Part shown: positions 1 to 64,000 of the stretch, one piece after another | Numbering within the stretch: position 1 is the first letter of the stretch | Layout of the letters: the number at the start of each line of letters is the position of its first letter | Source: Phycisphaerales bacterium | GTDB taxonomy: Bacteria; Planctomycetota; Phycisphaerae; UBA1845; Fen-1342 | DNA length: 64,000 nucleotides | Direction of reading: 5' to 3' | Assembly (NCBI GenBank): GCA_003162245.1 | Contig: PMMM01000196.1 | Span: forward strand, 8,900 to 72,899 | Program-made: the position numbers and the translations under genes | The notes under the pieces: model-generated | The model's input: the letters and a program-made list of their open reading frames with translations, nothing else | What the model was told of the DNA's origin: nothing | Database searches by the model: none

Positions 1-381
1 TTGTACGACCGTGTGGGGCGCGAGCTGGCCTGTGCAGCGCCGCAAGCGTTGCCGGCCGCCTTCTGTGCGCTAGACATGTGTCTGACCCACGCGGTGTACC
101 TCGAGGCGCTCGGCGAGTACCTGGAGCAAGGCGGCCAGTCGCGCGGTTCGTACCTAGTGCTGGACCCGCGCGGCGAGCCTCTGGGCACAAAGCTCGACGA
201 GGAATGGCGCTGCCGGTTGGCGCAACCTGCCGACTTCGTGAGCCAAAAGATCCTGGAGGTCCACGTGACCCCAGATCGGCAGGTGCAGAAACGCTGGGTG
301 GACATCCGGCCGATCCCGGACGTGGATGGCTGGTTCGAGACCGTGTGGAACGACTACCGGCACGATCGGATTGTGCGCTAG
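1..381 (+). CDS. C-terminal fragment of an FAD-dependent oxidoreductase (SdhA/FrdA/NadB-like); 5' end lies outside the window
   Basis: The frame is open from the window edge to TAG 379-381. It contains GGQSRGSY, resembling the E-S/T-R-G-x-H segment of fumarate reductase/aspartate oxidase-type flavoproteins. The family call is by motif recollection only. Confidence 0.35.
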   Translation: MYDRVGRELACAAPQALPAAFCALDMCLTHAVYLEALGEYLEQGGQSRGSYLVLDPRGEPLGTKLDEEWRCRLAQPADFVSQKILEVHVTPDRQVQKRWVDIRPIPDVDGWFETVWNDYRHDRIVR

Positions 382-391
382 GAGCAAGAGG

Positions 392-1177
392 ATGAATAGC
401 CGTGCGGTGGCCTTCGTGACCGGCGCCGGCCGCGGGATCGGACGTGGCATCGCACTCGCGCTGGCGCGCGACGGGTTCGATATCGTCGGCAACGACATTG
501 CGTACAACCCCGGCGAGCGAGCCACCGGCTTGGCCGAGGTGGAGGACCGTATCCGCGAACTGGGCATGGGTTTCCAGCCTGCGCCGGGGGACATCGCGAA
601 CTTGGATGCTCACGACCGTCTGCTCCAGACGGCGCTCCAGCGTTTCGCGCGTGTTGACGTGCTCGTCAACAACGCGGGCATCGCGCCGGAGGCGCGGCGC
701 GATGTGCTCGACACCACGCCCGAGAGCTTTGATCGCGTCCTGGCCGTGAACACGCGTGGCACGTTCTTCCTGACGCAGTGCTTCGCTCGGCAGATGCTTC
801 GCCAGCCGCACGGGCCGGTGTCGCCGGCGATTGTCTTCATCTCTTCGGTTTCGGCCGTGGTGTCGTCGCCGACGCGTGCGGAGTATTGCATCTCAAAGGC
901 GGCGCTCAGCCAGGCGGCGGCGGTGTTTGCCGACCGGCTCGCCGGGGCGGGAATCAACGTCTACGAAGTACGGCCGGGCATCATCGCGACCGACATGACG
1001 GCCGCGGTGAAGACGCAGTATGATGCCCGCATCGCGGCCGGGCTGGTGCCGCAGAAGCGCTGGGGACAGCCCGAGGACGTGGGTCGGGCGGTCGCGGCAC
1101 TGGCGCGCGGTGACTTTGGCTATGCCACCGGCCTGGTGATCGAGCTGAGTGGCGGCATGAACATCCGACATCTGTGA
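392..1177 (+). CDS. Short-chain dehydrogenase/reductase (FabG/KduD-like SDR)
   Basis: ATG 392 follows GGAGCAAGAGG. Motifs present: VTGAGRGIGRGIA Rossmann motif, NNAG, and catalytic YCISKAA (YxxxK). Stop TGA 1175-1177. Confidence 0.85.
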   Translation: MNSRAVAFVTGAGRGIGRGIALALARDGFDIVGNDIAYNPGERATGLAEVEDRIRELGMGFQPAPGDIANLDAHDRLLQTALQRFARVDVLVNNAGIAPEARRDVLDTTPESFDRVLAVNTRGTFFLTQCFARQMLRQPHGPVSPAIVFISSVSAVVSSPTRAEYCISKAALSQAAAVFADRLAGAGINVYEVRPGIIATDMTAAVKTQYDARIAAGLVPQKRWGQPEDVGRAVAALARGDFGYATGLVIELSGGMNIRHL

Positions 1178-1200
1178 CCGGCGGGACAAGGAGGCACGGG

Positions 1201-2943
1201 GTGAACGAATCTCGGCAACTGTGGGAGCGGCTGCAGCAAAGCCGGCTCACAGCGCTGCTAACGCCGGCCAGTGTGGACGCTTGCGTGCGAGCGTACGAGT
1301 CGTTCGAGTCGACCGGCGTAGTCCTGGAGATCGCGTTGCGGACGGATGCGGCTTTGGACGGTATCGCCGCCGTTCGTCGCCGCTATCCGGACGCGTTGCT
1401 GCTCGCCGGCACGGTCCTCACCGCCGCGCAGGCGGAACGGGCCATCGCGGCGGGGGCGGCCGGCGTAGTCTCGCCGGACTATTTTCCCGCGGTCGTGCAA
1501 GCCTGTGTCGCGCACGACGTCATCTGCATCCCCGGCGGCCTCGGCGACGTCGGTAAGCAGCTCGTGCAGAAGGCGGACCTTTACGGTTGCACGCTGCCGG
1601 AGCTGCGAACACGCCACCCCTACCAGTGGGTGCACAAGCTCTTTCCCGTGACAGCGGGCGGCGCGCTGCTGATCGATGTCGCCGCCGCCTGGCAGGCGGT
1701 CTATCCCGACCTGGCAGTGGTCTACACGGGTGGCGTGAGGGCAGATCATCTGGCGGAGATCGTCCGGCGCGACCCGCGCGCGATCATCTGCGGCTCCGCA
1801 CTCACACGCCGGATCGACGACGTTGAGGCGCTGAAGGCAGAGACGCAACGTTGGCTCCGGATCATCCACGGTGGTGCGACGGAGCCCGCCCCGACGGCGG
1901 CTTCGCCGGCGGCCAGCGACCGAACAGCCGTGGTTACCTTCGGCGAAATCATGCTGCGCCTGACACCCCCGCACGGCCGGCGTCTCGGTCAGACCACCAG
2001 CTTTGAAGCGTCGTTCGGCGGGGCCGAGGCCAATGTCGCGGTCGCGCTCGCGCAGTGGGGTGTCGCAGCGCGGTTTGTCACCGCCGTCCCCGACCAGCCG
2101 CTCGGCCAAGCGGCTCTGAACGCCTTGCGCAGTCACGGCGTGAACACGCAGCATGTGTTGCGCCAGGGTACGCGCCTTGGGCTGTATTACCTCGAGGCCG
2201 GTGCCGCGCAGCGGCCGTCGCGGGTGATCTACGACCGGGCGCATTCGGCCATCGCCGAGCTGGAGCCCGGCCAGATCGATTGCGCGGCCGTTCTGAGTGG
2301 GGCTGACTGGTTGCACTGGTCCGGCATCACGCCTGCCCTCGGCGCTTCGGCCGCGGCCGCCACGCGCGAGGTTGTCCAAGCCGCCAAGCAGGCGGGCCTG
2401 ACCGTGAGCCTGGACCTGAACTACCGTGCGCAGCTCTGGTCGCCGGAGCGCGCGCGGGAGGTCTTGACGCCCCTGATGCAGTACGTCGACATCCTCCTGG
2501 GGAATGAGGACGACGCCGCGCAGGTCTTCGGCCTGAAGGCGGCGCGCACGGACGTGGCGGCCGGATCGCTTGACGCGGCGGCCTACTGTGGCGTGTGCGA
2601 GGAGCTGCTCAAGCGCTTCGGCCTGAAGCTGGTGGCCATCTCGCTGCGGGAGAGCTTGTCGGCCTCGGACAATCGCTGGTCAGCGTGCCTGCACGATGGG
2701 CACGAGTTCCATGTCAGCCGGTCGTATCCGATCCACGTCGTGGACCGGGTCGGCAGCGGCGACGCATTTGCGGCGGGGCTCATCTACGCGCTCCGCATCG
2801 GCCGCCGCCACCGGGACGCGCTCGAGTTCGCCGTCGCGGCCTCTTGCTTGAAGCACACGATTCCCGGAGATTTCAACCTCGTGTCGGCAGCGGAGGTCGA
2901 GGCCCTCGCGGCCGGAGCGGCCACCGGTCGGATTCAGCGTTGA
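1201..2943 (+). CDS. Fusion of KDPG/KHG aldolase (Eda-like N-half) and PfkB-family 2-keto-3-deoxygluconate kinase (KdgK-like C-half)
   Basis: GTG 1201 lies 6 nt after AAGGAGG; an alternative GTG 1174 overlaps the upstream stop as GTGA. The N-half carries LEIALRT and HKLFPV (Schiff-base Lys context). An Ala/Pro-rich linker follows. The C-half carries FGEIMLRL, GGAEANVAVALA and DRVGSGDAFAAG PfkB signatures. Confidence 0.8.
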   Translation: MNESRQLWERLQQSRLTALLTPASVDACVRAYESFESTGVVLEIALRTDAALDGIAAVRRRYPDALLLAGTVLTAAQAERAIAAGAAGVVSPDYFPAVVQACVAHDVICIPGGLGDVGKQLVQKADLYGCTLPELRTRHPYQWVHKLFPVTAGGALLIDVAAAWQAVYPDLAVVYTGGVRADHLAEIVRRDPRAIICGSALTRRIDDVEALKAETQRWLRIIHGGATEPAPTAASPAASDRTAVVTFGEIMLRLTPPHGRRLGQTTSFEASFGGAEANVAVALAQWGVAARFVTAVPDQPLGQAALNALRSHGVNTQHVLRQGTRLGLYYLEAGAAQRPSRVIYDRAHSAIAELEPGQIDCAAVLSGADWLHWSGITPALGASAAAATREVVQAAKQAGLTVSLDLNYRAQLWSPERAREVLTPLMQYVDILLGNEDDAAQVFGLKAARTDVAAGSLDAAAYCGVCEELLKRFGLKLVAISLRESLSASDNRWSACLHDGHEFHVSRSYPIHVVDRVGSGDAFAAGLIYALRIGRRHRDALEFAVAASCLKHTIPGDFNLVSAAEVEALAAGAATGRIQR

Positions 2944-3025
2944 CGCAGGAGACCGGCACGGACGTGGACGGGCTCACGACGATGGACGACTGGGGCGGTC
3001 AGGGCGCATAGCAAAGGAGGCAGCG

Positions 3026-5134
3026 TTGCATATCTGCGGCCTGCACGTGCTCGATCTGGGCATCGTCATCCTCTACGTGGCGGCCATCATCTGGATCGGC
3101 AAGCGCGTCAGTCGGCGCACTAAGAACACGGAGGATTTCTACATTGCCGGCCGCAAGCTGGGCGGCTTCTACCAGTTCTTCCTCAACTTCGGGACATCGA
3201 CGAGCGCGGACCAGGCCGTCGCCGTCGCGCGCGAGACCTACCGCCAGGGCATCGGCGGAATGTGGATCCAGTTCCTGGTCTTGTTTCTGACGCCTTTCTA
3301 CTGGTTCACCACGCTGCTGTTCCGCCGCTGCCGGCTGATCACCATCGGCGACTTCTTTGCCGAGCGTTTCGGCAGCCGCTTCCTCGCCGCCGCCTTTGCC
3401 GTGTTCACGCTGACCATGGCCTTCATCGGCAGCGGCGTGAGCTACATGATTGCCGGCAAGATGGTGCTGGCGCTCACGCCCAAGCCGGAGAGCGCCTACA
3501 CGGAATCCGAGCGGACGGCGGTCGCCAGGTTTCGCGAATACCAGCAACTCAAGGCGGAGCTGCCCCGGGGGCTCTCGCCGGAGCGTCAGGCACGTTACGA
3601 GGAGCTCAGCGATCGGGCCAAACGTGGCGAGCTGTTGTCGTTCGCATCGTACATCGATCGGCGCATCATCTACATCGCGTACGCCCTGGTCGTGGCCACC
3701 TACATCGGACTCGGTGGTTTCTCGGCGGCGGCGATCGCCGATGCGCTGCAGGGCTTCCTGATCCTGATCTTCTCGATCGCGCTGATCCCGCTCGGGCTAA
3801 GCCGGATCGGCGGTTTCGCGGGCCTGCACGCCGCGGTGCCGGACTACATGTTCCGCGTATTCGGATCGGCGGCCACCAGCGAGTACGCCTGGTACACCAT
3901 CGTTGGCATGTCGCTCGCCAACTTGGTTTCGATCGTTGCCGCCGCGCCGATGATGGCGACGGCCGGCTCGGCGAAAGACGAGATGACGGCCCGCGTGGGC
4001 ATGCTGGGCGGTATGTTCTGCAAGCGCGTCATCATGTTGTTCTGGGCTTTGGCGGGCCTGCTGGCGGTCGGCCTTTACGCGGGTCAGATTCATGACGCGG
4101 ACCTCGTCTGGGGCTACATGACCCGCGACCTGCTGTTCCCGGGCGGGATCGGGCTCATGCTCACCGGCGTGCTGGCGGCGAGCATGTCGGCGCTCGGCGC
4201 GCAGGCCGTCACCAACTCCGCTTTGTTCGTGCGCAACCTGTATCAGCCGCTGGCGCCCGGCCGATCTGAAGGGCATTACATCGCCGTCAGTCGCGCGGTG
4301 ATCGCGGCCATTCTGCTCGGCGGCATCGTGACCGCGCTATACGCCGACAACCTGCTCAATCTGTTCAAGTACTTCATCTCCGTGCCGGCCGTGTTCGGCG
4401 CGGCGATTTGGCTTGGCTTCACTTGGCGCCGCGTGACCAGGTGGGCCGCCATCATTCAGGTATTCGTTTGCTTCACGCTGTACGCGATCATTCCCAACCT
4501 GTTTCCCGCGGTGGACGGCATTCGGCGAAACCCGGCGTTCCTCCGCGAGACCAAGTCGCGGACGATCACGGTCGCCACGGCCGCGCTGACCGAAGATGTC
4601 GCCGCTGGACGAGCCGACCGCGTGGGCCAGACCATCCGCAAGCCGCACTTGCTGGAGCCGGCCGGGATCTTCTTTGAGGACGTGGTCCGGGCCGATCCAA
4701 CCGACCCGCAGTCGCCCAAGGTCGGCCGCGGCCGTTTCCAAGCGGAAATCTGGCTCTTGTCCTGGTTCGGGCTCGATTTCGGCGGGTGCAGCAAGGCGCA
4801 GCTCGTGGCGATCCGCTTTTTCGTGGACGCCCTGCTGCCATTTGTGCTGCTCTTTGCCCTAAGCACGTTGACGCAGCCGGTCCGCACGCCGGACCTGGAC
4901 CGCTTCTTTGGCAAGCTGCACACGCCCGTCCAGCCGACGCCGGCGGCCGAACAGGCGGCCCTGGCGCAAGCCGCCGCGCAGCCCGATCTCTATAAACACC
5001 AGAAGTTGTGGCCACGATCGGGTTGGGAAATCCTGAAACCGTCGTGGCTGGATGTGGCCGGTTTCGGCGGAAGCTGGGTCTTGGTAGGCGGCGTGCTGCT
5101 TCTGCTGTGGCTGCTCGTGACCATTGGCACATGA
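3026..5134 (+). CDS. Sodium:solute symporter family (SSF) transporter
   Basis: TTG 3026 lies 5 nt after AAAGGAGG. The 702-aa protein is multi-TM with an N-terminal FYIAGRKLGG SSF-type motif, many hydrophobic helices and a charged insert (residues ~150-200). Confidence 0.8.
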   Translation: MHICGLHVLDLGIVILYVAAIIWIGKRVSRRTKNTEDFYIAGRKLGGFYQFFLNFGTSTSADQAVAVARETYRQGIGGMWIQFLVLFLTPFYWFTTLLFRRCRLITIGDFFAERFGSRFLAAAFAVFTLTMAFIGSGVSYMIAGKMVLALTPKPESAYTESERTAVARFREYQQLKAELPRGLSPERQARYEELSDRAKRGELLSFASYIDRRIIYIAYALVVATYIGLGGFSAAAIADALQGFLILIFSIALIPLGLSRIGGFAGLHAAVPDYMFRVFGSAATSEYAWYTIVGMSLANLVSIVAAAPMMATAGSAKDEMTARVGMLGGMFCKRVIMLFWALAGLLAVGLYAGQIHDADLVWGYMTRDLLFPGGIGLMLTGVLAASMSALGAQAVTNSALFVRNLYQPLAPGRSEGHYIAVSRAVIAAILLGGIVTALYADNLLNLFKYFISVPAVFGAAIWLGFTWRRVTRWAAIIQVFVCFTLYAIIPNLFPAVDGIRRNPAFLRETKSRTITVATAALTEDVAAGRADRVGQTIRKPHLLEPAGIFFEDVVRADPTDPQSPKVGRGRFQAEIWLLSWFGLDFGGCSKAQLVAIRFFVDALLPFVLLFALSTLTQPVRTPDLDRFFGKLHTPVQPTPAAEQAALAQAAAQPDLYKHQKLWPRSGWEILKPSWLDVAGFGGSWVLVGGVLLLLWLLVTIGT

Positions 5135-5156
5135 CCGGCGGGGACGGAGCGAGGCC

Positions 5157-6467
5157 ATGTCGAACACAGAACTGCGCGATCGGCGCCGCTTCCTACACGA
5201 ATGCGCCGGCGTGGTCGCCGCGACGGCAGTCGCCGGCATCTCTGGCTGCGCGTCGCCGTCCGGCTCGAATGACTGGACCAACCTCGCTCGGGCCCGTGAT
5301 GGTCGTGACGACGATAGACTCTGGCGGCTCGTCCGACAGCAGTTTGCTCTGACGCCAGGCTATGCCTATTTCAACGCCGGGGGCCTCGGGCCGTCGCCAC
5401 GACCGGTCACGGATGCGTGGGTGCGCGAATCCGCCGATCTGGAGCGCCTCTGCGAGACCGGACACGAACGCATCCAGGCGGTCCGCCGCAAGTTGAGCGA
5501 GTTTCTGGGCTGTGCCGAGGACGAACTGGCGATCACACGCAACGCCACGGAAGGCATGAACCTCGTCGCGCGGGGCCTGGCGCTCCACGCCGGCGACGAA
5601 GTACTGATCACCACCCACGAGCACCCGGGCGGCGCTATACCGTGGTTGGCGTTAGAGAAAGACAGCGGCATTCGCGTGAATCTCGTCGAGCCGGGCGACG
5701 GAGCCGAGGACACGCTGAACCGCGTCGCCGCGGCGATCACGCCGCGCACCCGCGTGGTGGCGGTCAGTCATATCCTCTGCACGACCGGCCTGCGTCTGCC
5801 CGCGCGCGAGATCGTGCGACTCTGCCGGGATAGGGGGGTCATTCCCGTGCTGGACGGCGCGCAGGCCGTCGGCATGATTCCCGTGAACCTGCATGATCTT
5901 GGCTGCGATTTCTACGTGGCGTCCGGGCACAAGTGGCTGCTCGGACCCAAGGGCACGGGACTGCTGTATATCCGCGCGGAGGCCCGCGACCTTTGGCGCC
6001 CGACACACGTGGGGGCCTGGTCCGATCAACGGTACGACCTCGACGAGCGCGTGCTCGAATTCCGTCGCGCGGCCGAGGTCGTCGAGTGCGGCACGCGCAA
6101 CACGGCGTTGGTTGCCGGACTGGGCGCGGCCGTCGACTTCCTGAGTACGCTCGGCATGGAACGTGTCGCCCGCCGGGGCCGCGTGCTGGCGCTGTATGTC
6201 AGGCAGCGGCTGCACGACGTGCCGGCACTCCAGATGTTGACGCCGAGCGACGAGGCCTCATCCGCCTCGATCGTCACGTTTGCGGCGGAAGATGAGGCCG
6301 TCGACGTCAGGACTTGGGCTCAGCCGCTGCAACAGCGTTTCAACGTGCGCGTGCGCCCCGTGGGTGAACACGGGTTGAAGGCGTTGCGCGTATGTACGCA
6401 TATCTGCAATACGCGCGCGGAAATCGATCGGCTGGTGGCCGCCTTATCCGAAATGTCCGCCGCGTGA
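5157..6467 (+). CDS. Class V aminotransferase-fold PLP enzyme (cysteine desulfurase / isopenicillin-N epimerase-like), Tat signal plus lipobox
   Basis: ATG 5157 follows GGAGCGAGG. The N-terminus DRRRFLHECAGVVAATAVAGISGC matches a twin-arginine motif followed by an I-S-G-C lipobox. The PLP-lysine context ASGHKWLLGPKGTG is present. Confidence 0.8.
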   Translation: MSNTELRDRRRFLHECAGVVAATAVAGISGCASPSGSNDWTNLARARDGRDDDRLWRLVRQQFALTPGYAYFNAGGLGPSPRPVTDAWVRESADLERLCETGHERIQAVRRKLSEFLGCAEDELAITRNATEGMNLVARGLALHAGDEVLITTHEHPGGAIPWLALEKDSGIRVNLVEPGDGAEDTLNRVAAAITPRTRVVAVSHILCTTGLRLPAREIVRLCRDRGVIPVLDGAQAVGMIPVNLHDLGCDFYVASGHKWLLGPKGTGLLYIRAEARDLWRPTHVGAWSDQRYDLDERVLEFRRAAEVVECGTRNTALVAGLGAAVDFLSTLGMERVARRGRVLALYVRQRLHDVPALQMLTPSDEASSASIVTFAAEDEAVDVRTWAQPLQQRFNVRVRPVGEHGLKALRVCTHICNTRAEIDRLVAALSEMSAA

Positions 6468-6500
6468 CCGTCGGCCTCTGGCAACAAGCGAGGTGTATCC

Positions 6501-8774
6501 ATGAGCCGTCGTAACCATTGGGCCGTACTCGTGGCGTGTGGTGTCGCCCTGACGACGCACGCCGAGCCGCGTCAGGCGTACCTTGATCTCGCCAAGTCCG
6601 TCTACAGCGAGGGACGAGAGACCTGTCGCGAAGAAGTGGAAAAATGGCTCAAGGAATGGAAACCCCAGAAGGAGTCGGGCTACGCACCCCCGGCGGCCCC
6701 GGTGTGGCTGTCCGGTCTGGCCGGCGCGCTGTACGACCTGACGGAGAATGAGGAATACGCCGAGGAGGCCGCCTCCTGGATGGCGGAGCATCACCGCTTC
6801 AAGAGCAACTACCCCGCGTCCATGCTCCAGGAACGGGCCGAGTACGCCGAGGGCCTGCCGACGCTGACGAATTTCTTCCATTTGCCCGTGTTCGCGCAGG
6901 CGTATCTGCACATCAGAAACAGCCCCGCGGTCACGGCCGAGCGTCGCGCGCAGATCGAGGCGAGTATCGCGGAAAGTGCGGACTTCATCCGCAACGATCC
7001 CGAATGGGGGCCGATGAACCGTACGATTCTGCGGGCCCAGGCGCTGGCCTTGGCGGCCAAGGCCGTGCCGGATCATCCTCACGCTGCGGCCTGGCGAAAG
7101 CTGGCGGCCGTGCTCGCGCGTGACAGTTGGGCCCAGTGGGAGGAGGAGGATGCCGAGATCTACCACCCGGTCTGGCTCCTGGCACTGATCCAATACGCCG
7201 ATGCGGTCGACGACTCCAGTCTTTTCACTCAGCACACGGTACGCTACTACAGCGACTACTTCCTGCATCTGCTGTCGCCCGCGGGCATGGTCCCGGATTT
7301 CGGCGACGCACGCTGGAACGAGAACTGGTCCCTCTACGTCGCCTGCCTCGAGCGGGCCGCACGGGAGTACCACAATCCGCAACTCAAGTGGGGCGCGGCG
7401 CGCATCTTCACGGCGATGACCAAGGAGTACGGTTCCCAGATTGGTTTGCCGGCCGGCCTGACGCTGATGTACGCCTACCGCTGGGCCGACGACGACCTGG
7501 CGCCCGAAGCACCCACGGCGCGCAGCGAGGAAGTCCTCGAAGAGCTGATTGGTAAGAAGATCGTCTTTCGCACCGGCTGGGACCCCGAGTCCACGTATCT
7601 GCTGCTCAACTACCGCGACGAAGGCCTGTTTGCGCGCACGCCCCGCGACTTTCTGCGTCAGACGATTCTCGCCGAGGAAGAGCGCATGCACCATGCCCAC
7701 TCGGACGAGAACGGCATTTGCCTGCTCATGGACAAGGGCGCGGTGCTGCTCCATGACGCCGGTTATCGCGACAAGATGCCCTCGGGGCCGTACGGCGCCT
7801 ATCGCGCCGACTACTTCCACAATCGTCTGGTCGCCCGCAAGAACGCGCGCGACCGCGACCAGCCGCTCTATGAGTTTCTGCGCAACTCCGGGGCCTACAA
7901 CCAAACCACAACGGAGAAGCTGGACTTCTTCGTGTTCCCGGCCGTGGAGATGAGCCGCACTCGGCTGAACGATCCGCGCACTGGCTACACCGCCGATCGC
8001 GTGATCGTGTATCTGAAGCAGAACGACATCTTCCTGGTGTTTGACTGCGTGAAGATCCTGAGTACTGACTTCTACACGTTCGCGACCCTGTGGCACGGAA
8101 CCACGGTGCGCGAGCTTAGCCCCCAGCACTACGTGACGTCCGTGGACGCCATCGGGGCTTACCGCCCGGCGCAAACGCAGGCGCTGCTGATCGACTTCCT
8201 GGTGGCCGATGGACGCCCCACCGGGACATTCCCCATCAAACGCTACTGGCAGGACGAAACTGCCGTCTACCAGGCGATTTCCAGCCAGTACCAGGCCGGT
8301 CACACGGAGACGTTTGTGACCGCGCTCGTGCCGCATCCGCGCGGCGCGGACGTGCAGCCCCTGCTCGACTCGATTCAACTGCTCGACGTGGACAAGCCAC
8401 GCAACGGCGTCGGCGTCGCGGTGAAGCAGGGAAACGACGTGCAGTACATCTGCGTCAAGGTCGACCTGGACATGGATGTCGTTCCGGAGGACGTCCGGCC
8501 ACGGTACACGTTCGACGCGGGACGCATCAAGTATGGCCCAGTGGAAACGGACGCGAGCTTCCTGTACGCGCGGCGCTCCGGCGACACGCTGTCCTACGCA
8601 GCCACCAACATGGTGAAGGTGGTCTACGATGGCCGGGTCGTGTTCGCCGCGCGCCCGGCCACGTTCCCCCTGCAGGCGCACGGTCCGTCCACACGCTGTG
8701 CGCCGCTCAAGTGGCGCTCCTGGGAGGACACGCTCGACCTGCGTCAGCTCGAAACCGCGCCGTGCTGGCCCTGA
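6501..8774 (+). CDS. Secreted heparinase II/III-like polysaccharide lyase family protein
   Basis: Sec signal MSRRNHWAVLVACGVALTTHA. The N-region is helical (alpha/alpha toroid-like). HHAHSDENGICLLMDKGAVLLHDAGY resembles the HxH-D...D-x-G-x-x-Y block of the heparinase II/III C-domain. Confidence 0.6.
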   Translation: MSRRNHWAVLVACGVALTTHAEPRQAYLDLAKSVYSEGRETCREEVEKWLKEWKPQKESGYAPPAAPVWLSGLAGALYDLTENEEYAEEAASWMAEHHRFKSNYPASMLQERAEYAEGLPTLTNFFHLPVFAQAYLHIRNSPAVTAERRAQIEASIAESADFIRNDPEWGPMNRTILRAQALALAAKAVPDHPHAAAWRKLAAVLARDSWAQWEEEDAEIYHPVWLLALIQYADAVDDSSLFTQHTVRYYSDYFLHLLSPAGMVPDFGDARWNENWSLYVACLERAAREYHNPQLKWGAARIFTAMTKEYGSQIGLPAGLTLMYAYRWADDDLAPEAPTARSEEVLEELIGKKIVFRTGWDPESTYLLLNYRDEGLFARTPRDFLRQTILAEEERMHHAHSDENGICLLMDKGAVLLHDAGYRDKMPSGPYGAYRADYFHNRLVARKNARDRDQPLYEFLRNSGAYNQTTTEKLDFFVFPAVEMSRTRLNDPRTGYTADRVIVYLKQNDIFLVFDCVKILSTDFYTFATLWHGTTVRELSPQHYVTSVDAIGAYRPAQTQALLIDFLVADGRPTGTFPIKRYWQDETAVYQAISSQYQAGHTETFVTALVPHPRGADVQPLLDSIQLLDVDKPRNGVGVAVKQGNDVQYICVKVDLDMDVVPEDVRPRYTFDAGRIKYGPVETDASFLYARRSGDTLSYAATNMVKVVYDGRVVFAARPATFPLQAHGPSTRCAPLKWRSWEDTLDLRQLETAPCWP

Positions 8775-9985
8775 GCGCCGCTGGGAAAGTACTTGTAGCC
8801 ACGCAGATCGACACGCCGTCCTGCGCGGGCCCAGCCCACGCCTGCCTCGCTGGGCAGCCGGCCCGCGGCGTAACACTGCCGCAGCGTCTCGCCCAGCCCC
8901 GCCACCCAAGTCAGGCGCCGCGGCGACTCGCCTTGCACGTGGACCAGCTCGCGGGGGAAATCGACAGGGGCGCCGGCGGAGTCCTGTGCGCCATTGGCGC
9001 ATAGGGTTTGCGACCGCGCTGCTTCCAGCCCGCAGGGTATCGTCCCGTGCCCGGACAAAGCGGCGAGGCAGGTCCACAGCTTGGTGACCTGCGGCTCATC
9101 GTTCGGCCCACCGTAGTTGCGACGCGACCCGTCGCTCAGCCGCGCGACGATCGGGCTTTGGCCGGTCGTGTGCGTCACAGTGGCCTGCTCGAACTCAAAG
9201 CAGAACTCCGGACCGCTGTCTTCGGCCACGGCGTGCGATCCGTAGAAGAGAATTTCGGCGCCGCCCTCGGTATGCACACGCAGCGCAGCGGTATCGAAAT
9301 TCTCAATGTCGTTCGCGCGGTGAAGCTCCGCGACGACGTCCACTGGCTGGGCACTGGCATCGACCCGCGGGCCGAGCAAGTAGAGCATGTTGTGCAGGTC
9401 GTGCGCCATGGCGTTGTTGGCCGGGCTGTCCAGGACCCACGTGCCACGCGCGTCGCGCTGCCGGCCCGCCCAGTTGTTGCGCTGGTAGTAGATTTCGTCG
9501 CGCGGCCACAGGCACAGGCTTCTCAGCCGCCTGGGAGCGCCGAAGTGTCCGGCCAGAATGTCCTGCTTGAGCCGCTGAATGGGCGTCGAGAACGACCACT
9601 GATAGCCGACGGCCACCTGCTTGCCGGCCCGGTCACGCGCGCGGATCATGCGGTCCACGTCCTGCACGGTGGCCGCGACCGGCTTTTCGCACAACACGTG
9701 ACTGCCATGCGACAGCGCCAGGCAGGTCTGCGAGCAATGGCGGTGTATCGGCGACGAAAGGACGGCCAGCTCGGCGGCCCTGGACCGGTAGAACTGCTGC
9801 AAGGACCTGTAGATCGGCACGCCGCGCGCCTGTAGCTCGGCCAATCGCGCGCAGTTCTGCGGCGCCGGGTCCACGCCGGCGACCAGCCGAAAACGCGCGT
9901 CATCGCGTTGGTCCAGCAGCGCCGCCAGGTACACTTGTCCGTAGCCGCCGAGGCCGGCCAGCACAATCGAAATCGGTTCAGGCAT
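8744..9985 (-). CDS. Gfo/Idh/MocA family NAD(P)-dependent oxidoreductase
   Basis: N-terminal Rossmann segment IVLAGLGGYG and the family motif LCEKPVA. The start overlaps the upstream GH38 stop by 8 nt. The 3' end overlaps the convergent lyase gene by 31 nt. Confidence 0.8.
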   Translation of the reverse strand: MPEPISIVLAGLGGYGQVYLAALLDQRDDARFRLVAGVDPAPQNCARLAELQARGVPIYRSLQQFYRSRAAELAVLSSPIHRHCSQTCLALSHGSHVLCEKPVAATVQDVDRMIRARDRAGKQVAVGYQWSFSTPIQRLKQDILAGHFGAPRRLRSLCLWPRDEIYYQRNNWAGRQRDARGTWVLDSPANNAMAHDLHNMLYLLGPRVDASAQPVDVVAELHRANDIENFDTAALRVHTEGGAEILFYGSHAVAEDSGPEFCFEFEQATVTHTTGQSPIVARLSDGSRRNYGGPNDEPQVTKLWTCLAALSGHGTIPCGLEAARSQTLCANGAQDSAGAPVDFPRELVHVQGESPRRLTWVAGLGETLRQCYAAGRLPSEAGVGWARAGRRVDLRGYKYFPSGAQGQHGAVSS

Positions 9986-12488
9986 GGGGTTGCGTGACCT
10001 CTGGCTCCTCGAGGAGATTGACCTCAGCCAGCGCCGCGGTTCTGCGGTTAAGGCGCAAGGTCTTGATCTCGAAGGCCGACAGCGACAGCTTCACGCGCGC
10101 TCCGGCGGACGGCACAAGTACCCGCACGGTTCTCGCACGCCCGGTGGGCTGAAAGAGGCGAATGATCCAATCGCGGCCGTTCTCAGCCTGCTTGACCGCC
10201 GTCACCTGCACCGCGTCATCGCTCACGACGACGCCTGGAGCCGGCTTGCGTCCCTGCCCCGACGGCGAAACGCACAACGCACAGGGCTCCTCGTTGTGAA
10301 CGAGCGCCTCGCGGTCGACGTGCGTCAGGCGCTCCTTCACACGTCCGGCGTTGATCCAGAACCGGAACACGTGCTCGCCCTGGTCCATGCGCGGCGTGTA
10401 GCGGTCTTGCTGCGTGATTGGCAGCCCTGACTCAGTCGGATGCCCGGCGTGGGCCGCTGCCCGCAGCAGCGACAGCCGCACTTCGCCCCCCGCCGCGTCA
10501 ACGCCGTGAATTCGATCGTTGACGACCGTCAGGGCCATGTCCGCCCGCCGCGACACGACGGCCAGCCACTTCTGCATGACCTGCTCATCGCCATCGCCGC
10601 GCAGTTCCTCCATGCCGTACACCACTTGCGCGCGATATGCGGCATCCGGGACCAGCGTCGGCACGGACAGCTTCAGCATGCGGTCCTTCTCGTTCCAGTG
10701 AACGCGCGTTTCGATTTCGATCTCCGTCCCGACCTTCGGCAGCTTGTAGCGCTGGCAGATGCAGGAATCGCCAAACTCCAACAATGCCTCTACGACGCTG
10801 CGGACCGGCCCGTCCTCGATCACGCGCACGCACGGCAGCAACACACCCGGCGTGCCGCTGAAACACGCGCCGCGGGCACGCGACATCCGGTGGAACGAAC
10901 CGACCTCGGTGCGAAACCGCCGCACGGTCATGCCCCACGGATCGGCATTGTCCGCCATGACCAGCGGCTGACACGCCCCACGACCCAGGTAGTCCCGGCC
11001 GCCCACGCGGTACCGGTCGAGCAATCCGGTGCGCGCATTGACGATGACGTCGATGAACGCGGTCTTCAAGCGAAACGCGCCGTGACGCTCCTTCAGCCGT
11101 AGGGCCGATCGCCGGGGCCGCATGACCAGCCGGCAATCGAAGCGATTCATGCGGCTCGGGGCGAGCACCGCCGGGAAGACGACCCGCTTGCGGTGGTCCT
11201 CATTGATGTTGGCGTGCTCCTTTTCCGTCTGTACCGCCAACGGACGCGCACCTTGTCGCACGTGCGGCTGAAGATAGCCGCTCGTCTTGTGCGGCCACAG
11301 CGGCTGAAGCTCGCATTCGACGAGCGTGCGGACAGGGTAGGGGTGAGGATTGTACACCAGAATGGGAAACTCACCGTCGCGCGCCTTGCGTTGCCCGCCG
11401 GCCAAAGCCAGAAAGGCACGCTGCTTCAGACGCGCGACAATCTCCAGGCCGTGGTCCAGGCACTGCACGACCGCATCCTCCACCGGCGCGACCGAGCTGC
11501 CCGGCAAGGCGTCGTGAAACTCGCTGCTCAGCAGGTCGCGCGTGGCCTCATCGAAATCCGCGCGCGGATATGCCAGCAGGCCCTGCATCGCCGCGGTCGC
11601 GGCCATCTTCTCCGTGGCATAGAGCTCGTTTTCCAGCCGGCGGTGCTTCTGCTTGACGCGCGCCATCGACGTGTAACAACCTACGCCCCACGGGTTCAGG
11701 TCCCCTTCGTGACATGGCAGATGTTTGCGGTCACGCCGGAGCTGGGCAAAGTAGCGCTCGGGGGTCGAGTGCCGGATGTCTATGTCGCCCGTGGTGCGCA
11801 TCAGCGCATTCAGCTCGGCGAGGTCCCGCCGCGACGGCCCGCCGCCGTGGTTGCCGACGCCCCACGGCACGATGTCGCAGGTCTGTGCCGGATGGGCTTT
11901 CATCCACGCCAGCAGCTTCTGGCGTGCGCCGCCGGGCGGCGAGTTGTAGTGCGAATCCGCCAGGGTCGCGAGAATCTCCGAGCCGTCGTAGCCGCGCCAA
12001 ATGAACTGCGTCGCCGGCAGGCCCGCGGTGGCGCGGGACGGCCGGCAGAACAGATAGGAGTCATAGCCGCTCTTGGCCAGAATCTGCACGAGCCCGCGGC
12101 TGTGCCCGAACGAATCCAGATTCACCGCGGTGGTGACCTTCACCCCGAAAGTCTGTTGAAAGTACCGCTTGCCCACCAGAATCTGGCGGACAAACGACTC
12201 GCCGCACGGCATGTTGCAGTCCGGCTGCACGTACCAACCGCCCATGATATGCCACGCGCCGGCCCGCACGAGCCGCCGAATCCGCCGGAACAGCGCCGGG
12301 TCGTACTCGGCAATCCAGTGATGGAACATCACTTCATTGCGGTTGAAGACGAAGCCCCGGTTTCGCTCGCAGAGATCAACGACGGTGCGGGCGAGTCCCA
12401 GCGCTTCGGCCGCACCTTCCTGCCATTGCCAAAGCCAGGCCGGGTCGAGATGCGAATTGCACAGCAGATGTACAGTCCTTCGCCGCAT
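9978..12488 (-). CDS. Glycoside hydrolase family 38 alpha-mannosidase
   Basis: N-terminal NSHLDPAWLWQWQEG (the GH38 HxHxDxxWLW-type metal site). The 836-aa length is typical of bacterial GH38. No signal peptide. Confidence 0.85.
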   Translation of the reverse strand: MRRRTVHLLCNSHLDPAWLWQWQEGAAEALGLARTVVDLCERNRGFVFNRNEVMFHHWIAEYDPALFRRIRRLVRAGAWHIMGGWYVQPDCNMPCGESFVRQILVGKRYFQQTFGVKVTTAVNLDSFGHSRGLVQILAKSGYDSYLFCRPSRATAGLPATQFIWRGYDGSEILATLADSHYNSPPGGARQKLLAWMKAHPAQTCDIVPWGVGNHGGGPSRRDLAELNALMRTTGDIDIRHSTPERYFAQLRRDRKHLPCHEGDLNPWGVGCYTSMARVKQKHRRLENELYATEKMAATAAMQGLLAYPRADFDEATRDLLSSEFHDALPGSSVAPVEDAVVQCLDHGLEIVARLKQRAFLALAGGQRKARDGEFPILVYNPHPYPVRTLVECELQPLWPHKTSGYLQPHVRQGARPLAVQTEKEHANINEDHRKRVVFPAVLAPSRMNRFDCRLVMRPRRSALRLKERHGAFRLKTAFIDVIVNARTGLLDRYRVGGRDYLGRGACQPLVMADNADPWGMTVRRFRTEVGSFHRMSRARGACFSGTPGVLLPCVRVIEDGPVRSVVEALLEFGDSCICQRYKLPKVGTEIEIETRVHWNEKDRMLKLSVPTLVPDAAYRAQVVYGMEELRGDGDEQVMQKWLAVVSRRADMALTVVNDRIHGVDAAGGEVRLSLLRAAAHAGHPTESGLPITQQDRYTPRMDQGEHVFRFWINAGRVKERLTHVDREALVHNEEPCALCVSPSGQGRKPAPGVVVSDDAVQVTAVKQAENGRDWIIRLFQPTGRARTVRVLVPSAGARVKLSLSAFEIKTLRLNRRTAALAEVNLLEEPEVTQPHA

Positions 12489-12540
12489 TTGCCATTCTCC
12501 ACGCTACAGCGGGCGTCGTCGTCTCGTCCGAGGTTTGCAC

Positions 12541-13680
12541 TCAGTATGCGCATAACTTGTGGTATTCGTCCAGCATGGCCATGTAGTTGTCGTACTGAGT
12601 ACCGACTGCAATCGAGTGGCTTGCGCCTAGAATGAATCGCCCGCCGGGCTTGGCACACGCGAGGGCGTGCCGCACATCCGCGCGCACATCCGCCGGGCTA
12701 CCGGCGATGAGATGCTCGACGGCGACTCCGCCCCACAGCGTCATTCGGTTGCCCAATTCGCGCTTCAACGTCGCCAGGTCCATCCCCGCGCTGGCCTGTA
12801 TGGATTGATAGGCGTCGTACCCGATTTCCAGGAAGGCGCCCTGCAGCGCGCGGATGTTGCCGCAGCAGTGCTTGAGGACCCGTTTGCCAAACTGCGCGTG
12901 CAGCCGCGCGACGCGCTGCCGGTTGGCCGCCAGAAAGAAATCGCGAAACATGGCCGGGCTGATAAACGGGCCGGCGTTGTACGCGAAATCCTGGTCCCAC
13001 AACACGCCGTCGCTGTCAGTGTGAATCAGCCACTCGTCCGCCAGCTCCTGCTCCCCCAGCAGCCGACGCGTGGCGGCCCGCACGACGTCCGGCTGGCGCC
13101 GCAATCGGCGGCAGCCGCGCGCCAGCCCGCCCAGCAGCACGATCCCGATCTCGCCGCCCGACGGCCCACAGATGAACTTCTCGTCCTTGAAGCGCTGGAC
13201 GACGGCATCCAGGATGCGCCAGGAGCGCTCGTCGCGGACGGGCGGCCGCGGCGGAGCGGCAAAGTCCTCCATGGCGTACGTCTCGGCATCCGCAACTGGG
13301 TCATGAATGCAGGTGATGTCCTGCGAGGCCGACGAGTAGCGATACACCCGACCGTACTTGTCCTCCCACGTGTCGGTACTCGTGCGCCGCGGGGGCTGGT
13401 CATCCGTCTCGGGCGGGATGCGCCACGTCGCCGCCGGGAAAGTCACAATGTCCAGATCGAGTTGCTCATGCAGCGCGATATGGTCCTTGAGATAGCTCTC
13501 GGCCACCTCGGCGTGCCGCCCTTCCCAAAAAGCAATCTGCGACTTGGCCTTCGCGCGGAGGTAGGTCTCGTGGCCCAGGATGCGCTCGACGGTGTCGAAA
13601 TCCACCGCGAACTCACCGATGGGCACGCGATCGGGTTCCAGACCGGCCAGTGTCGCCAGCACGCGCTGCTTCGAGTTCAT
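12541..13680 (-). CDS. Uroporphyrinogen decarboxylase (URO-D/MtaA/CmuA-like) family protein
   Basis: 379 aa. The N-terminus MNSKQRVLATLAGLEPDRVPIGEF and overall TIM-barrel-like pattern are typical of the URO-D superfamily. The ATGA overlap with the upstream gene indicates operon membership. Confidence 0.75.
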   Translation of the reverse strand: MNSKQRVLATLAGLEPDRVPIGEFAVDFDTVERILGHETYLRAKAKSQIAFWEGRHAEVAESYLKDHIALHEQLDLDIVTFPAATWRIPPETDDQPPRRTSTDTWEDKYGRVYRYSSASQDITCIHDPVADAETYAMEDFAAPPRPPVRDERSWRILDAVVQRFKDEKFICGPSGGEIGIVLLGGLARGCRRLRRQPDVVRAATRRLLGEQELADEWLIHTDSDGVLWDQDFAYNAGPFISPAMFRDFFLAANRQRVARLHAQFGKRVLKHCCGNIRALQGAFLEIGYDAYQSIQASAGMDLATLKRELGNRMTLWGGVAVEHLIAGSPADVRADVRHALACAKPGGRFILGASHSIAVGTQYDNYMAMLDEYHKLCAY

Positions 13681-15704
13681 GCCGGCGCCACGACCTGCAC
13701 GTCCAGGTCTGCGCTCGGCATCGGCAGGCGAACGCCGGACGGGCTGTAGGGCTGGGATTCGCCGGCGACGACCAGTGCGGCCTTCTCACCCGAGCGTGCA
13801 CGGCGCATGCCAACGCGGAGCGTATGCCCGCGCAGCCACAACCGGGCTTCAACACGGTCCAGGCCGGCGAGCAGGCGCGGCCGCAGCACGAGTTCGGCAT
13901 AGCCCGGGCGCACGCCCAGCAGATGGTGAATGAAGAAGCACGCGATCTCCGCCCAGGTCCACGGGATCACGCCGATCTGCGGGCACGGCGGGATCGGACG
14001 CGGGCCGTAGAACTCGAACCACGCACCGGCCCGGCCGCCGGGCACACTTCGCAGCCAGTTGAGGACCCGCCAGACCTTGTCGTCGTCGCCCGCCTCGAAG
14101 TACGCGCGGGCGACGAACAGTGACGCAAACGGCCACGGCCCCGGCGAGTCCGGCTCGGAACTGACGTGGTACCGGCCATAGCCCCCGTGGTCCCAGCGCT
14201 GATTCCACAACTGCTCAACGTCCGCGAGCGTGTTCCGCGCCAACTCCCCCCGCGGATCGACGAACTCCAACGCAATCGGAAGCACCGTCGATGTGTCCGG
14301 TTCCAGGTAGTGCGGCTCGGCATTGGCCAAAGGAACGCCGCCCGGCAGGCCCGCCTCCGCGGCCGGCGTGATCGCTACTTGCACTGCTCCATTCACGTCG
14401 CGCCGCTTGATGAAACGTCCCCGCTCCACCAGACCATAGCGCACGTCACGAAGCATAGCCTCACGGACACGCTTCGACTCGCGCGTCCAACGCTCCGCCT
14501 GCTCCGTCCGTGCGACCAGCCGGGCCAGTCGCGCCGCGCTGTCCAGGCCGATAGCGGCGTAGAGCTGGTGAATCATCTCTATGCCGTCCTGGATCCCATG
14601 CACGTCGTGGCGTTCCCAATACTCCCGCCGGTTGTGTAGCAAGCCTGACGGCCCGTGGCGGAACACCGCGCGCAGCGGAAATTCCACGAGGGCGACGATG
14701 CGCGGCCAGTGACGCCGCAGGATCTCCACGTCGCCGGTCCAATTGACGTACGTTTCCAGTGCCGCCACGAGGTACCCATTCTGATCCAGCTCGACCTCCG
14801 CCGGTTCACGCCGCCGACCGGAGTCCACGCAATCTCCCTCGTCGCTGAGAAACTCCGTGAGCAGGCGCTCGCACATGGTTCTGGCCGTGTCAACGGCTCC
14901 GAGGGAAACCAGCGCCGCTGCGGCACAGGCTTGGTCGCGCACCCATTCCAGGTTGTATTGCCAGATGCTGCCGTCCATCATGCCCGCGGCCGTAACCGCC
15001 GCCGGAAGCTGGTTCCGGGCGGCGCGGAAGAGATGCTCCAGCGTCGGCGACGAGCAGGTGAGCGCGGCGCAGCGTTCCCAGTAGCTGGCCGCCTCGGCGT
15101 GGTCCGGTGCAGCGTCTGACCAACGCACAGCGACCTGGCAGCCATCCCCGCTCCCACGCGACTCATACGACAGCGTGGCTGCCGTCAGTGCATCCCGCGT
15201 CAACTCAAGCGGATACTCCCGCGGGTCCTGTTCCGGGCCGGTGCGCAATGCTGCGCGGAGATTGCCCGGGGACGATTTCCGGACCCGGATGATGCGCGTC
15301 AGGCACGGCGACCGTTGGTCGTGACAGTAGAAGATCTCCGTGACGCGCAGGTCGTCAGCCTGCCAGGTGACCTGCACCGCGGGCACGCCACCGATATCCG
15401 CCCACCGCGCCTCGAGTGTTGGCCCCTGCGGCGCGAACACGCGCGTCCCGACGCGGATGGTGACCGCCGTGGGGGCTAAGCCATGCTGCGGATCGAACGT
15501 GAGTGCCCGGCGTTTGGAACGAAGCTGCTCGGGGTGCAGGATGAGCAGCCCCACCGGCGTGCCTTGGCCGGACGTGCACACCTGCACGGCCGCCTGGATC
15601 AGGCCGTTGCCGAGAAAGAAGTAGTCCACGCCAGCCAGCGTCGTCTTCGCATCGGGCGGCCCCTGCGTTGGGTCATCCGTGTAGACGTGCTCAGCAACAT
15701 CCAT
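13677..15704 (-). CDS. Six-hairpin (alpha/alpha)6 glycosidase-like protein, GH15-like
   Basis: 675 aa. NLEWVRDQACAAAAL (the W-x-RD motif of GH15 enzymes) and REYWERHD (WE(E)-like acid/base context). No signal peptide. It is the first gene of the minus-strand operon. Confidence 0.5.
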   Translation of the reverse strand: MDVAEHVYTDDPTQGPPDAKTTLAGVDYFFLGNGLIQAAVQVCTSGQGTPVGLLILHPEQLRSKRRALTFDPQHGLAPTAVTIRVGTRVFAPQGPTLEARWADIGGVPAVQVTWQADDLRVTEIFYCHDQRSPCLTRIIRVRKSSPGNLRAALRTGPEQDPREYPLELTRDALTAATLSYESRGSGDGCQVAVRWSDAAPDHAEAASYWERCAALTCSSPTLEHLFRAARNQLPAAVTAAGMMDGSIWQYNLEWVRDQACAAAALVSLGAVDTARTMCERLLTEFLSDEGDCVDSGRRREPAEVELDQNGYLVAALETYVNWTGDVEILRRHWPRIVALVEFPLRAVFRHGPSGLLHNRREYWERHDVHGIQDGIEMIHQLYAAIGLDSAARLARLVARTEQAERWTRESKRVREAMLRDVRYGLVERGRFIKRRDVNGAVQVAITPAAEAGLPGGVPLANAEPHYLEPDTSTVLPIALEFVDPRGELARNTLADVEQLWNQRWDHGGYGRYHVSSEPDSPGPWPFASLFVARAYFEAGDDDKVWRVLNWLRSVPGGRAGAWFEFYGPRPIPPCPQIGVIPWTWAEIACFFIHHLLGVRPGYAELVLRPRLLAGLDRVEARLWLRGHTLRVGMRRARSGEKAALVVAGESQPYSPSGVRLPMPSADLDVQVVAPA

Positions 15705-15750
15705 TAGCAGCCCTCGCGCGGGCTCTGCGGCCCCAGCGTCGGCGAGATCG

Positions 15751-16242
15751 TCACGCGATGTAAGTGACGCAATCGACTTCCAGCTTCGCGCCGGGCACCA
15801 CCAGCTCCTTCACAACGACGCTCGACCGAGCGGGCGGGTCCTTGGGAAAGTACTCGACGTAGAGCTTGTTGAACGCCGCAAAGTCGGCCGCGTCGGTGAT
15901 GTACACCGTGCACTTGAGGACCTTGTCCAGGCTGGAGCCCGCCGCCTCGACCGAGGCCTTCAGGTTCTCCAGCACCTGCCGGCACTGGGGCTCGAACTCG
16001 GCGGCTACCAGCTCGCGCGTGCCGGGCTTCTGTCCGACTACGCCGGCGACGAAGACCAGCCGGTCCAGCCGTATGGCACGCGAGAACGTCGGGTACGGAC
16101 TGCCGGGAATGACCTGCCGGCCTGTGGCCGGGGCCGTTGTGGCTGGCGGCGCGGCCGCTGGCCCCGCCAGGCTGGCCCCCGCGCCCACTGCCAGTATCGT
16201 GCCAACCGTACCGATGAAGTCCCGCCGTGACGACTCGCTCAT
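15751..16242 (-). CDS. RidA/YjgF/TdcF family enamine/imine deaminase homologue with Tat signal
   Basis: Start at ATG 16242 (MSESSRRDFIGTVG..., a twin-arginine S-R-R-x-F-I-G motif). The C-terminal ~125 aa is typical RidA fold sequence (VFVAGVVG, KCTVYITD, ARSSVVVKELV). The rest of the 305-aa track ORF is antisense to an integrase fragment. Confidence 0.8.
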   Translation of the reverse strand: MSESSRRDFIGTVGTILAVGAGASLAGPAAAPPATTAPATGRQVIPGSPYPTFSRAIRLDRLVFVAGVVGQKPGTRELVAAEFEPQCRQVLENLKASVEAAGSSLDKVLKCTVYITDAADFAAFNKLYVEYFPKDPPARSSVVVKELVVPGAKLEVDCVTYIA

Positions 16243-16308
16243 AGCCAGCTCCCTAACCTGCCCCCGATCTGAATCCCGCGCGGCATTGTAGCTGCGCGGA
16301 CACGGGAG

Positions 16309-16683
16309 TTGAAGCGGTTCCGTTTGCGCCTCCTGATCCGCGATCATGGCGGCATCCACGGCCGAGAATCCCGCGAGCGTGTCAAGCACATGGGTATCGA
16401 GCGAGTCGTCGTCGCGTTCCAGTCGCCTTGGCAGAGTTCGTACGTGGAACGCCTGATCGGTTCGATTCGCCGAGAGTGCCTGGATCACGTGATCGTCTTC
16501 GACGAAGGTCATCTGATTCGGCTTCTGAGGTCGTACCTTGCGCACTACCACGAAGCGCGCACGCATCTCGCGTTGGAACGGAACGCGCCGGTACCACGTG
16601 AGGTCGAGCCGCCGAGCCAGGGCCGCGTCATCGCCATTCCCCAGGTCGGCGGGCTGCACCACCGGCATAGACGGGCGGCGTGA
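16309..16683 (+). pseudogene. 5'-truncated integrase-core (rve, IS481/IS3-like) transposase fragment
   Basis: The translation SPWQSSYVERLIGSIRRECLDHVIVFDEGHLIRLLRSYLAHYHEARTHLAL matches the conserved C-terminal end of DDE integrase-core transposases. The N-terminal catalytic part is absent. Confidence 0.7.
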
Positions 16684-16908
16684 CGCGACGCGCTACTCCG
16701 ACCGTCGATGCCCGCCCACCGAGCCTGTCTTCCAGGACGACCATGCGTGATTGCAGCGAGAAAGCCCGCGCTGACCACCTTCCGTTTGCATCCCGCCCGA
16801 CCCGATCGGCCGAGCCTGACCCGTTCAAGCCCTCGCGCGTGGCGCGGACCGCCGCGGATGGAATAGTCGGTATGGACAAGTCCGCATCACTCCCCCCGGC
16901 CGCGGTTC

Positions 16909-18438
16909 TCAGAGGCTGCGATCCAGCCGTCGGTACTGGATCGCCTCGGATAGGTGGGTAGCCGTGATGTTTGGCTCGCCCGCCAAATCCGCAATTGTCC
17001 GGGCGACCCGCAGGACCTTGTCGTGGGCCCGGGCGGACAAGCCAAGTTCGCTGACGGCCTGCCGCAGGATTCGTTCTCCGTCGGCGTCGATCGGGCAGAC
17101 CTTCCGCAACTGCCGCGAGCTCATGCTGCCGTTCGTCGTTGTACTGCCCTTGCCGAACCGGGCGCGCTGCACCGCCAGCGCGCGCTCGACCTGCACTCGG
17201 ATCGTCGCGCTGTCCGTCCCGGGCTGGAGGTCGCGCAGCGCAGAGATCGGCACCGCAGGCACCTCGACATGGATGTCGATCCGCTCGAGCAGTGGGCCGG
17301 AAATCCGAGCCAGGTAGCGGTCGATCTGCGGCGCGGAGCACTTGCACGGCTTGCGCGGGTCCGTGAAGTACCCGCACGGGCATGGGTTCATGGCCGCCAC
17401 CAGCATGAAGTCCGCCGGAAACTCCACTGCGCTATGCGCCCGCGAAATGGTGACTACGCGATCCTCGATTACCTGTCGCATCGACTCGAGCACGCTGCGG
17501 TTGAATTCCGGAAACTCGTCGAGAAAGAGAACGCCGTGATGCGCCAGCGACACCTCGCCCGCCTGCGGGATGGTCCCGCCACCCACGAGCGCCGGCGTGC
17601 TGATCGAGTGGTGCGGCTGCCGCACCGGCCGCGTAGCCAGCAGACTCGCACGAGTTGGCAGTTTGCCCGAGGCCGAGTAGATCCGCGTTGTCTCCAGCGA
17701 TTCTTGCAACGACATTGGCGGAAGAATGGTCGGGATACGCTTGGCCAGCATGGTCTTGCCGGTCCCGGGCGGCCCGAGCAGAAGCAGATTGTGACGGCCC
17801 GCCGCGGCCACAAGCAGGGCGCGCTTTACATGCTCCTGTCCGCGGACATCGGCGAAGTCGATGTCGTACTTGGCGGCCTTAGCGAAGACCTGTTCGAGGT
17901 CGACGCTGGTCGGCTCGAGCGGAAGCTGGCCCGACAGGAAGCCAATCGCCTGTGCGAGCGAGTCGATGCCGTAGGCCTCGACGCCATCCACGACTGCGGC
18001 CTCCGCGGCGTTCTCGCGCGGCAGGATCAGTCCGCGGAAGCCGTGGTCGCGGCACAACAGCGCCATCGCCAGCGCCCCCTTGATCGGCCGGACATGGCCA
18101 TCAAGGGCCAGTTCCCCGGCTATCAGAAAATCGTCGGTCAGCTCGCTGCGAAGCTGGTCGTCGGCGAGCAACAGGCCGAGGGCGATGGGTAGATCGAACG
18201 CCGGGCCCTCCTTCTTGATGTCGGCGGGGGCGAGGTTGACGGTGGTTTTGGTCTTGGGCAGTGCGTAACCCGAGTTGAACAGCGCGCTGCGAATGCGGTC
18301 GATGCTCTCTTTGACCGCGGAGTCGGGCAGGCCCACGAGCGTTATCGTGCCGAACCCTCGGCCACTAACGTCGACCTCAACCTCGCACGGGTACGCCTCA
18401 ATCCCGGCGAGCGCCAGGCTGTTGACGCGAGCAAACAT
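16909..18438 (-). CDS. comM: YifB/ComM family Mg-chelatase-like AAA+ ATPase
   Basis: Start at ATG 18438 (MFARVNSLALAGIEAYPCEVEVDV). Lon-like N-domain, Walker A LLLLGPPGTGKTM, Walker B VLFLDEFPEF, and a C-terminal ChlI-like domain. Confidence 0.9.
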   Translation of the reverse strand: MFARVNSLALAGIEAYPCEVEVDVSGRGFGTITLVGLPDSAVKESIDRIRSALFNSGYALPKTKTTVNLAPADIKKEGPAFDLPIALGLLLADDQLRSELTDDFLIAGELALDGHVRPIKGALAMALLCRDHGFRGLILPRENAAEAAVVDGVEAYGIDSLAQAIGFLSGQLPLEPTSVDLEQVFAKAAKYDIDFADVRGQEHVKRALLVAAAGRHNLLLLGPPGTGKTMLAKRIPTILPPMSLQESLETTRIYSASGKLPTRASLLATRPVRQPHHSISTPALVGGGTIPQAGEVSLAHHGVLFLDEFPEFNRSVLESMRQVIEDRVVTISRAHSAVEFPADFMLVAAMNPCPCGYFTDPRKPCKCSAPQIDRYLARISGPLLERIDIHVEVPAVPISALRDLQPGTDSATIRVQVERALAVQRARFGKGSTTTNGSMSSRQLRKVCPIDADGERILRQAVSELGLSARAHDKVLRVARTIADLAGEPNITATHLSEAIQYRRLDRSL

Positions 18439-18490
18439 GAAAGGGATTCTACTGACGAACGCACTCGAACAGAAGCGGGCATTGCACGAA

Positions 18491-18516
18491 GGTGACGTAT
18501 CCTGCCGTGTGTAATC
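18491..18516. repeat. Left terminal inverted repeat of the IS256-family element
   Basis: 19 of 26 positions pair with the reverse complement of 19853-19878. Confidence 0.7.
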
Positions 18517-18587
18517 CCTGTTCGGCGGAAAAGAAGAGCGTATCCTCCGGCCCAAGTTCGAGGTCGCGAGTTCAGGAGGACACGCCC

Positions 18588-19830
18588 ATGCGATTCGTGG
18601 CAGCCGAGTTGGATCAGGTCCACGTTACCATGCCGAGCCTCTGGCCGTTGGTCAAGGAGCCCGAAGAATTCTGGGGCGACCTCAGCCGCCACGGCCGGGA
18701 GCTGCTCAAAACGCTCCTGGAGGGCACGCTGGAAGCCTGGCGTGACCAGTGGGTCGAAGTCGCCTGGCACCAGCCGGCCGCAGACCGCCGGACGTCCCGC
18801 AACGGCTACGACCGGCGGAAACGCTGGGCCACCACGCTGGGCCCGCTGGAGAACGTGCGCGTGCCGCGTTGCCGGGACATAAGGCCTGACCACCCACATG
18901 TTCCAGCGGCTGGCCCGCCACGACGAAGCCCTCAGCCAATCGGCCGTGGACATGCTGCTGGCCGGGGTGAGCACGCGGCGGGTCGGCGAGCTGCTGGACC
19001 AGGTCCTGGACCTGCCGCTCTCGGCCGGCCAGGTGAGCCGGCTGGCCAAGCGGCTGGACGCCGAGGTGCGGGCCTATCACCTGCGGCCCGTGCCGGACCG
19101 CTATCGGTATCTGCTGCTGGATGGCATCCACTTGAAGGCCCGCGGCACGCCGCGTTTGTTCCAAACCGGCCTGCGGCGCAGCCGCAAACGCGTGCTGCTG
19201 GTGGCGTTGGGCGTGATGGCGGATGGGCACAAGGAGGTCATCGATTTCCAGGTGGTTAACGGGGAGACCACGTCGGCCTGGGAAGGCTTCCTGCGGGGCC
19301 TGTCGCAGCGGGGCTTGGCGGGCCAGCCGCTCAACTTGATTACGACCGATGGTGGCGGCAGGGTGCAGGCGGCGGTGGAGCTGGTCTATCCGCACGTGCC
19401 GCGGCAGCGCTGCTGGTTCCACAAGATGCAGAATGTGGCCAACTTGGTGCGCAAGCGGGATCGCCAGGCGGTGCTGCATGGGTTACGCGCCGTGTACAGC
19501 GCCGCGACCCGCCGGGCGGCTCTGGCGGCGTACACGGCCTGGGGCCGCCGTTGGCAGGCGCGTTATCCGGAGGCGGTGCGGTGCGTGGAGCGTGATCTCG
19601 AGGAGTTGCTGGCGGTGTTTGACCTGCCGGCGGAGCATCGGCGGATGGTGCGGACGACGAATCCGATCGAACGGATGTTCCGGGAGGCGCGGCGCCGGAC
19701 GCGTTCGATCGGGACGTTCGTGAACGATGCGAGCATCGAGCGGATCGTGTTCGGGTTGGTGGCGTACTTCAATCGCAAATACGCCGCCCGCGTGTGCCCG
19801 GCCTTCCGCACAAAACGGCACGTGGCCTGA
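18588..19830 (+). pseudogene. IS256-family (mutator-type) transposase, interrupted by a frameshift near 18885-18897
   Basis: ATG 18588 follows AGGAGGA. The N-part ...RNGYDRRKRWATTLGPLENVRVPRCRD is in one frame. The homologous continuation HMFQRLARHDEALSQSAVDMLLAGVSTRRV...LLLDGIHLK...CWFHKMQNV...TTNPIERMFRE is in the +1 frame. Confidence 0.8.
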
Positions 19831-19852
19831 GGTGCTCTTCTTGAACCCGAAT

Positions 19853-19878
19853 CATTACACACGAGAGTTGACGTTACC
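19853..19878. repeat. Right terminal inverted repeat of the IS256-family element
   Basis: Its reverse complement matches 18491-18516 at 19 of 26 positions, including the shared core CGTGTGTAAT. Confidence 0.7.
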
Positions 19879-19976
19879 GCGCGTGCCGGGCAGATAGTGC
19901 GTGGGGGGCAAACATTGTACGATGAATCGCCGCGGCTGTCCGTGGTCGTCGTGGTAATCTGGGATAAGGATGAAGG

Positions 19977-21041
19977 ATGGGCTCCGCGGAGGGCGAAATG
20001 GCGGCCCCCCCAGCTCGGGCTGCAGACGCCGAAAAAGCAGCGCAGGACGTCCACGCACGGGACTGGCCGCGGCGCTGGGCCGGGCCCGGTCTCTGCGCGG
20101 TCGCCTTTCTCGTCATGGCGGCGATCAGTTGGCGGAAGTGGCCGGATCTGCTGATCGACTTCGGTCACGAGCTTTACATTCCGTGGCAGCTTGCCTCTGG
20201 CAAGGTGCTCTATCGCGATATCGCCTTTCTATTCGGGCCGTTCTCGCAGTACTTGAATGCGTTCTGGTTCAAGCTCTTCGGCGTGTCACTGAGCACGCTC
20301 GTTTTCTGCAACCTCGCGATCCTGGCCGGGATGACCATCCTCATCTACCGGCTGCTGGTAGAGGCGACTGACAGGTTGACGGCCACGGCGGCCAGCCTGA
20401 CGTTGCTGCTGGTGTTTGCGTTTGCTCAGTACATGATGATTGGAAACTACAACTATGTCTGTCCCTACTCTCATGAGGCCACGCATGGAGTAGCGCTCAC
20501 GGTGGCGATGATCTTCTGCCTTTCGAGGGCGGAATTGAGACGCCGGCGCCTGATGCATATTCTCGCGGGAATATGCTGCGGGTTCGCGCTGCTGACCAAG
20601 GCGGAAACATCGCTCGCGGCCTGCGCCGTCGCGATTGTGTGGCTGGTGCTGGGCCTCCTGGTGCGGCCGCAGCGAAGCCGTGTCGACGTTCGCGCAGTGT
20701 TTGGGTTTCTCGTCGCTGCCGCCGTTCCCGTGGTCGGCTTCTTCCTGTGGTTCTGGAGTAAGATGCCTGCGGTGCTGGCGCTGAAGGGGGTTGCCAGCGC
20801 GTGGACTGTGCCGTTGAGCAGCTCCGCGGCTCACAACCTCTTTCACGAGCAGGGTATGGGGTTGGATGACGTGCGCGGCAACCTGCTGCTGGCCTTGGCA
20901 GTTTTCGGCGGGATCGCGCTGGCGGTGATCGCCGCTGGCGGCGCCGATGTCGCTACCCGGCGGCTCGCCGCCGGGCGAGCGGTCGTCGGGTTGGCGTGGG
21001 AGGCGTTGTGTTCGCCGCGCTGCTGTGCCGGCCTGCGCTGA
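19977..21041 (+). CDS. GT-C-type (GT39/ArnT-like) membrane glycosyltransferase, N-terminal portion (probable frameshift into next ORF)
   Basis: Multi-TM protein with a conserved early loop (YRDIAFLFGPF). It ends in a non-hydrophobic tail that overlaps the next ORF by 46 nt. Confidence 0.55.
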   Translation: MGSAEGEMAAPPARAADAEKAAQDVHARDWPRRWAGPGLCAVAFLVMAAISWRKWPDLLIDFGHELYIPWQLASGKVLYRDIAFLFGPFSQYLNAFWFKLFGVSLSTLVFCNLAILAGMTILIYRLLVEATDRLTATAASLTLLLVFAFAQYMMIGNYNYVCPYSHEATHGVALTVAMIFCLSRAELRRRRLMHILAGICCGFALLTKAETSLAACAVAIVWLVLGLLVRPQRSRVDVRAVFGFLVAAAVPVVGFFLWFWSKMPAVLALKGVASAWTVPLSSSAAHNLFHEQGMGLDDVRGNLLLALAVFGGIALAVIAAGGADVATRRLAAGRAVVGLAWEALCSPRCCAGLR

Positions 21042-21976
21042 TTCCACGGCAAAACATCGGCCCGGCGCTGCCGCTGACGACGCTTGTGGCGTGGGCGGGG
21101 CTGTTGATCGCGCTCATCAGGTGCCGCCGGGACTCGGCGGCCGTCACCCGGCTGATGCCGCTGGTTCTCTGGAGCACGTTTGCGGGCGTTATGCTGAGCA
21201 AGATGCTCCTCAACGCGCGGCTGCATCACTACGGGTTCTACCTGGCGATGCCGGCGACGTTGACGCTGGTCGTCAGCTTGATCTGGGCGGTGCCACGGTT
21301 GCTCCGGCGGGGGCCGCGCGGGGCGCCCCTATTCCGCGGCTTGGCGTTTGCGGGGGTGGCCGCCAGTGCCGTCGCGTACGCGCGCTTATCCTGCGCTTAT
21401 TACGCGGTGAAGGGCTACCAGGTTGGCCGCGGCGGCGACGCCATCAGCACCTATGTGCCGGAAGTATCTGGTGTCGGACTCGCCGTCAATGAGGCCTTGG
21501 CGTGGATCGAGCACAACACGGCGCCGGAGGCTGGTCTTGTCGCGTTTCCCGAGGGCATCATGTTGAACTACCTCTCCCGGCGGGTTGATCCGACGCCCTA
21601 TACCAATTTCATGATGGTCGAGCTGCAGGCTTTCGGCGAGGACGCCATCCTGGCCGGCCTGCGCGCGCACCAGCCCGATTTCGTCGTCCTCGTGCACAAG
21701 GACACCAGCGAGTTCGGCGTCCGCTTCTTCGGCACCGACCCGCGCTACGGAAAGACGATCATGGACTGGATCAAGGCCGAATACGAGAATGCGCAGCGGA
21801 TCGGATTCGAGCCCCTGAAGGACGAACGCTTTGGGATCAAGATCCTCAAACGCCGCGCGGGCGTGCATGCCACGCGCGTAGACGGCGACGATCGCCGTCG
21901 GGCTGGTGCGGAGCGTGTCAACGCCGCGCATCCTTCGCGGGCGATCGAGGACTGCCCGCTCGATCGGAGCCTGTAG
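20996..21976 (+). CDS. C-terminal portion of the same GT-C-type glycosyltransferase (TM helices plus soluble domain)
   Basis: It continues the hydrophobic helices (GGVVFAALL..., LVAWAGLLIALI) and ends in a soluble domain (PDFVVLVHKDTSEFG...). The combined length of ~670 aa fits single-chain GT-C enzymes. Confidence 0.55.
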   Translation: MGGVVFAALLCRPALIPRQNIGPALPLTTLVAWAGLLIALIRCRRDSAAVTRLMPLVLWSTFAGVMLSKMLLNARLHHYGFYLAMPATLTLVVSLIWAVPRLLRRGPRGAPLFRGLAFAGVAASAVAYARLSCAYYAVKGYQVGRGGDAISTYVPEVSGVGLAVNEALAWIEHNTAPEAGLVAFPEGIMLNYLSRRVDPTPYTNFMMVELQAFGEDAILAGLRAHQPDFVVLVHKDTSEFGVRFFGTDPRYGKTIMDWIKAEYENAQRIGFEPLKDERFGIKILKRRAGVHATRVDGDDRRRAGAERVNAAHPSRAIEDCPLDRSL

Positions 21977-22070
21977 CGGGACGAATGGCTCGCGAGGTCA
22001 TGTACAACCCCGCGAGTGCGGCGTGCCGGCGAGCAGAGAGACGCAAGGCCGACGGTCGCGACCGCATTGA

Positions 22071-22817
22071 GTGGAACACGGCACTATGAACAAGCACGTT
22101 CTGGCGTATCGACTGGTTTCGGCGGCGCTGGTTGGAATCCTCGTGTTCGCCGCCTGCATGGGGCTGACCTCGGGCGTCCGCCGGCTGGGTTGGTCGACGT
22201 CAGCGATGACCGATCAACTCTGGCTCAAGCTCGCGCTGATTGTGATTTCCGGAGCGATCTTCGCGGTGCTACGGCGGCCGTGGAGCGAGTTCGGGCTGGT
22301 CAGGCCCCGTTGGGGGCGCGGCGATGCGTGGTGGTTCGTCCTGGCGGCTGTCGCGATGGCCGTGGTGTCGATCGTCATGGTCCTCTTGGGCGAGCGACAT
22401 CCGCTGATGCGCGAACTCTCTTTCCCGCAGATCGTGCTCGTCGTGTGGCTGCTGAGCAGCGTGGCGGAGGAGGTCTTCGTGCGCGGGTTGGTCCAGGGAT
22501 TGGCGACGCCCGGCGGGGCGGCCGGCGCGCGAGCCAGCCGGCTGCTTCCGCCCGTCGTCCTTTCGGCCGCGTTCTTCGCGGCCATGCACGTGCCGCTGAT
22601 CTGGCGCGGCGCGGGGGTGCGCGGCGGGTTGATCATCGTGATTACGATGTTCGTCGTCGGTTGGGGGGCCGCCGAGTTACGTGCGCGCACAGGCAGCCTG
22701 CTGCCGGCGGTGCTGGCGCACATTGGCGGCAACGTCGCCGGGGTGCCCGGCGGAATCCTCGGTGTGGTCATCTACCGGCTGGTCCACGGCCAGATGCCAA
22801 ACTTGACCGGCGGCTGA
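22071..22817 (+). CDS. CPBP family intramembrane glutamic endopeptidase (CAAX protease-like)
   Basis: Motifs SSVAEEVFVRG (EExxxR), FFAAMH (FxxxH) and LAHIGGN are present in a multi-TM protein. An alternative start is ATG 22086. Confidence 0.8.
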   Translation: MEHGTMNKHVLAYRLVSAALVGILVFAACMGLTSGVRRLGWSTSAMTDQLWLKLALIVISGAIFAVLRRPWSEFGLVRPRWGRGDAWWFVLAAVAMAVVSIVMVLLGERHPLMRELSFPQIVLVVWLLSSVAEEVFVRGLVQGLATPGGAAGARASRLLPPVVLSAAFFAAMHVPLIWRGAGVRGGLIIVITMFVVGWGAAELRARTGSLLPAVLAHIGGNVAGVPGGILGVVIYRLVHGQMPNLTGG

Positions 22818-23013
22818 GTCACGGCGCAAAGCGCGCAAATCGGGTTGTCTCGCGGCTTTCGGCGGCAAGGAGTGCATCAATGCGACACACGTGTCGGAAG
22901 CGATACAGTACCGGGGGCTGGGTCGGAGGCTGTAGGTTGGGTCAGAGGGTTTGACGCCGCGGTCGAGCGGGCGTGCGAAGCCGACGACCGTCTTATCGAA
23001 CGGGGCGGTTGGT

Positions 23014-23826
23014 TCAGCGCCGCGGCGGCCTCAACAGGACCAGGAAGAGGAGCAGCGTGGTCGGTTCCGGCACGTCCCCAAGGCGCTCGACGAGAGTACC
23101 CGACGCTCCGGGCGTCAGCACGAGTTGCCACTCCCAAAAGCCGCTGAAGTCGTCGTTGGTGAGTGGCAAGCCGGTGTTGTTGGCGTTCGTCACGCTGGGG
23201 TCGGCCAGACCAAGCCGGGACGCGGTGAAGGGCCCGACTTTGTAGCCGACGTTTGCGCCGTAGCCCTGGAAATCCGCAGACACCGTCGGGCTGGGGTAGT
23301 CCCCGGTGACGCGCATGAGATCCGGACTGATCAAGGTCGCGCTGTCGCCGAAGAACGAGCCGTTCAGGTCGAAGTCGGTGTAATTGAACAGATTCAGCGT
23401 GAGCGGGGCGGCGGTCGTATTCCGTACGGTGAGCACCTCGACCATGCTCGCGTTGGTCGGGGAAGTGGCTTGGAGGTGGTACTCCAGGTCGGCGGTGAAT
23501 TGCGGAAACACCCAACTCGTGACCGCCCGGTTGGCCGCCGGTATCTGCGTGCCCGTCGCGTTGTAGAACGCGGTCTGGCGCGACTCGCCCGCCACGCGAT
23601 ACCACCACCAGTTCTGAAAGAGCTGGTCCGTGCCCGTCGCGCCGCCGCTGAGGCGAAAATCCGTGCTGCTGACGCCGCCGCCCGTGCCACTCGTGGGGCT
23701 GTCGGATTGCCGGAACACCGCGCCGCCGTCGGTCAATGTGAACCCGGTGCCGGCCTGGGCCAGGGCCAGGGTCGCACCGCAACTGACGAGCAGCGCGGCG
23801 ATCGTCTTGCGAGTTGCCATCTTCAT
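23014..23826 (-). CDS. PEP-CTERM sorting-domain secreted protein
   Basis: Sec signal MKMATRKTIAALLVSCGATLALA. The C-terminus VPEPTTLLLFLVLLRPPRR has the PEP motif, a TM helix and a basic tail. Confidence 0.8.
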   Translation of the reverse strand: MKMATRKTIAALLVSCGATLALAQAGTGFTLTDGGAVFRQSDSPTSGTGGGVSSTDFRLSGGATGTDQLFQNWWWYRVAGESRQTAFYNATGTQIPAANRAVTSWVFPQFTADLEYHLQATSPTNASMVEVLTVRNTTAAPLTLNLFNYTDFDLNGSFFGDSATLISPDLMRVTGDYPSPTVSADFQGYGANVGYKVGPFTASRLGLADPSVTNANNTGLPLTNDDFSGFWEWQLVLTPGASGTLVERLGDVPEPTTLLLFLVLLRPPRR

Positions 23827-23880
23827 TCCTCTCTCGAGGCGCCCACGATCCGTCTGCGTGACACGCGCGCCGCGCCTACG

Positions 23881-24396
23881 TCAGGGAGGCGGCGGGAAAA
23901 TACCGAACAGCGCGATGATGAACGTCAACGGCAGGTACGGCTGCATGTTGTCGTGCGGCTGTCCGCTGCCTGCCGTGCCGATGGCCTGCGGCGCCAAGGT
24001 CGCCGATGTCGGCGGTGGTGCGTAGGCCAACTCCTGTCCAGCGGCCAGCACGTTGTTCGCGGGCGTGGTGCTGGTCGCCGTGTACGGCGTTCCAACCATG
24101 TTGTGAGTATGCGGCGGTAGCTGCGTTGAGGTCAGCGCCACGGTTTCCGAGCCAAAGACGTCGCCCATGTTCCGCGGCGTAAGCCCCGGGCCTGCGCCAA
24201 GGCCGACTGGTGCCCGGCCGTTGAGGTTGGGCAAGCCGAAGGTCGTCTGGCCGTTGCCGCCGAACGTGGTGCCCAGGAGCGAGAACAGGGCCGTGTTCTG
24301 GTTGATGGGCATGAGCTGGCCCTGGCACAGAGCCCAGTTCGTGGGGGCGAAGCCACCGGCGAAAATGCGGATTTCTCCAATGAACGGTTCAGCCAC
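23881..24396 (-). CDS. Phage tail collar domain (MdpB-like) protein, paralogue 1
   Basis: MAEPFIGEIRIFAGGFAPTNWALCQGQLMPINQNTALFSLLGTTFGGNG..FGLPNL and the C-terminal FIIALFGIFP are typical of the family. No signal peptide. Confidence 0.9.
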   Translation of the reverse strand: MAEPFIGEIRIFAGGFAPTNWALCQGQLMPINQNTALFSLLGTTFGGNGQTTFGLPNLNGRAPVGLGAGPGLTPRNMGDVFGSETVALTSTQLPPHTHNMVGTPYTATSTTPANNVLAAGQELAYAPPPTSATLAPQAIGTAGSGQPHDNMQPYLPLTFIIALFGIFPPPP

Positions 24397-24940
24397 GGGG
24401 ACCTCCCTTCAGCGCTCGGGTGGTGGGCGACGTTCGAAGCAAGCCTTGACTCGGGAAAATCCCTAGCAGCGCGATAATGAAGTTCAAGCACAGTGACGGT
24501 TGGCAGTTGTTGTGGGGCTGCCCGCCGCCGGTGGCCCCGACATCGAGCGCGTTGAACGGCGTGAGATTGCCGGGCGCCGCGTACAGTGCGTTGTCGCCTA
24601 CCTGGGCGAAGACTTGCCCGTTAGACTGCGGCTGCGTGGCCGCGTCTGTGGACCCCGCGAGCGTGTGCGTGTGGGACGGGACCTGGTTGCCGATCAGCGT
24701 CACGGACTCCGTGCCCTCCGATGCACCAGGGGGATACTCGTTCGTCGCGTGGATCGGCACGCGTCCGCGCAGGTCCGGCAGGCCGAAGTTGCTCGTCCCG
24801 TTTCCGCCAAACGTCGTGCCCAGCAGAGAAAACAACGCCGTGTTCTGCGAAATGGTGAGAAGTCGTCCGTCGCAGGGCGCCCAGCCCTGCGGGGCGAAAT
24901 TGAATCCGCATAACCGTATCTCGCCAATGAATGGATCCAT
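24389..24940 (-). CDS. Phage tail collar domain (MdpB-like) protein, paralogue 2
   Basis: Start at ATG 24940 (MDPFIGEIRLCGFNFAPQGWAPCDGRLLTISQNTALFSLLGTTFGGNG). The 3' end overlaps paralogue 1 by 8 nt. Confidence 0.9.
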   Translation of the reverse strand: MDPFIGEIRLCGFNFAPQGWAPCDGRLLTISQNTALFSLLGTTFGGNGTSNFGLPDLRGRVPIHATNEYPPGASEGTESVTLIGNQVPSHTHTLAGSTDAATQPQSNGQVFAQVGDNALYAAPGNLTPFNALDVGATGGGQPHNNCQPSLCLNFIIALLGIFPSQGLLRTSPTTRALKGGPRG

Positions 24941-24953
24941 GGCCACGCACTCC

Positions 24954-25472
24954 TTAACCTTGCGACGGGAATATGCCCTGCAGGGCAATGATGAACCTCA
25001 CGGCGAGAAACGGCTGCTGATTCGGGTGCGACTGGCCGCCTCCGAAGGGCTGAAGGGCGCCGGAGTACATCGGTACGAGGTTTCCCGGCGCTCTGTAACT
25101 CGGGCTGGCCGTGCTGGCCGGGACGCCGGCGACGCCGCTCTTGAGTGTCGCGTCGGCCGCACTGCCAAGCGCGGCGTGATTGTGCTGTGCGAGCTCGGCG
25201 GTCGAGAGCGTGTGGGTGGCGGCACCGCCCGGCACGCCGAGGATGCGATTCGCGCTGCCCCCCGGGGCGACGCCCGTGCCGATGGGCACGCGGGCGCGCA
25301 AATCCGGCAGCGCAAACGTGGTTGTGCCGTCGCCGCCGTATGTTGTCCCGAACACCTGAAACAACGCCTGGTTTTGGGCAATGGAGAGCAATTGGCCTTC
25401 GCAGAAGGCCCAGCCCACCGGCGGAAAGTTGAAGCCGGTCATGCGAATCTCGGCCAAGAACGGTTCAGCCAT
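24954..25472 (-). CDS. Phage tail collar domain (MdpB-like) protein, paralogue 3
   Basis: MAEPFLAEIRMTGFNFPPVGWAFCEGQLLSIAQNQALFQVFGTTYGGDG..FALPDL and C-terminal FIIALQGIFPSQG. Confidence 0.9.
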   Translation of the reverse strand: MAEPFLAEIRMTGFNFPPVGWAFCEGQLLSIAQNQALFQVFGTTYGGDGTTTFALPDLRARVPIGTGVAPGGSANRILGVPGGAATHTLSTAELAQHNHAALGSAADATLKSGVAGVPASTASPSYRAPGNLVPMYSGALQPFGGGQSHPNQQPFLAVRFIIALQGIFPSQG

Positions 25473-25502
25473 GGGCGACTCCTTCGCAAGCTCGACCGCG
25501 CG

Positions 25503-25937
25503 TTACAGGGCCGCCGGCGGGGGCGCCGAAACCAAATGCGTGAAGACCGCCTGGTACACGAAGCCGTCCGCGTCCTGCCCGACTGGCACGATGAACAGGG
25601 ATAGCGAACCCATCTGCGGGTGCGTGAACGTGTAGGTGTCCTGCGCGAGCGGCTGGTCGGCGGCCCCGTGGAAGTACGCGGAGTACCCCTCGAATTGCCC
25701 GGCCACCCGACGCTCCGACACGCTGGTCAGTGTGAGCGCCACCGGCGTCGGCGTCTGCACGACGAACGTCGAGCGCACGTGCTGGGCAAATCGATCCCGC
25801 CCGAGCGGCGTCATGTCTGGTTGGGGAAGCGGCTGTACGAGCGGTAACGCCTGTTTACCGACCTCGGCGGTCCGCGGGATGAGCGTGCCCGCACATGCCG
25901 CCGTAGTAGTGACGAGGAACTCACGTCGTGAAACCAT
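25503..25937 (-). CDS. Small Tat-signal exported protein of unknown function
   Basis: Start at ATG 25937 (MVSRREFLVTTTAACAGT, a twin-arginine motif). 144 aa. It lies 30 nt upstream of the tail-collar genes on the same strand. Confidence 0.6.
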   Translation of the reverse strand: MVSRREFLVTTTAACAGTLIPRTAEVGKQALPLVQPLPQPDMTPLGRDRFAQHVRSTFVVQTPTPVALTLTSVSERRVAGQFEGYSAYFHGAADQPLAQDTYTFTHPQMGSLSLFIVPVGQDADGFVYQAVFTHLVSAPPPAAL

Positions 25938-25959
25938 GGCGTTCTTCCTTTCCCGGGGA

Positions 25960-26472
25960 CTACGTTGACGTTGCGCCCGCAGGCACGGATGTCGCGGGCT
26001 GCCGCTCGGCGTGCCATTCCATTTCGGTGTAGACCGCATCCTCTCGTTGGCAAACGAATCCAAGCCGCTCGTAGAACCGGCGCGCGGGGCTGGACGTGAG
26101 CACGTTCAGCCGCACGGGCCGCCGCTGCTGATGCGCTTCGTCCAGCACCTTCATCATCAGCACGGAACCGATGCCCTGGTTGCGCGAGGATGGCAGCAGG
26201 GCCACATCGACCACGCGGACTTCCTCTGCATCGCGGTGGACCAGCACGGCTCCGATTGGTTCCCCCGCTAACTCGACGATCTCGCCCCGTGCGTCGCCAA
26301 AACGCTCCGCGTACGCGCGGGCTCGCGCGCGGTATTGCATTTCCAGGAAAGCCTGCCGCACCTCGGCCGGCCAACCCGCCGCGTCGAACTCGCTCTGACG
26401 CGTGCTCGCGTAGAGCGCGAACAAAAAGGGCTCGTCTTCCAACCGCGCACCACGAATCCGGAGAGCACTCAT
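25960..26472 (-). CDS. GNAT family N-acetyltransferase
   Basis: 170 aa. It carries an acetyl-CoA binding segment (Q/R-x-x-G-x-G/A type, SRNQGIGSVLM) followed by ARRFYERLGF. Confidence 0.85.
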   Translation of the reverse strand: MSALRIRGARLEDEPFLFALYASTRQSEFDAAGWPAEVRQAFLEMQYRARARAYAERFGDARGEIVELAGEPIGAVLVHRDAEEVRVVDVALLPSSRNQGIGSVLMMKVLDEAHQQRRPVRLNVLTSSPARRFYERLGFVCQREDAVYTEMEWHAERQPATSVPAGATST

Positions 26473-26721
26473 ATCAAGCCCGGCGGGGTGCGCGCAGCTA
26501 CGTGTGCCACTCCAAAAAGCAGTGGAGCGTCGGACAGGTCGCCAGCGCGCGAACTATCGGATGCTAGGCCCGCCCACGGGCGAAAGGCAAAATGCGCGTC
26601 GCGCGTTTTTTCGCGGGGCGCCGCGCGTCAACAGTACCCATGCCTGCATCGACCGAGCCGGCGCAAAACGCGGCGGGGGCTCGGACAGACGGCTCGCCGC
26701 AGGCGCGAGCCGGGCTCGTGC

Positions 26722-29097
26722 TCAAGACCCGCTGGTCAGCACCTGGAACGCGGCGAAGTCTGCCAAGTCCACGTCGGAGTCGTCGTTCAAGTCGGAAGCG
26801 GCGAAGAGCACGGGATCGACGCCCGGGGGAGGCGTGGACACGTCCGGGCCGTTCACGCACTGGGCGAAGAGCGCCAGATCACTGTGGTTCACAACGCCGT
26901 CGGAGTTGAGGTCCCCCAGCGGCGGGACGACGAACGTGATGACCCCGTTGCCGCCGGCCACACCGTTGCCGCTTGGCAGCGAGGCGGGGCTCGCCGGGTT
27001 GGCGATCTCGCCGTCGAGTTGAATGCTCGCGGCGGTCGTCCGGATGGTGTCCTTGACGGTGAGCGTGTACGCGCCGCCCGGCAGGGGGGTGCCGCAGTTC
27101 AGCGTCGCAGTGAAGTTCGTGGCCGAATAACTGAGCGTGAAGGGCACCGCTCCGGCGGCCGAATTGAGGGTGAAATCGGAGGCGGCGGCCGAGACGTTCT
27201 CGCTGAACGTCACCGTGACGGCCGACGGGGAGCTGGCCAGCGGCACGATGGCGCCCGGCTGCGGCGATATTTGCACAATCTTAGCGGGGCCGTTCACGTA
27301 GCTTTCCGACGTCTTGGCCGTCGTCAGGATCCACGCGTTCTCGTCGAGCACGATCGACGTGGCGGGCGCGGCGATCGGGACAACGAACCACTGCGTCAGG
27401 GCGTTGTCGAAAACCGTGTATGTCTGGTTCCCGCTGGCGAAGTTCACGCGCACGTCGATCGGCATCGTGTACGTGCCGTAGCTCGTCGATTGTGTTTGCC
27501 GGACGCGCAGGCGGAGGTAGTTCTGCCCGTTGATGTTCACGGTCTGCCAGCCGGACGCGTACGCCGGCGCGCCGATGCCGTAGACCCACTCGTTGAAGAA
27601 CCAGGACAGGTCGTGCCCGTAGCCGGCGGCGGCTTTCGCGGCGAACTGGTCGGTCGTCGCGGCGGAGCCCTCGTACGCGGTGCGGTACGCGGCCAGGATG
27701 TTGAAGAACGTGGTATCGCCGACCACGTGGCGGAGCTGATGCAGCACCCAGCCACCTTTGTAGTAGGTGAAGTCGGTGCTGAAGATGCGGTTAACGTCCG
27801 TCGTGTCGTAGCAGTAGACGCTGCCGTTCACCGTGCTGGGCCGACGGCTGGCCATGGCGTTGAAGAGCGCCGTCAGGCCGGTCGAGCCGGGCTTGCGCTC
27901 ATACCACAACGCTTCCGAGTAGTCCGCGAAGCCCTCGTTGAGCCAGATGTCGTTCCAGGTCTTGCACGTGATCGCATCGCCCCACCACTGGTGGCTGAGC
28001 TCGTGCACGTTGACCGACTCACTGAACACGCCCTCGCCGGTGTTGGTCTGATGCTCCATTCCGCCGCTGAAGGCGAACTGGTAAATCCCGTATTTCTCGC
28101 CGATAAACGGGTACAGGCCGTAGATTGTGCGGTACACGTCGAGCGCCGTGAGGACGATTCCCCACGAATTGCGGTGCGCGGTGGTGTCGCTGGCCGGGTA
28201 GATGTTGAACTCGACGGGCATCGTGCCGGTCCCGTAGTTGTACGTCTGCGTCCAGGTGTTGTAGTTCGTGGTGGAGAAGCAGACCAGATACGGGGCGATG
28301 GGGTAGTTGGTGGCCCAGTGATAGCGCGCGCGGTTGCCGGACAATGTGTCGGTGCCCTGCCACAGCCCGTTCGAGACCGTCCGCAGCGTGCTGGGCGCCG
28401 TGACCGCCAGCTCCACGGTCGCCTTGTCGCTGTTGTCGCCTGACAGACCGGCGTCGCCATCCTTCACCGGCCACCACGTGTACGCGTAATACGGCTCGCT
28501 CAACGTGAAGACCAGGGGCTGGCCGTTCTGCGTCGTGAAGTTAATCGACCCGAAGCCGCCCGCGTTGGCCGTGCCGCTGTACGTGACCGTCAGAGTGAAC
28601 TCGTCGCCGACATTGTAGGCGTGATCGAGCGTGACGACGCGCGTCGTCGTGCTGGCCGTCGTTACGGTTACCGGCGTCGCGCCGTTGATCACCGCCGAGC
28701 ACGTGTACTGGTTCTGGAGCCGGAACGTGAACTGCGTGAGCCCGTTGATCAGGCTCCGCACGGTCATCGTGTTCGTGCCGGCGATGTGTGAGGTGCTCGG
28801 CAGGATCTCGATGTCGAGGTTGTAGTGCAGGACGTCCGTATCGCCGAGCGCTTCGCGTTCGGTCGCCAGACTCTGCTCATCGGTCGGCGGCAGGCCAGCC
28901 AGGAAGCGGGCCGCGAGCGCCTGACCCTTGCCGCAGCCGACAATCGGCCCGCAGTCGTCGTCGGTGGCGCACGGAATGGCGGGCGGCGGCGGCTCCGCCA
29001 AGAGAGCGTCCTGCGCCACGGCGCCGGAAACGGCACCGATCGTGAGCAAGGCTGCAATAATCGCTCCCCGGGCGACGCAAAGTCGCACGCTACGCAT
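26722..29097 (-). CDS. Secreted M1-family (aminopeptidase N-like) zinc metallopeptidase with Ig-like and dockerin-like C-terminal modules
   Basis: Signal peptide; GGMEHQT (GxMEN-like); VHELSHQWWGD (HExxH) plus WLNEGFADY (third Zn ligand). The C-terminus carries two Ca-loop repeats, DLNSDGVVNHSD and DLNDDSDVDLAD. Confidence 0.85.
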   Translation of the reverse strand: MRSVRLCVARGAIIAALLTIGAVSGAVAQDALLAEPPPPAIPCATDDDCGPIVGCGKGQALAARFLAGLPPTDEQSLATEREALGDTDVLHYNLDIEILPSTSHIAGTNTMTVRSLINGLTQFTFRLQNQYTCSAVINGATPVTVTTASTTTRVVTLDHAYNVGDEFTLTVTYSGTANAGGFGSINFTTQNGQPLVFTLSEPYYAYTWWPVKDGDAGLSGDNSDKATVELAVTAPSTLRTVSNGLWQGTDTLSGNRARYHWATNYPIAPYLVCFSTTNYNTWTQTYNYGTGTMPVEFNIYPASDTTAHRNSWGIVLTALDVYRTIYGLYPFIGEKYGIYQFAFSGGMEHQTNTGEGVFSESVNVHELSHQWWGDAITCKTWNDIWLNEGFADYSEALWYERKPGSTGLTALFNAMASRRPSTVNGSVYCYDTTDVNRIFSTDFTYYKGGWVLHQLRHVVGDTTFFNILAAYRTAYEGSAATTDQFAAKAAAGYGHDLSWFFNEWVYGIGAPAYASGWQTVNINGQNYLRLRVRQTQSTSYGTYTMPIDVRVNFASGNQTYTVFDNALTQWFVVPIAAPATSIVLDENAWILTTAKTSESYVNGPAKIVQISPQPGAIVPLASSPSAVTVTFSENVSAAASDFTLNSAAGAVPFTLSYSATNFTATLNCGTPLPGGAYTLTVKDTIRTTAASIQLDGEIANPASPASLPSGNGVAGGNGVITFVVPPLGDLNSDGVVNHSDLALFAQCVNGPDVSTPPPGVDPVLFAASDLNDDSDVDLADFAAFQVLTSGS

Positions 29098-29942
29098 GAG
29101 AACGCTCCGTTTCCACCTTCCGGATAACTGGCTCGCACAAAGCCGCTACTTCTCGGATACGCCCCCGAACGCTTGAAGTCAAGGAAAATGTGGGTAGAGC
29201 GGGCAGACGGACGTCGTGACAAGATCGACGGGCGCGCCGCGCGCCGGGCCCCAGGGGGCCGTAATGACCAGGTCGGTGAGCGGCACGTGGTAGCTGCTGG
29301 ATTCTGGAAGCGGGCTTAAGACCGCCCACGTGCTCAGCTTACTGGCCGGGCCCCGCGAATCTGGTGGGACGGTTAGGCGGCGTGAGCGAAATAGCGCAGG
29401 TCCCACCTTCGCACCGATTGGTAACGCGGAACATCGCATAACCTGCCGGGGCGCATCGGGGGTCTGCCGGAGCGCCTGGTCGCCCTGGACGCGGCGACCT
29501 GTGTTCAGATGCGGCGGCCTGATGGAGTAGCTGCTGGGACTGCTCGTCTCCAAGCACCTCGGGGTAACGACGTGCCGCCCGTTCGAGCAAAACTGGCCGA
29601 ACTTCTACGGGACTGGCCGCCGGATCGGTCCGCAGACGGTCCGGCACTCGCCACGATGGCGCAGAAAACAGCTCCGGCGATCCGTGCGGACCTGCGGCGG
29701 GCACGAGCCCGGTCGATCAAGGCGACGCGCGATCATAAGGAACGCCAGCAGCGCTGAGACTCCGAGTTTCCGGGCGAAGGTGACGGCGCCGGTGTCCGGG
29801 CGCGATAGCTTCATGGCGATGGATCGACGTCGATATCGTCCAGCCCCGGCCGGAAGCGCTGCAGGCCGCACCGCTGGGGTCTTGCGGTACACGCGTCGGC
29901 GGGCCTGGGATGTGCAGCGAATGCGAGCGCGGATTGCGACCG

Positions 29943-31604
29943 TCACTCTCGCGCGACGGCCGGCGCCCACGGACTACCCAGTTCCAGGCGCGCACGGGGC
30001 GACAGCCGATCGCGCCACATCCGCAGGTTCGCCGCCAGCCGCTCGGCCGACCCGGGCGCGACAGCGAAGAAGCACACCGTCTGCGGCCCTTCGTGGGTCT
30101 GGACACGCCAACTGCCAACGAGGGTCCATCCGGCAGGCACTCCCTGTAACCGGCCTTCCACGAAAAAGCTGTGCAGGATCGCGATCTCGACTTGGTGCTC
30201 CGTGCAGTAGTTGGCTGCCCAGGCCCGGTTGAAGGAACCAGCGCGGTACGCCCGGGTCACGTCGGTCGTGCCCAGCCCCCACAAATCGACGAGCCGGGAC
30301 CCGCTGTACCACGACGTCGCCCCGAGGTCGCAAACCGCCACCGTCCGGTCACGGTAGAATTCGTGCAGAAACAGCCCGGACATGTGATTGCGGTCGTACT
30401 CGCGCTCGCAAAAACTCGGAACGAAGCGCATCAGGGCCACTGCTCGTCCGACGTACGGCTCCGACAGGCTCAGCGCCACCATTACCACGAGCAACGCCGT
30501 CGGAGCGTGGCGGGCCGGATGGGCCAGCAGCGCCCGCCGCGCGCCGGTTACGAGTCGCGCGGCGACTGGGCCCGAGATCAGTACCAGGATCAGAAGCCCC
30601 GAACCAACCAGGTAGGCTTCGTAGCGCTGCATCCCAGCCTGGATCGGGGCGAACTGCAGGTGGAGGAAAACGGTCGTCAGCCACAGCACGATCCACGTGC
30701 GTCGGCGGGCTGCGCTCTGGTCATCGGACGGCAGCACGAAATACGCGACCGCCAACAACAGCACTGTTTCCAACAGCGCCGTGCAGACCTGAAATCCATG
30801 CTGCTGCTCCAGGAAGATGAACCGGAACAGGCCCGCCGCCGATGCCTGCGGGAAATCACCTTTCATCAGAAGCGAGTTTGGCAAGAACGGTCCCCCCTGT
30901 CCGAGCGCGTACAGCCCGAACGCCATCATCGGGAAGAACCCGGCTGCGGCCATGAGCAGCACAAGCGCCCAGCGCCGCTGGATCAGCAAGAACAACGCCG
31001 CCGCCGCGACGGCAAACAACCCCTCGTACCGCGTGCCTGCCATGAGCGTGGCGAGCACGGCCAGCGCCCACACCGTTCTGGGGCGCGACGGTCGCTCATG
31101 CAGGACCTTCACCGCAAAATGCGCAAAGCCAATGAACAAGCACAGGTGCAGCGCGTGCTCCATGCCCATGAAGACCAGGGTCGTCAGGGGAGTCACAAAG
31201 ACCATCGCGACCAAGCCAACGAGCGTCGCCGCAGCGCCGATCCGGTACGCGCGCAGCACGAGCGTCGACACGGCCAGCACCGCCAAGGCCGACAGCAGAC
31301 TGAGCCCCAACGGTATCCAGGCCGGCGGAACCAGCCCCGCCGCGAGCGTCAATGACAGCAGCGCGGTCCAGACCGGCGAGGACGACGCGCCGCAGAACAC
31401 GTGCGGGGAAAGTCCCCATGTGCCCGTCTGCAGGAGGTTCCGCGCCAGCGACAGGTGGATGTAACCATCGTCGATCATGTATCCCACCTGCCCCAGCCGT
31501 CGCACGACGACGACCGTGACCAGGGTCACGACCGACAACAGGAGGCCGGCGCTGACCGCCAGCCCGAGAAAACCGTCGAAGTTCTTTTTGCCGATCGCCG
31601 ACAT
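29943..31604 (-). CDS. GT-C-like polytopic membrane glycosyltransferase-like protein
   Basis: Start at ATG 31604 (MSAIGKKNFDGF...). There is an early-loop DDGYIHLSLARNL acidic motif typical of GT-C enzymes, more than 10 hydrophobic helices, and a soluble C-terminal domain. Confidence 0.6.
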   Translation of the reverse strand: MSAIGKKNFDGFLGLAVSAGLLLSVVTLVTVVVVRRLGQVGYMIDDGYIHLSLARNLLQTGTWGLSPHVFCGASSSPVWTALLSLTLAAGLVPPAWIPLGLSLLSALAVLAVSTLVLRAYRIGAAATLVGLVAMVFVTPLTTLVFMGMEHALHLCLFIGFAHFAVKVLHERPSRPRTVWALAVLATLMAGTRYEGLFAVAAAALFLLIQRRWALVLLMAAAGFFPMMAFGLYALGQGGPFLPNSLLMKGDFPQASAAGLFRFIFLEQQHGFQVCTALLETVLLLAVAYFVLPSDDQSAARRRTWIVLWLTTVFLHLQFAPIQAGMQRYEAYLVGSGLLILVLISGPVAARLVTGARRALLAHPARHAPTALLVVMVALSLSEPYVGRAVALMRFVPSFCEREYDRNHMSGLFLHEFYRDRTVAVCDLGATSWYSGSRLVDLWGLGTTDVTRAYRAGSFNRAWAANYCTEHQVEIAILHSFFVEGRLQGVPAGWTLVGSWRVQTHEGPQTVCFFAVAPGSAERLAANLRMWRDRLSPRARLELGSPWAPAVARE

Positions 31605-31721
31605 GGCCGCCTTTCCCGAAAGCACCACGTACGCAGTGCAATGCCCACCCAGCATCAGTCCTGCCGCACAGGATCTCGACCTTCACGAGTGACTTGGCCG
31701 GACCCCGCGCTAAGACCCTCA

Positions 31722-31727
31722 TATAAT
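31722..31727 (+). promoter_or_regulatory. Candidate -10 hexamer (exact TATAAT) upstream of the ammonia-lyase gene
   Basis: An exact TATAAT sits in an otherwise GC-rich 303-bp divergent intergenic region, 180 nt before ATG 31908. I found no convincing -35. Confidence 0.2.
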
Positions 31728-31907
31728 ACTGCCGGCGGTCCGAAGGAGGAATCACCTTCTTGCGGAAGTCACTAATTATCGGACCAATCGACGCACCCAC
31801 CGGCCGACTCACGATAAAATGCGTTCTCCGCGCCATTGCGCACCCGCGCCCATCGCAAGCCGGCCTGTGGGCGTTGTGTTTATGTGCCCGGCCCCGCGAG
31901 AAACCGC

Positions 31908-33485
31908 ATGAACATCGTTTTGGACGGTAACTCCCTCTCCATCGAACAGATCGTCGCCATCGCCCGCCAACATGCACCGGTTTCGCTTGATCCCGCGGCC
32001 CGGCAGAAGGTCCAACGCTCCCGCGACTTCCTGGAAAAATGCGTCCGCGACGGAATCGCGATCTACGGCGTCACGACCGGCATCGGCGAGTTGGCCCGCG
32101 TCCGCATCTCGCCGGAGCAAAGCGCCGAACTGAGCCGGCGGATCATCTACAGCCATTCCGCGGGCACCGGCAACCCGTTTCCGGAGGACGCGGTGCGGGC
32201 GGCGATGCTCCTGCGCGCCAACGTGCTCGCGAAGGGCTGTTCGGGCGTGCGGACCAGCCTGCTCGACACCGTCATCGAGATGATCAACAAGGGCGTCGTG
32301 CCGTGGATCCAGGAGAAAGGCTCACTGGGCGTCAGCGGCGACCTGTCGCCCATGTCCCAGTTCGCCGAGGTCGCCATCGGCGAGGGCAAAGCCTACTACA
32401 AGGGCGAATTGCTCCCCGGCGGCGAGGCGATGCGGCGGGCAGGCGTCATGCCGACCGACCTTACATTCAAGGAGGGCCTCGGCCTGATCAACGGGTCGCA
32501 GATGATGACCGGCGGCGCCGCGTTGCTCGTCTACGACGCCGAACGCGTGCTCAAGAACGCGGTGATCGCGGCGGCGATGACGCTCGACGCGCTGCGGGCG
32601 GTTGAGCACGCTTTCGACCCGCGCATTCACCGAGCGCGGCCGTATCCCGGGCAGAACGCGATTGCCGCCAACCTCGTCAAGCTCTTCGCCGGCAGCCAGA
32701 TCATGGCGGACAAGACCGGGAAGGTGCAGGACGGGTACAGCATGCGCTGCACGCCACAGGCCCTGGGGCCGTCGTTCGATACGCTCGAACACGTCCGGAA
32801 GGTCGTGAACATCGAGGTGAATTCGGCGGCGGACAACCCGCTGTTCTTCCCGGACGAGCAGCAGTACTTCGCGGCCGGCAATTTCCACGGGCAGCCGATC
32901 GGCATGGTGGTCGATTTCCTGTGCATCGCGCTCGCCGAGGCGGCCGACATTTCCGAGCGGCACACGAACCGCCTGCTCAACCCGGTTCTTTCGAGCCTGC
33001 CCGATTTTCTCGTCACCGGCAACGGGCTCAACAGCGGGCTGATGGTGGCGCAGTACACGGCCGCCGCGCTCGTGTCGGAAAACAAGGTGCTGTCGCACCC
33101 GGCGAGCGTGGATTCGATCAGCGTGTCGGCGGACCAGGAGGACCACGTGAGCATGGGGCCGATCGCGGTGCGCAAGTGCGGCGAGATCCTCCGCAACGTC
33201 CGGGCGGTGCTGGCGATCGAGATGCTCTGCGCCGCGCAGGCGATGGACTTCTATAAGGACAAGGACGGCCGGCCGAAGCGCCCGGGTAAGGGCACGGCGG
33301 TCGCGCACGACCTCATTCGCGAGAAGGTGCCGTTCATGGAGAACGACCGGGTGCTGCACCCGGACATCGAGGCGGTGCGGCAACTCGTGGAGTCGAACAC
33401 GATCCTCGATGCGGTCGAAAAAACGGTCGGCCCGCTGCTCCTGGCCCGCGACGTGGAGTTGCCGGGGCCGAATGTGGCGTATTAG
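31908..33485 (+). CDS. hutH: Histidine ammonia-lyase family (MIO-dependent aromatic amino acid lyase) with Val-Ser-Gly triad
   Basis: YGVTTGIGE, SHSAG (the Ser-His selectivity pair of HALs), GSLGVSGDLSPMS (MIO segment, codons GTC AGC GGC at 32331-32339, residues 142-144), NSAADNPL, and QEDHVSMG. Confidence 0.85.
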   Translation: MNIVLDGNSLSIEQIVAIARQHAPVSLDPAARQKVQRSRDFLEKCVRDGIAIYGVTTGIGELARVRISPEQSAELSRRIIYSHSAGTGNPFPEDAVRAAMLLRANVLAKGCSGVRTSLLDTVIEMINKGVVPWIQEKGSLGVSGDLSPMSQFAEVAIGEGKAYYKGELLPGGEAMRRAGVMPTDLTFKEGLGLINGSQMMTGGAALLVYDAERVLKNAVIAAAMTLDALRAVEHAFDPRIHRARPYPGQNAIAANLVKLFAGSQIMADKTGKVQDGYSMRCTPQALGPSFDTLEHVRKVVNIEVNSAADNPLFFPDEQQYFAAGNFHGQPIGMVVDFLCIALAEAADISERHTNRLLNPVLSSLPDFLVTGNGLNSGLMVAQYTAAALVSENKVLSHPASVDSISVSADQEDHVSMGPIAVRKCGEILRNVRAVLAIEMLCAAQAMDFYKDKDGRPKRPGKGTAVAHDLIREKVPFMENDRVLHPDIEAVRQLVESNTILDAVEKTVGPLLLARDVELPGPNVAY

Positions 33486-33976
33486 GCAGCCGCGGGCGGC
33501 TGGAGCCTGCTGGCGCTCAAGGGGCGCTCGGTCCGTCGGTCGCAGGTTCGCAGCGGGAGTGGCCGGGCAACCAGAGGCTGGCGAAGGTCCGGATAAACGA
33601 CCGAAATGGGCTGAATCGGCGGGACGGCGGGCACCCATGTCCGTGCTGGGGGGCAAGTTGCGGCGCTGGACCTAGCCGACGGAGGGGTGGGGCCGGTCGC
33701 CAGAGCTGTCGGCTCGATAGCGGGGGGCGGAAGGAGGCCTGGCCCGGGTCAGGTCCGCAAATCCGGTCGGATTTCTGTTGCACGAGGACCACCGGCGCCG
33801 TAGACTGACATGAAGATTGAGAGAGGCCGAGACGCAAAGGGCGTTTCGGATGTGTTTTGCGATACGGAGTGAGGCAGAAGCCACCAGATCATCTGTGCGA
33901 AACCAGCGTACGCTTGGGCGCGGATGATCGAGTACCGTCTGTCGTTCGACAACGGGAGACGTGAGAGGAGGAAGGT

Positions 33977-34897
33977 ATGCGATCCAGTTGTTTTGCGTGT
34001 GTGGTGGGTCTGTTGCTAGCGGCGTCGCCGGTCTTCGGCACCTCGCTTTACAGCCAGGATTTCGAAGTCGACTCGACCGCGAGTTGGACGGTCAATAACG
34101 GGCCGTCGGACGCCGCGGCTAATTTCTTCTTCGACTATTCCACGGTTGGCATCCCCGCCGCGCCCGGCGGCACGGGGACACGCGGCATGAAGCTGCAGGC
34201 CAACCTGAACAACGGCGTTTTCGGTGGGATGAGCGCCTCGCCGATCGGCCAGAGCTTCACCGGCAACTACACCGTCGAGTTCGACTGGTGGGAGAATTGG
34301 AACGGCCCGTTCCCGGGCGGCGGGAATGGCTCGACCAATATGGGGACCTACGGCATCGGCACCGCTGGGGCTACGACACAGTGGCCGGGTGGCGTCCAGG
34401 ACAGCGTCTGGTTTGCCGGCACCGGGGACGGCGGCTCGGCCCAAGACTGGCGCGCCTACTCCAGCGCCGCGGCGACGGGCTACCTAGTGGCCAGCGGGGT
34501 GTACGCGTTCCCGAGCCAGAATAACACCAACGCCTATTTCGCCACCACCTTCCCCGCCAGGACCGCGCCGGCCGCGCAGCTCGCCCTCTATGCGCAGCAG
34601 ACCGGCTCCACGGCGGTCGGCAGCGGCGGCATGGCATGGCACCACGTTGTGATTGCGAAGGTGGGCACGACCGCGACGTGGAAGATCGACAATCTGCTGA
34701 TGGCGACCATCGATCTCACCACCGTCACCCTCGGCGGCGGCGACATCTTCTTCGGCCACAGCGACGTCAACGTCGGATCGTCGACCGACCCGCTTAGAGC
34801 GGACCTGTTGTTCACGCTGATCGACAATGTCCTCGTTACGCCGGAGCCCGGGTCGCTGCTCGTGCTAGCGCTGGGCCTGTTGCTGCGACGGCGTTAG
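33977..34897 (+). CDS. PEP-CTERM sorting-domain secreted protein (ConA/LamG-like lectin-type body)
   Basis: GAGGAGGAAGG precedes ATG 33977. Signal peptide present. The C-terminus TPEPGSLLVLALGLLLRRR is a PEP-CTERM motif. Confidence 0.8.
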   Translation: MRSSCFACVVGLLLAASPVFGTSLYSQDFEVDSTASWTVNNGPSDAAANFFFDYSTVGIPAAPGGTGTRGMKLQANLNNGVFGGMSASPIGQSFTGNYTVEFDWWENWNGPFPGGGNGSTNMGTYGIGTAGATTQWPGGVQDSVWFAGTGDGGSAQDWRAYSSAAATGYLVASGVYAFPSQNNTNAYFATTFPARTAPAAQLALYAQQTGSTAVGSGGMAWHHVVIAKVGTTATWKIDNLLMATIDLTTVTLGGGDIFFGHSDVNVGSSTDPLRADLLFTLIDNVLVTPEPGSLLVLALGLLLRRR

Positions 34898-34923
34898 ACG
34901 GTTCTCAACCCAAGAAGCACGTG

Positions 34924-34956
34924 TCGGCGAGGTCGTCCATGCGGCGACCTCGCCGA
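34924..34956 (+). terminator. Stem-loop terminator candidate after the PEP-CTERM gene
   Basis: Perfect 12-bp stem TCGGCGAGGTCG/CGACCTCGCCGA with a 9-nt loop, 27 nt after the stop, followed by the U-containing tail TTCCGTATTGT. Confidence 0.6.
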
Positions 34957-35039
34957 TTCCGTATTGTGGGGGCGTCGTGTCCGACGGCGCGCGGTTTCCC
35001 TGCGGCGCGACGTTGGAAAGGCGGGCCGCGGAGGGTACA

Positions 35040-36269
35040 ATGCTAAATCGCGAGCTGATAGTGGGCTTTAGGATGCGGATAGCAGTCATAGCGCTCATCA
35101 TCTTGGCCTTGGCGTCCGGGGGTTGGTATAGCTATCAACGTTGGGTCGCACCGCCCGAGCAAGTGAGCTACAAGGAGGCGGAGGTCCGGCGCGGCACGGT
35201 GGTGGCGACCGTCTCGGCGACGGGCACGGTGCAGCCGCTGCTGAAGGTACTGGTGGGCTCGCAGGTCAGCGGCACGATCACGCACTGGTACGCCGACTTC
35301 AACCAGCGTGTCGAGCAGGGCTTCGTGCTGGCGGAGTTGGATCAGGACCGCTACAAGGCGCAGGCGGAACAGAAGACGGGGGCGGTGGCAGTGTCGCGGG
35401 CGCGCGTCGAGGAAGCCCAGGCCAAGCTGGCGACGGCGCGGCTCGAACGCGAGCGGATCGAGAGCGCTTTCAAGCGGTCGGCCGCCTCGGAATTCGAGGT
35501 GGATTCGACGCGGGCGGCGGAAGCGGCGGCGGTGGCCGGGCTGCACGCCACCGAGGCCCAGTTGCAGGCCGACGAAGCGGATCTGCGGATGGCGCAGGTC
35601 GAGCTGGACAAGACGATCATCCGCTCGCCGATCGAGGGGGTCGTCATCTCACGCGACGTCGATGCCGGCCAAACGGTGGCCGCGTCGCTGTCTGCGCCGA
35701 CCCTGTTCACGATTGCCAACGACTTGAGCAAGATGCAGGTGAACGCGGCGGTGAGCGAGACGGACATCGGCAAGGTCCGCGAGGGGATGGACGCGGAGTT
35801 CCGGGTGGATGCGTATCCGACCCGGCGGTTCCGCGGGACCGTGGCCCAGGTCCGGTACGCCGAGACCGTGGTCGACAACGTCGTGACCTATACGACGCTC
35901 ATCAACGTGGACAACGCCGACCTGGTGCTGCGGCCGGGCATGACGGCGACCATTCTGTTCCAGACTGCGAGGGCCGAGGACGTGTTGATCGTGCCGAACG
36001 CGGCGCTGCGGTTCAACCCGCAGGCGGCGGAGGCGGCCGACGTCGACTGGCGCCGGCCTGCCAAAGGCCAGCCGCTTCAGCCGCGCGTGTTCCAGCTTCG
36101 GGGTGGCGTGCTGGGCCAGGTGCCCGTCGAGCTGGGGCTGAACGATGGCACGTTCACCGAGATTCGCACGGCGGCACTCAAGGAAGGCGACAAGATCGTG
36201 CTCGAACAGCAGGTGCGCGGCAAGTCCTCCTCCGCGCGGCCGCCGGCGCAACGCATGCCCAGGATGTAA
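35040..36269 (+). CDS. Efflux transporter periplasmic adaptor (HlyD/MacA-like membrane fusion protein)
   Basis: ATG 35040 follows GGAGGG. There is an N-terminal TM helix, a long coiled-coil hairpin (Ala/Glu/Gln-rich, residues ~110-200), and beta-barrel segments. The stop overlaps the next start (ATGTAATG). Confidence 0.8.
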   Translation: MLNRELIVGFRMRIAVIALIILALASGGWYSYQRWVAPPEQVSYKEAEVRRGTVVATVSATGTVQPLLKVLVGSQVSGTITHWYADFNQRVEQGFVLAELDQDRYKAQAEQKTGAVAVSRARVEEAQAKLATARLERERIESAFKRSAASEFEVDSTRAAEAAAVAGLHATEAQLQADEADLRMAQVELDKTIIRSPIEGVVISRDVDAGQTVAASLSAPTLFTIANDLSKMQVNAAVSETDIGKVREGMDAEFRVDAYPTRRFRGTVAQVRYAETVVDNVVTYTTLINVDNADLVLRPGMTATILFQTARAEDVLIVPNAALRFNPQAAEAADVDWRRPAKGQPLQPRVFQLRGGVLGQVPVELGLNDGTFTEIRTAALKEGDKIVLEQQVRGKSSSARPPAQRMPRM

Positions 36270-37015
36270 TGGACGCGCCCCTCATCGACATACGAGAAGC
36301 CTGGAAGTCGTACCACCTCGACGAGGTCGAGGTGCCGGCGGTGCGGGGAGTCTCTTTGACGATTCCGAGCGGGCAGTTCGTCGCGATCACCGGCGCGAGC
36401 GGCTCCGGTAAATCGACGTTCATGCACGTGGTCGGGTGCCTCGACCGGCTGGAGCGCGGCTCGTACGCCTTCGAGGGCCGGCTCGTGGACGAACTCACCC
36501 GCCGGCAACTCGCCCACCTGCGCAACCACCGCATCGGCTTCGTCTTTCAGAGCTTTAACCTGCTGGCCCGTACGAGCATCGTGGACAACGTGGCCATGCC
36601 GCTGGCGTACCAGGGCGTGCGGCGCCGCGAGCGGCGGCGACGAGCCAGCGCCATGCTCGAACGCATCGGCCTCGGCGATCGCCTCCGCCACCATCCGAAC
36701 CAGCTCTCCGGCGGGCAGCAGCAGCGGGTGGCGCTCGCGCGGGCCCTGGTCACCAACCCCGGTGTCGTGCTCGCCGACGAGCCGACGGGCAACCTCGACA
36801 CGACCACTAGCCAAGAGATCATGGTGCTGCTCCAGACGATGAACCGGGAGGAAGGGGTGAGCATCGTGCTGGTGACGCACGAAACGGACATTGCGGCCTT
36901 TGCGCAGCGTAAGGTCATGTTCCGCGACGGCCGCATCGTGATTGACACCGACCACCCTGAGCTGAGCCCAAGCGGTGGCGAGGAGCGAGCCAAAGCGGGA
37001 AGCGAGGCGGCCTGA
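36269..37015 (+). CDS. MacB/LolD-type ABC transporter ATP-binding protein
   Basis: Walker A GASGSGKST, signature LSGGQQQRVALARAL, Walker B VLADEPTGNLD, and the H-loop VTHE. Confidence 0.9.
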   Translation: MDAPLIDIREAWKSYHLDEVEVPAVRGVSLTIPSGQFVAITGASGSGKSTFMHVVGCLDRLERGSYAFEGRLVDELTRRQLAHLRNHRIGFVFQSFNLLARTSIVDNVAMPLAYQGVRRRERRRRASAMLERIGLGDRLRHHPNQLSGGQQQRVALARALVTNPGVVLADEPTGNLDTTTSQEIMVLLQTMNREEGVSIVLVTHETDIAAFAQRKVMFRDGRIVIDTDHPELSPSGGEERAKAGSEAA

Positions 37016-37016
37016 C

Positions 37017-38234
37017 GTGGGAATCTTCAGCGTCATCGCGGAATCACTGCACAGCCTGGGGAAGAACAAGGTCCGCACGGCGTTGTCGGTCCTGGGGATT
37101 GTCATCGGCATCGCGGCCGTGATCGCGATGGTCGCCGTCGCGGCCGGTGCCCAGCGGAAGGTCGAGCGGGAGATCGCCTCGATCGGCGACGACTGGCTGA
37201 CGATCTCGTACACGGGTATGGACCGCGGGGGCGTGCGTCGCGAGCAGGCCATGCCGCGGAACATGAGCAAGGACGACGCGGAGGCGATCGAGCGGGAGTG
37301 CTCGGCGGTGCGGGCCGCTTCCCCGACGAACCGCGTGCGCGGGCAGGCCATCTCGCAGTTCGGAAACTACCAGTGCGCTTCGATGGGCGTGTACCCGAAC
37401 TTTTTCGACATCCGCCGCTGGCCCTGCGCTGTCGGGCGGGCGTTCGCGCGGGAGGACATGGAGCTGTACACCAAGGTGTGCTGCCTCGGGACGACCGCGG
37501 CCCGCGAGCTGTTCGGCGGGGTCAACCCGGTGGGGCAGACGATCCGCGTGAACCGCGTGGCGTTCGAGGTACTCGGGCTGCTGGAGTCGAAGGGCGTGGG
37601 CAGTGACGGGCGCGATTTCGACGACGTCATTCTGTTCCCGTTCACGTCCTTCGAGCGGCTCATTGCGGGCAACGAGCCGTCCGGGACGCTATTCGCGGCC
37701 GCGAAGGCCGGGGTGCCGCTGGCCGTCGCCAAGGAGCAGATTCGTCAGCTCCTGCGGCAGCGGCATCACCTGGCGGACGAAGACGACGACACGTTCCGCA
37801 TCTTCGACCGCTCGCTGACCGCCGAGGCCAGCGCGGAAGCGACGCGGACGTTCAACCTGCTGCTGACGTCGATCGCGTCGATTTCGCTGATCGTGGGCGG
37901 CGTGGGGATCATGAACATCATGCTCGTGTCGGTGACGGAGCGGACGCGCGAGATCGGCCTGCGGATGGCCATCGGCGCGTACGGGACACAGATCCTCGGT
38001 CAGTTCCTGTGCGAAGCCATCGTGCTGTGCATGCTCGGGGGGCTGCTTGGCTTCGCGGCCGGCTGCGGCCTGGCGCGGTTCGTCGCGGCGCAGTACCAGT
38101 GGGAGGTCGAGGTGTCCTACTGGATGGCCGGCGTCGCGATCGCCTTTGCCACCAGCGTCGGCGTGTTCTTCGGCTTCTACCCCGCCTGGCGTGCCAGCCG
38201 CCTCGATCCCATCGCGGCGCTGCGGTACGAGTAG
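37017..38234 (+). CDS. MacB-type ABC transporter permease (MacB_PCD periplasmic domain plus FtsX fold)
   Basis: GTG 37017 lies 1 nt after the upstream stop. Features: N-terminal TM KNKVRTALSVLGIVIGIAAVIAMV, a large periplasmic domain, and three C-terminal TMs with GGVGIMNIMLVSVTERTREIGLRMAIGA. Confidence 0.85.
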   Translation: MGIFSVIAESLHSLGKNKVRTALSVLGIVIGIAAVIAMVAVAAGAQRKVEREIASIGDDWLTISYTGMDRGGVRREQAMPRNMSKDDAEAIERECSAVRAASPTNRVRGQAISQFGNYQCASMGVYPNFFDIRRWPCAVGRAFAREDMELYTKVCCLGTTAARELFGGVNPVGQTIRVNRVAFEVLGLLESKGVGSDGRDFDDVILFPFTSFERLIAGNEPSGTLFAAAKAGVPLAVAKEQIRQLLRQRHHLADEDDDTFRIFDRSLTAEASAEATRTFNLLLTSIASISLIVGGVGIMNIMLVSVTERTREIGLRMAIGAYGTQILGQFLCEAIVLCMLGGLLGFAAGCGLARFVAAQYQWEVEVSYWMAGVAIAFATSVGVFFGFYPAWRASRLDPIAALRYE

Positions 38235-38316
38235 GTCCGGCGCGGCCTGCTCCTGGTCTGGTCGTACGCCCTCTACCTCCGAATCTGCGTCATCTGCGCA
38301 ATCTGCGGACGAACTC

Positions 38317-39882
38317 CTACTGGCAGGTCGTCCCGATCACCGCCACGAACGGGTCGATGTCGGCGAAGGTGACCGTGCCGCTGTGGTTGCAGTCGGCGTT
38401 GAGCCAGGGGCAGGTCGGGTGGTGCTGGTTCCAGGCCGACTGGCCGCCGAGGGCTTCGACGAAGGGGTCGATGTCGCCAAAGGTGACCCGCCCGTCGCAG
38501 TTCGTGTCGCCGGGGCATGCGGCGTTGTTGATCGTGAACGGCGGCGAGTCGGCGCAGCCGGCATCGGGGAGCGACGGAGTCCCGACTGCACAACGGAAGC
38601 CGGCGGCGACGTAGTTGAGGCCGTCGGGCGTGTAGTAGTTGCGATACGCGGACCAGCACCACTCCGGAGAGTCGTTCCAGCTGCCGCCGCGCAGAATACG
38701 GTAGGTGCCGGACCCGGGCCCGGTGGGGTTCGTTTGTGGTGTGCTGGCATAGGTGTCGTACCAGTCATAGCACCATTCCGACACGTTGCCGGTCATGTCG
38801 TAGCAGCCGTAGTAGCTCTGCGCGTTCTGCGTCGCGTAGCCGCCGTGCGTCATACCGTCGTAGTAGCCGACTGGTGTCGTCGAGGGATAGTCAATTGGCT
38901 CGTACGGATCGCCGCTGTTGCCGTAATTCGCCCGGTCGCCAGCGAGGCAATAGGTCCCGCAGCCGTCGGTGTGTTCGCCGTAGCGGAAATGCCGGTGCTG
39001 CACGGGGTCCCAGGCGGCGGCCTTCTCCCATTCAGCCTCGGTCGGCAAGCGGTAGCCGGCCGCGGCGAAGTTGCAGGCCCAGGTCGACAAGTCGTAGCAC
39101 AGCGGCTTGTCCGCCATCGCGCTGCGCCAGTTGCAGTAAGCGACCGAGCCATACCAGCCCACCGTCAACATGGGGTGGCTCTCCTTGTTCGGGGTCGCGG
39201 CGAATGCGCCCGTGTTAGGATCCCACGTGATCCGGCTGTACGGCGAGTTGGCCACCGTCTTGCAGTAGGGGTAGCTCGTCCCGCTGCCGTACTTGTACAC
39301 CACGCCGTCGATCACCGTGATCAGCCCGCCCTGGGCCCCGGCCCAGTTCAGCGCCGCGGCGTACTGCTCGTTGGTGACCTCGTAGGTGTCGATGCAGTAC
39401 GGGCTGAGATAGACGGTGTGGACGGGCACGGCATCGTACCCGCCGTTCCACGGGTCACCCATCTGGAACGACCCCGCGGCGACGGTCACCATCCCCGGCG
39501 GTGCTGGGACATGTCCATCATCGGCACGGACGCGGACCTTGTAAGCGGAGCCGAAGGCTCCGGGCAGGTCCGTCGCGGAGTTCCAGACGATGAGCTTGTT
39601 AACGCCCGGCGTAATGCCTGTGCCGACCGCCTCGCTGACCGCCGTGATCGGTACGGTCCACGTCGTGCCGCCGTCGTTGCTGGCCTCGAGCGTTACGGTA
39701 CAGGCATCGCCGTCGTCGTCGACGAGGTCATAGCGGATGTCCACGAGCTTCGACTCGTCGGTCCGTTGGCTGGCGGTGACGTTGCTGACGGCCGGCGCGT
39801 GGTTGTCGGCCACGGCCGTGTCGCAAAGGGCCGCCGCGGCCCAGGCCAAAACGAGCACCGCGTACGCTGTTCTCATGACCAC
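38317..39882 (-). CDS. Secreted formylglycine-generating enzyme (SUMF1/EgtB/PvdO) family protein with N-terminal Ig-like and C-terminal dockerin-like modules
   Basis: Signal peptide; GNVSEWCYDWY and RILRGGSWNDS (FGE-sulfatase fold motifs). The C-terminus carries paired loops DTNCDGRVTFGDIDPFV and DCNHSGTVTFADIDPFV. Confidence 0.8.
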   Translation of the reverse strand: MVMRTAYAVLVLAWAAAALCDTAVADNHAPAVSNVTASQRTDESKLVDIRYDLVDDDGDACTVTLEASNDGGTTWTVPITAVSEAVGTGITPGVNKLIVWNSATDLPGAFGSAYKVRVRADDGHVPAPPGMVTVAAGSFQMGDPWNGGYDAVPVHTVYLSPYCIDTYEVTNEQYAAALNWAGAQGGLITVIDGVVYKYGSGTSYPYCKTVANSPYSRITWDPNTGAFAATPNKESHPMLTVGWYGSVAYCNWRSAMADKPLCYDLSTWACNFAAAGYRLPTEAEWEKAAAWDPVQHRHFRYGEHTDGCGTYCLAGDRANYGNSGDPYEPIDYPSTTPVGYYDGMTHGGYATQNAQSYYGCYDMTGNVSEWCYDWYDTYASTPQTNPTGPGSGTYRILRGGSWNDSPEWCWSAYRNYYTPDGLNYVAAGFRCAVGTPSLPDAGCADSPPFTINNAACPGDTNCDGRVTFGDIDPFVEALGGQSAWNQHHPTCPWLNADCNHSGTVTFADIDPFVAVIGTTCQ

Positions 39883-40135
39883 TACTGCTTTCTACCGGTT
39901 GCCCGGCTTCACATGCTTTCCGCAACGTCAGGGACGTGCTGCGGGCGCACGTGACGAGACAGATCACTCTCTTTCTGGGGTGGCTGCCGTGCTTCTTTCC
40001 CCGGCGGGCCGGGCCCCATCCGCCAATCGAACACACAACCGTCGGGTCAGGGACCCAAGCTACCCTCGAAGTGTACCGCGCCCGGCAGCCAAAACGAAAG
40101 GCCATTGTCGGCTCGGGCGCGGTTTCGGCGGGTCG

Positions 40136-40222
40136 CTGGTTGAAGACGGGTGCCACAAACAGAGACACCGGTTGAAAACCGGTGCCACAGGCCGGGAGCA
40201 CCGGTCAAAAACCGGTGCCACA
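40136..40222. repeat. Three tandem ~32-33-bp repeats, each with the core C(C/T)GGT(T/C)(G/A)AA(A/G)AC(C/G)GGTGCCACA containing a CACCGGT/ACCGGTG palindrome
   Basis: Copies lie at 40136-40157 (degenerate), 40168-40189 and 40201-40222. A fourth copy starts (GCACCGG) and then runs into a G10 tract at 40234-40243. Confidence 0.75.
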
Positions 40223-40258
40223 GCACAGGCACCGGGGGGGGGGCGATGCTTCACTCGC

Positions 40259-41104
40259 TCAAGGGAGTGTGCTGGCGAGCCGCGGGCTGGCTGGCGTCGT
40301 GGTCCCCACGGCCAGCTTGGTCAGCTCTTCCTGCGGCATCCGCCCCGCGAGCACATAGCTGACCTTCTGTCGCGTCCAGGACACCAGGCTGACGTCGCCG
40401 TCCGTCCCGTCGTGAAACTCCGACGTGCCGTGCTGACCCCCGGGGCACGGCTTGCCGCCGCAGTTGCACAGCTTGATCGGGCAACTCACGACGAACGCCG
40501 ACACCACGTCATTCGGGTCGTCGCTGCCGCGGAAATAGACGTGCAACACGCGCGCCCCGCATTTCTTGCACTCCGGCGGTCCGCACCAGCACGCCCCGTC
40601 CAGCCGGTATCCATGCGACGTGATATCCGGCAGACCTGCGGCCAGCGGCGTCTCGGCCTGCAACTCGGCGAGCGTCTTGCAGCCCGTGTTGCGGCGCACC
40701 GTCAGGCCGTCGTGGCGGTGCTCGACAGCGCAATGGCGGTACACGTTCGCGAAGCCCGACACCGGCACGTTTGGCGCGGCCTGTCCGCTCCCGGGCCAGA
40801 CAAACAGCGCCAGGACAACCGCGGCGGCGACTGCCAACCCCGGCAATCCAAAATAATACAGCCGGCGGCTGCGCACGCGGCGCGAAGCCCGCAAGTTCGT
40901 CCGAATGCGGGCCTCAAGGCCGCGCGGGACGGGCTCCGACACGAGCGCACGCTGCGCACACTGTCGCAGCGCCTGCCAGCGGGCGACGTCCTCGCGGCCA
41001 CTGGCGTCTTGCGCCAGATGGGCGTCGATCTCGGCCCGCTGAGCGGGGTCGAGTTCCCCGTCGGCGTATTCGGCCAGGTGTTTTCGCATCTCGAACGGGT
41101 TCAT
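40259..41104 (-). CDS. Putative anti-sigma factor: N-terminal anti-sigma domain, one TM helix, Cys-rich extracytoplasmic domain
   Basis: ATGA overlap with the ECF sigma gene. The N-terminus MRKHLAEYADGELDPAQRAEIDAHL is typical of anti-sigma factors. TM helix YYFGLPGLAVAAAVVLALFVW. The C-domain has about 13 Cys (CWCGPPECKKC, CPIKLCNCGGKPCPGG). Confidence 0.7.
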   Translation of the reverse strand: MNPFEMRKHLAEYADGELDPAQRAEIDAHLAQDASGREDVARWQALRQCAQRALVSEPVPRGLEARIRTNLRASRRVRSRRLYYFGLPGLAVAAAVVLALFVWPGSGQAAPNVPVSGFANVYRHCAVEHRHDGLTVRRNTGCKTLAELQAETPLAAGLPDITSHGYRLDGACWCGPPECKKCGARVLHVYFRGSDDPNDVVSAFVVSCPIKLCNCGGKPCPGGQHGTSEFHDGTDGDVSLVSWTRQKVSYVLAGRMPQEELTKLAVGTTTPASPRLASTLP

Positions 41105-41688
41105 TTCTGCGTCTTCACGCCCGGGAGCCGCTGCTCACGGGCAAAATCGTGCAGCGTGCGCGCCAGTTGCTGCCGCGCGCGGTGCAGCCGGCTCATGACC
41201 GTGCCGATGGGCACGTCGAGCGCGTCCGCGATCTCCCGATAACTGAACTCCATCGTGGCCCACAGCAGCAGCACGGTGCGGAACTCCGGGGCAAGCTGGT
41301 CCAGGGCCTGCTTGACCTCCTGGTCCAGATGTTCGTAATCCAGGTCGGGCGGACCAGTATCGGTGTCGTCGGCCTGGGTCTCGTCCAGCGTCTGCGGGTC
41401 GGTCGCCCGCGGTGCCCTCTTCGCACGCTGCTGGCGGTTCAAGAACGTGTTGGTCAGAATCTTTAGTAGCCACGGCTTGATACCAAACTCGCGGACCTGA
41501 AAGCGGTCAAAGGCGGCATACGCCTTGAGGAACGTCTCCTGGACGAGGTCCTCGGCGTCCTGCTCGTGGCGCGCCAGGCGCCGCGCGACCCGGTAAACGG
41601 TGTCCAGGTGGGGGAGCGCCAGGGCCTCAAATGACTGCTCGTCTGCGCTGCCCATTCCGCGTCGCCGCCGTCCGCCAGCAGCGTCCAT
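41101..41688 (-). CDS. ECF (group 4) sigma-70 family RNA polymerase sigma factor
   Basis: Region 2 DAEDLVQETFLKAYAAFDRF and region 4 YREIADALDVPIGTVMSRLHRARQQL. The start could alternatively be the ATG at 41655. Confidence 0.9.
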   Translation of the reverse strand: MDAAGGRRRRGMGSADEQSFEALALPHLDTVYRVARRLARHEQDAEDLVQETFLKAYAAFDRFQVREFGIKPWLLKILTNTFLNRQQRAKRAPRATDPQTLDETQADDTDTGPPDLDYEHLDQEVKQALDQLAPEFRTVLLLWATMEFSYREIADALDVPIGTVMSRLHRARQQLARTLHDFAREQRLPGVKTQK

Positions 41689-41690
41689 TG

Positions 41691-41721
41691 GTTAGAACCA
41701 TTCGGGGAGCGAGACAATTCC
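41691..41721 (-). promoter_or_regulatory. Weak candidate ECF-type autoregulatory promoter (GGAATT - 19 nt - TCTAAC)
   Basis: Read on the minus strand, GGAATTGTCTCGCTCCCCGAATGGTTCTAAC lies immediately upstream of ATG 41688. It resembles the GGAAC...TCTxA pattern of sigma-E-type promoters, but the spacer is long, and it would require use of the downstream ATG 41655. Confidence 0.2.
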
Positions 41722-41853
41722 CGCGCACTCCCGTCGCGCGGACATTATCGGTACGCGGCTGGCGGCCGGCCAGTCCGGCGCAGTACAATTCGGCGCGTTC
41801 AGATCAGGGCATGTTGCCAGGGAGGGCAAGCAATATATGGAAGAGGGTGCGCT

Positions 41854-42819
41854 ATGGCGTGGCAACGCTGCGGCGGGCTCGGGGGCCTAGTCATTGTGGC
41901 CGTACTGGCGGGGCCGGGAATCGTCGCCGCGCGGGAGCCGGCGGGGACTTCGTTCCTGGCGGGCGACGGCGTGCGGATCAGCGCGGACTACTATGCGCCG
42001 GCCGAGGGACGGCCCGGCGACGTGCCGGTGGTCATGCTGGTGCACACGCACCGCAGCGACCGGAAGGCCTGGGAGCCGCTGATCGTGCCACTGCGCGAGG
42101 CGGGGTTTGCGGTGCTGGCGCTGGACCTGCGCGGCCACGGAGAGAGTGCGACCACGGAGACGCGGCAGCGGGCGATCGATGGCGATTGGAAGCTGTTCAA
42201 AGAGATGCAGGAGGACCTGCGCGGGGCCTACGACTGGCTGGCCAAGCAGCCGCACGTGGACCGGGCACGGTTTGCGGTGGTTGGGGCCAGCGCGGGCGCC
42301 AGCGTGGCTTTGCAATACGCGGTCAAGGACCGCAGCGTCGATGCGGTCGTCTGCCTGTCGCCCGGGTTGAACGACTTCGGGATGGATGCGGCGGGCGACA
42401 TCGGCCAGATCACGGGGCGGCGAATCCTGGTGCTCGCGACGGAGGACCAACGGGATGCGCCCTACACGCTCGAGAAGCGCGGGGCCGGCGTCGAGGTCAA
42501 GGTCTACCGGGAAGGGCCGGTGCACGGCACCGACATGCTCGACGCCGTGCCGCAGGCCGCGCGGGACATCGTGGCGTTTCTGAAGAGCGCGGTGGGCGAT
42601 CGGACGGACACGGTCGTATACGGCAGCATCAACAGCGACGTGTACCACGAGCGGGATTCGGCCTGGGTGAAGCAGATTTCGCCGACCAATCTGCGTTACT
42701 ATTCATCGCCCCGCGAGGCCGAATCGCGCGGCTTGCGGGCTGCGCGGTCGAAGGGGCCGGGGAAGACCAACGCGGACGATGGCGAGCAGAGTGGCAGTCG
42801 CCGGCGCCGCCGGCCGTGA
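41854..42819 (+). CDS. Secreted alpha/beta hydrolase (dienelactone hydrolase/prolyl oligopeptidase-like) with basic C-terminal tail
   Basis: Signal peptide, HG-type oxyanion context LDLRGHGES, and nucleophile elbow GASAGAS (GxSxG). Confidence 0.75.
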   Translation: MAWQRCGGLGGLVIVAVLAGPGIVAAREPAGTSFLAGDGVRISADYYAPAEGRPGDVPVVMLVHTHRSDRKAWEPLIVPLREAGFAVLALDLRGHGESATTETRQRAIDGDWKLFKEMQEDLRGAYDWLAKQPHVDRARFAVVGASAGASVALQYAVKDRSVDAVVCLSPGLNDFGMDAAGDIGQITGRRILVLATEDQRDAPYTLEKRGAGVEVKVYREGPVHGTDMLDAVPQAARDIVAFLKSAVGDRTDTVVYGSINSDVYHERDSAWVKQISPTNLRYYSSPREAESRGLRAARSKGPGKTNADDGEQSGSRRRRRP

Positions 42820-42833
42820 GAAAAACTACCAAG

Positions 42834-42903
42834 ACGCCAAGGCACACAGAAGGGGCGGGTAGCAGGCGATTCGTGACCGCTGTGCCTGGCGGGGGCGTTT
42901 TTT
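42834..42903 (+). terminator. Imperfect long hairpin followed by a T6 run (intrinsic terminator candidate)
   Basis: ACGCC/GGCGT and GGCACA/TGTGCC helices close directly before TTTTTT (42898-42903), 15 nt after the hydrolase stop. Confidence 0.4.
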
Positions 42904-42980
42904 CTGCTTGGTGACTGCGCGCGTTGGTGGTCAAATGGGTGGTTTAACGCGCGCGGGCGCGGGCAAAGTTGAGGCGACCG

Positions 42981-44432
42981 ATGTGGATTCCGTCCCTGGC
43001 GACGATGGCGGCGATGCTGTTCCTGGCGACCGGCGAGGAGCCCGAGAACCCCTGGAAGGAAAAGGTCGAGACGGCGGTGCGGCACGCGGAGGCCGACCCG
43101 ACGACCGCGGCGTTGCGCGCAGCGCTCGATACGTGCTGGCGGGCCGACGATTGGGCGGCGGGGATGCGGCTGGCCGAGCGTGTGCGCGAGAAGCACCCGG
43201 ACGATGGTGAGCTGCGCGGCCTGGCGGCACGGGCGCTCTGGCGCGGCGGGCGACTGGCGGACGCGGAGCGGCTGGCGGAGCGTCTTCCGCTGCGGACCGC
43301 CGACACGGTCGGATGCCGGCTGCAAATCGCGATCCACCTGTCGCGGGGCGAACAGGCGGAAGCGGAAGAGTGGGCCCAGCGGTTGGAGCGGCTCGGCCCC
43401 AAGACGGCCGACGATTACTACCACGTGTTCGCGGTGCGCTTCTCCGCGGGCAAGCTGGCCGGGCTGGCCGACCTCGTGCGCAAGGCCGAGCGGCTGGCGA
43501 GCCCGAAGAATGGATACCCGGAGACCTGTTTGCCGGAGTCGATCGAGGGCGTCGCTGCCTTTCTGGACGCCGTCGGCCCGCAGCCGCTGAATCAGATCGC
43601 GCAATACGGCGCGGCCCCGCTCACGCCGCTGGTTTTGTTTAACCTGCCGGCGTGCGACGTGCTGATCGACGGCCACGGGCCGTACCGGATGGTCGTGGAC
43701 ACCGGCGGCAGCATCATGGTGGCGCTGGACCAGACGCTGGCCGATGAGCTCGGGCTCAAGTCCGTCGCGCAAGCGTCGGTGCGCGGCGTGTCCGGAAAGC
43801 AGGCGACCGGCCAGGTAGTCGTCGACGAATTGCGGATCGGCACGATCGTGGCCCGGCGCGTCATGACGCGGACGTTCGACGTGCGCGGCGCGATCATGAA
43901 CGCGGCGGACGGGATCATCGGCACCGGTATTTTCGCGCAGGGGCGGATGACGCTGGATTGGGCCGGGGGGCAACTGCTTATCTCGCGGTCGCGGGACGAG
44001 GCGGGCGCCGGGACCGCGGCCGAACTGCGGCTGGTGGGCGATGCGAAGCTCATCGTGCCGGCACTGCTCGAGGGCGGGCCGGCCGTCAGCCTGCTGGACA
44101 CGGGGGCGGACGTCGTCGCGCTCGCCCCGTCGTGCCTGCGTCGCCTGTTCCCAGACCACGAAGTCAGAACGTTCAACGCCGGCGTGGGCGTCGGCGTGGG
44201 GGCCGGCCAGCAGACCGAAATATCGCTCGGTTCGGGGGCGCGGCTGGTCCTGGCCGGACGGACATTCGAGAACTACGGGGGGCTGGGGCTGGACGCGCTG
44301 GACAAGACGCTCAGCCCGTTGTTGGGGGTGCAGATCGACGCGTTGCTGGGCATGCCGATGTTCCGCCAGATGAAGTCGGCGACGGTCGACTTCCCGAAGT
44401 GCAAGATGTGGGTGGAGTGGCTCGAGCGGTAG
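42981..44432 (+). CDS. Secreted protein with N-terminal TPR-like helical repeats and two retropepsin-like aspartic protease domains
   Basis: ATG 42981 follows GAGG. Signal-like N-terminus MWIPSLATMAAMLFLATG. Two catalytic-type motifs are present, VVDTGGSIMVAL and LLDTGADVVALA. Confidence 0.75.
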   Translation: MWIPSLATMAAMLFLATGEEPENPWKEKVETAVRHAEADPTTAALRAALDTCWRADDWAAGMRLAERVREKHPDDGELRGLAARALWRGGRLADAERLAERLPLRTADTVGCRLQIAIHLSRGEQAEAEEWAQRLERLGPKTADDYYHVFAVRFSAGKLAGLADLVRKAERLASPKNGYPETCLPESIEGVAAFLDAVGPQPLNQIAQYGAAPLTPLVLFNLPACDVLIDGHGPYRMVVDTGGSIMVALDQTLADELGLKSVAQASVRGVSGKQATGQVVVDELRIGTIVARRVMTRTFDVRGAIMNAADGIIGTGIFAQGRMTLDWAGGQLLISRSRDEAGAGTAAELRLVGDAKLIVPALLEGGPAVSLLDTGADVVALAPSCLRRLFPDHEVRTFNAGVGVGVGAGQQTEISLGSGARLVLAGRTFENYGGLGLDALDKTLSPLLGVQIDALLGMPMFRQMKSATVDFPKCKMWVEWLER

Positions 44433-44999
44433 CCGGCAGGTTTCGGCTCTCACCTCTTCGCTCTCAGGTCTCAGCTCTTAGCAATCAGGCTACTTCCGTT
44501 GGCGGTGCTGAAGTCCGTGCGGGCAGGGTCTTGCTGCAAAGTCCGAGTAAGTAGCAGGTGTCCTCTGGTGGCCGGCGGCGCGGCTGCCAGCTTGCCGCGA
44601 CCGGGGCGGGGGAGCGCTTGCCGGCGGGGGGGTTTATTTCGCACTCTTTGCTAAGCAGCACGCCGTGTGGTCGCGCGATGCGGCGTGCGGCGTGTTGTTC
44701 TCGGGCGTCGGACTTGTGGCGGCGTTCGGGGCCGCGCGGGACGGCGGATCGAAGCGTCGAGGCAGCGGGCCAGCACAGTTGTTACTGGCCGGCGCCGCGG
44801 GAGGTCGGAGAAGAACGGCCGTCCGGCGAGCGAGCGCGGGTTCTGTCGTGGGGCCTCGGAAACCGGGTCGCTCGCGGGCCTAGGGTTTGGTAGTCCATCG
44901 AGGGAACGCCAGGTTCGACCCGCCTCTCCGCCGTGGATCTCGCCAGAGAAATGGAACCTCGCCGATTGGCGCCGCAGGGCGCACGGAAAGGAACTCAAG

Positions 45000-45917
45000 A
45001 TGCGTACGAACCTACTCGTGGCGGTGTTCTTCGCGGCTGCGGTGAGCGTGGCGCGGGCGGATCTCACGCAGTCCTTTCAGAACTTCGACAGCGTCTGGGA
45101 AATCGGGTCTTCCGGCCTCCAGTCGTCCTACTTCGGTGACACGAAGCTCGGCCAGCCCGTGACCGGCGCGACCACCGGCAACCTGCTCGAAACGCTCGGA
45201 CCCGCGCGGGTGTCGTACGGCTCCGGCGTCGGCCCGGTCCCGAGTCCCGGCGGCTCGCTCGGACAGCAGTTCGACCAGGGCGTGCTCGGGCTCCGCACGG
45301 ACGGCAACAAGCTGGTGCTGCAACTGGCCACGGCGTTGAATCCGCTCACGGGTTACTACTACGACGGCTACAACAGTTGGTACGACCAGGGCGATCTGTT
45401 CGTGGACGTCGCGGACGACGCCGGCCTGCGCCACTTCGCATTGTTGAATGCCTGGGGCCGCGATTCGGACAGCAGCCCGATCTCGCTGAACGGCGGGCAC
45501 TTCTCCGCGGCGCAGACGTTCCACCTCAGCGGCGGGGCGGGCGGCAGCAGCCTCGAGGGGCATCTGGTGCAACTCAGCACGAACAACCAGGTGACGATGA
45601 CCGGTGGGACGGGCGCGTACGACGGCAGTAACGCTCCCACCGGGCTCGATCTGCGTACCTACGCCTCGGGCGGCGTCGATCTGGGCTCCGCCAGCCTGCT
45701 GAACGCCGCGACGACGTACTCGGGGCACACGTGGTACCTCCAAACGTGGACGTTTGACCGGAGCGAGCTGTCGACGGCCAGCGTTTTCGACATCGGTCTG
45801 CACGCGGCAGCCAGTTGCGGCAACGATCAGATCGGGGCGCGCTACACCGTGCCCGAGCCGGCGTCGTTGCTGCTGGGAATCCTCGGCGCCTTCCTGCTGC
45901 GTAAGCCCTACGCGTAG
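45000..45917 (+). CDS. PEP-CTERM sorting-domain secreted protein
   Basis: ATG 45000 follows GGAAAGGAAC. Signal peptide MRTNLLVAVFFAAAVSVARA. C-terminus VPEPASLLLGILGAFLLRKPYA. Confidence 0.8.
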   Translation: MRTNLLVAVFFAAAVSVARADLTQSFQNFDSVWEIGSSGLQSSYFGDTKLGQPVTGATTGNLLETLGPARVSYGSGVGPVPSPGGSLGQQFDQGVLGLRTDGNKLVLQLATALNPLTGYYYDGYNSWYDQGDLFVDVADDAGLRHFALLNAWGRDSDSSPISLNGGHFSAAQTFHLSGGAGGSSLEGHLVQLSTNNQVTMTGGTGAYDGSNAPTGLDLRTYASGGVDLGSASLLNAATTYSGHTWYLQTWTFDRSELSTASVFDIGLHAAASCGNDQIGARYTVPEPASLLLGILGAFLLRKPYA

Positions 45918-45946
45918 CCGCTCGTTTACGGACCTGACAGACGAAT

Positions 45947-45980
45947 CCGCGGGCCGGCGAAGTCCTTCGCCGGCCCGCGG
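45947..45980 (+). terminator. Strong GC-rich stem-loop terminator candidate
   Basis: Perfect 15-bp stem CCGCGGGCCGGCGAA/TTCGCCGGCCCGCGG with a 4-nt loop, 30 nt after the PEP-CTERM gene stop. There is no T-run. Confidence 0.65.
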
Positions 45981-46120
45981 TGTAACTGCTGGAAACGACG
46001 GGCGGCCCGAACATACTTGCCGAGAGTGCTGCGCGCCTGAGACCGACCCGGGCCCGACGAGCGTTTGCGGCGCCCCGGGCGACTCCCTACCATGCCCGGA
46101 TTCTGAGCGGAGGCAGGTCT

Positions 46121-47518
46121 ATGGCCGAGATTCTGTTTCACGGCGCGGCGGGGGAGGTCACCGGGTCGATGCACATGGTGCACGTCGACGGCCAATGGGT
46201 CGCGCTGGACTGCGGGCTGTACCAGGGCCGGCGCGCGGAGGCGGAAGAGAAGAACCGCGCGTGGCCGATGCCGGCCAAGGAGATCGCCGCCGTCGTGCTG
46301 TCCCATGCCCACATCGACCATTCCGGGCGGTTGCCGTTGCTGGTCAAGGAGGGCTTTGAGGGGCCGATCTACGCGACGCCGGCGACGCGCGACCTGTGCG
46401 CGATCATGCTGCCGGACTCGGCGCACGTGCAGGAGGAAGACGTTTACTACGTGAGCAAGCGGCGGAAGCGCAAGGGGTTGCCGCCGATCGAGCCGCTGTA
46501 CACGTATGACGACGCGCTGGCGGCGGTGCGTCACATCCAGAGCATCTCGTACGGCCGGTTTTTTCCGGTGGTGCCGGGGCTGCTGGCGTCCTTTACCGAG
46601 GTCGGGCACATGCTCGGGTCGGCGGGAATCCGGCTGGCGTTCGCCAAGCGCAACGGCCACACGCCCTCGCTGTTTTTCAGCGGCGACGTGGGGCGCCCGG
46701 ACCAGCCGATCATTCGCGACCCGGCGCCGCTGCCGGACGACGAGACGATCGTGTGCGAGAGCACGTACGGCGCGCGGCTGCACGAGCCGGTGGAAGAGGC
46801 GCGGACGGCGCTGCGCGACGTCGTGACCCGCACGGTGGCGCGCGGGGGCAAGGTTATCATCCCGTCGTTCGCCGTCGGGCGCACGCAGACGATCGTGTAC
46901 TTCCTGCACGAGGAGCAGGTGGCGGGCGGGATTCCGCGCGTGCCGGTGTACGTCGACAGCCCGCTGGCGGTCAATGCAACCGAGGTGTTCAAGCTGCATC
47001 CGGAGTGCTATGACGCCGAGGCGCGGGCCTTTCACCAGGTCACCGGGGACATTCTGGGCAGCGGCTGCTGCACGTACATCCGGACGCTGGAGGAGAGCAA
47101 GGCGCTGCACGATCGGCGCGAACCGTGCATCATCATTTCCGCCAGCGGGATGTGCGAAGCGGGCCGCATCCGGCACCACCTCAAGAACAACATCGAGAAC
47201 CCGAAGAACACGATTCTCATCGCCGGGTATCAGGCCCAGAACACGCTCGGGCGGCGGATCGCGGACGGCGTCAAGAGAATCACGCTCTTCCACGAGGAAT
47301 ACAGCGTGCGGGCGGAGGTCGTGCAGATTCACGGCTTCAGCGGGCATGCCGACCAGCGCGAGCTGCTGGCGCTGCTCACGCCGCGGTTTGCGACGGCCAA
47401 GCGCCTGCTGCTCGTGCACGGCGAGCCGGAACAGACCGCCGCGTTGGCGGAGAAGGCGCGCGGGCTCGGGGCGCGCGAGGTGGTGATCGGCGTCCGCGGC
47501 CAGCACGTGGCGTTGTGA
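46121..47518 (+). CDS. MBL-fold metallo-hydrolase of the beta-CASP (RNA-metabolising, CPSF/RNase J-like) family
   Basis: GGAGG lies before ATG 46121. The HxHxDH motif is present as SHAHIDHSG. The beta-CASP insert and the C-terminal HGFSGHAD / LVHGE motifs are also present. Confidence 0.85.
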   Translation: MAEILFHGAAGEVTGSMHMVHVDGQWVALDCGLYQGRRAEAEEKNRAWPMPAKEIAAVVLSHAHIDHSGRLPLLVKEGFEGPIYATPATRDLCAIMLPDSAHVQEEDVYYVSKRRKRKGLPPIEPLYTYDDALAAVRHIQSISYGRFFPVVPGLLASFTEVGHMLGSAGIRLAFAKRNGHTPSLFFSGDVGRPDQPIIRDPAPLPDDETIVCESTYGARLHEPVEEARTALRDVVTRTVARGGKVIIPSFAVGRTQTIVYFLHEEQVAGGIPRVPVYVDSPLAVNATEVFKLHPECYDAEARAFHQVTGDILGSGCCTYIRTLEESKALHDRREPCIIISASGMCEAGRIRHHLKNNIENPKNTILIAGYQAQNTLGRRIADGVKRITLFHEEYSVRAEVVQIHGFSGHADQRELLALLTPRFATAKRLLLVHGEPEQTAALAEKARGLGAREVVIGVRGQHVAL

Positions 47519-47538
47519 CGGACTGACACCGGCCGGCT

Positions 47539-48438
47539 ATGGACGCGGTTGCGACGCACGGCCTGAGCAAGCGGTACGGGGCCTGCGTGGCGCTGTGCGC
47601 GCTCGACCTGCGCGTGGGGGCTGGACGGCTGTTTGGGTTCCTCGGGCCGAACGGGGCGGGGAAGACCACGGCGTTGCGGATTCTGCTGGGACTGCTGCGG
47701 GCGACGGCCGGGCGGGCGGAGGTCCTGGGACGCGACGCGTGGCGCGACGGGCCGGCCTTGCGAACGGAGGTGGGCTATCTGCCGGGTGACGTCCACTTCT
47801 ACGACGCGCTGACCGGCCGGGCGACGCTGGAGTTCGTCGACGCGATTCGCGGCGGGCGTTGCGGGCCGGAAATCCGCCGGCTCACGGAGTGCCTCGACCT
47901 CAATCTCGACAAGCGTGTGCGGGACTATTCCCGCGGCATGAAGCAGAAGCTGGGACTGATCGTCGCGATGATGCATCGGCCGCGGCTCTTGATTCTCGAC
48001 GAGCCGACGACGGGGCTGGATCCCTTGATCCGGGCGACGCTCTACGGGGAGTTGCGCTCAATCGCGGCGGAGGGCCGCACGGTGTTCTTCTCCAGTCATA
48101 CGCTGGCGGAAGTGGAGGAGCTGTGCGACGAGGTGGCGATCCTGCGTGACGGCCGGCTGGCGGAGCAGCAGCGCATGGAGCTGCTCAAGGCGCGGGCACA
48201 GCGGCACGTCGAGATTCACTTCGATGTCGGCCGGCGGTTGTCGACGCCATTGCCCGATGGGTTGCAGGTGCTCGAGCAGTCGCCGGGGGCGCTGCGCGGA
48301 ACGTGGCAGGGGCCGCCGGATCGGCTGCTGGCATGGTTGTCACAGTGTTCCGTGCAGGACATGACGCTGGCGCCGCCGGATCTGGAGGAGCTGTTCCTGG
48401 CGTATTACCGTTGTCCGAAAGGGGGGGGCAAGGCATGA
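47539..48438 (+). CDS. ABC transporter ATP-binding protein (ABC-2/DrrA-like)
   Basis: Walker A GPNGAGKTT, degenerate signature YSRGMKQKLGL, and Walker B LILDEPTTGLD. The stop overlaps the next start (ATGA). Confidence 0.9.
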   Translation: MDAVATHGLSKRYGACVALCALDLRVGAGRLFGFLGPNGAGKTTALRILLGLLRATAGRAEVLGRDAWRDGPALRTEVGYLPGDVHFYDALTGRATLEFVDAIRGGRCGPEIRRLTECLDLNLDKRVRDYSRGMKQKLGLIVAMMHRPRLLILDEPTTGLDPLIRATLYGELRSIAAEGRTVFFSSHTLAEVEELCDEVAILRDGRLAEQQRMELLKARAQRHVEIHFDVGRRLSTPLPDGLQVLEQSPGALRGTWQGPPDRLLAWLSQCSVQDMTLAPPDLEELFLAYYRCPKGGGKA

Positions 48439-49256
48439 ATCGCGCAGTGTTCTGGAAGACGTTTCGCGACTATCGCCTGCTGGTAACGATCCTCATCCTG
48501 GCGATCGTGCTCTTCGAGCTGCTGGCGGTCCGCATGTTGCTGGAGGGCGTCCGCGACCTGGGAATGGTCCGGATTTGGCTGGATCGTCCGCTGCTCAAGA
48601 CGCTGGTGCGGCTGGTTTTCGGAGGCGACCTCGTCGGCGACCTGACGGCCACGACGTTGTCGACGGTGGCGCTCGCGCACCCACTCCTGTGGGCGTTGTG
48701 CTGGATTCTCGTGGTGACGATCCCGACCGGCGTGCTGTCGGGGGAGATCGGACGCGGGACGGCGGATCTGCTGCTGACGCTGCCGCTTTCGCGCGGGCGA
48801 ATCTACCTGAGCACGTCGGCGGTGTGGATTGCGGCGGTGGTCCCCGCGAGCTTCGCGCCGCTATTGGGTCTGTGGCTGGGCCAGCAGGTGTTTCCGCTGC
48901 CCGAGCGGCTCGAGTTCGGCCGGCTGTGGCAGGTATCGGTGAACTTCTGCGCGCTGAACTGGTGCATCGCCAGCGTGGCGATGTGCGTGTCCAGCCTCGT
49001 GGCGCGGCGTGGGACGGCGGTCGGGATCGTCGTGGCCGCGCTGCTCGTGTCCGACCTCATCAACCTGCTGGTGCCGTCTTGGGAGGTCGTGCGGCCGATC
49101 GCCGGCCTGGGTTTTCTGCACTACTTCCGGCCGCTGGTCATCGTGCGCAACGGGCAGGTGCCGTGGCACGACGTGGGGATTCTGCTGAGCGTGGCGCTGG
49201 CGGCGTGGCTGGCGGGGTGGTGGCACTTCGCCCGGCGGGACATACCGGCGGTGTGA
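48435..49256 (+). CDS. ABC-2 type transporter permease
   Basis: 273 aa with about 6 hydrophobic helices, translationally coupled to the ATPase gene. Confidence 0.7.
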   Translation: MNRAVFWKTFRDYRLLVTILILAIVLFELLAVRMLLEGVRDLGMVRIWLDRPLLKTLVRLVFGGDLVGDLTATTLSTVALAHPLLWALCWILVVTIPTGVLSGEIGRGTADLLLTLPLSRGRIYLSTSAVWIAAVVPASFAPLLGLWLGQQVFPLPERLEFGRLWQVSVNFCALNWCIASVAMCVSSLVARRGTAVGIVVAALLVSDLINLLVPSWEVVRPIAGLGFLHYFRPLVIVRNGQVPWHDVGILLSVALAAWLAGWWHFARRDIPAV

Positions 49257-49293
49257 CGCGAACGGGCACGGGCAAGGGAATCACGGCCGTGGG

Positions 49294-49656
49294 TCAATCT
49301 TTGTCGATCCGCGTCGTCTTCTTGTGGATTTCGCGGGTTTCGCCCTGGGGCGGCTCGTTAGCGTTCGGGTTGCGGCCTTCCCACTGCCCGGTCTTCGCGT
49401 CCATCCATTCCTTGCCGCGTACCATGCCGCTCTCGTCGAAGTGGATCAGCGCCGAGTAGTGGCGTTTCAGGTCATCATAGAGCCACTGATCGCCGAGCTC
49501 GGAAGTGGGCTTGCCCAGGATCTGCCGCACGTCCTCCCGGCCGTCCACGCCGACCTGGATCATGTCGAAATTGTCGTGGTTGAAGGGCCGCTGACAACCG
49601 GCGAGGAACGCCAAGGCGAGAGCGGCCACCAGAAAGCTGAGCGTGCGCGGGTTCAT
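49294..49656 (-). CDS. Small lipoprotein, SmpA/OmlA (BamE-like) fold candidate
   Basis: Lipobox ALAFLAGC. FDMIQVGVDGREDVRQILGKPTS resembles the BamE/SmpA_OmlA domain. Confidence 0.65.
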   Translation of the reverse strand: MNPRTLSFLVAALALAFLAGCQRPFNHDNFDMIQVGVDGREDVRQILGKPTSELGDQWLYDDLKRHYSALIHFDESGMVRGKEWMDAKTGQWEGRNPNANEPPQGETREIHKKTTRIDKD

Positions 49657-49843
49657 AGACGAACTCCTTGGCCGGGAACGACCGGACGGGTACCAATATA
49701 GCTCAACCTACCCGGCTAGACACGCCCGCCGAGCCGAGGATAGCGGGCAGTGGGGCGGCATTCCGAATATGGCGGTACGTGGTCAGAATACTCTCCTGCG
49801 CCGGCGGATCGGCGCCGCAACGTGGGCTTGTCGCCCGAATCGA

Positions 49844-51349
49844 ATGGAGCAACCGATGAAGCGCGGCAGCAAAGCGGGGGTGGCAGGTCTGGTCGTGTTC
49901 GTTGCGGGTTTTTTGGGCACGCCGGCATGGCCGGCGGACGTTTTGTTCATGGAGCCGGCGGGGGCCACCGAAAAGGGCAGTCCACGGACGTACCGGCAGG
50001 TCACGGACGCGGGGCGGCTGAAGACGTACTCCGGCTGGCTCGAAAACGAGTCCGCCAAACGGGCGCTGGACCTGTACGGGGCAGCCTGGGCGACCATGCA
50101 GAAGCGGCAGGGCGGCGGCGAGGCCCTGCCCGCGTACTGCATCGCCCTGGAGAAGGGCGGCAACCACGCCGACATCGGCTTTCGCCTGCAAACGGCGGAC
50201 GGCGTCGAAGAGCACCCGCACCGGCCGTATATCAAGCTCGATCCCGACGAATGGCGATTCAGCACGACGCTGTTGCACGAGACGGGGCACGTCGTGCTCG
50301 CGGTTCTCACCGACGGCCGCGAGATTCCAACGCGCGAGCTCGCGTCGATTCCTCACACGACCGCGGCGCTCACCGATCGCGGGACGGCGTTCAACGAGGG
50401 CTTCGCGATCCACCTGGAGACGCTGGCGGCCCACCTCACACGCGACCCGGAGCTGCGCAGCCGGTACCAGCACGAGCGCTTCGCGTTCGGCCCGGCCGGC
50501 GGCAAGCAGGGCGAGTATTTTCGGCACGCCGCGGACCTGCTCAGCTTCTCGCAGAACATCGCCCGGTACTTCGAGGTGCGCGAGAACAACTTCGCCTTTG
50601 CGCCGGCGTTCCGCGGGCCGGATTATCTGCGCGTGCAGCTCGAAAAGAGCCGCGACTTCGCCACGCTGCGCGATGCCGACCAGCTTCTCCAGTCCGAGGG
50701 CTTCTACGCGAGCTTCTTCTTCGCGTACCTGGTCCGCGGCGACGGTCTGCCGAGCGCCAAGCTGCTGGCGGAGCGGCAGGAGCGGATGCTCGGCGTGCTC
50801 GCGGAGATGTTCGCCGCCTATCCGCCGGAGCCGGACAGCCCACACCTGCTGCGGTTCGTCGAGACGCACCTGCGGCAGCAGCCCGACGAAGCGGAGGGCA
50901 TCGTCGACGTGCTGATGGACCTCAGCCACGGCGTCCTCGTCGACGCGGACGCGGCTGGGCTCTGGCGCGAATACTATCTCGCGGCCCTGCGGCTGGACCT
51001 GAAGGAACTGCCGCTGGTCCGCATGGTCGCGGCGCGCGAGCGGTGGCGGATTGCGGCGCGCGACGACCCACAGGTGCTTTACAGCCGGCTGGGGCCGCAG
51101 ATTGCCTGCATTGTCCCCGCGCGAGCGGTCAAGCTGGCCGCGCTGGGCGATGAGCAGCCGCTGCGATTCGACATCAACACCGCGGAAGAAGGCATCCTGC
51201 TCATGATCCCCGGAATCAACGCGGAGGAGGTGGCGCGCTGGCAGGCCGAGCGGGCACGGCAGCCGTTCAAGGACGCGACGGACTTCCGAAGCCGAGCGGG
51301 GCTGCGCCCGGAGGTTATATCCGAATTGCGATTTCCGGAGAGCGGCTGA
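49844..51349 (+). CDS. Exported gluzincin-like metallopeptidase-fold protein with C-terminal ComEA-like helix-hairpin-helix domain
   Basis: Signal peptide (MKRGSKAGVAGLVVFVAGFLGTPAWPA). LLHETGHVVL (HExxH) and FNEGFAIH 30 residues downstream of the second His. The C-terminus FDINTAEEGILLMIPGINAEEVARWQAERARQPFKDATDF matches the ComEA HhH pattern. The start may be ATG 49856. Confidence 0.6.
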   Translation: MEQPMKRGSKAGVAGLVVFVAGFLGTPAWPADVLFMEPAGATEKGSPRTYRQVTDAGRLKTYSGWLENESAKRALDLYGAAWATMQKRQGGGEALPAYCIALEKGGNHADIGFRLQTADGVEEHPHRPYIKLDPDEWRFSTTLLHETGHVVLAVLTDGREIPTRELASIPHTTAALTDRGTAFNEGFAIHLETLAAHLTRDPELRSRYQHERFAFGPAGGKQGEYFRHAADLLSFSQNIARYFEVRENNFAFAPAFRGPDYLRVQLEKSRDFATLRDADQLLQSEGFYASFFFAYLVRGDGLPSAKLLAERQERMLGVLAEMFAAYPPEPDSPHLLRFVETHLRQQPDEAEGIVDVLMDLSHGVLVDADAAGLWREYYLAALRLDLKELPLVRMVAARERWRIAARDDPQVLYSRLGPQIACIVPARAVKLAALGDEQPLRFDINTAEEGILLMIPGINAEEVARWQAERARQPFKDATDFRSRAGLRPEVISELRFPESG

Positions 51350-51352
51350 TCG

Positions 51353-52285
51353 TCAGGCGAGCTCGTTGACCGCCCGCACGACGTCTGCCGGTGCGATACG
51401 CCAGTCGTCCGGTTTGGCCGCCGGGTCCCCGGCGAAGACGCGTACGCTCGGCCCCAGGGGCCGCCAAATGCTCGGCGAGGTCGGGCCGAAGATCGCCACC
51501 GTCGGCGTGCCCAGGAGGGCGGCCAGGTGCGTGGGCCCCGCATCGTTGCCGACGAAGGCGTCCGCGGCGGCGAGGAGCGTGACCAGCTCCTCGGGCGACG
51601 GCGCGCGAACGAGCGGGAACTCGTCAGCGAGGGTCGCTAGCTCGTCGGCGGGCCAGGTTTCCTGCTCGACGTGGCCGACGACGAAGCGAATCGCGCGCTG
51701 CTCCTCGCGTCGCAGGCGGCGCGCGACTTCCATGAAGCACGGCAGCGGCCAGCGTTTCGCGCGGCCGCCGCTGCCGGGATGAAGCACGATTCCGCCGCCG
51801 GGCCGGCGCAATTCGTTCGGCACGCCGAGGGCGCGGTGCGCCGGGTGCTGGTGGACGCACTTCGGTACGAGCAGGCCCTGGGCCTCCAGTTGCGTGATCC
51901 ACTGCTCGGTGATGTGCCGCTGCACGCCGTCGCGCGGACGCGGATCGAAGCTGTACAACGCCGCGGGGGCCAACTCGGCCAGGCGTCGGTGCACGGGCGT
52001 GTCCGGCCCGCCGAGTGCGTTGAGCACGCGCGCCCCGCGGACGACGCCCGACAACCGCTCCGGCGACGGGTCGTCGCCGTCGCCGAACAACCAGTGCAGT
52101 CCCAACCCCTCCGGCGATTGACGCCGAATGCTCGGCCGGCAATGGGACAGGTCGCCGAGATTCGTGCGTGAAATGAGGCGCAGATCACTCGCGGTGCACG
52201 CACCGGGGAGGCGCAGCGCGAGTTGGATGGTCAGTACCAAGTCGCCCAGCGCCCCGCCGTGCAGGATGAGCCAGTCGTCGGCCAT
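51353..52285 (-). CDS. Glycosyltransferase family 9 (LPS heptosyltransferase-like)
   Basis: Start at ATG 52285 (MADDWLILHGGALGDLVLT). The C-terminal FVGNDAGPTHLAALLGTPTVAIFGPT is typical of GT9. The remaining 5' part of the 491-aa track ORF is out of frame over the DinB gene. Confidence 0.8.
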   Translation of the reverse strand: MADDWLILHGGALGDLVLTIQLALRLPGACTASDLRLISRTNLGDLSHCRPSIRRQSPEGLGLHWLFGDGDDPSPERLSGVVRGARVLNALGGPDTPVHRRLAELAPAALYSFDPRPRDGVQRHITEQWITQLEAQGLLVPKCVHQHPAHRALGVPNELRRPGGGIVLHPGSGGRAKRWPLPCFMEVARRLRREEQRAIRFVVGHVEQETWPADELATLADEFPLVRAPSPEELVTLLAAADAFVGNDAGPTHLAALLGTPTVAIFGPTSPSIWRPLGPSVRVFAGDPAAKPDDWRIAPADVVRAVNELA

Positions 52286-52314
52286 TGCGTCGCGCTCGTT
52301 CGTGGCACACGCGG

Positions 52315-52797
52315 TCACATTTTGTGCACGCCCTTGATCGTCTGGACTTGCCCGGCGTGGTACACGTCGTGCATAGCTACGCCACGGATCAGCATCGCCT
52401 TGCTCACTTTCGAGCCGGCGTGGGTGGCGTCGAGTTGTCCGGCCGAGAGCTCTGCGACCGCCGCGCGCAGCGCCGCGTGCTGAGATTGGAGCAGCGCCAC
52501 GTACTGCCGCCACACGGCCGGCGTGGGCGGGTCGGGCAACGCAAACCAATTGCTGCCCTTCAGCGGGAAGGAGCCGCGTTTGTCGCCGCGCAGCCAGCGA
52601 CGGGCGGCGTACTTCCAGTAGGCGCAGTGGACGACGAGCTCGGCGATGGAATGGTGGCCCGTTCGCCACGCGGCCTGCGTGGCGGACAGCCCGCGAACGC
52701 TGCCGCGGAGGTTGGTCCCGTGCCAGGACTTCTTGTTGTAGGCTTCGTCGAGCAGGGACAGTAACGGCTCGATTCCAGAACTGGCCTTGGTCTTCAT
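52315..52797 (-). CDS. DinB-family (four-helix bundle, metal-binding) protein
   Basis: Start at ATG 52797 (MKTKASSG). The His triad context is HCAYW ... MHDVYHAGQ, with the typical length of ~160 aa. Confidence 0.75.
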   Translation of the reverse strand: MKTKASSGIEPLLSLLDEAYNKKSWHGTNLRGSVRGLSATQAAWRTGHHSIAELVVHCAYWKYAARRWLRGDKRGSFPLKGSNWFALPDPPTPAVWRQYVALLQSQHAALRAAVAELSAGQLDATHAGSKVSKAMLIRGVAMHDVYHAGQVQTIKGVHKM

Positions 52798-52837
52798 GTG
52801 ACCTCCCACCGGCGGCACGCCGCGTCACAGCGGGCGT

Positions 52838-53203
52838 TTATGTCGCCGCCGCCGCACCGCCCGCGGCGGCGGCCTGCTGCCGGCGGCGACGGACCGTCTC
52901 GACGGTCGTGGCCTGCTGTCCCGTCGAGGCGTCGGCGTTCTCCATCGTCAACAGCACAGCATGGTACCCCATCTTCGGCAGGCCGTTGTGCCACAGCAGT
53001 TCGCCGTTGCGTTTGTCGAGGCACCAGACGCGGCCGTTGGCGCCGGCGAAGAGCAGGTGGTTCTTGATGACGATCGACACGGGCTCGCCGACGCCGCTGC
53101 ACCGGGGCAGCTTCACCCGCCAGAGTTCCTCGCCGGTCCAGGGGTCGAGGGCGGCGACGATGCCGTTGGTGCCGAGGTAGAGAGGGTTCTCCATTCGCGC
53201 CAT
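52838..53203 (-). CDS. Mini PQQ-like beta-propeller repeat protein (about two blades) with Ala/Gln-rich tail
   Basis: Start at ATG 53203. It has two repeats of the PQQ/BamB-type pattern, GIVAALDPWTGEELWRV and GRVWCLDKRNGELLWHN. It is 121 aa. Confidence 0.55.
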   Translation of the reverse strand: MARMENPLYLGTNGIVAALDPWTGEELWRVKLPRCSGVGEPVSIVIKNHLLFAGANGRVWCLDKRNGELLWHNGLPKMGYHAVLLTMENADASTGQQATTVETVRRRRQQAAAAGGAAAAT

Positions 53204-53231
53204 GTGGCCCTCCTGGGCAAGTTGCTGCTTG

Positions 53232-54365
53232 CTACTCAGGACTCTTAACTGGACGTGCGATCCAGCCGCCGCCAAGGACGATCTCGCCGTCGTAGAAGAC
53301 CGCGGCTTGGCCAGGCGTTACCGCGGCCTGGGGCTCGGCGAACCGCACGTCTACATGTCCGTCACGATCGGTGCGGATCTCGCCCGGCGCCGCGGTGTGA
53401 TGATACCGAATCTGGACTTGCGCCGCTCGCGGCACACCCGTCGGCGGTGGGTCCGCGAGCCAGTTCACCTGTTCCGCGATCAGGGCAGTGCTCAGCAGCT
53501 CCGCGCGCGGGCCGAGGACGACCGTGTTCGCCGCGGCGTCGAGCCTGGTTACGTACAGCGGCTGGGCGGCCGCGATCCCCAGGCCGTGCCGTTGGCCGAC
53601 GGTGTAATTGACGATGCCGGCGTGCGTGCCGAGCACGCGGCCCCGTGAATCCAGCACGTCACCGGGGCGCTCGGTCTCCGGCCGCCGGGCGCGGACGAGC
53701 TGGGTGTAGTCGTTGTTCGGGACGAAGCAGATTTCCTGGCTTTCCGGCTTGTCATGCACGGGCAACCCGAGGTCGGCGGCGATCCGCCGGACCGTGGCCT
53801 TGTCGGCGATCTCGCCGAGCGGGAAGCGGCAGCGCGGCAGGTTCGGGCGCTGGATGCCAAAGAGGACGTAGGACTGGTCCTTGGCTTGGTTGAGGGCGCG
53901 GGCCAGACGCGGGCCGTCCTGCGCAGGCAGCACACGGGCGTAATGCCCCGTCGCGACGATCTCCGCGCCGATCATGTCCGCGTACGCCAGCAGCTTGCCA
54001 AACTTGAGTTGCGTGTTGCAGACGACGCAGGGGTTCGGCGTGCGGGCGCGGGCGTACTCGTCCACGAAGTACTCGATGATGCGCTCGAACTCGGCGTGGA
54101 AGTCCACGGAATAGAAGGGGATGCCCAGCTTGGCCGCGACGGCCCGCGCGTCGCACGCGTCGCCGGCGGAGCAGCAGCCTTGCTTCAGCCGCGGCAAGGC
54201 GGGTTCGGAGGCGGTCCGCGCAGCGGACCCTACGGCCTCGGCCGCCTCCCCGACCCACATGAACACGCCGACGCAGTCGTAACCCTGCTCCTTGAGCAGG
54301 CAGGCCGCGACGGAGGAATCCACTCCGCCGGACATCGCGACCAGGACCTTGCCGTTGCGGGACAT
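53232..54365 (-). CDS. mnmA: tRNA 2-thiouridine(34) synthase MnmA
   Basis: PP-loop VAMSGGVDSS, conserved CC/GD and CN motifs (QGCCSAGD, CVVCN), and a full-length 377-aa MnmA pattern. Confidence 0.95.
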   Translation of the reverse strand: MSRNGKVLVAMSGGVDSSVAACLLKEQGYDCVGVFMWVGEAAEAVGSAARTASEPALPRLKQGCCSAGDACDARAVAAKLGIPFYSVDFHAEFERIIEYFVDEYARARTPNPCVVCNTQLKFGKLLAYADMIGAEIVATGHYARVLPAQDGPRLARALNQAKDQSYVLFGIQRPNLPRCRFPLGEIADKATVRRIAADLGLPVHDKPESQEICFVPNNDYTQLVRARRPETERPGDVLDSRGRVLGTHAGIVNYTVGQRHGLGIAAAQPLYVTRLDAAANTVVLGPRAELLSTALIAEQVNWLADPPPTGVPRAAQVQIRYHHTAAPGEIRTDRDGHVDVRFAEPQAAVTPGQAAVFYDGEIVLGGGWIARPVKSPE

Positions 54366-54378
54366 GGCTTAATCATAG

Positions 54379-54410
54379 GGATTGAGGGATTGAGGGACAA
54401 AGGGATTGAG
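54379..54410. repeat. Four tandem 8-bp units GGATTGAG (third unit degenerate, GGACAAAG)
   Basis: Read directly: GGATTGAG GGATTGAG GGACAAAG GGATTGAG. It lies 14 nt upstream of the mnmA start codon (on the opposite strand) and downstream of gspE. Confidence 0.7.
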
Positions 54411-54450
54411 GCAGCAGCCACGTCGGGAGCGGCGGTGGTCGGCGGCCGCG

Positions 54451-56130
54451 CTAGACCTTCGTGACGCGCAGCACTTCCTGCGGCGTGGTGTGGCCGGCGC
54501 GGCAGATGCGCCAGCCCTCCTCGCGCATCAGCACCAGGCCTTGCTTGCGGGCGACTTGCAGGATCTGCGAGGCCGATGCCTGGTTGATTACCATCTCACG
54601 CATCTGGTCGTTCATGACGAGCAGCTCATACAACGCGCGTCGGCCGGAGAAGCCCGTGTTGCGGCACTCCTTGCAGCCCTTCCCACGATACAGCACTTCG
54701 CCGCGCTTGTAGCCGAAGTCCGGCGGAAAGAGGTGGGGGTTCTCGGGCACCCATTCCTCTTTGCACCACTTGCAGACGGTCCGCACGAGACGCTGGCCGA
54801 GGACGCCTTCGAGCGAGCTGGCGACGAGGAACGGCTCGACGCCCATGTCGAGCAGACGCGTCGTCGCGGTGACGGCGTCGTTCGTGTGCAACGTGCTGAA
54901 GACCAAGTGGCCGGTGAGCGAGGCGTTGATGGCGACCTCGGCGGTCTCCTTGTCGCGAATCTCGCCCACCAGGATGACGTCCGGGTCGTGCCGCAGGAAG
55001 CTCCGCAGCGCGCGGGCGAAGGTCAGGCCGATCTTGGGGATCACGTGCGTTTGATTGACGCCCTCGAGGTAGTATTCGACCGGGTCCTCAATCGTGAGGA
55101 TCTTCAACTCCGCGCTGACGATCGACAGCAACGCCGCGTAGAGCGTGGTCGTCTTGCCCGAGCCCGTGGGCCCGGTGACGAGCATGATCCCGTGCGGCCG
55201 GGTGATGAGGTCGTGGAACGTGTCGTACGTCGGCCCCTCCATCCCGAGCATGTGCAAATCGAGCTTGACCGACGTGCGGTCCAGGATACGCAGGACGATC
55301 CCCTCGCCGAAGGCCATCGGGATGACGCTGACGCGCAGGTCGATCTCGCGACCGTGGGCCTTGATCTTGAATCCGCCGTCCTGCGGCAGGCGGCGTTCGG
55401 CAATGTTGAGGTTCGAGAGGATTTTGATGCGGCTGATGATGGCGTTCTGGAAGCGGCGGATTTCGGGCGGGACGTTGGCGACCTCGAGCACGCCGTCGAT
55501 GCGGTAGCGGACGCGGAAGTCGTTCTCGAACGGCTCGTAGTGAATGTCGCTGGCCCGCTGGCTGATCGCCTCGCTGAGGATCTCGTTGACGAGCTTGATG
55601 ACCGAGGCTTCCTGGGCGAGCTGAACGTCGAGGTCCTCGGACTCGACCTTCTTCTCGTCGATGATCTCGAGGTCGCCCTTCTCGTCGACCATCTCCTGGA
55701 GCACTTCGCCGCCGACGCCGTAGAACGCGCGGATGAGCTTCTGGATCTCGGTGCGTGGGGCGAGGATGGGCTCGACGGGCATGTTGATGCAGGTGCGGAC
55801 CTCGTCGAGCGCGTACATGTTGTAGGGGTCGGAGGTCGCGATGCGGACGCCCTTGCCGTTCTTCGTGATCGGCATGAGCCCGTAGCGGTGCACCAGCCGG
55901 CTCGGAATCAGCTTGAGCAACTCGCGGTCGATGTCGGCCTCTTTGAGCTCGATCACCGGAATGCGGAGCTGCTCGCTGAAGACGTCGAGCACCGCCCGCT
56001 CCGTGACGTAGCCCTCGCGAATCAGGACCTGGTCCATGCGCTCGCTGGGCGAAGTCCGCTTGGCGGTCGCCTCGGCGAGCTGGTCCGCCGTGATGAGGCC
56101 CTTGGCAACGAGGTCTTCCCCAATCGGCAT
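54451..56130 (-). CDS. gspE: Type II secretion / type IV pilus assembly ATPase (GspE/PilB family)
   Basis: N-terminal T2SSE_N-type repeats (IGEDLVAKGLITADQL...). Walker A GPTGSGKTTT, Asp box, Walker B ILVGEIRD, His box STLHTND, and a tetracysteine cluster CKWC...CKEC. Confidence 0.9.
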   Translation of the reverse strand: MPIGEDLVAKGLITADQLAEATAKRTSPSERMDQVLIREGYVTERAVLDVFSEQLRIPVIELKEADIDRELLKLIPSRLVHRYGLMPITKNGKGVRIATSDPYNMYALDEVRTCINMPVEPILAPRTEIQKLIRAFYGVGGEVLQEMVDEKGDLEIIDEKKVESEDLDVQLAQEASVIKLVNEILSEAISQRASDIHYEPFENDFRVRYRIDGVLEVANVPPEIRRFQNAIISRIKILSNLNIAERRLPQDGGFKIKAHGREIDLRVSVIPMAFGEGIVLRILDRTSVKLDLHMLGMEGPTYDTFHDLITRPHGIMLVTGPTGSGKTTTLYAALLSIVSAELKILTIEDPVEYYLEGVNQTHVIPKIGLTFARALRSFLRHDPDVILVGEIRDKETAEVAINASLTGHLVFSTLHTNDAVTATTRLLDMGVEPFLVASSLEGVLGQRLVRTVCKWCKEEWVPENPHLFPPDFGYKRGEVLYRGKGCKECRNTGFSGRRALYELLVMNDQMREMVINQASASQILQVARKQGLVLMREEGWRICRAGHTTPQEVLRVTKV

Positions 56131-56204
56131 GGCTGTGTCTAACCTTCTCCTGGACAGTAAGTTACGGGCGCACCTTCCGCAGGCGACCTGCCTGCCCGGC
56201 AGTT

Positions 56205-56210
56205 ATTATA
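56205..56210 (-). promoter_or_regulatory. Candidate -10 hexamer (exact TATAAT on the minus strand) for gspE
   Basis: The minus strand reads CGGTATAATAACTG about 70 nt upstream of ATG 56130. AGGAGAAGG is the likely RBS between them. Confidence 0.3.
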
Positions 56211-56329
56211 CCGCCGGGGCGCGGGCGGGATGCGACTCCTATGACAATCATCGGCACGAATTTGCGCCTCCTGTTCTGACCCGGGCCCGCTACCGGCTGC
56301 AACCCCCGGTCATCGTAGTCACGGCGAAA

Positions 56330-56338
56330 TGGTATAAT
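56330..56338 (+). promoter_or_regulatory. Candidate extended -10 promoter element TGGTATAAT for the pseudopilin gene
   Basis: An exact TGnTATAAT lies 83 nt upstream of ATG 56421 in a GC-rich divergent intergenic region. Confidence 0.35.
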
Positions 56339-56420
56339 AGCGACCAAGTGGCACAGGGTTGCGCAGCGCGCGAGCTGGTGCCCGCGGCGCCAACCGTCTC
56401 TGGCCTTTACAGGTGAGTTT

Positions 56421-57509
56421 ATGGCACGCGCAGATTTGAGGGTAGCGCTGCGGTCGACGGTCCGGCCGGCCCGCGGTTTCACGCTGATTGAGCTGCTCAC
56501 GGTCATCGCGATCATCGCTTTGCTCATTGCGATCCTGATGCCCTCGCTGTCGAAAGCACGCGATGCGGCCAAGAACGTCCGCACGCGCGGCACGATGAAG
56601 AGCATCAGCGACGGCCTGGAGCTGTTCGTGGGTGAGAATGAGGACGAATGCCACGGCAACAACTACCCGCCCTCCCACGCCGGCGACGATCCGACCGAGG
56701 AGGACAAGGCCGGTGACGCAAACGTGCTCGGGAATGAGCAGATGTTCGGCTGCCAGTGGCTCGTGCGCTACCTGATGGGCAAGAACCTCGACGGGTACGT
56801 GCCCAAGCGGAGCGTGCCTAAGATCTGGGATGAAACCGTCGGCGGTCCCGCTGGCTGGGGACAAAAGCTGTGGTACGGCAAGCCGGGCGACACCGGCTGG
56901 CCCACCCAACTCACCGAACCCCTGGCGCGGAGCGGCCCCTACATGGGCCAGGCGATCGTTCGCCCGCCGCGCGATCTGGCGGGCTCGCCGGTGGACGATT
57001 CGACCGGCGGGGCCCCGAAATGGGTGAATTGGGTGTTCGTGGACGCCTACAACCTGCCGATCCTCTACTACGCCGCCAACTCGCGCTACGCGGATCGGCC
57101 AAACGCGACGCTCACGACGTGGGACAGCGACCCGAACGCCGGCTGCCCGCCCGGCATCTACACGTGGCGCGACAATGCGCTCTTCACCGGCCTGACGTCC
57201 GAAACCTCGACTTCACGCGACGTTACCATCCCCGCTTGGGACTTCGGCGGCGGCCCGCACAAGCTGACCTTCGGACCGCAGGCGTGGAGGACGGGCGCGA
57301 CCGCCGCAACGTCGCAACATGACGACATCAGGAGCCACACGCAGTCCTTCGCGTACTGGATCATGAACAAGCAGATCTTCGAAACGACCTTCGGCCTTAA
57401 CGGCGCCTCCAAGGCCAATGTCGTGCCGACACGGCGCGACACTTTCCTGCTCTGGAGCCCGGGCAAGGACGGCGTGTTTGGGACCGGCGACGACATAACG
57501 AACTTCTAG
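56421..57509 (+). CDS. Prepilin-type N-terminal cleavage/methylation domain protein, oversized GspG-like pseudopilin
   Basis: RG|FTLIELLTVIAIIALLIAILMPSL prepilin motif and a C-terminal LWSPGKDGVFGTGDDITNF resembling the GspG Ca-binding C-terminus. It is 362 aa. Confidence 0.85.
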   Translation: MARADLRVALRSTVRPARGFTLIELLTVIAIIALLIAILMPSLSKARDAAKNVRTRGTMKSISDGLELFVGENEDECHGNNYPPSHAGDDPTEEDKAGDANVLGNEQMFGCQWLVRYLMGKNLDGYVPKRSVPKIWDETVGGPAGWGQKLWYGKPGDTGWPTQLTEPLARSGPYMGQAIVRPPRDLAGSPVDDSTGGAPKWVNWVFVDAYNLPILYYAANSRYADRPNATLTTWDSDPNAGCPPGIYTWRDNALFTGLTSETSTSRDVTIPAWDFGGGPHKLTFGPQAWRTGATAATSQHDDIRSHTQSFAYWIMNKQIFETTFGLNGASKANVVPTRRDTFLLWSPGKDGVFGTGDDITNF

Positions 57510-57537
57510 GGCGGCTTCAATTAGGGTGCGTCGCCTT

Positions 57538-57589
57538 GGGAGGGCGAGCCTCCCGGCGAACCGCGGCTCGGCAGGAGCTTCGCCCTCCC
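57538..57589. repeat. Long imperfect palindrome (REP-like hairpin / possible terminator)
   Basis: GGGAGGGCGA...TCGCCCTCCC forms a 10-bp perfect stem, extended by ~5 further pairs with one bulge and a 20-nt interior. It lies 28 nt after the pseudopilin stop. There is no T-run. Confidence 0.5.
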
Positions 57590-57794
57590 GACAGCAGGAG
57601 CCTCGTCCTTCCTGTGGCCAAGCCAGACGCGCGCGGGCCTCCGGCCCGTGCGGCGGGGTTGCGGATCGTTTATCCTGTGCGCCCGAGGCTGCGGCCGCCT
57701 AACCGTCGCCGCGGCCGGTTGTCCAAGCTATATGCGAACCCGGGCGGGTGTGCCGCCGGGCCACGGGCTTCTCGGGCTGCAAGAGGTCTACGCC

Positions 57795-59117
57795 ATGCGA
57801 GTACTGCGAATGACGGCTGTGGTAGGGGGGTGGTTGCTCATCGGGCTGGCGTCGGCCGGGGCCCAGGACATCGCCAAGGAGCAGAACAAGCTGCTCGCCA
57901 AGCGGGCGGCCGAGGCCGACGCCTACCGCAAGCTGGCGGAGATCGTGTACGGGCTGCAAATCAACTCGCGGACGTACGTGCGCGATTTCGTGACGGAGTC
58001 CGACGACATCCGCGGCGAGGTCGACAGCTTCATCAAGGGGATTCGCCTCGGCACGCCGACCTGGTACGAGGACGGTTCGTGCGAGGTCCCCGCGGAGGTG
58101 ACGGTCGCGAAGGTCGTCGAGGTTCTGCGCTCTGCGCACGACCGCTACTACAAGGGCGACGACGTCAAGACCAGTGACTTCGAGTCGATCACGAAGCGTA
58201 TCGAGAAGAACGTGATCAAGGTCGTTGGAATGGGCGCGCCGCGCCCGGATCTGCCGCCCGACCTGCCCCAGGGGGCCGTGGAACTCCTCGGTCCGCCGCC
58301 AAGGGAGCTGCCCAAGCCGCCGATCCCGGCGATCTGGGCGAATCTCGGGCCGGAGGCGGCGCGGGCGCGGCTCATGGCCATCCAGGCCGCGCACGTCGAC
58401 GCCCTGCGCAAGCTGGCCGAGCGGCTCAAGGGCCTGCGGCTCACGTCGCGCACGCAAGTCCGCGATTTTGTGACCGAGAGCGACGAGGTCCGCGCCGACA
58501 TGGATGCGTTTCTCAAGGGGGCCGAGGACGTATCGACGTACCTCCATAACGACGAGCTGATTGCCGAGGTCACGCTGCGCGTGCCGACCGAGCAGGTCAT
58601 CACCACGATCAGGTCGCTGCACAGCCGGCGCTACAAGAACAACGACCCGGACGAGACCCGGGGTCACGACATCGAAGAGGTCGTCAAGACCATCGTGAAG
58701 AAGGATTTCGAGGCGACCGGCATGGGCGTCCCGCCGCCGAAGTACATCCAGGCGTACGCCGAGCGGGTCGAGCTCCCCGATTGGGCCGCCGATTACGTCA
58801 AAGCGGACGGCGAGGGCACCGACCCCGCGATCGACACGCCACAGGGCAAGCTCAAGGCCGCGCGGGCCGCGGAGATGGATGCGAAGCGGAAGCTGGCGGA
58901 GCGAATCGCCGGCCTCCGGTTGCGCGGCGATACGACCGTCCGCGATTTCCTGACCGCGCACGACACAGTGGACACGCTCGTGCAGGCGTTCATCGCCAAC
59001 GCCGAGGTGCTCAAGACGGAGATCACCGGCGAGACGGCGCATGTGACGGTCGGCGTGCCCGGGATGCAGGTGTTCGGGGCGATCGACGAGGGGATGCGGC
59101 GGGCGGCGCGGCAATAG
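57795..59117 (+). CDS. Exported protein composed of three ~160-aa repeats of an LPP20/FlgP-like module
   Basis: Signal peptide MRVLRMTAVVGGWLLIGLASAGA. The repeat core RKLAE-x3-GL-x-(I/L)-x-SRT-x-VRDFVTESD occurs at residues 45-72 and 205-232, with a diverged copy at 365-392. The family assignment is by motif resemblance. Confidence 0.6.
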   Translation: MRVLRMTAVVGGWLLIGLASAGAQDIAKEQNKLLAKRAAEADAYRKLAEIVYGLQINSRTYVRDFVTESDDIRGEVDSFIKGIRLGTPTWYEDGSCEVPAEVTVAKVVEVLRSAHDRYYKGDDVKTSDFESITKRIEKNVIKVVGMGAPRPDLPPDLPQGAVELLGPPPRELPKPPIPAIWANLGPEAARARLMAIQAAHVDALRKLAERLKGLRLTSRTQVRDFVTESDEVRADMDAFLKGAEDVSTYLHNDELIAEVTLRVPTEQVITTIRSLHSRRYKNNDPDETRGHDIEEVVKTIVKKDFEATGMGVPPPKYIQAYAERVELPDWAADYVKADGEGTDPAIDTPQGKLKAARAAEMDAKRKLAERIAGLRLRGDTTVRDFLTAHDTVDTLVQAFIANAEVLKTEITGETAHVTVGVPGMQVFGAIDEGMRRAARQ

Positions 59118-59179
59118 GCTGCGACCGCAATTTGGATTTTCGGTTTTCGATTCTCGGTTTTGGATTTGAGGGATCAGTC

Positions 59180-59344
59180 ATGGTCAAGTGGTGCTGCCGA
59201 ATCGGCGTGCTCGTGTGCGTGTTGGCCGGCCTCGTGACGGCCACCGGTTGTCACAAACGCACGCATCGCGAAGTACAGGTCCACGAGGAAACGCACGAGG
59301 GCCAGGTGCACGAAGCCCCGCGCGGCGAAATGGTCCCGGAGTAG
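59180..59344 (+). CDS. 54-aa His/Glu-rich lipoprotein candidate
   Basis: ATG 59180. MVKWCCRIGVLVCVLAGLVTATGC has a hydrophobic core plus a lipobox-like A-T-G-C. The mature part is HKRTHREVQVHEETHEGQVHEAP. It sits 11 nt before the next gene. Confidence 0.45.
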   Translation: MVKWCCRIGVLVCVLAGLVTATGCHKRTHREVQVHEETHEGQVHEAPRGEMVPE

Positions 59345-59355
59345 CAGCCCCGCCT

Positions 59356-60708
59356 ATGAGATCGTTGCGTTTCGCATGGCCGGCCGCGGCACTCCCGCTC
59401 CTGGCGGCGCTTTTCGGCATCTTCGCCGCACACGCGGCACCGCCGAGCAGCGCGCCGGCCGCCCCCACGGCTGCGCAGCGCAAAACGCTCGAGTTGCTGG
59501 CACTCGGCAAGGCGCGCACGGAAGCGCTCCAGCGCATACGTGCGTTGCCGCTCACGCGTGAGGCTGGCGTCGGCGATTGGGTGACGGGCAGCGTTGAGCT
59601 GGACCGCGCCCTGCGGCTTTGGGTGCGCAATCGGCCGGCGGAGGGCCAGTTGCGCCAGTATTCCGATGCGGTCTGCGAGGTCGACGTCGCCATTTCGCCG
59701 GACGACCTGCGCGACCAGTTGCTACGGCTGCTGGATGAGTTCGGCGCCGCGGCCGGTGTGCGCGGGGTGGACGCGGCGGCGATTCAGGCAGCAGCGAAAC
59801 GCTGGCCGATGGTGTGGACGACCGGCAGCGCCGCCCTCGCCGAGCATCCGGTCACGGACCGGCCGCCCGGGTGGGAGGATGTCACGAGCACGGGCCTGGA
59901 CTTGGCACGACAGGCCGCCGAGGCCGACGCGTATCACGCGCTGCTCGATGAGGCGGGGCGGTTGAAGGTCACCGCGGCGCGGCGATTGCGGGAGTTTTTC
60001 GACATCAGCGACGCCGTCCGCAACGCGGTGTACGACGGCGTGCGTAAGGAAAGCAAGACCAGCACGCAGTTCGAGCCGGACCAGATTGCCGTCGCCACCG
60101 TGCGGATCGGCATCAAGGATCTGATGCGCATCGTGACGAAGGCCCACGACGACCAGTACCGCGGGGAGGACTTCACCGCGGCCGATTTTCGCGAGATGGT
60201 GCTCCTGGCCGGGCGGGACGAACTGAGCGCGACCGGGCTCGCCCCGCCGCCGGAGCGTACGATCCTGCGGAACCGCTACACGCCGATCGAGCTTGATGCG
60301 CCGGCGTGGGCCGGCGACACGCGAATGGCCGTTGGCCACTTCGAGCCGGTGGAGGGGCAGTCGCCGGATGCGGCGACGCAGTACCAGGCCGCGCGCCTGG
60401 ACGCGCTCGACCAATTGCGGCGGAAGGTCGAGGCGCTGGTGATCCAGCAGAACGTCAGCGTCGCGGAATTCGTCGGTTACCATCAGGACCTGAAGGACGA
60501 CGTCGTGCTGTTCCTCAGCGGGGCGCGCGTGATTCGCCGCCAGGTCCGCCCGGACGGTGGGGCGGAGGTCGAAGTGGAGCTGCCGCTGCGGCGGCTGTGG
60601 GAAATCGTGCGGCGGGATATGAAGCTCGAGGAAGTCGAGCCGGCTGAGACCGCGACCGGGCCGGCCAGCCCCGCAACGCTGCCCGCCCCGCAGAAGGAGA
60701 ATCCATGA
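59356..60708 (+). CDS. Exported paralogue with three diverged LPP20/FlgP-like modules
   Basis: Signal peptide MRSLRFAWPAAALPLLAALFGIFAAHA. Modules start near ARQAAEADAYHALLDEAGRLKV and AARLDALDQLRRKVEALVI. It ends in an ATGA overlap with the next gene. Confidence 0.55.
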   Translation: MRSLRFAWPAAALPLLAALFGIFAAHAAPPSSAPAAPTAAQRKTLELLALGKARTEALQRIRALPLTREAGVGDWVTGSVELDRALRLWVRNRPAEGQLRQYSDAVCEVDVAISPDDLRDQLLRLLDEFGAAAGVRGVDAAAIQAAAKRWPMVWTTGSAALAEHPVTDRPPGWEDVTSTGLDLARQAAEADAYHALLDEAGRLKVTAARRLREFFDISDAVRNAVYDGVRKESKTSTQFEPDQIAVATVRIGIKDLMRIVTKAHDDQYRGEDFTAADFREMVLLAGRDELSATGLAPPPERTILRNRYTPIELDAPAWAGDTRMAVGHFEPVEGQSPDAATQYQAARLDALDQLRRKVEALVIQQNVSVAEFVGYHQDLKDDVVLFLSGARVIRRQVRPDGGAEVEVELPLRRLWEIVRRDMKLEEVEPAETATGPASPATLPAPQKENP

Positions 60709-61925
60709 GAGTTGTGCTCGTCGCTCTCCTGTGTTCCGCGTGCATGCTGGCCAGTGCGCAGCCGGAAGAGGCTCCAGCCCCGCCGCCGCCGGAGCGGGAG
60801 CCCGAGGCGAAAGTCGTCCGGGTGACCGCGGAGGGGTACAACCGCGACGACGCGCTAAAGCAGGCGCTGCGGAAGGCGGTCGAGCAGGGGGCGGGCGTGG
60901 AGATTTCGGCGCATTCGAACGTCGAGAACTTCGCGCTGATCCGCGACACGATCTACAGCCGGGCGGCCGGCCTGGTCAGCGACTACAAGGTCCTTCAGGA
61001 GCGCGAGGGCCCCGGGGGCACTGTAGAAGTCACGATCGAGGCGACCGTCCGCCCGAGCACCGTCGCGAAGATGTGGGGCGAGGTACAGAACGTCCTCGAC
61101 CAGATCGGCCGGCCCAAGATCATGGTCTGGATCGACGAGAAGATCGACGGCCGCCTGGAGGACGACTCGGTCGTCGAGAGCCGCATCGAGCAACTGTTCC
61201 TGAAGGCCGGCTTCGACCTGGTCGAGCGGAAGGCTGTCGAGGACATCAAGCACCGCGAGGCCGCCGACGCCCGGGATGAGCGGGACGCGGCCAAGCTGGC
61301 CCGTCTGGCCAAAGACGCCGGCGCCCAAATCCTGATCCGCGGCTCGGCGAACGCCGACCGCGTCGGGGTGCGCGACATCTACGGGGCGAAGGCCGCCTTC
61401 TACAACTGCGGCGTCCAGGCGAAGATCTACTACACCGACACCGGCAAGCTGCTGGTGAGCGAGTCGATCCCGACGCGCGAGCGCGGCGTGCGGTCGTACC
61501 ACGAGTTCAGCCCGCCCGCGGCCCGGGCCGCGCTGGTCGCCGCGACGTTTCCCGACACGGATAATCGGCGTGAGCCGGTGCTGGCGGTCAAGCTGATCGA
61601 CGCGGTGATGGAGCAATGGTCGACGCAGATCACCGCCGCGGGCGACATCGAGCTGGAGGTCGACCGGCTCGACTTCAAGACGTACGTCGAGCTGAAGAAG
61701 GCGCTGGCCGGCTTCAATCCGGATCGCATCCGCTCGGTGGAGGGCGACTTTTCGAAGGGGACGGGCCTATATCGCATCAAAGCGCAGATGTCGGCCCAAA
61801 CGCTGGCCGAGCGGCTCACCGAGAAGCCGTTCGCGGCGTGGATCGAGGTGCTCGACCTGAAGCCGAACCGCATCCAGGCCCGCGCGGTGGACCGGCCGCA
61901 CGCCGTGCCTGAGAGCCAACCCTAA
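60705..61925 (+). CDS. Exported three-domain protein, FlgT-like (LPP20-like N-module, CsgG/LpoB/TolB-N-like alpha/beta middle, C-terminal domain)
   Basis: AAGGAGA RBS and a signal peptide. N-module: AEGYNRDDALKQALRKAVEQGAGVEISAHSNVENF. Middle: KIMVWIDEKIDG...IEQLFLKAGFDLVER...AGAQILIRGSA. The domain calls are by pattern resemblance. Confidence 0.5.
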   Translation: MRVVLVALLCSACMLASAQPEEAPAPPPPEREPEAKVVRVTAEGYNRDDALKQALRKAVEQGAGVEISAHSNVENFALIRDTIYSRAAGLVSDYKVLQEREGPGGTVEVTIEATVRPSTVAKMWGEVQNVLDQIGRPKIMVWIDEKIDGRLEDDSVVESRIEQLFLKAGFDLVERKAVEDIKHREAADARDERDAAKLARLAKDAGAQILIRGSANADRVGVRDIYGAKAAFYNCGVQAKIYYTDTGKLLVSESIPTRERGVRSYHEFSPPAARAALVAATFPDTDNRREPVLAVKLIDAVMEQWSTQITAAGDIELEVDRLDFKTYVELKKALAGFNPDRIRSVEGDFSKGTGLYRIKAQMSAQTLAERLTEKPFAAWIEVLDLKPNRIQARAVDRPHAVPESQP

Positions 61926-62046
61926 CGACAGAGGCACAACGCGGGCCGCGCGCGCAACCCACTATGGCGACCGCAGGGCGCGCGAGAAGACCGCGCGACG
62001 CAAATGTCGCGGCTCGGGTGGACTGCGTTCCCAACGAGGTAGAACA

Positions 62047-64000
62047 CTAAGGCCAGACCATGATGAGGTTGCCGAGGGACTGGGGGGAGTAGCAGTTGCC
62101 GCGGGCGCCGGACCAGGAGGAGTATTCGCCGCGGCGGGCGTCGAGGCGCGTGACGTTGAGCCCCCAGTAGTTGTTGCGCCGCGTCTGCGGGTCGAACGCG
62201 CCGAGGGGGATCGCGAGCTCGACGACCCAGGCGTCGCGGCCGACGGTCACGGCGACGCGCGCGCCGCTGGGCCAGACCTGCGAGGCCCCGATCGGCGGGT
62301 CGGTGCGGCAGCCCTTGCGGGCCACGAGCAGGCCGCTGGGCTTGACCTGTAAACAGTACAGGTCGCCGCTGGTTCCCGCGGTGGTGGGCCGCGGGTCGAT
62401 CAGGATTTCGACCAGGTCCTGGCCCCACGGGACGATGCCGTCAATTGGCATGGTGTTGTCGGCGCGCCAGAGCGGGGGCTCGCCGCCGCGGAGCGCGCAG
62501 CGCACGCCGATGTAGAGGTTTTCCGGGTCGAGACCGAAGAAGGCCTGGGTGGGCAGCGTCGGGCTGCTGAGCTCCGGGGTGCGGTGGCGGCAGAGGCGAA
62601 AATCACCGGCGGCATTGTTCGACGCGAGCGGCCAGTCGTCCAGTTGGCCGTCGATGACGGGCGGGATCTCGAGCGGCGGACAGGCGGCGACGGCCAGGCG
62701 GGCTTCGCGGCGAAAGGCCCCGAGGGCGGGGGAATCGAAGACCACGTCGAAGGGGTAGACGCCGTCGGCGTTGTACGCCAGTGACTTGAGGTCCACGTCG
62801 AGGCGTGTCGGACGCCGCGCGCCGGGCGCCACGCTGGCGGCCACGTCGGCGGGCGGGGTCCACTCGGGCGGCGGATTGGGCAGGAGCCAACGGCCGTCAA
62901 TCGGGCGGTTCGTGGCGTTGGACAGGCTCGTGAAGACCTGGGCTTGCAAGCCCTGTGGGGGTGCGGTCAGGCGGACGCCGTCCACGCTGATCGTGACGCG
63001 TTCGGCTTGGTTGAAGAGCAGGCTCCACTGCGAGAGGCTGGCGATCTGCTGCTGGCGCGTGGCGGGATTCGGCGCGAACTCGCCGGCCAACTCGCGGAGC
63101 ATCAGCAGGCGCGCGAGCGCGAGCACGGACGGCGAGGCCGGCCAGCCGGCTTCCTTGGTGCTGAGCAGGTTGTCGAGGCACGCGTCGGTGCCGACCCAGC
63201 GGACGACTTGGTCGGCCATCTTCTGCGCCAGAAGCTGCTGCCCGTTCGTCTCGAGGAGCCGCAGCAGCTCGTAATCCTGAATGCCGCGCCGCAGACGCTT
63301 CAGCCGCACGGACGCGACGGGACCGCGCTCGCGCAGCCCATACTCGTCGGCGGGGTAGATCAGGGCCGCGCCGTCGGATGCGAAGGCGCCGGCGGCGGGC
63401 GGCGGCGTCCGGAACTCGGCGGCGTGCTCGATCCAGAGGGCGGTGACGCCGCACGCATAGGCCTGCCACGGCAGGATGCGCGGGTCGTTGGCGGGGGCGC
63501 CGATCGCCAGGGTGCCGCTGTAGGGCGGGTCGCTGGGCATGAACCAAGTGGATTGCCCGAGACGGCGCTGCTGGGCCATGGCGTCGGGCTCGAACCACAT
63601 GGCGGGCGGGGCCCAGATGTCCACGCCGGTGAGCTCGATCGGCGGTGCATCGAACCAGCCCAGCCCGCGCAGCGAACGGGGGGGCAGATGGGCGATGATC
63701 GGCAGCGAGGTTTCGCTTTGGCGGACGATGGCCGCGGCACGCCGGACGTGCTCGACGGCCGCGAGCGAAAGTTGCTCGGGGGGGCAGAGGCGCAGCACAG
63801 TGCGCTCGCGCCAGCCGCGCTGCGCGAGATGTTGCTGGCACTCCTGGAGATAGCCGGCCAGCAGGCGGGCGTACTGCTGGGAGTCGAAGCCGCCGTTTTG
63901 CTGGGCGCTGGGGTACTCGACGGAGGCGGGGACGGGCCAGACTTCGAGCCGCGTGTGGTCTGCAAACGCGGAGCCGTCCAGCCAGCCGGACACCAGGCTG
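62047..64000 (-). CDS. DUF4091-type glycosidase-like protein with C-terminal CBM9/DOMON-like carbohydrate-binding domain (5' end may lie outside the window)
   Basis: VDIWAPPAMWF...STWFMPSDPPYSG...RILPWQAYACGVTALWIEHAAEF matches the DUF4091 pattern. The C-terminus IDGQLDDWPL...LYIGVRC...WVVELAIPL...YWGLNVTR is CBM9-like. The frame is open to the window edge. Confidence 0.7.
   Translation of the reverse strand, partial: SLVSGWLDGSAFADHTRLEVWPVPASVEYPSAQQNGGFDSQQYARLLAGYLQECQQHLAQRGWRERTVLRLCPPEQLSLAAVEHVRRAAAIVRQSETSLPIIAHLPPRSLRGLGWFDAPPIELTGVDIWAPPAMWFEPDAMAQQRRLGQSTWFMPSDPPYSGTLAIGAPANDPRILPWQAYACGVTALWIEHAAEFRTPPPAAGAFASDGAALIYPADEYGLRERGPVASVRLKRLRRGIQDYELLRLLETNGQQLLAQKMADQVVRWVGTDACLDNLLSTKEAGWPASPSVLALARLLMLRELAGEFAPNPATRQQQIASLSQWSLLFNQAERVTISVDGVRLTAPPQGLQAQVFTSLSNATNRPIDGRWLLPNPPPEWTPPADVAASVAPGARRPTRLDVDLKSLAYNADGVYPFDVVFDSPALGAFRREARLAVAACPPLEIPPVIDGQLDDWPLASNNAAGDFRLCRHRTPELSSPTLPTQAFFGLDPENLYIGVRCALRGGEPPLWRADNTMPIDGIVPWGQDLVEILIDPRPTTAGTSGDLYCLQVKPSGLLVARKGCRTDPPIGASQVWPSGARVAVTVGRDAWVVELAIPLGAFDPQTRRNNYWGLNVTRLDARRGEYSSWSGARGNCYSPQSLGNLIMVWP

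Follow-up and report, generated by a model that had tools for sequence, protein, structure and literature searches.

A Phycisphaerae operon encoding FlgT-like and multi-module FlgP/LPP20-like proteins, conserved independently of adjacent secretion-type genes

Four genes for predicted exported proteins (57,795-61,925), here termed A, s54, B and C, form together with a leader of about 250 nt an autonomous, vertically inherited operon of the Phycisphaerae, which was analyzed within a 64,000-nt stretch of DNA from a Phycisphaerales bacterium (the window; all positions are those of the window). We propose, with the chances for and against about evenly balanced, that this cassette specifies a flagellum-independent scaffold, a ring or lattice in the periplasm that the mini-lipoprotein s54 would attach to the outer membrane. 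That the cassette is autonomous from the adjacent gspE and pseudopilin genes is very probable. The features of the locus are as follows.

54451-56130, - strand: ATPase of the GspE/PilB type, orphan, with MshEN (binding c-di-GMP) at its N-terminus; neighbour, outside the unit
56421-57509, + strand: GspG-like pseudopilin, 362 aa; neighbour, outside the unit
57542-57794, + strand: leader upstream of A, about 250 nt, conserved, travels with the cassette
57795-59117, + strand: A, 440-aa predicted exported protein with three FlgP/LPP20-type SHS2 modules
59180-59344, + strand: s54, 54-aa mini-lipoprotein with a lipobox, a His/Glu-rich tail and C-terminal PGEM(I/V)VE
59356-60708, + strand: B, 450-aa paralogue of A, predicted to be exported; its three modules are diverged
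60705-61925, + strand: C, 406-aa FlgT-like protein, predicted to be exported, with the seventh module as N-domain

The full cassette A-(s54)-B-C was found with its order kept in 39 of the 84 loci having a C homologue, and this order is held across dozens of species while the flanks change. B was kept between s54 and C in the 39 loci, and 32 loci have s54 between A and B. Homologues of A across the Phycisphaerae are 60-84% identical, C shows a mean column identity of 62% (26 homologues) and s54 homologues were detected by tblastn at 39-56% identity. An earlier note on this DNA had coupled the cassette to the adjacent gspE and pseudopilin genes; this linkage is not conserved, since neither gene occurs within 10 kb in any of the 39 full-cassette loci (29 of which have at least 6 kb of upstream sequence), and synteny breaks at both cassette edges in the closest relative, L005 (93% DNA identity), where both flanks differ and homology ends 33 nt past the pseudopilin stop and 9 nt past the C stop. 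Moreover, the cassettes of Phycisphaerae bacterium RAS1 and CP054190 have other neighbours, and in a Phycisphaeraceae-like group, ribH-nusB-ftsY runs in the same direction as C, with about 100 nt or less between C and ribH. Divergent upstream genes for an Rce1-like CPBP protease, a thioredoxin-like protein and a 660-aa coiled-coil protein, present in 15-21 loci, were rejected as cassette members because neither the window nor RAS1 nor CP054190 has them, and they are thus regarded as clade-level synteny outside the unit. The adjacency of the cassette to the ATPase and pseudopilin genes is an accident of one lineage, and therefore the suggested connection with a pilus or secretion machine fails.

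The ATPase matched Pfam T2SSE with 444 bits and MshEN with 67 bits and is 45% identical to E. coli GspE; since its NCBIfam scores for GspE (607) and PilB (591) are both under the equivalog cut-offs, it is termed GspE/PilB-type here. It stands beside the cassette solely in contigs of the source species (about 24 contigs). As noted earlier, genes for GspF/PilC, a secretin or a prepilin peptidase do not adjoin it: tblastn with E. coli GspC-O recovered gspE alone in the 64-kb window, and Pfam annotation of the surrounding ±10 kb contained none of the three. The prepilin N-terminus of the 362-aa protein (N_methyl 28.5 bits, cut-off 21.2) is the single instance found in a six-frame motif scan of the 64-kb window, and its GspG-like C-terminus was corroborated by the alignment of residues 334-361 with E. 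coli GspG (14/28 identical, pairwise E 1e-4). Residues 10-88 also align to E. coli GspG, with an insert of about 245 aa between both parts. In the Phycisphaerae this pseudopilin belongs to a large family of about 350-aa prepilin-type proteins (2542 matches), and its homologues are scattered singletons in unrelated contexts, without cassette or gspE.

The divergent region between these two genes (56131-56420) indeed spans 290 bp, with TATAAT at about 56333 (+) and about 56203 (-); no -35/-10 pair in it passed the promoter scan. The sigma-70 promoter scan returned 0 sites, and the frequency of terminator-like sites was not above that of shuffled sequences. A gap of 285 nt separates the pseudopilin gene from A and contains the hairpin previously described as having a 15-bp stem, which is present at about 57538-57589 with a stem of 11+4 bp, while its stability was not above that of shuffles (z = -0.9) and no U-tract was found; its left arm is not kept in L005. 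The leader is 92% identical to that of L005, whose homology to the window begins at about 57542 and whose sequence is unrelated further upstream. Presumably, the leader holds the cassette promoter and 5'UTR; a sigma-70-type consensus was not found in it, and no Rfam family matched within 54000-62500 at E<=1.

The distances of 62, 11 and -4 nt between A, s54, B and C proved correct when the coordinates were rechecked, and all other sequence-level observations of the earlier note were likewise confirmed. Signals read from the sequence predict that all four products are exported, namely type-I signal peptides for A, B and C and a lipobox for s54. The lipobox is limited to the 54-aa protein: the signal peptides of A and B end in AxAQ or AHA with no Cys, and the N-terminal lipobox of the LPP20/FlgP family is absent from both. 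As A and B are not lipoproteins, anchoring would be outsourced to the separate 54-aa lipoprotein. In the 32 loci, s54 carries the lipobox Cys and a near-invariant C-terminus (...EGEV...PGEM(I/V)VE), and we infer that it is the outer-membrane anchor of the complex.

A repeat HMM recognized three modules in A (i-E 1e-37 to 1e-43; about residues 29-121, 189-281 and 349-438; pairwise identity 35-42%), three in B (i-E 1e-3, 3e-12 and 5e-14), one domain in C (i-E 4e-8), in accordance with the seventh copy suggested before, and none in the pseudopilin, which served as control. A and B are paralogous (BLASTP E 7e-19, register-shifted alignments). The resemblance of the module to LPP20/FlgP was supported by HMM, profile and fold searches. 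A matched Pfam LPP20 with 50.4 bits (cut-off 25.9) and PF02169 is present in all A homologues; the Pfam search with B gave no match. The A family profile matched FlgP chains in the PDB at E 7e-11 to 5e-7, among them C. jejuni FlgP 9hmf_C (E 7e-11) and Vibrio FlgP 8z5n_2 (E 1e-8), and did not match H. pylori Lpp20 at the sequence level. By fold, Lpp20 was the best match: Foldseek with the AF2 model of A (pLDDT 81) retrieved 5ok8 (TMt 0.58) and 9hmf_A (TMt 0.54), both with probability 1.0, and model and sequence profile together indicate that A shares the SHS2-like fold of Lpp20 and FlgP. Module 3 of A aligns almost gap-free with C. jejuni FlgP residues 54-155, including the ring-forming beta-hairpin segment, which in the monomer model of A consists of short strands and helices.

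C comprises an SHS2 N-domain, an alpha/beta middle domain that resembles CsgG/FlgO/LpoB and a C-domain that is likewise alpha/beta. The FlgT-like N/M/C layout suggested earlier for this 406-aa protein is supported by full-length Foldseek matches of its AF2 model (pLDDT 78) to Vibrio LPHT-ring chain 8z5n_0 (E 7e-10) and FlgT 3w1e (E 1.6e-9) over 388-391 columns. Global TM values against FlgT structures were low (0.22-0.34), which indicates that the domain orientations differ. The full-length alignment suggests that the C-domain may be equivalent to FlgT_C. C scored 26.2 bits against Pfam FlgT_N, just under the cut-off of 28.8, FlgT_M and FlgT_C had no Pfam match in C at E<=1, and sequence searches of the PDB with the single protein and the profile returned designed proteins at E of about 0.03 and no FlgT chain. 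The LipL46 HMM matched residues 46-230 (E 6e-10). The next Foldseek matches were CsgG, HpaA, LpoB and GNA1162 (middle domain, E 1e-5 to 1e-4). Likeness of the middle domain to the CsgG pre-pore is by fold alone (E 1.6e-5); neither a CsgG nor an LpoB HMM matched C, and its membership in CsgG (PF03783) is backed by neither an HMM match nor a lipobox. As judged from the amino acid sequence, the long strands of C show no membrane-type alternation. Relatives of C gave weak HMM matches to FlgO, LpoB and DUF6175 and include fusions with TPR, transglutaminase and caspase domains.

In Vibrio, flgT adjoins flgOP. The Vibrio H-ring (FlgT, FlgP and FlgO; 3W1E, 8Z5N, 9YEF/9YDS) has in common with the cassette the length and N/M/C layout of FlgT and C, a FlgP that is a sequence homologue of the A modules and the joint encoding of FlgT-like and FlgP-like genes, and the cassette products are likewise predicted to be exported and to reside near the outer membrane. 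It differs in that A and B comprise three modules each and are not lipoproteins, and in that the cassette lacks a FlgO gene, FlgT_M and FlgT_C are undetected, none of the 84 loci has flagellar neighbours and Vibrio FlgT and C are only about 12% identical. The Campylobacter basal disk operon flgP-flgQ (9HMF; PMC12222027) encodes FlgP-type SHS2 modules as in A and B, and FlgQ, which resembles a two-FlgP repeat, is a multi-module (2x) partner adjoining FlgP and thus parallels A and B (PMC12222027). However, the FlgP of Campylobacter is a lipoprotein that contains one module and uses a long beta-hairpin for ring formation, whereas the corresponding segment of A is modelled as partly helical, and the flgP-flgQ operon has no FlgT-like partner. 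The H. pylori lpp20 operon (HP1456 Lpp20, HP1454; 5OK8, 4KZS) combines the LPP20 fold with a three-domain secreted protein, the first domain of which is Lpp20-like (PMC11756786); Lpp20 differs as a single-module lipoprotein unmatched by the A profile, and the H. pylori motor remains intact after Lpp20 deletion (PMC11756786). Leptospira LipL46 (NF033164), named as a general outer-membrane lipoprotein, has the same architecture and a weak HMM likeness over the N and M domains of C, but C scores 38 against a cut-off of 400, and LipL46 is lipidated whereas C is not.

The absence of flagellar genes from the 64-kb window was confirmed by the search for core flagellar homologues, and the cassette is not embedded in flagellar loci, as none of the 84 loci with 10-kb flanks is flagellar. 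The FlgT-type genomic association (flgOP, motXY, flg/fli) is absent from these loci and the window. The 1.46 Mb surrounding the Phycisphaerae-side loci likewise yielded no core flagellar homologue, a count of little weight, since these loci share synteny and are not independent of one another. A 'FliI' match in L032 turned out to be Rho, and a 'FliA' match in L051 an RpoD/RpoS-like sigma factor. In Campylobacter, flgPQ is unlinked from other flagellar genes and not embedded in a flagellar cluster, so that lack of synteny is in itself weak evidence. Some Phycisphaerae, e.g., Phycisphaera mikurensis, are flagellated.

Contigs were scanned with a 10-sequence subset of the distant C homologues. 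The distant relatives of C belong to a previously undescribed set of LPP20 / TPR / FlgT-like / CsgG genes that recurs: LPP20-module genes lie next to 56, CsgG genes next to 41 and TPR genes next to 42 of 80. These environmental sets (L090, L091, L098-L177) contain full-length C homologues (profile E down to 1e-88) adjoined by LPP20-module proteins, and in L090 a three-module A-like protein is followed by a mini-lipoprotein and a C-like protein. They differ by a CsgG-family lipoprotein and a TPR(-SLH) protein, both absent from the Phycisphaerae cassette loci. No flagellar genes were found in 772 kb around the distant relatives; one distant C homologue, that of L092, has a flagellin and a Maf gene 2.6 kb away. 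The literature searched contained no report of CsgG together with LPP20 and nothing relevant on LPP20 or FlgT in Planctomycetes, or on RAS1.

Following this, we propose that C would oligomerise via its SHS2 and CsgG/FlgO-like domains, that A and B would widen the assembly laterally with six further FlgP-type modules, by analogy with FlgP and two-module FlgQ in the Campylobacter basal disk, and that s54 would dock its conserved C-terminal strand and thereby anchor the assembly, whose other members carry no lipid, at the inner surface of the outer membrane. The product would be a periplasmic ring or lattice beneath the outer membrane, constitutively needed in the envelope, and neither a motor accessory nor a pilus/T2SS ring. 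The structure models obtained are of monomers, which do not address rings; a ring or lattice scaffold appears somewhat more probable than its opposite, and a non-flagellar function is favoured to a similarly slight degree. It is unlikely that the cassette proteins, rather than building a large scaffold, are envelope factors with some different function, e.g., in peptidoglycan-synthase regulation of the LpoB type, in tethering of the outer membrane to the cell wall or in CsgG-like export by the middle domain of C. The CsgG, LpoB, GNA1162 and HpaA fold matches of the middle domain, the weak FlgO, LpoB and DUF6175 matches of C relatives, the SLH-domain TPR protein of a distant operon and the very high conservation, which suggests a housekeeping role, would agree with such functions, but C itself has no CsgG or LpoB HMM match, no lipobox and no membrane-type alternation in its strands, and seven FlgP-type modules per operon better fit a polymeric assembly. 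The earlier model of a ring for a pilus or secretion machine that the adjacent GspE-type ATPase would drive and the large pseudopilin would build is very improbable. In its favour, the genes are adjacent in the window and the roughly 24 contigs of the same species, a pilT/pilU-like pair lies about 4-6 kb from the C homologue in three distant loci of one lineage and L091 and L099 have an MshEN-domain gene at about 7 kb from C, whereas none of the 39 full-cassette loci has GspE or the pseudopilin, synteny in L005 breaks exactly between pseudopilin and leader, pseudopilin homologues stand singly, GspF/PilC, secretin and prepilin peptidase are absent from the window and the 285-nt gap with the hairpin separates pseudopilin and A.

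To our knowledge, all experimentally characterised FlgT or FlgP rings are flagellar. The cassette might be a flagellar motor accessory that corresponds in the Phycisphaerae to the H-ring of Vibrio or the basal disk of Campylobacter, in which C would ring the LP-rings, A and B would form the disk and s54 would anchor it, the genes lying away from flagellar clusters; we consider this possible, although on balance doubtful. [quoted passage not shown] On the other hand, the 84 loci, in many contexts, have no flagellar gene within 10 kb, an argument weakened by their non-independence, one clade has C in the same direction as ribH-nusB-ftsY, FlgT_M and FlgT_C are unmatched in Pfam and FlgT_N is under threshold, and the partners in the wider family are CsgG and TPR genes instead of flagellar ones.

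With regard to evolution, the outer-membrane disks and rings of flagellar motors are thought to have been repeatedly added by recruiting other proteins (PMC5758724). Tentatively, and with the likelihood rather against it, the cassette and the LPP20 / TPR / FlgT-like / CsgG sets could be one undescribed family of flagellum-independent rings or lattices beneath the outer membrane, constitutive and mini-lipoprotein-anchored in the Phycisphaerae, and the non-flagellar stock from which FlgT, FlgP and FlgO of the Vibrio H-ring and the Campylobacter basal disk were recruited. A false lead has been removed, as nothing in the present data points to a novel ring associated with a pilus or T2SS. The presence of the cassette in the cultured strain Phycisphaerae bacterium RAS1 makes the question testable. 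Taken all together, the conserved operon, which has no flagellar genes in its surroundings, encodes a FlgT-like protein along with FlgP-like proteins of several modules, and its CsgG/TPR-linked relatives make up a larger family; both gene sets are concrete candidates either for non-flagellar ancestors of FlgT, FlgP and FlgO or for a new envelope structure of the Planctomycetota.

The four-gene cassette and the two genes upstream of it were delimited by ORF listing and domain scans, and all six genes lie as the earlier note had placed them:

54451-56130, minus strand, GspE/PilB-type ATPase, gspE (Pfam T2SSE 444 bits, MshEN 67 bits)
56421-57509, plus strand, prepilin-type protein (pseudopilin) of 362 aa (Pfam N_methyl 28.5 bits)
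57795-59117, plus strand, cassette gene A
59180-59344, plus strand, cassette gene s54, a mini-lipoprotein
59356-60708, plus strand, cassette gene B
60705-61925, plus strand, cassette gene C, FlgT-like

The gaps within the cassette are indeed 62, 11 and -4 nt. An HMM derived from 29 A-family proteins, each contributing its three repeats, recognized three domains in A (i-E 1e-37 to 1e-43), three in B (i-E 1e-3, 3e-12 and 5e-14) and one at residues 50-115 of C (i-E 4e-8), with none in the pseudopilin used as control, which bears out the count of three modules each in A and B and a seventh in C. A's own repeats share 35-42% identity. A passed the Pfam LPP20 threshold (50.4 vs 25.9) and B had no Pfam match. 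Among PDB sequences the A-family profile matched FlgP from C. jejuni (9hmf_C, E 7e-11), Vibrio (8z5n_2, E 1e-8) and V. cholerae (9yds, E 5e-7), and the AlphaFold model of A (pLDDT 81) matched Lpp20 of H. pylori and the scaffold chain from C. jejuni, both with probability 1.0. Over about 390 columns, the model of C (pLDDT 78) aligned with FlgT both as part of the Vibrio LPHT-ring (8z5n_0, E 7e-10) and as a crystal structure (3w1e, E 1.6e-9), the next-ranked fold matches of its middle domain being CsgG, HpaA, LpoB and GNA1162. The proposed LPP20/FlgP modules and FlgT-like layout are thus supported, but C scored 26.2 against FlgT_N, slightly below the cut-off of 28.8, the FlgT_M and FlgT_C HMMs detected nothing in C, global TM-scores against FlgT structures were low, and none of A, B and C is a lipoprotein, s54 being the only cassette product predicted to be lipidated.

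In 32 loci, a small lipobox-bearing ORF separates A from B. The mature part of s54 comprises about 30 residues and follows the conserved pattern …EH(R/K)xVxVxEEQxEGEVxExxPGEM(I/V)VE with a near-invariant C-terminus; s54 is a real gene.

Homologues of A and C at 60-96% identity were labeled Phycisphaerae or Planctomycetota, C had a mean column identity of 62% (26 sequences), and the window sequence recurs in many samples within a contig of about 79.9 kb. Using one genome per GTDB species, 112 relatives of C were found, from which 80 loci with 10-kb flanks were taken; four further loci from exact look-ups brought the set to 84, against which the window proteins were run by tblastn. The full A-(s54)-B-C cassette was present in 39 loci (in 29 of them the sequence before A extends for 6 kb or more), B-C only in two and C alone in 25, while in 18 the upstream part was too short for judgement. 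Downstream of C in the C-alone group (42-51% identity; names of Phycisphaeraceae type) come ribH, nusB and ftsY, all co-directional with C and often no more than about 100 nt away. Loci of this arrangement without A and B include L054, L059, L066, L071-L073, L082 and L084 (at about 11,050-13,000 in 21-kb loci); L065 and L067 do have an A homologue, in convergent orientation and immediately downstream. ORF clustering of the flanks revealed, in one subclade, a divergent Rce1-like CPBP protease (21 loci), a thioredoxin-like protein (17) and a 660-aa coiled-coil protein (15); none of the three occurs in the window, in the cultured strain RAS1 or in CP054190, a complete MAG. One GTDB-representative contig, L006 (PMIK01000018.1, labeled 'Gemmatimonadetes bacterium fen_1246'), is identical at 7461-10430 (100%) to window 58905-61874, starting mid-gene A, and unrelated to the window at 1-7460, with a junction lacking an N gap; it looks chimeric or mis-binned, because all other homologues belong to Phycisphaerae.

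The earlier note had proposed that the scaffold serves the adjacent T2SS/T4P-type parts, and this did not hold: tblastn detected a GspE or pseudopilin homologue in none of the 84 C-homologue loci with their 10-kb flanks. The closest relative (L005) shares 93% identity over 4.4 kb, matching only window positions of about 57542-61934; homology starts 33 nt past the pseudopilin stop, within the left arm of the hairpin, being preceded in L005 by the beginning of an unrelated divergent gene, and an M28-type peptidase replaces the window's gene downstream of the cassette. In RAS1 and CP054190 the cassette is likewise flanked by unrelated genes. The pseudopilin belongs to a family of 2542 detected members of about 350 aa, and three homologues (52-73% identity) were solitary in unrelated contexts. 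Taken together, the missing linkage, the L005 breaks and the solitary pseudopilins indicate that the adjacency is specific to the source lineage, the link to secretion or pilus genes being, on this comparative evidence, a local accident. A PQQ_2/DinB_2/glycosyltransferase-9 trio adjoining mnmA-gspE in the window (51353-53317) recurs in L089 (2751-4636), about 3.4 kb from a pseudopilin homologue, where gspE and the cassette are both absent; this neighborhood may therefore have undergone local rearrangement.

With respect to the two neighbors themselves, gspE was the sole match to E. coli GspC-O by tblastn in the 64-kb window, and the partners of this orphan ATPase must be encoded elsewhere in the genome. 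With NCBIfam models it scored 607 for GspE and 591 for PilB, in both cases below the equivalog cut-off. The MshEN domain occupies the N-terminal ~140 residues, and the NCBIfam model of the MshE-type c-di-GMP-binding motif was passed (43.6 vs cut-off 38), hence the ATPase is probably regulated by c-di-GMP. The pseudopilin carries the only prepilin N-terminus found in the window by six-frame motif scan; E. coli GspG aligns separately with its first ~80 and last 28 residues (FLLWSPGKDGVFGTGDDITN vs DLLSAGPDGEMGTEDDITN in the C-terminal alignment), the two ends being separated by an insert of about 245 residues, in agreement with the claimed prepilin N-terminus and GspG-like C-terminus. Both TATAAT hexamers reported earlier are present, one per strand, but the promoter scan found no -35 element accompanying either. 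The 15-bp-stem hairpin 3' of the pseudopilin gene exists as an 11+4-bp stem, but has no U-tract and is not more stable than shuffles (z = -0.9). Elsewhere in the window, the following candidates were recognized by eye from translations:

23014-23880, minus strand, protein ending in a PEP-CTERM-like sorting signal (VPEP.../TPEP...)
33965-34897, plus strand, protein ending in such a signal
44655-45917, plus strand, protein ending in such a signal
22071-22817, plus strand, candidate CPBP-type membrane protease
23881-24408, minus strand, candidate phage-tail-collar/MdpB-like small protein
24954-25502, minus strand, second candidate of this type
18883-19830, plus strand, candidate Mutator-family transposase

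A C profile scored against 1.84 billion representative proteins gave 4455 matches at E<=1e-3, of which 134 reached E<=1e-30; most are proteins of about 370-400 aa that match over their full length. Fusions to TPR, transglutaminase-like or caspase domains occur among larger relatives; P0255 (668 aa), P0234 (914 aa) and P0258 (911 aa) carry caspase (Peptidase_C14) or transglutaminase-like and TPR regions, and their middle domain weakly matches FlgO, LpoB or DUF6175. Distant locus L090 encodes a CsgG-TPR lipoprotein, a 3-module LPP20 protein, a 45-aa lipoprotein, a C-like protein and three further mini-lipoproteins; these four mini-lipoprotein ORFs (45-62 aa, lipobox in each; 9220-9751 and 7826-7963) surround the C-like gene, so that small lipoprotein anchors may be a general feature of such operons. 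L091 combines an LPP20-module protein, a TPR-SLH lipoprotein, a C-like protein and CsgG (108 bits), and the context of L093 was uninformative. The only flagellar neighborhood seen in the C-like family is L092, whose FlgT_N-positive C-like gene (8001-9200) lies 2.6 kb from genes for a 775-aa flagellin and a Maf/MptE-like protein (3032-5359 and 1-2567); its genome also encodes CodY and HslUV. Scanning metagenomes with the L091-type clade yielded 228 relatives. Among the 80 loci retained (772 kb), an LPP20-module gene occurred in 56, a CsgG-family gene in 41 and the TPR partner in 42; of the 43 loci that span 8 kb or more, 39 contained one or more of these. No core flagellar homologue was found in these 80 loci, and no CsgG or TPR partner near any Phycisphaerae locus. 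GspE-like matches were confined to six loci, with MshEN domains or, in one environmental lineage with the LPP20/TPR set nearby (L172-L174), a pair of neighboring PilT/PilU-like ATPase genes, situated upstream of the C-like gene at a distance of about 4-6 kb; these share 43-50% identity with the window GspE ATPase core, and their proximity is probably due to chance.

A-s54-B-C constitutes an autonomous, conserved, exported four-gene unit made of FlgP-type and FlgT-type parts and one dedicated lipoprotein. In Vibrio, FlgT forms a 26-fold ring and FlgP 58-fold rings, FlgP rings being concentric in Campylobacter; FlgP is lipid-anchored in the outer membrane and its C-terminal loop reaches FlgT_N, FlgQ resembles two FlgP modules, and ring formation in the family accompanies an insert after the SHS2 helix (bioRxiv 10.64898/2025.12.02.691832; PMC12222027). 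By contrast with Vibrio FlgP, A and B are unlipidated and carry three modules each. We propose that C, together with A and B and their six modules, would form a ring or lattice beneath the outer membrane, which s54 would hold there through its conserved C-terminal strand. That this product is a non-flagellar scaffold has, in our estimation, about an even chance. An accessory around flagellar LP-rings is possible but distinctly less probable: all characterized FlgT/FlgP assemblies are flagellar, the sequence of A resembles FlgP more closely than Lpp20, one distant C homologue (L092) lies near flagellin and swimming is known in some Phycisphaerae. However, flagellar neighbors are wholly absent from the 84 and the 80 loci, C is arranged with ribH-nusB-ftsY in the C-alone group, relatives are partnered with CsgG/TPR, and Lpp20 is dispensable for motor structure in H. 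pylori (PMC11756786). The window itself, as noted before, has no flagellar gene: tblastn gave no match with any of 28 flagellar and chemotaxis proteins of E. coli. Some other envelope role is rather improbable, and a pilus or T2SS ring, given the unconserved GspE/pseudopilin linkage, very improbable.

The domains of the cassette are already known, NCBI naming A homologues 'LPP20 family lipoprotein', and our literature search found no paper on CsgG together with LPP20. New are the architecture of the operon, in which two triple-module proteins without lipidation are combined with a FlgT-like protein and a mini-lipoprotein dedicated to it, its class-wide conservation, and its relationship to a CsgG/TPR-linked gene set that is itself undescribed.
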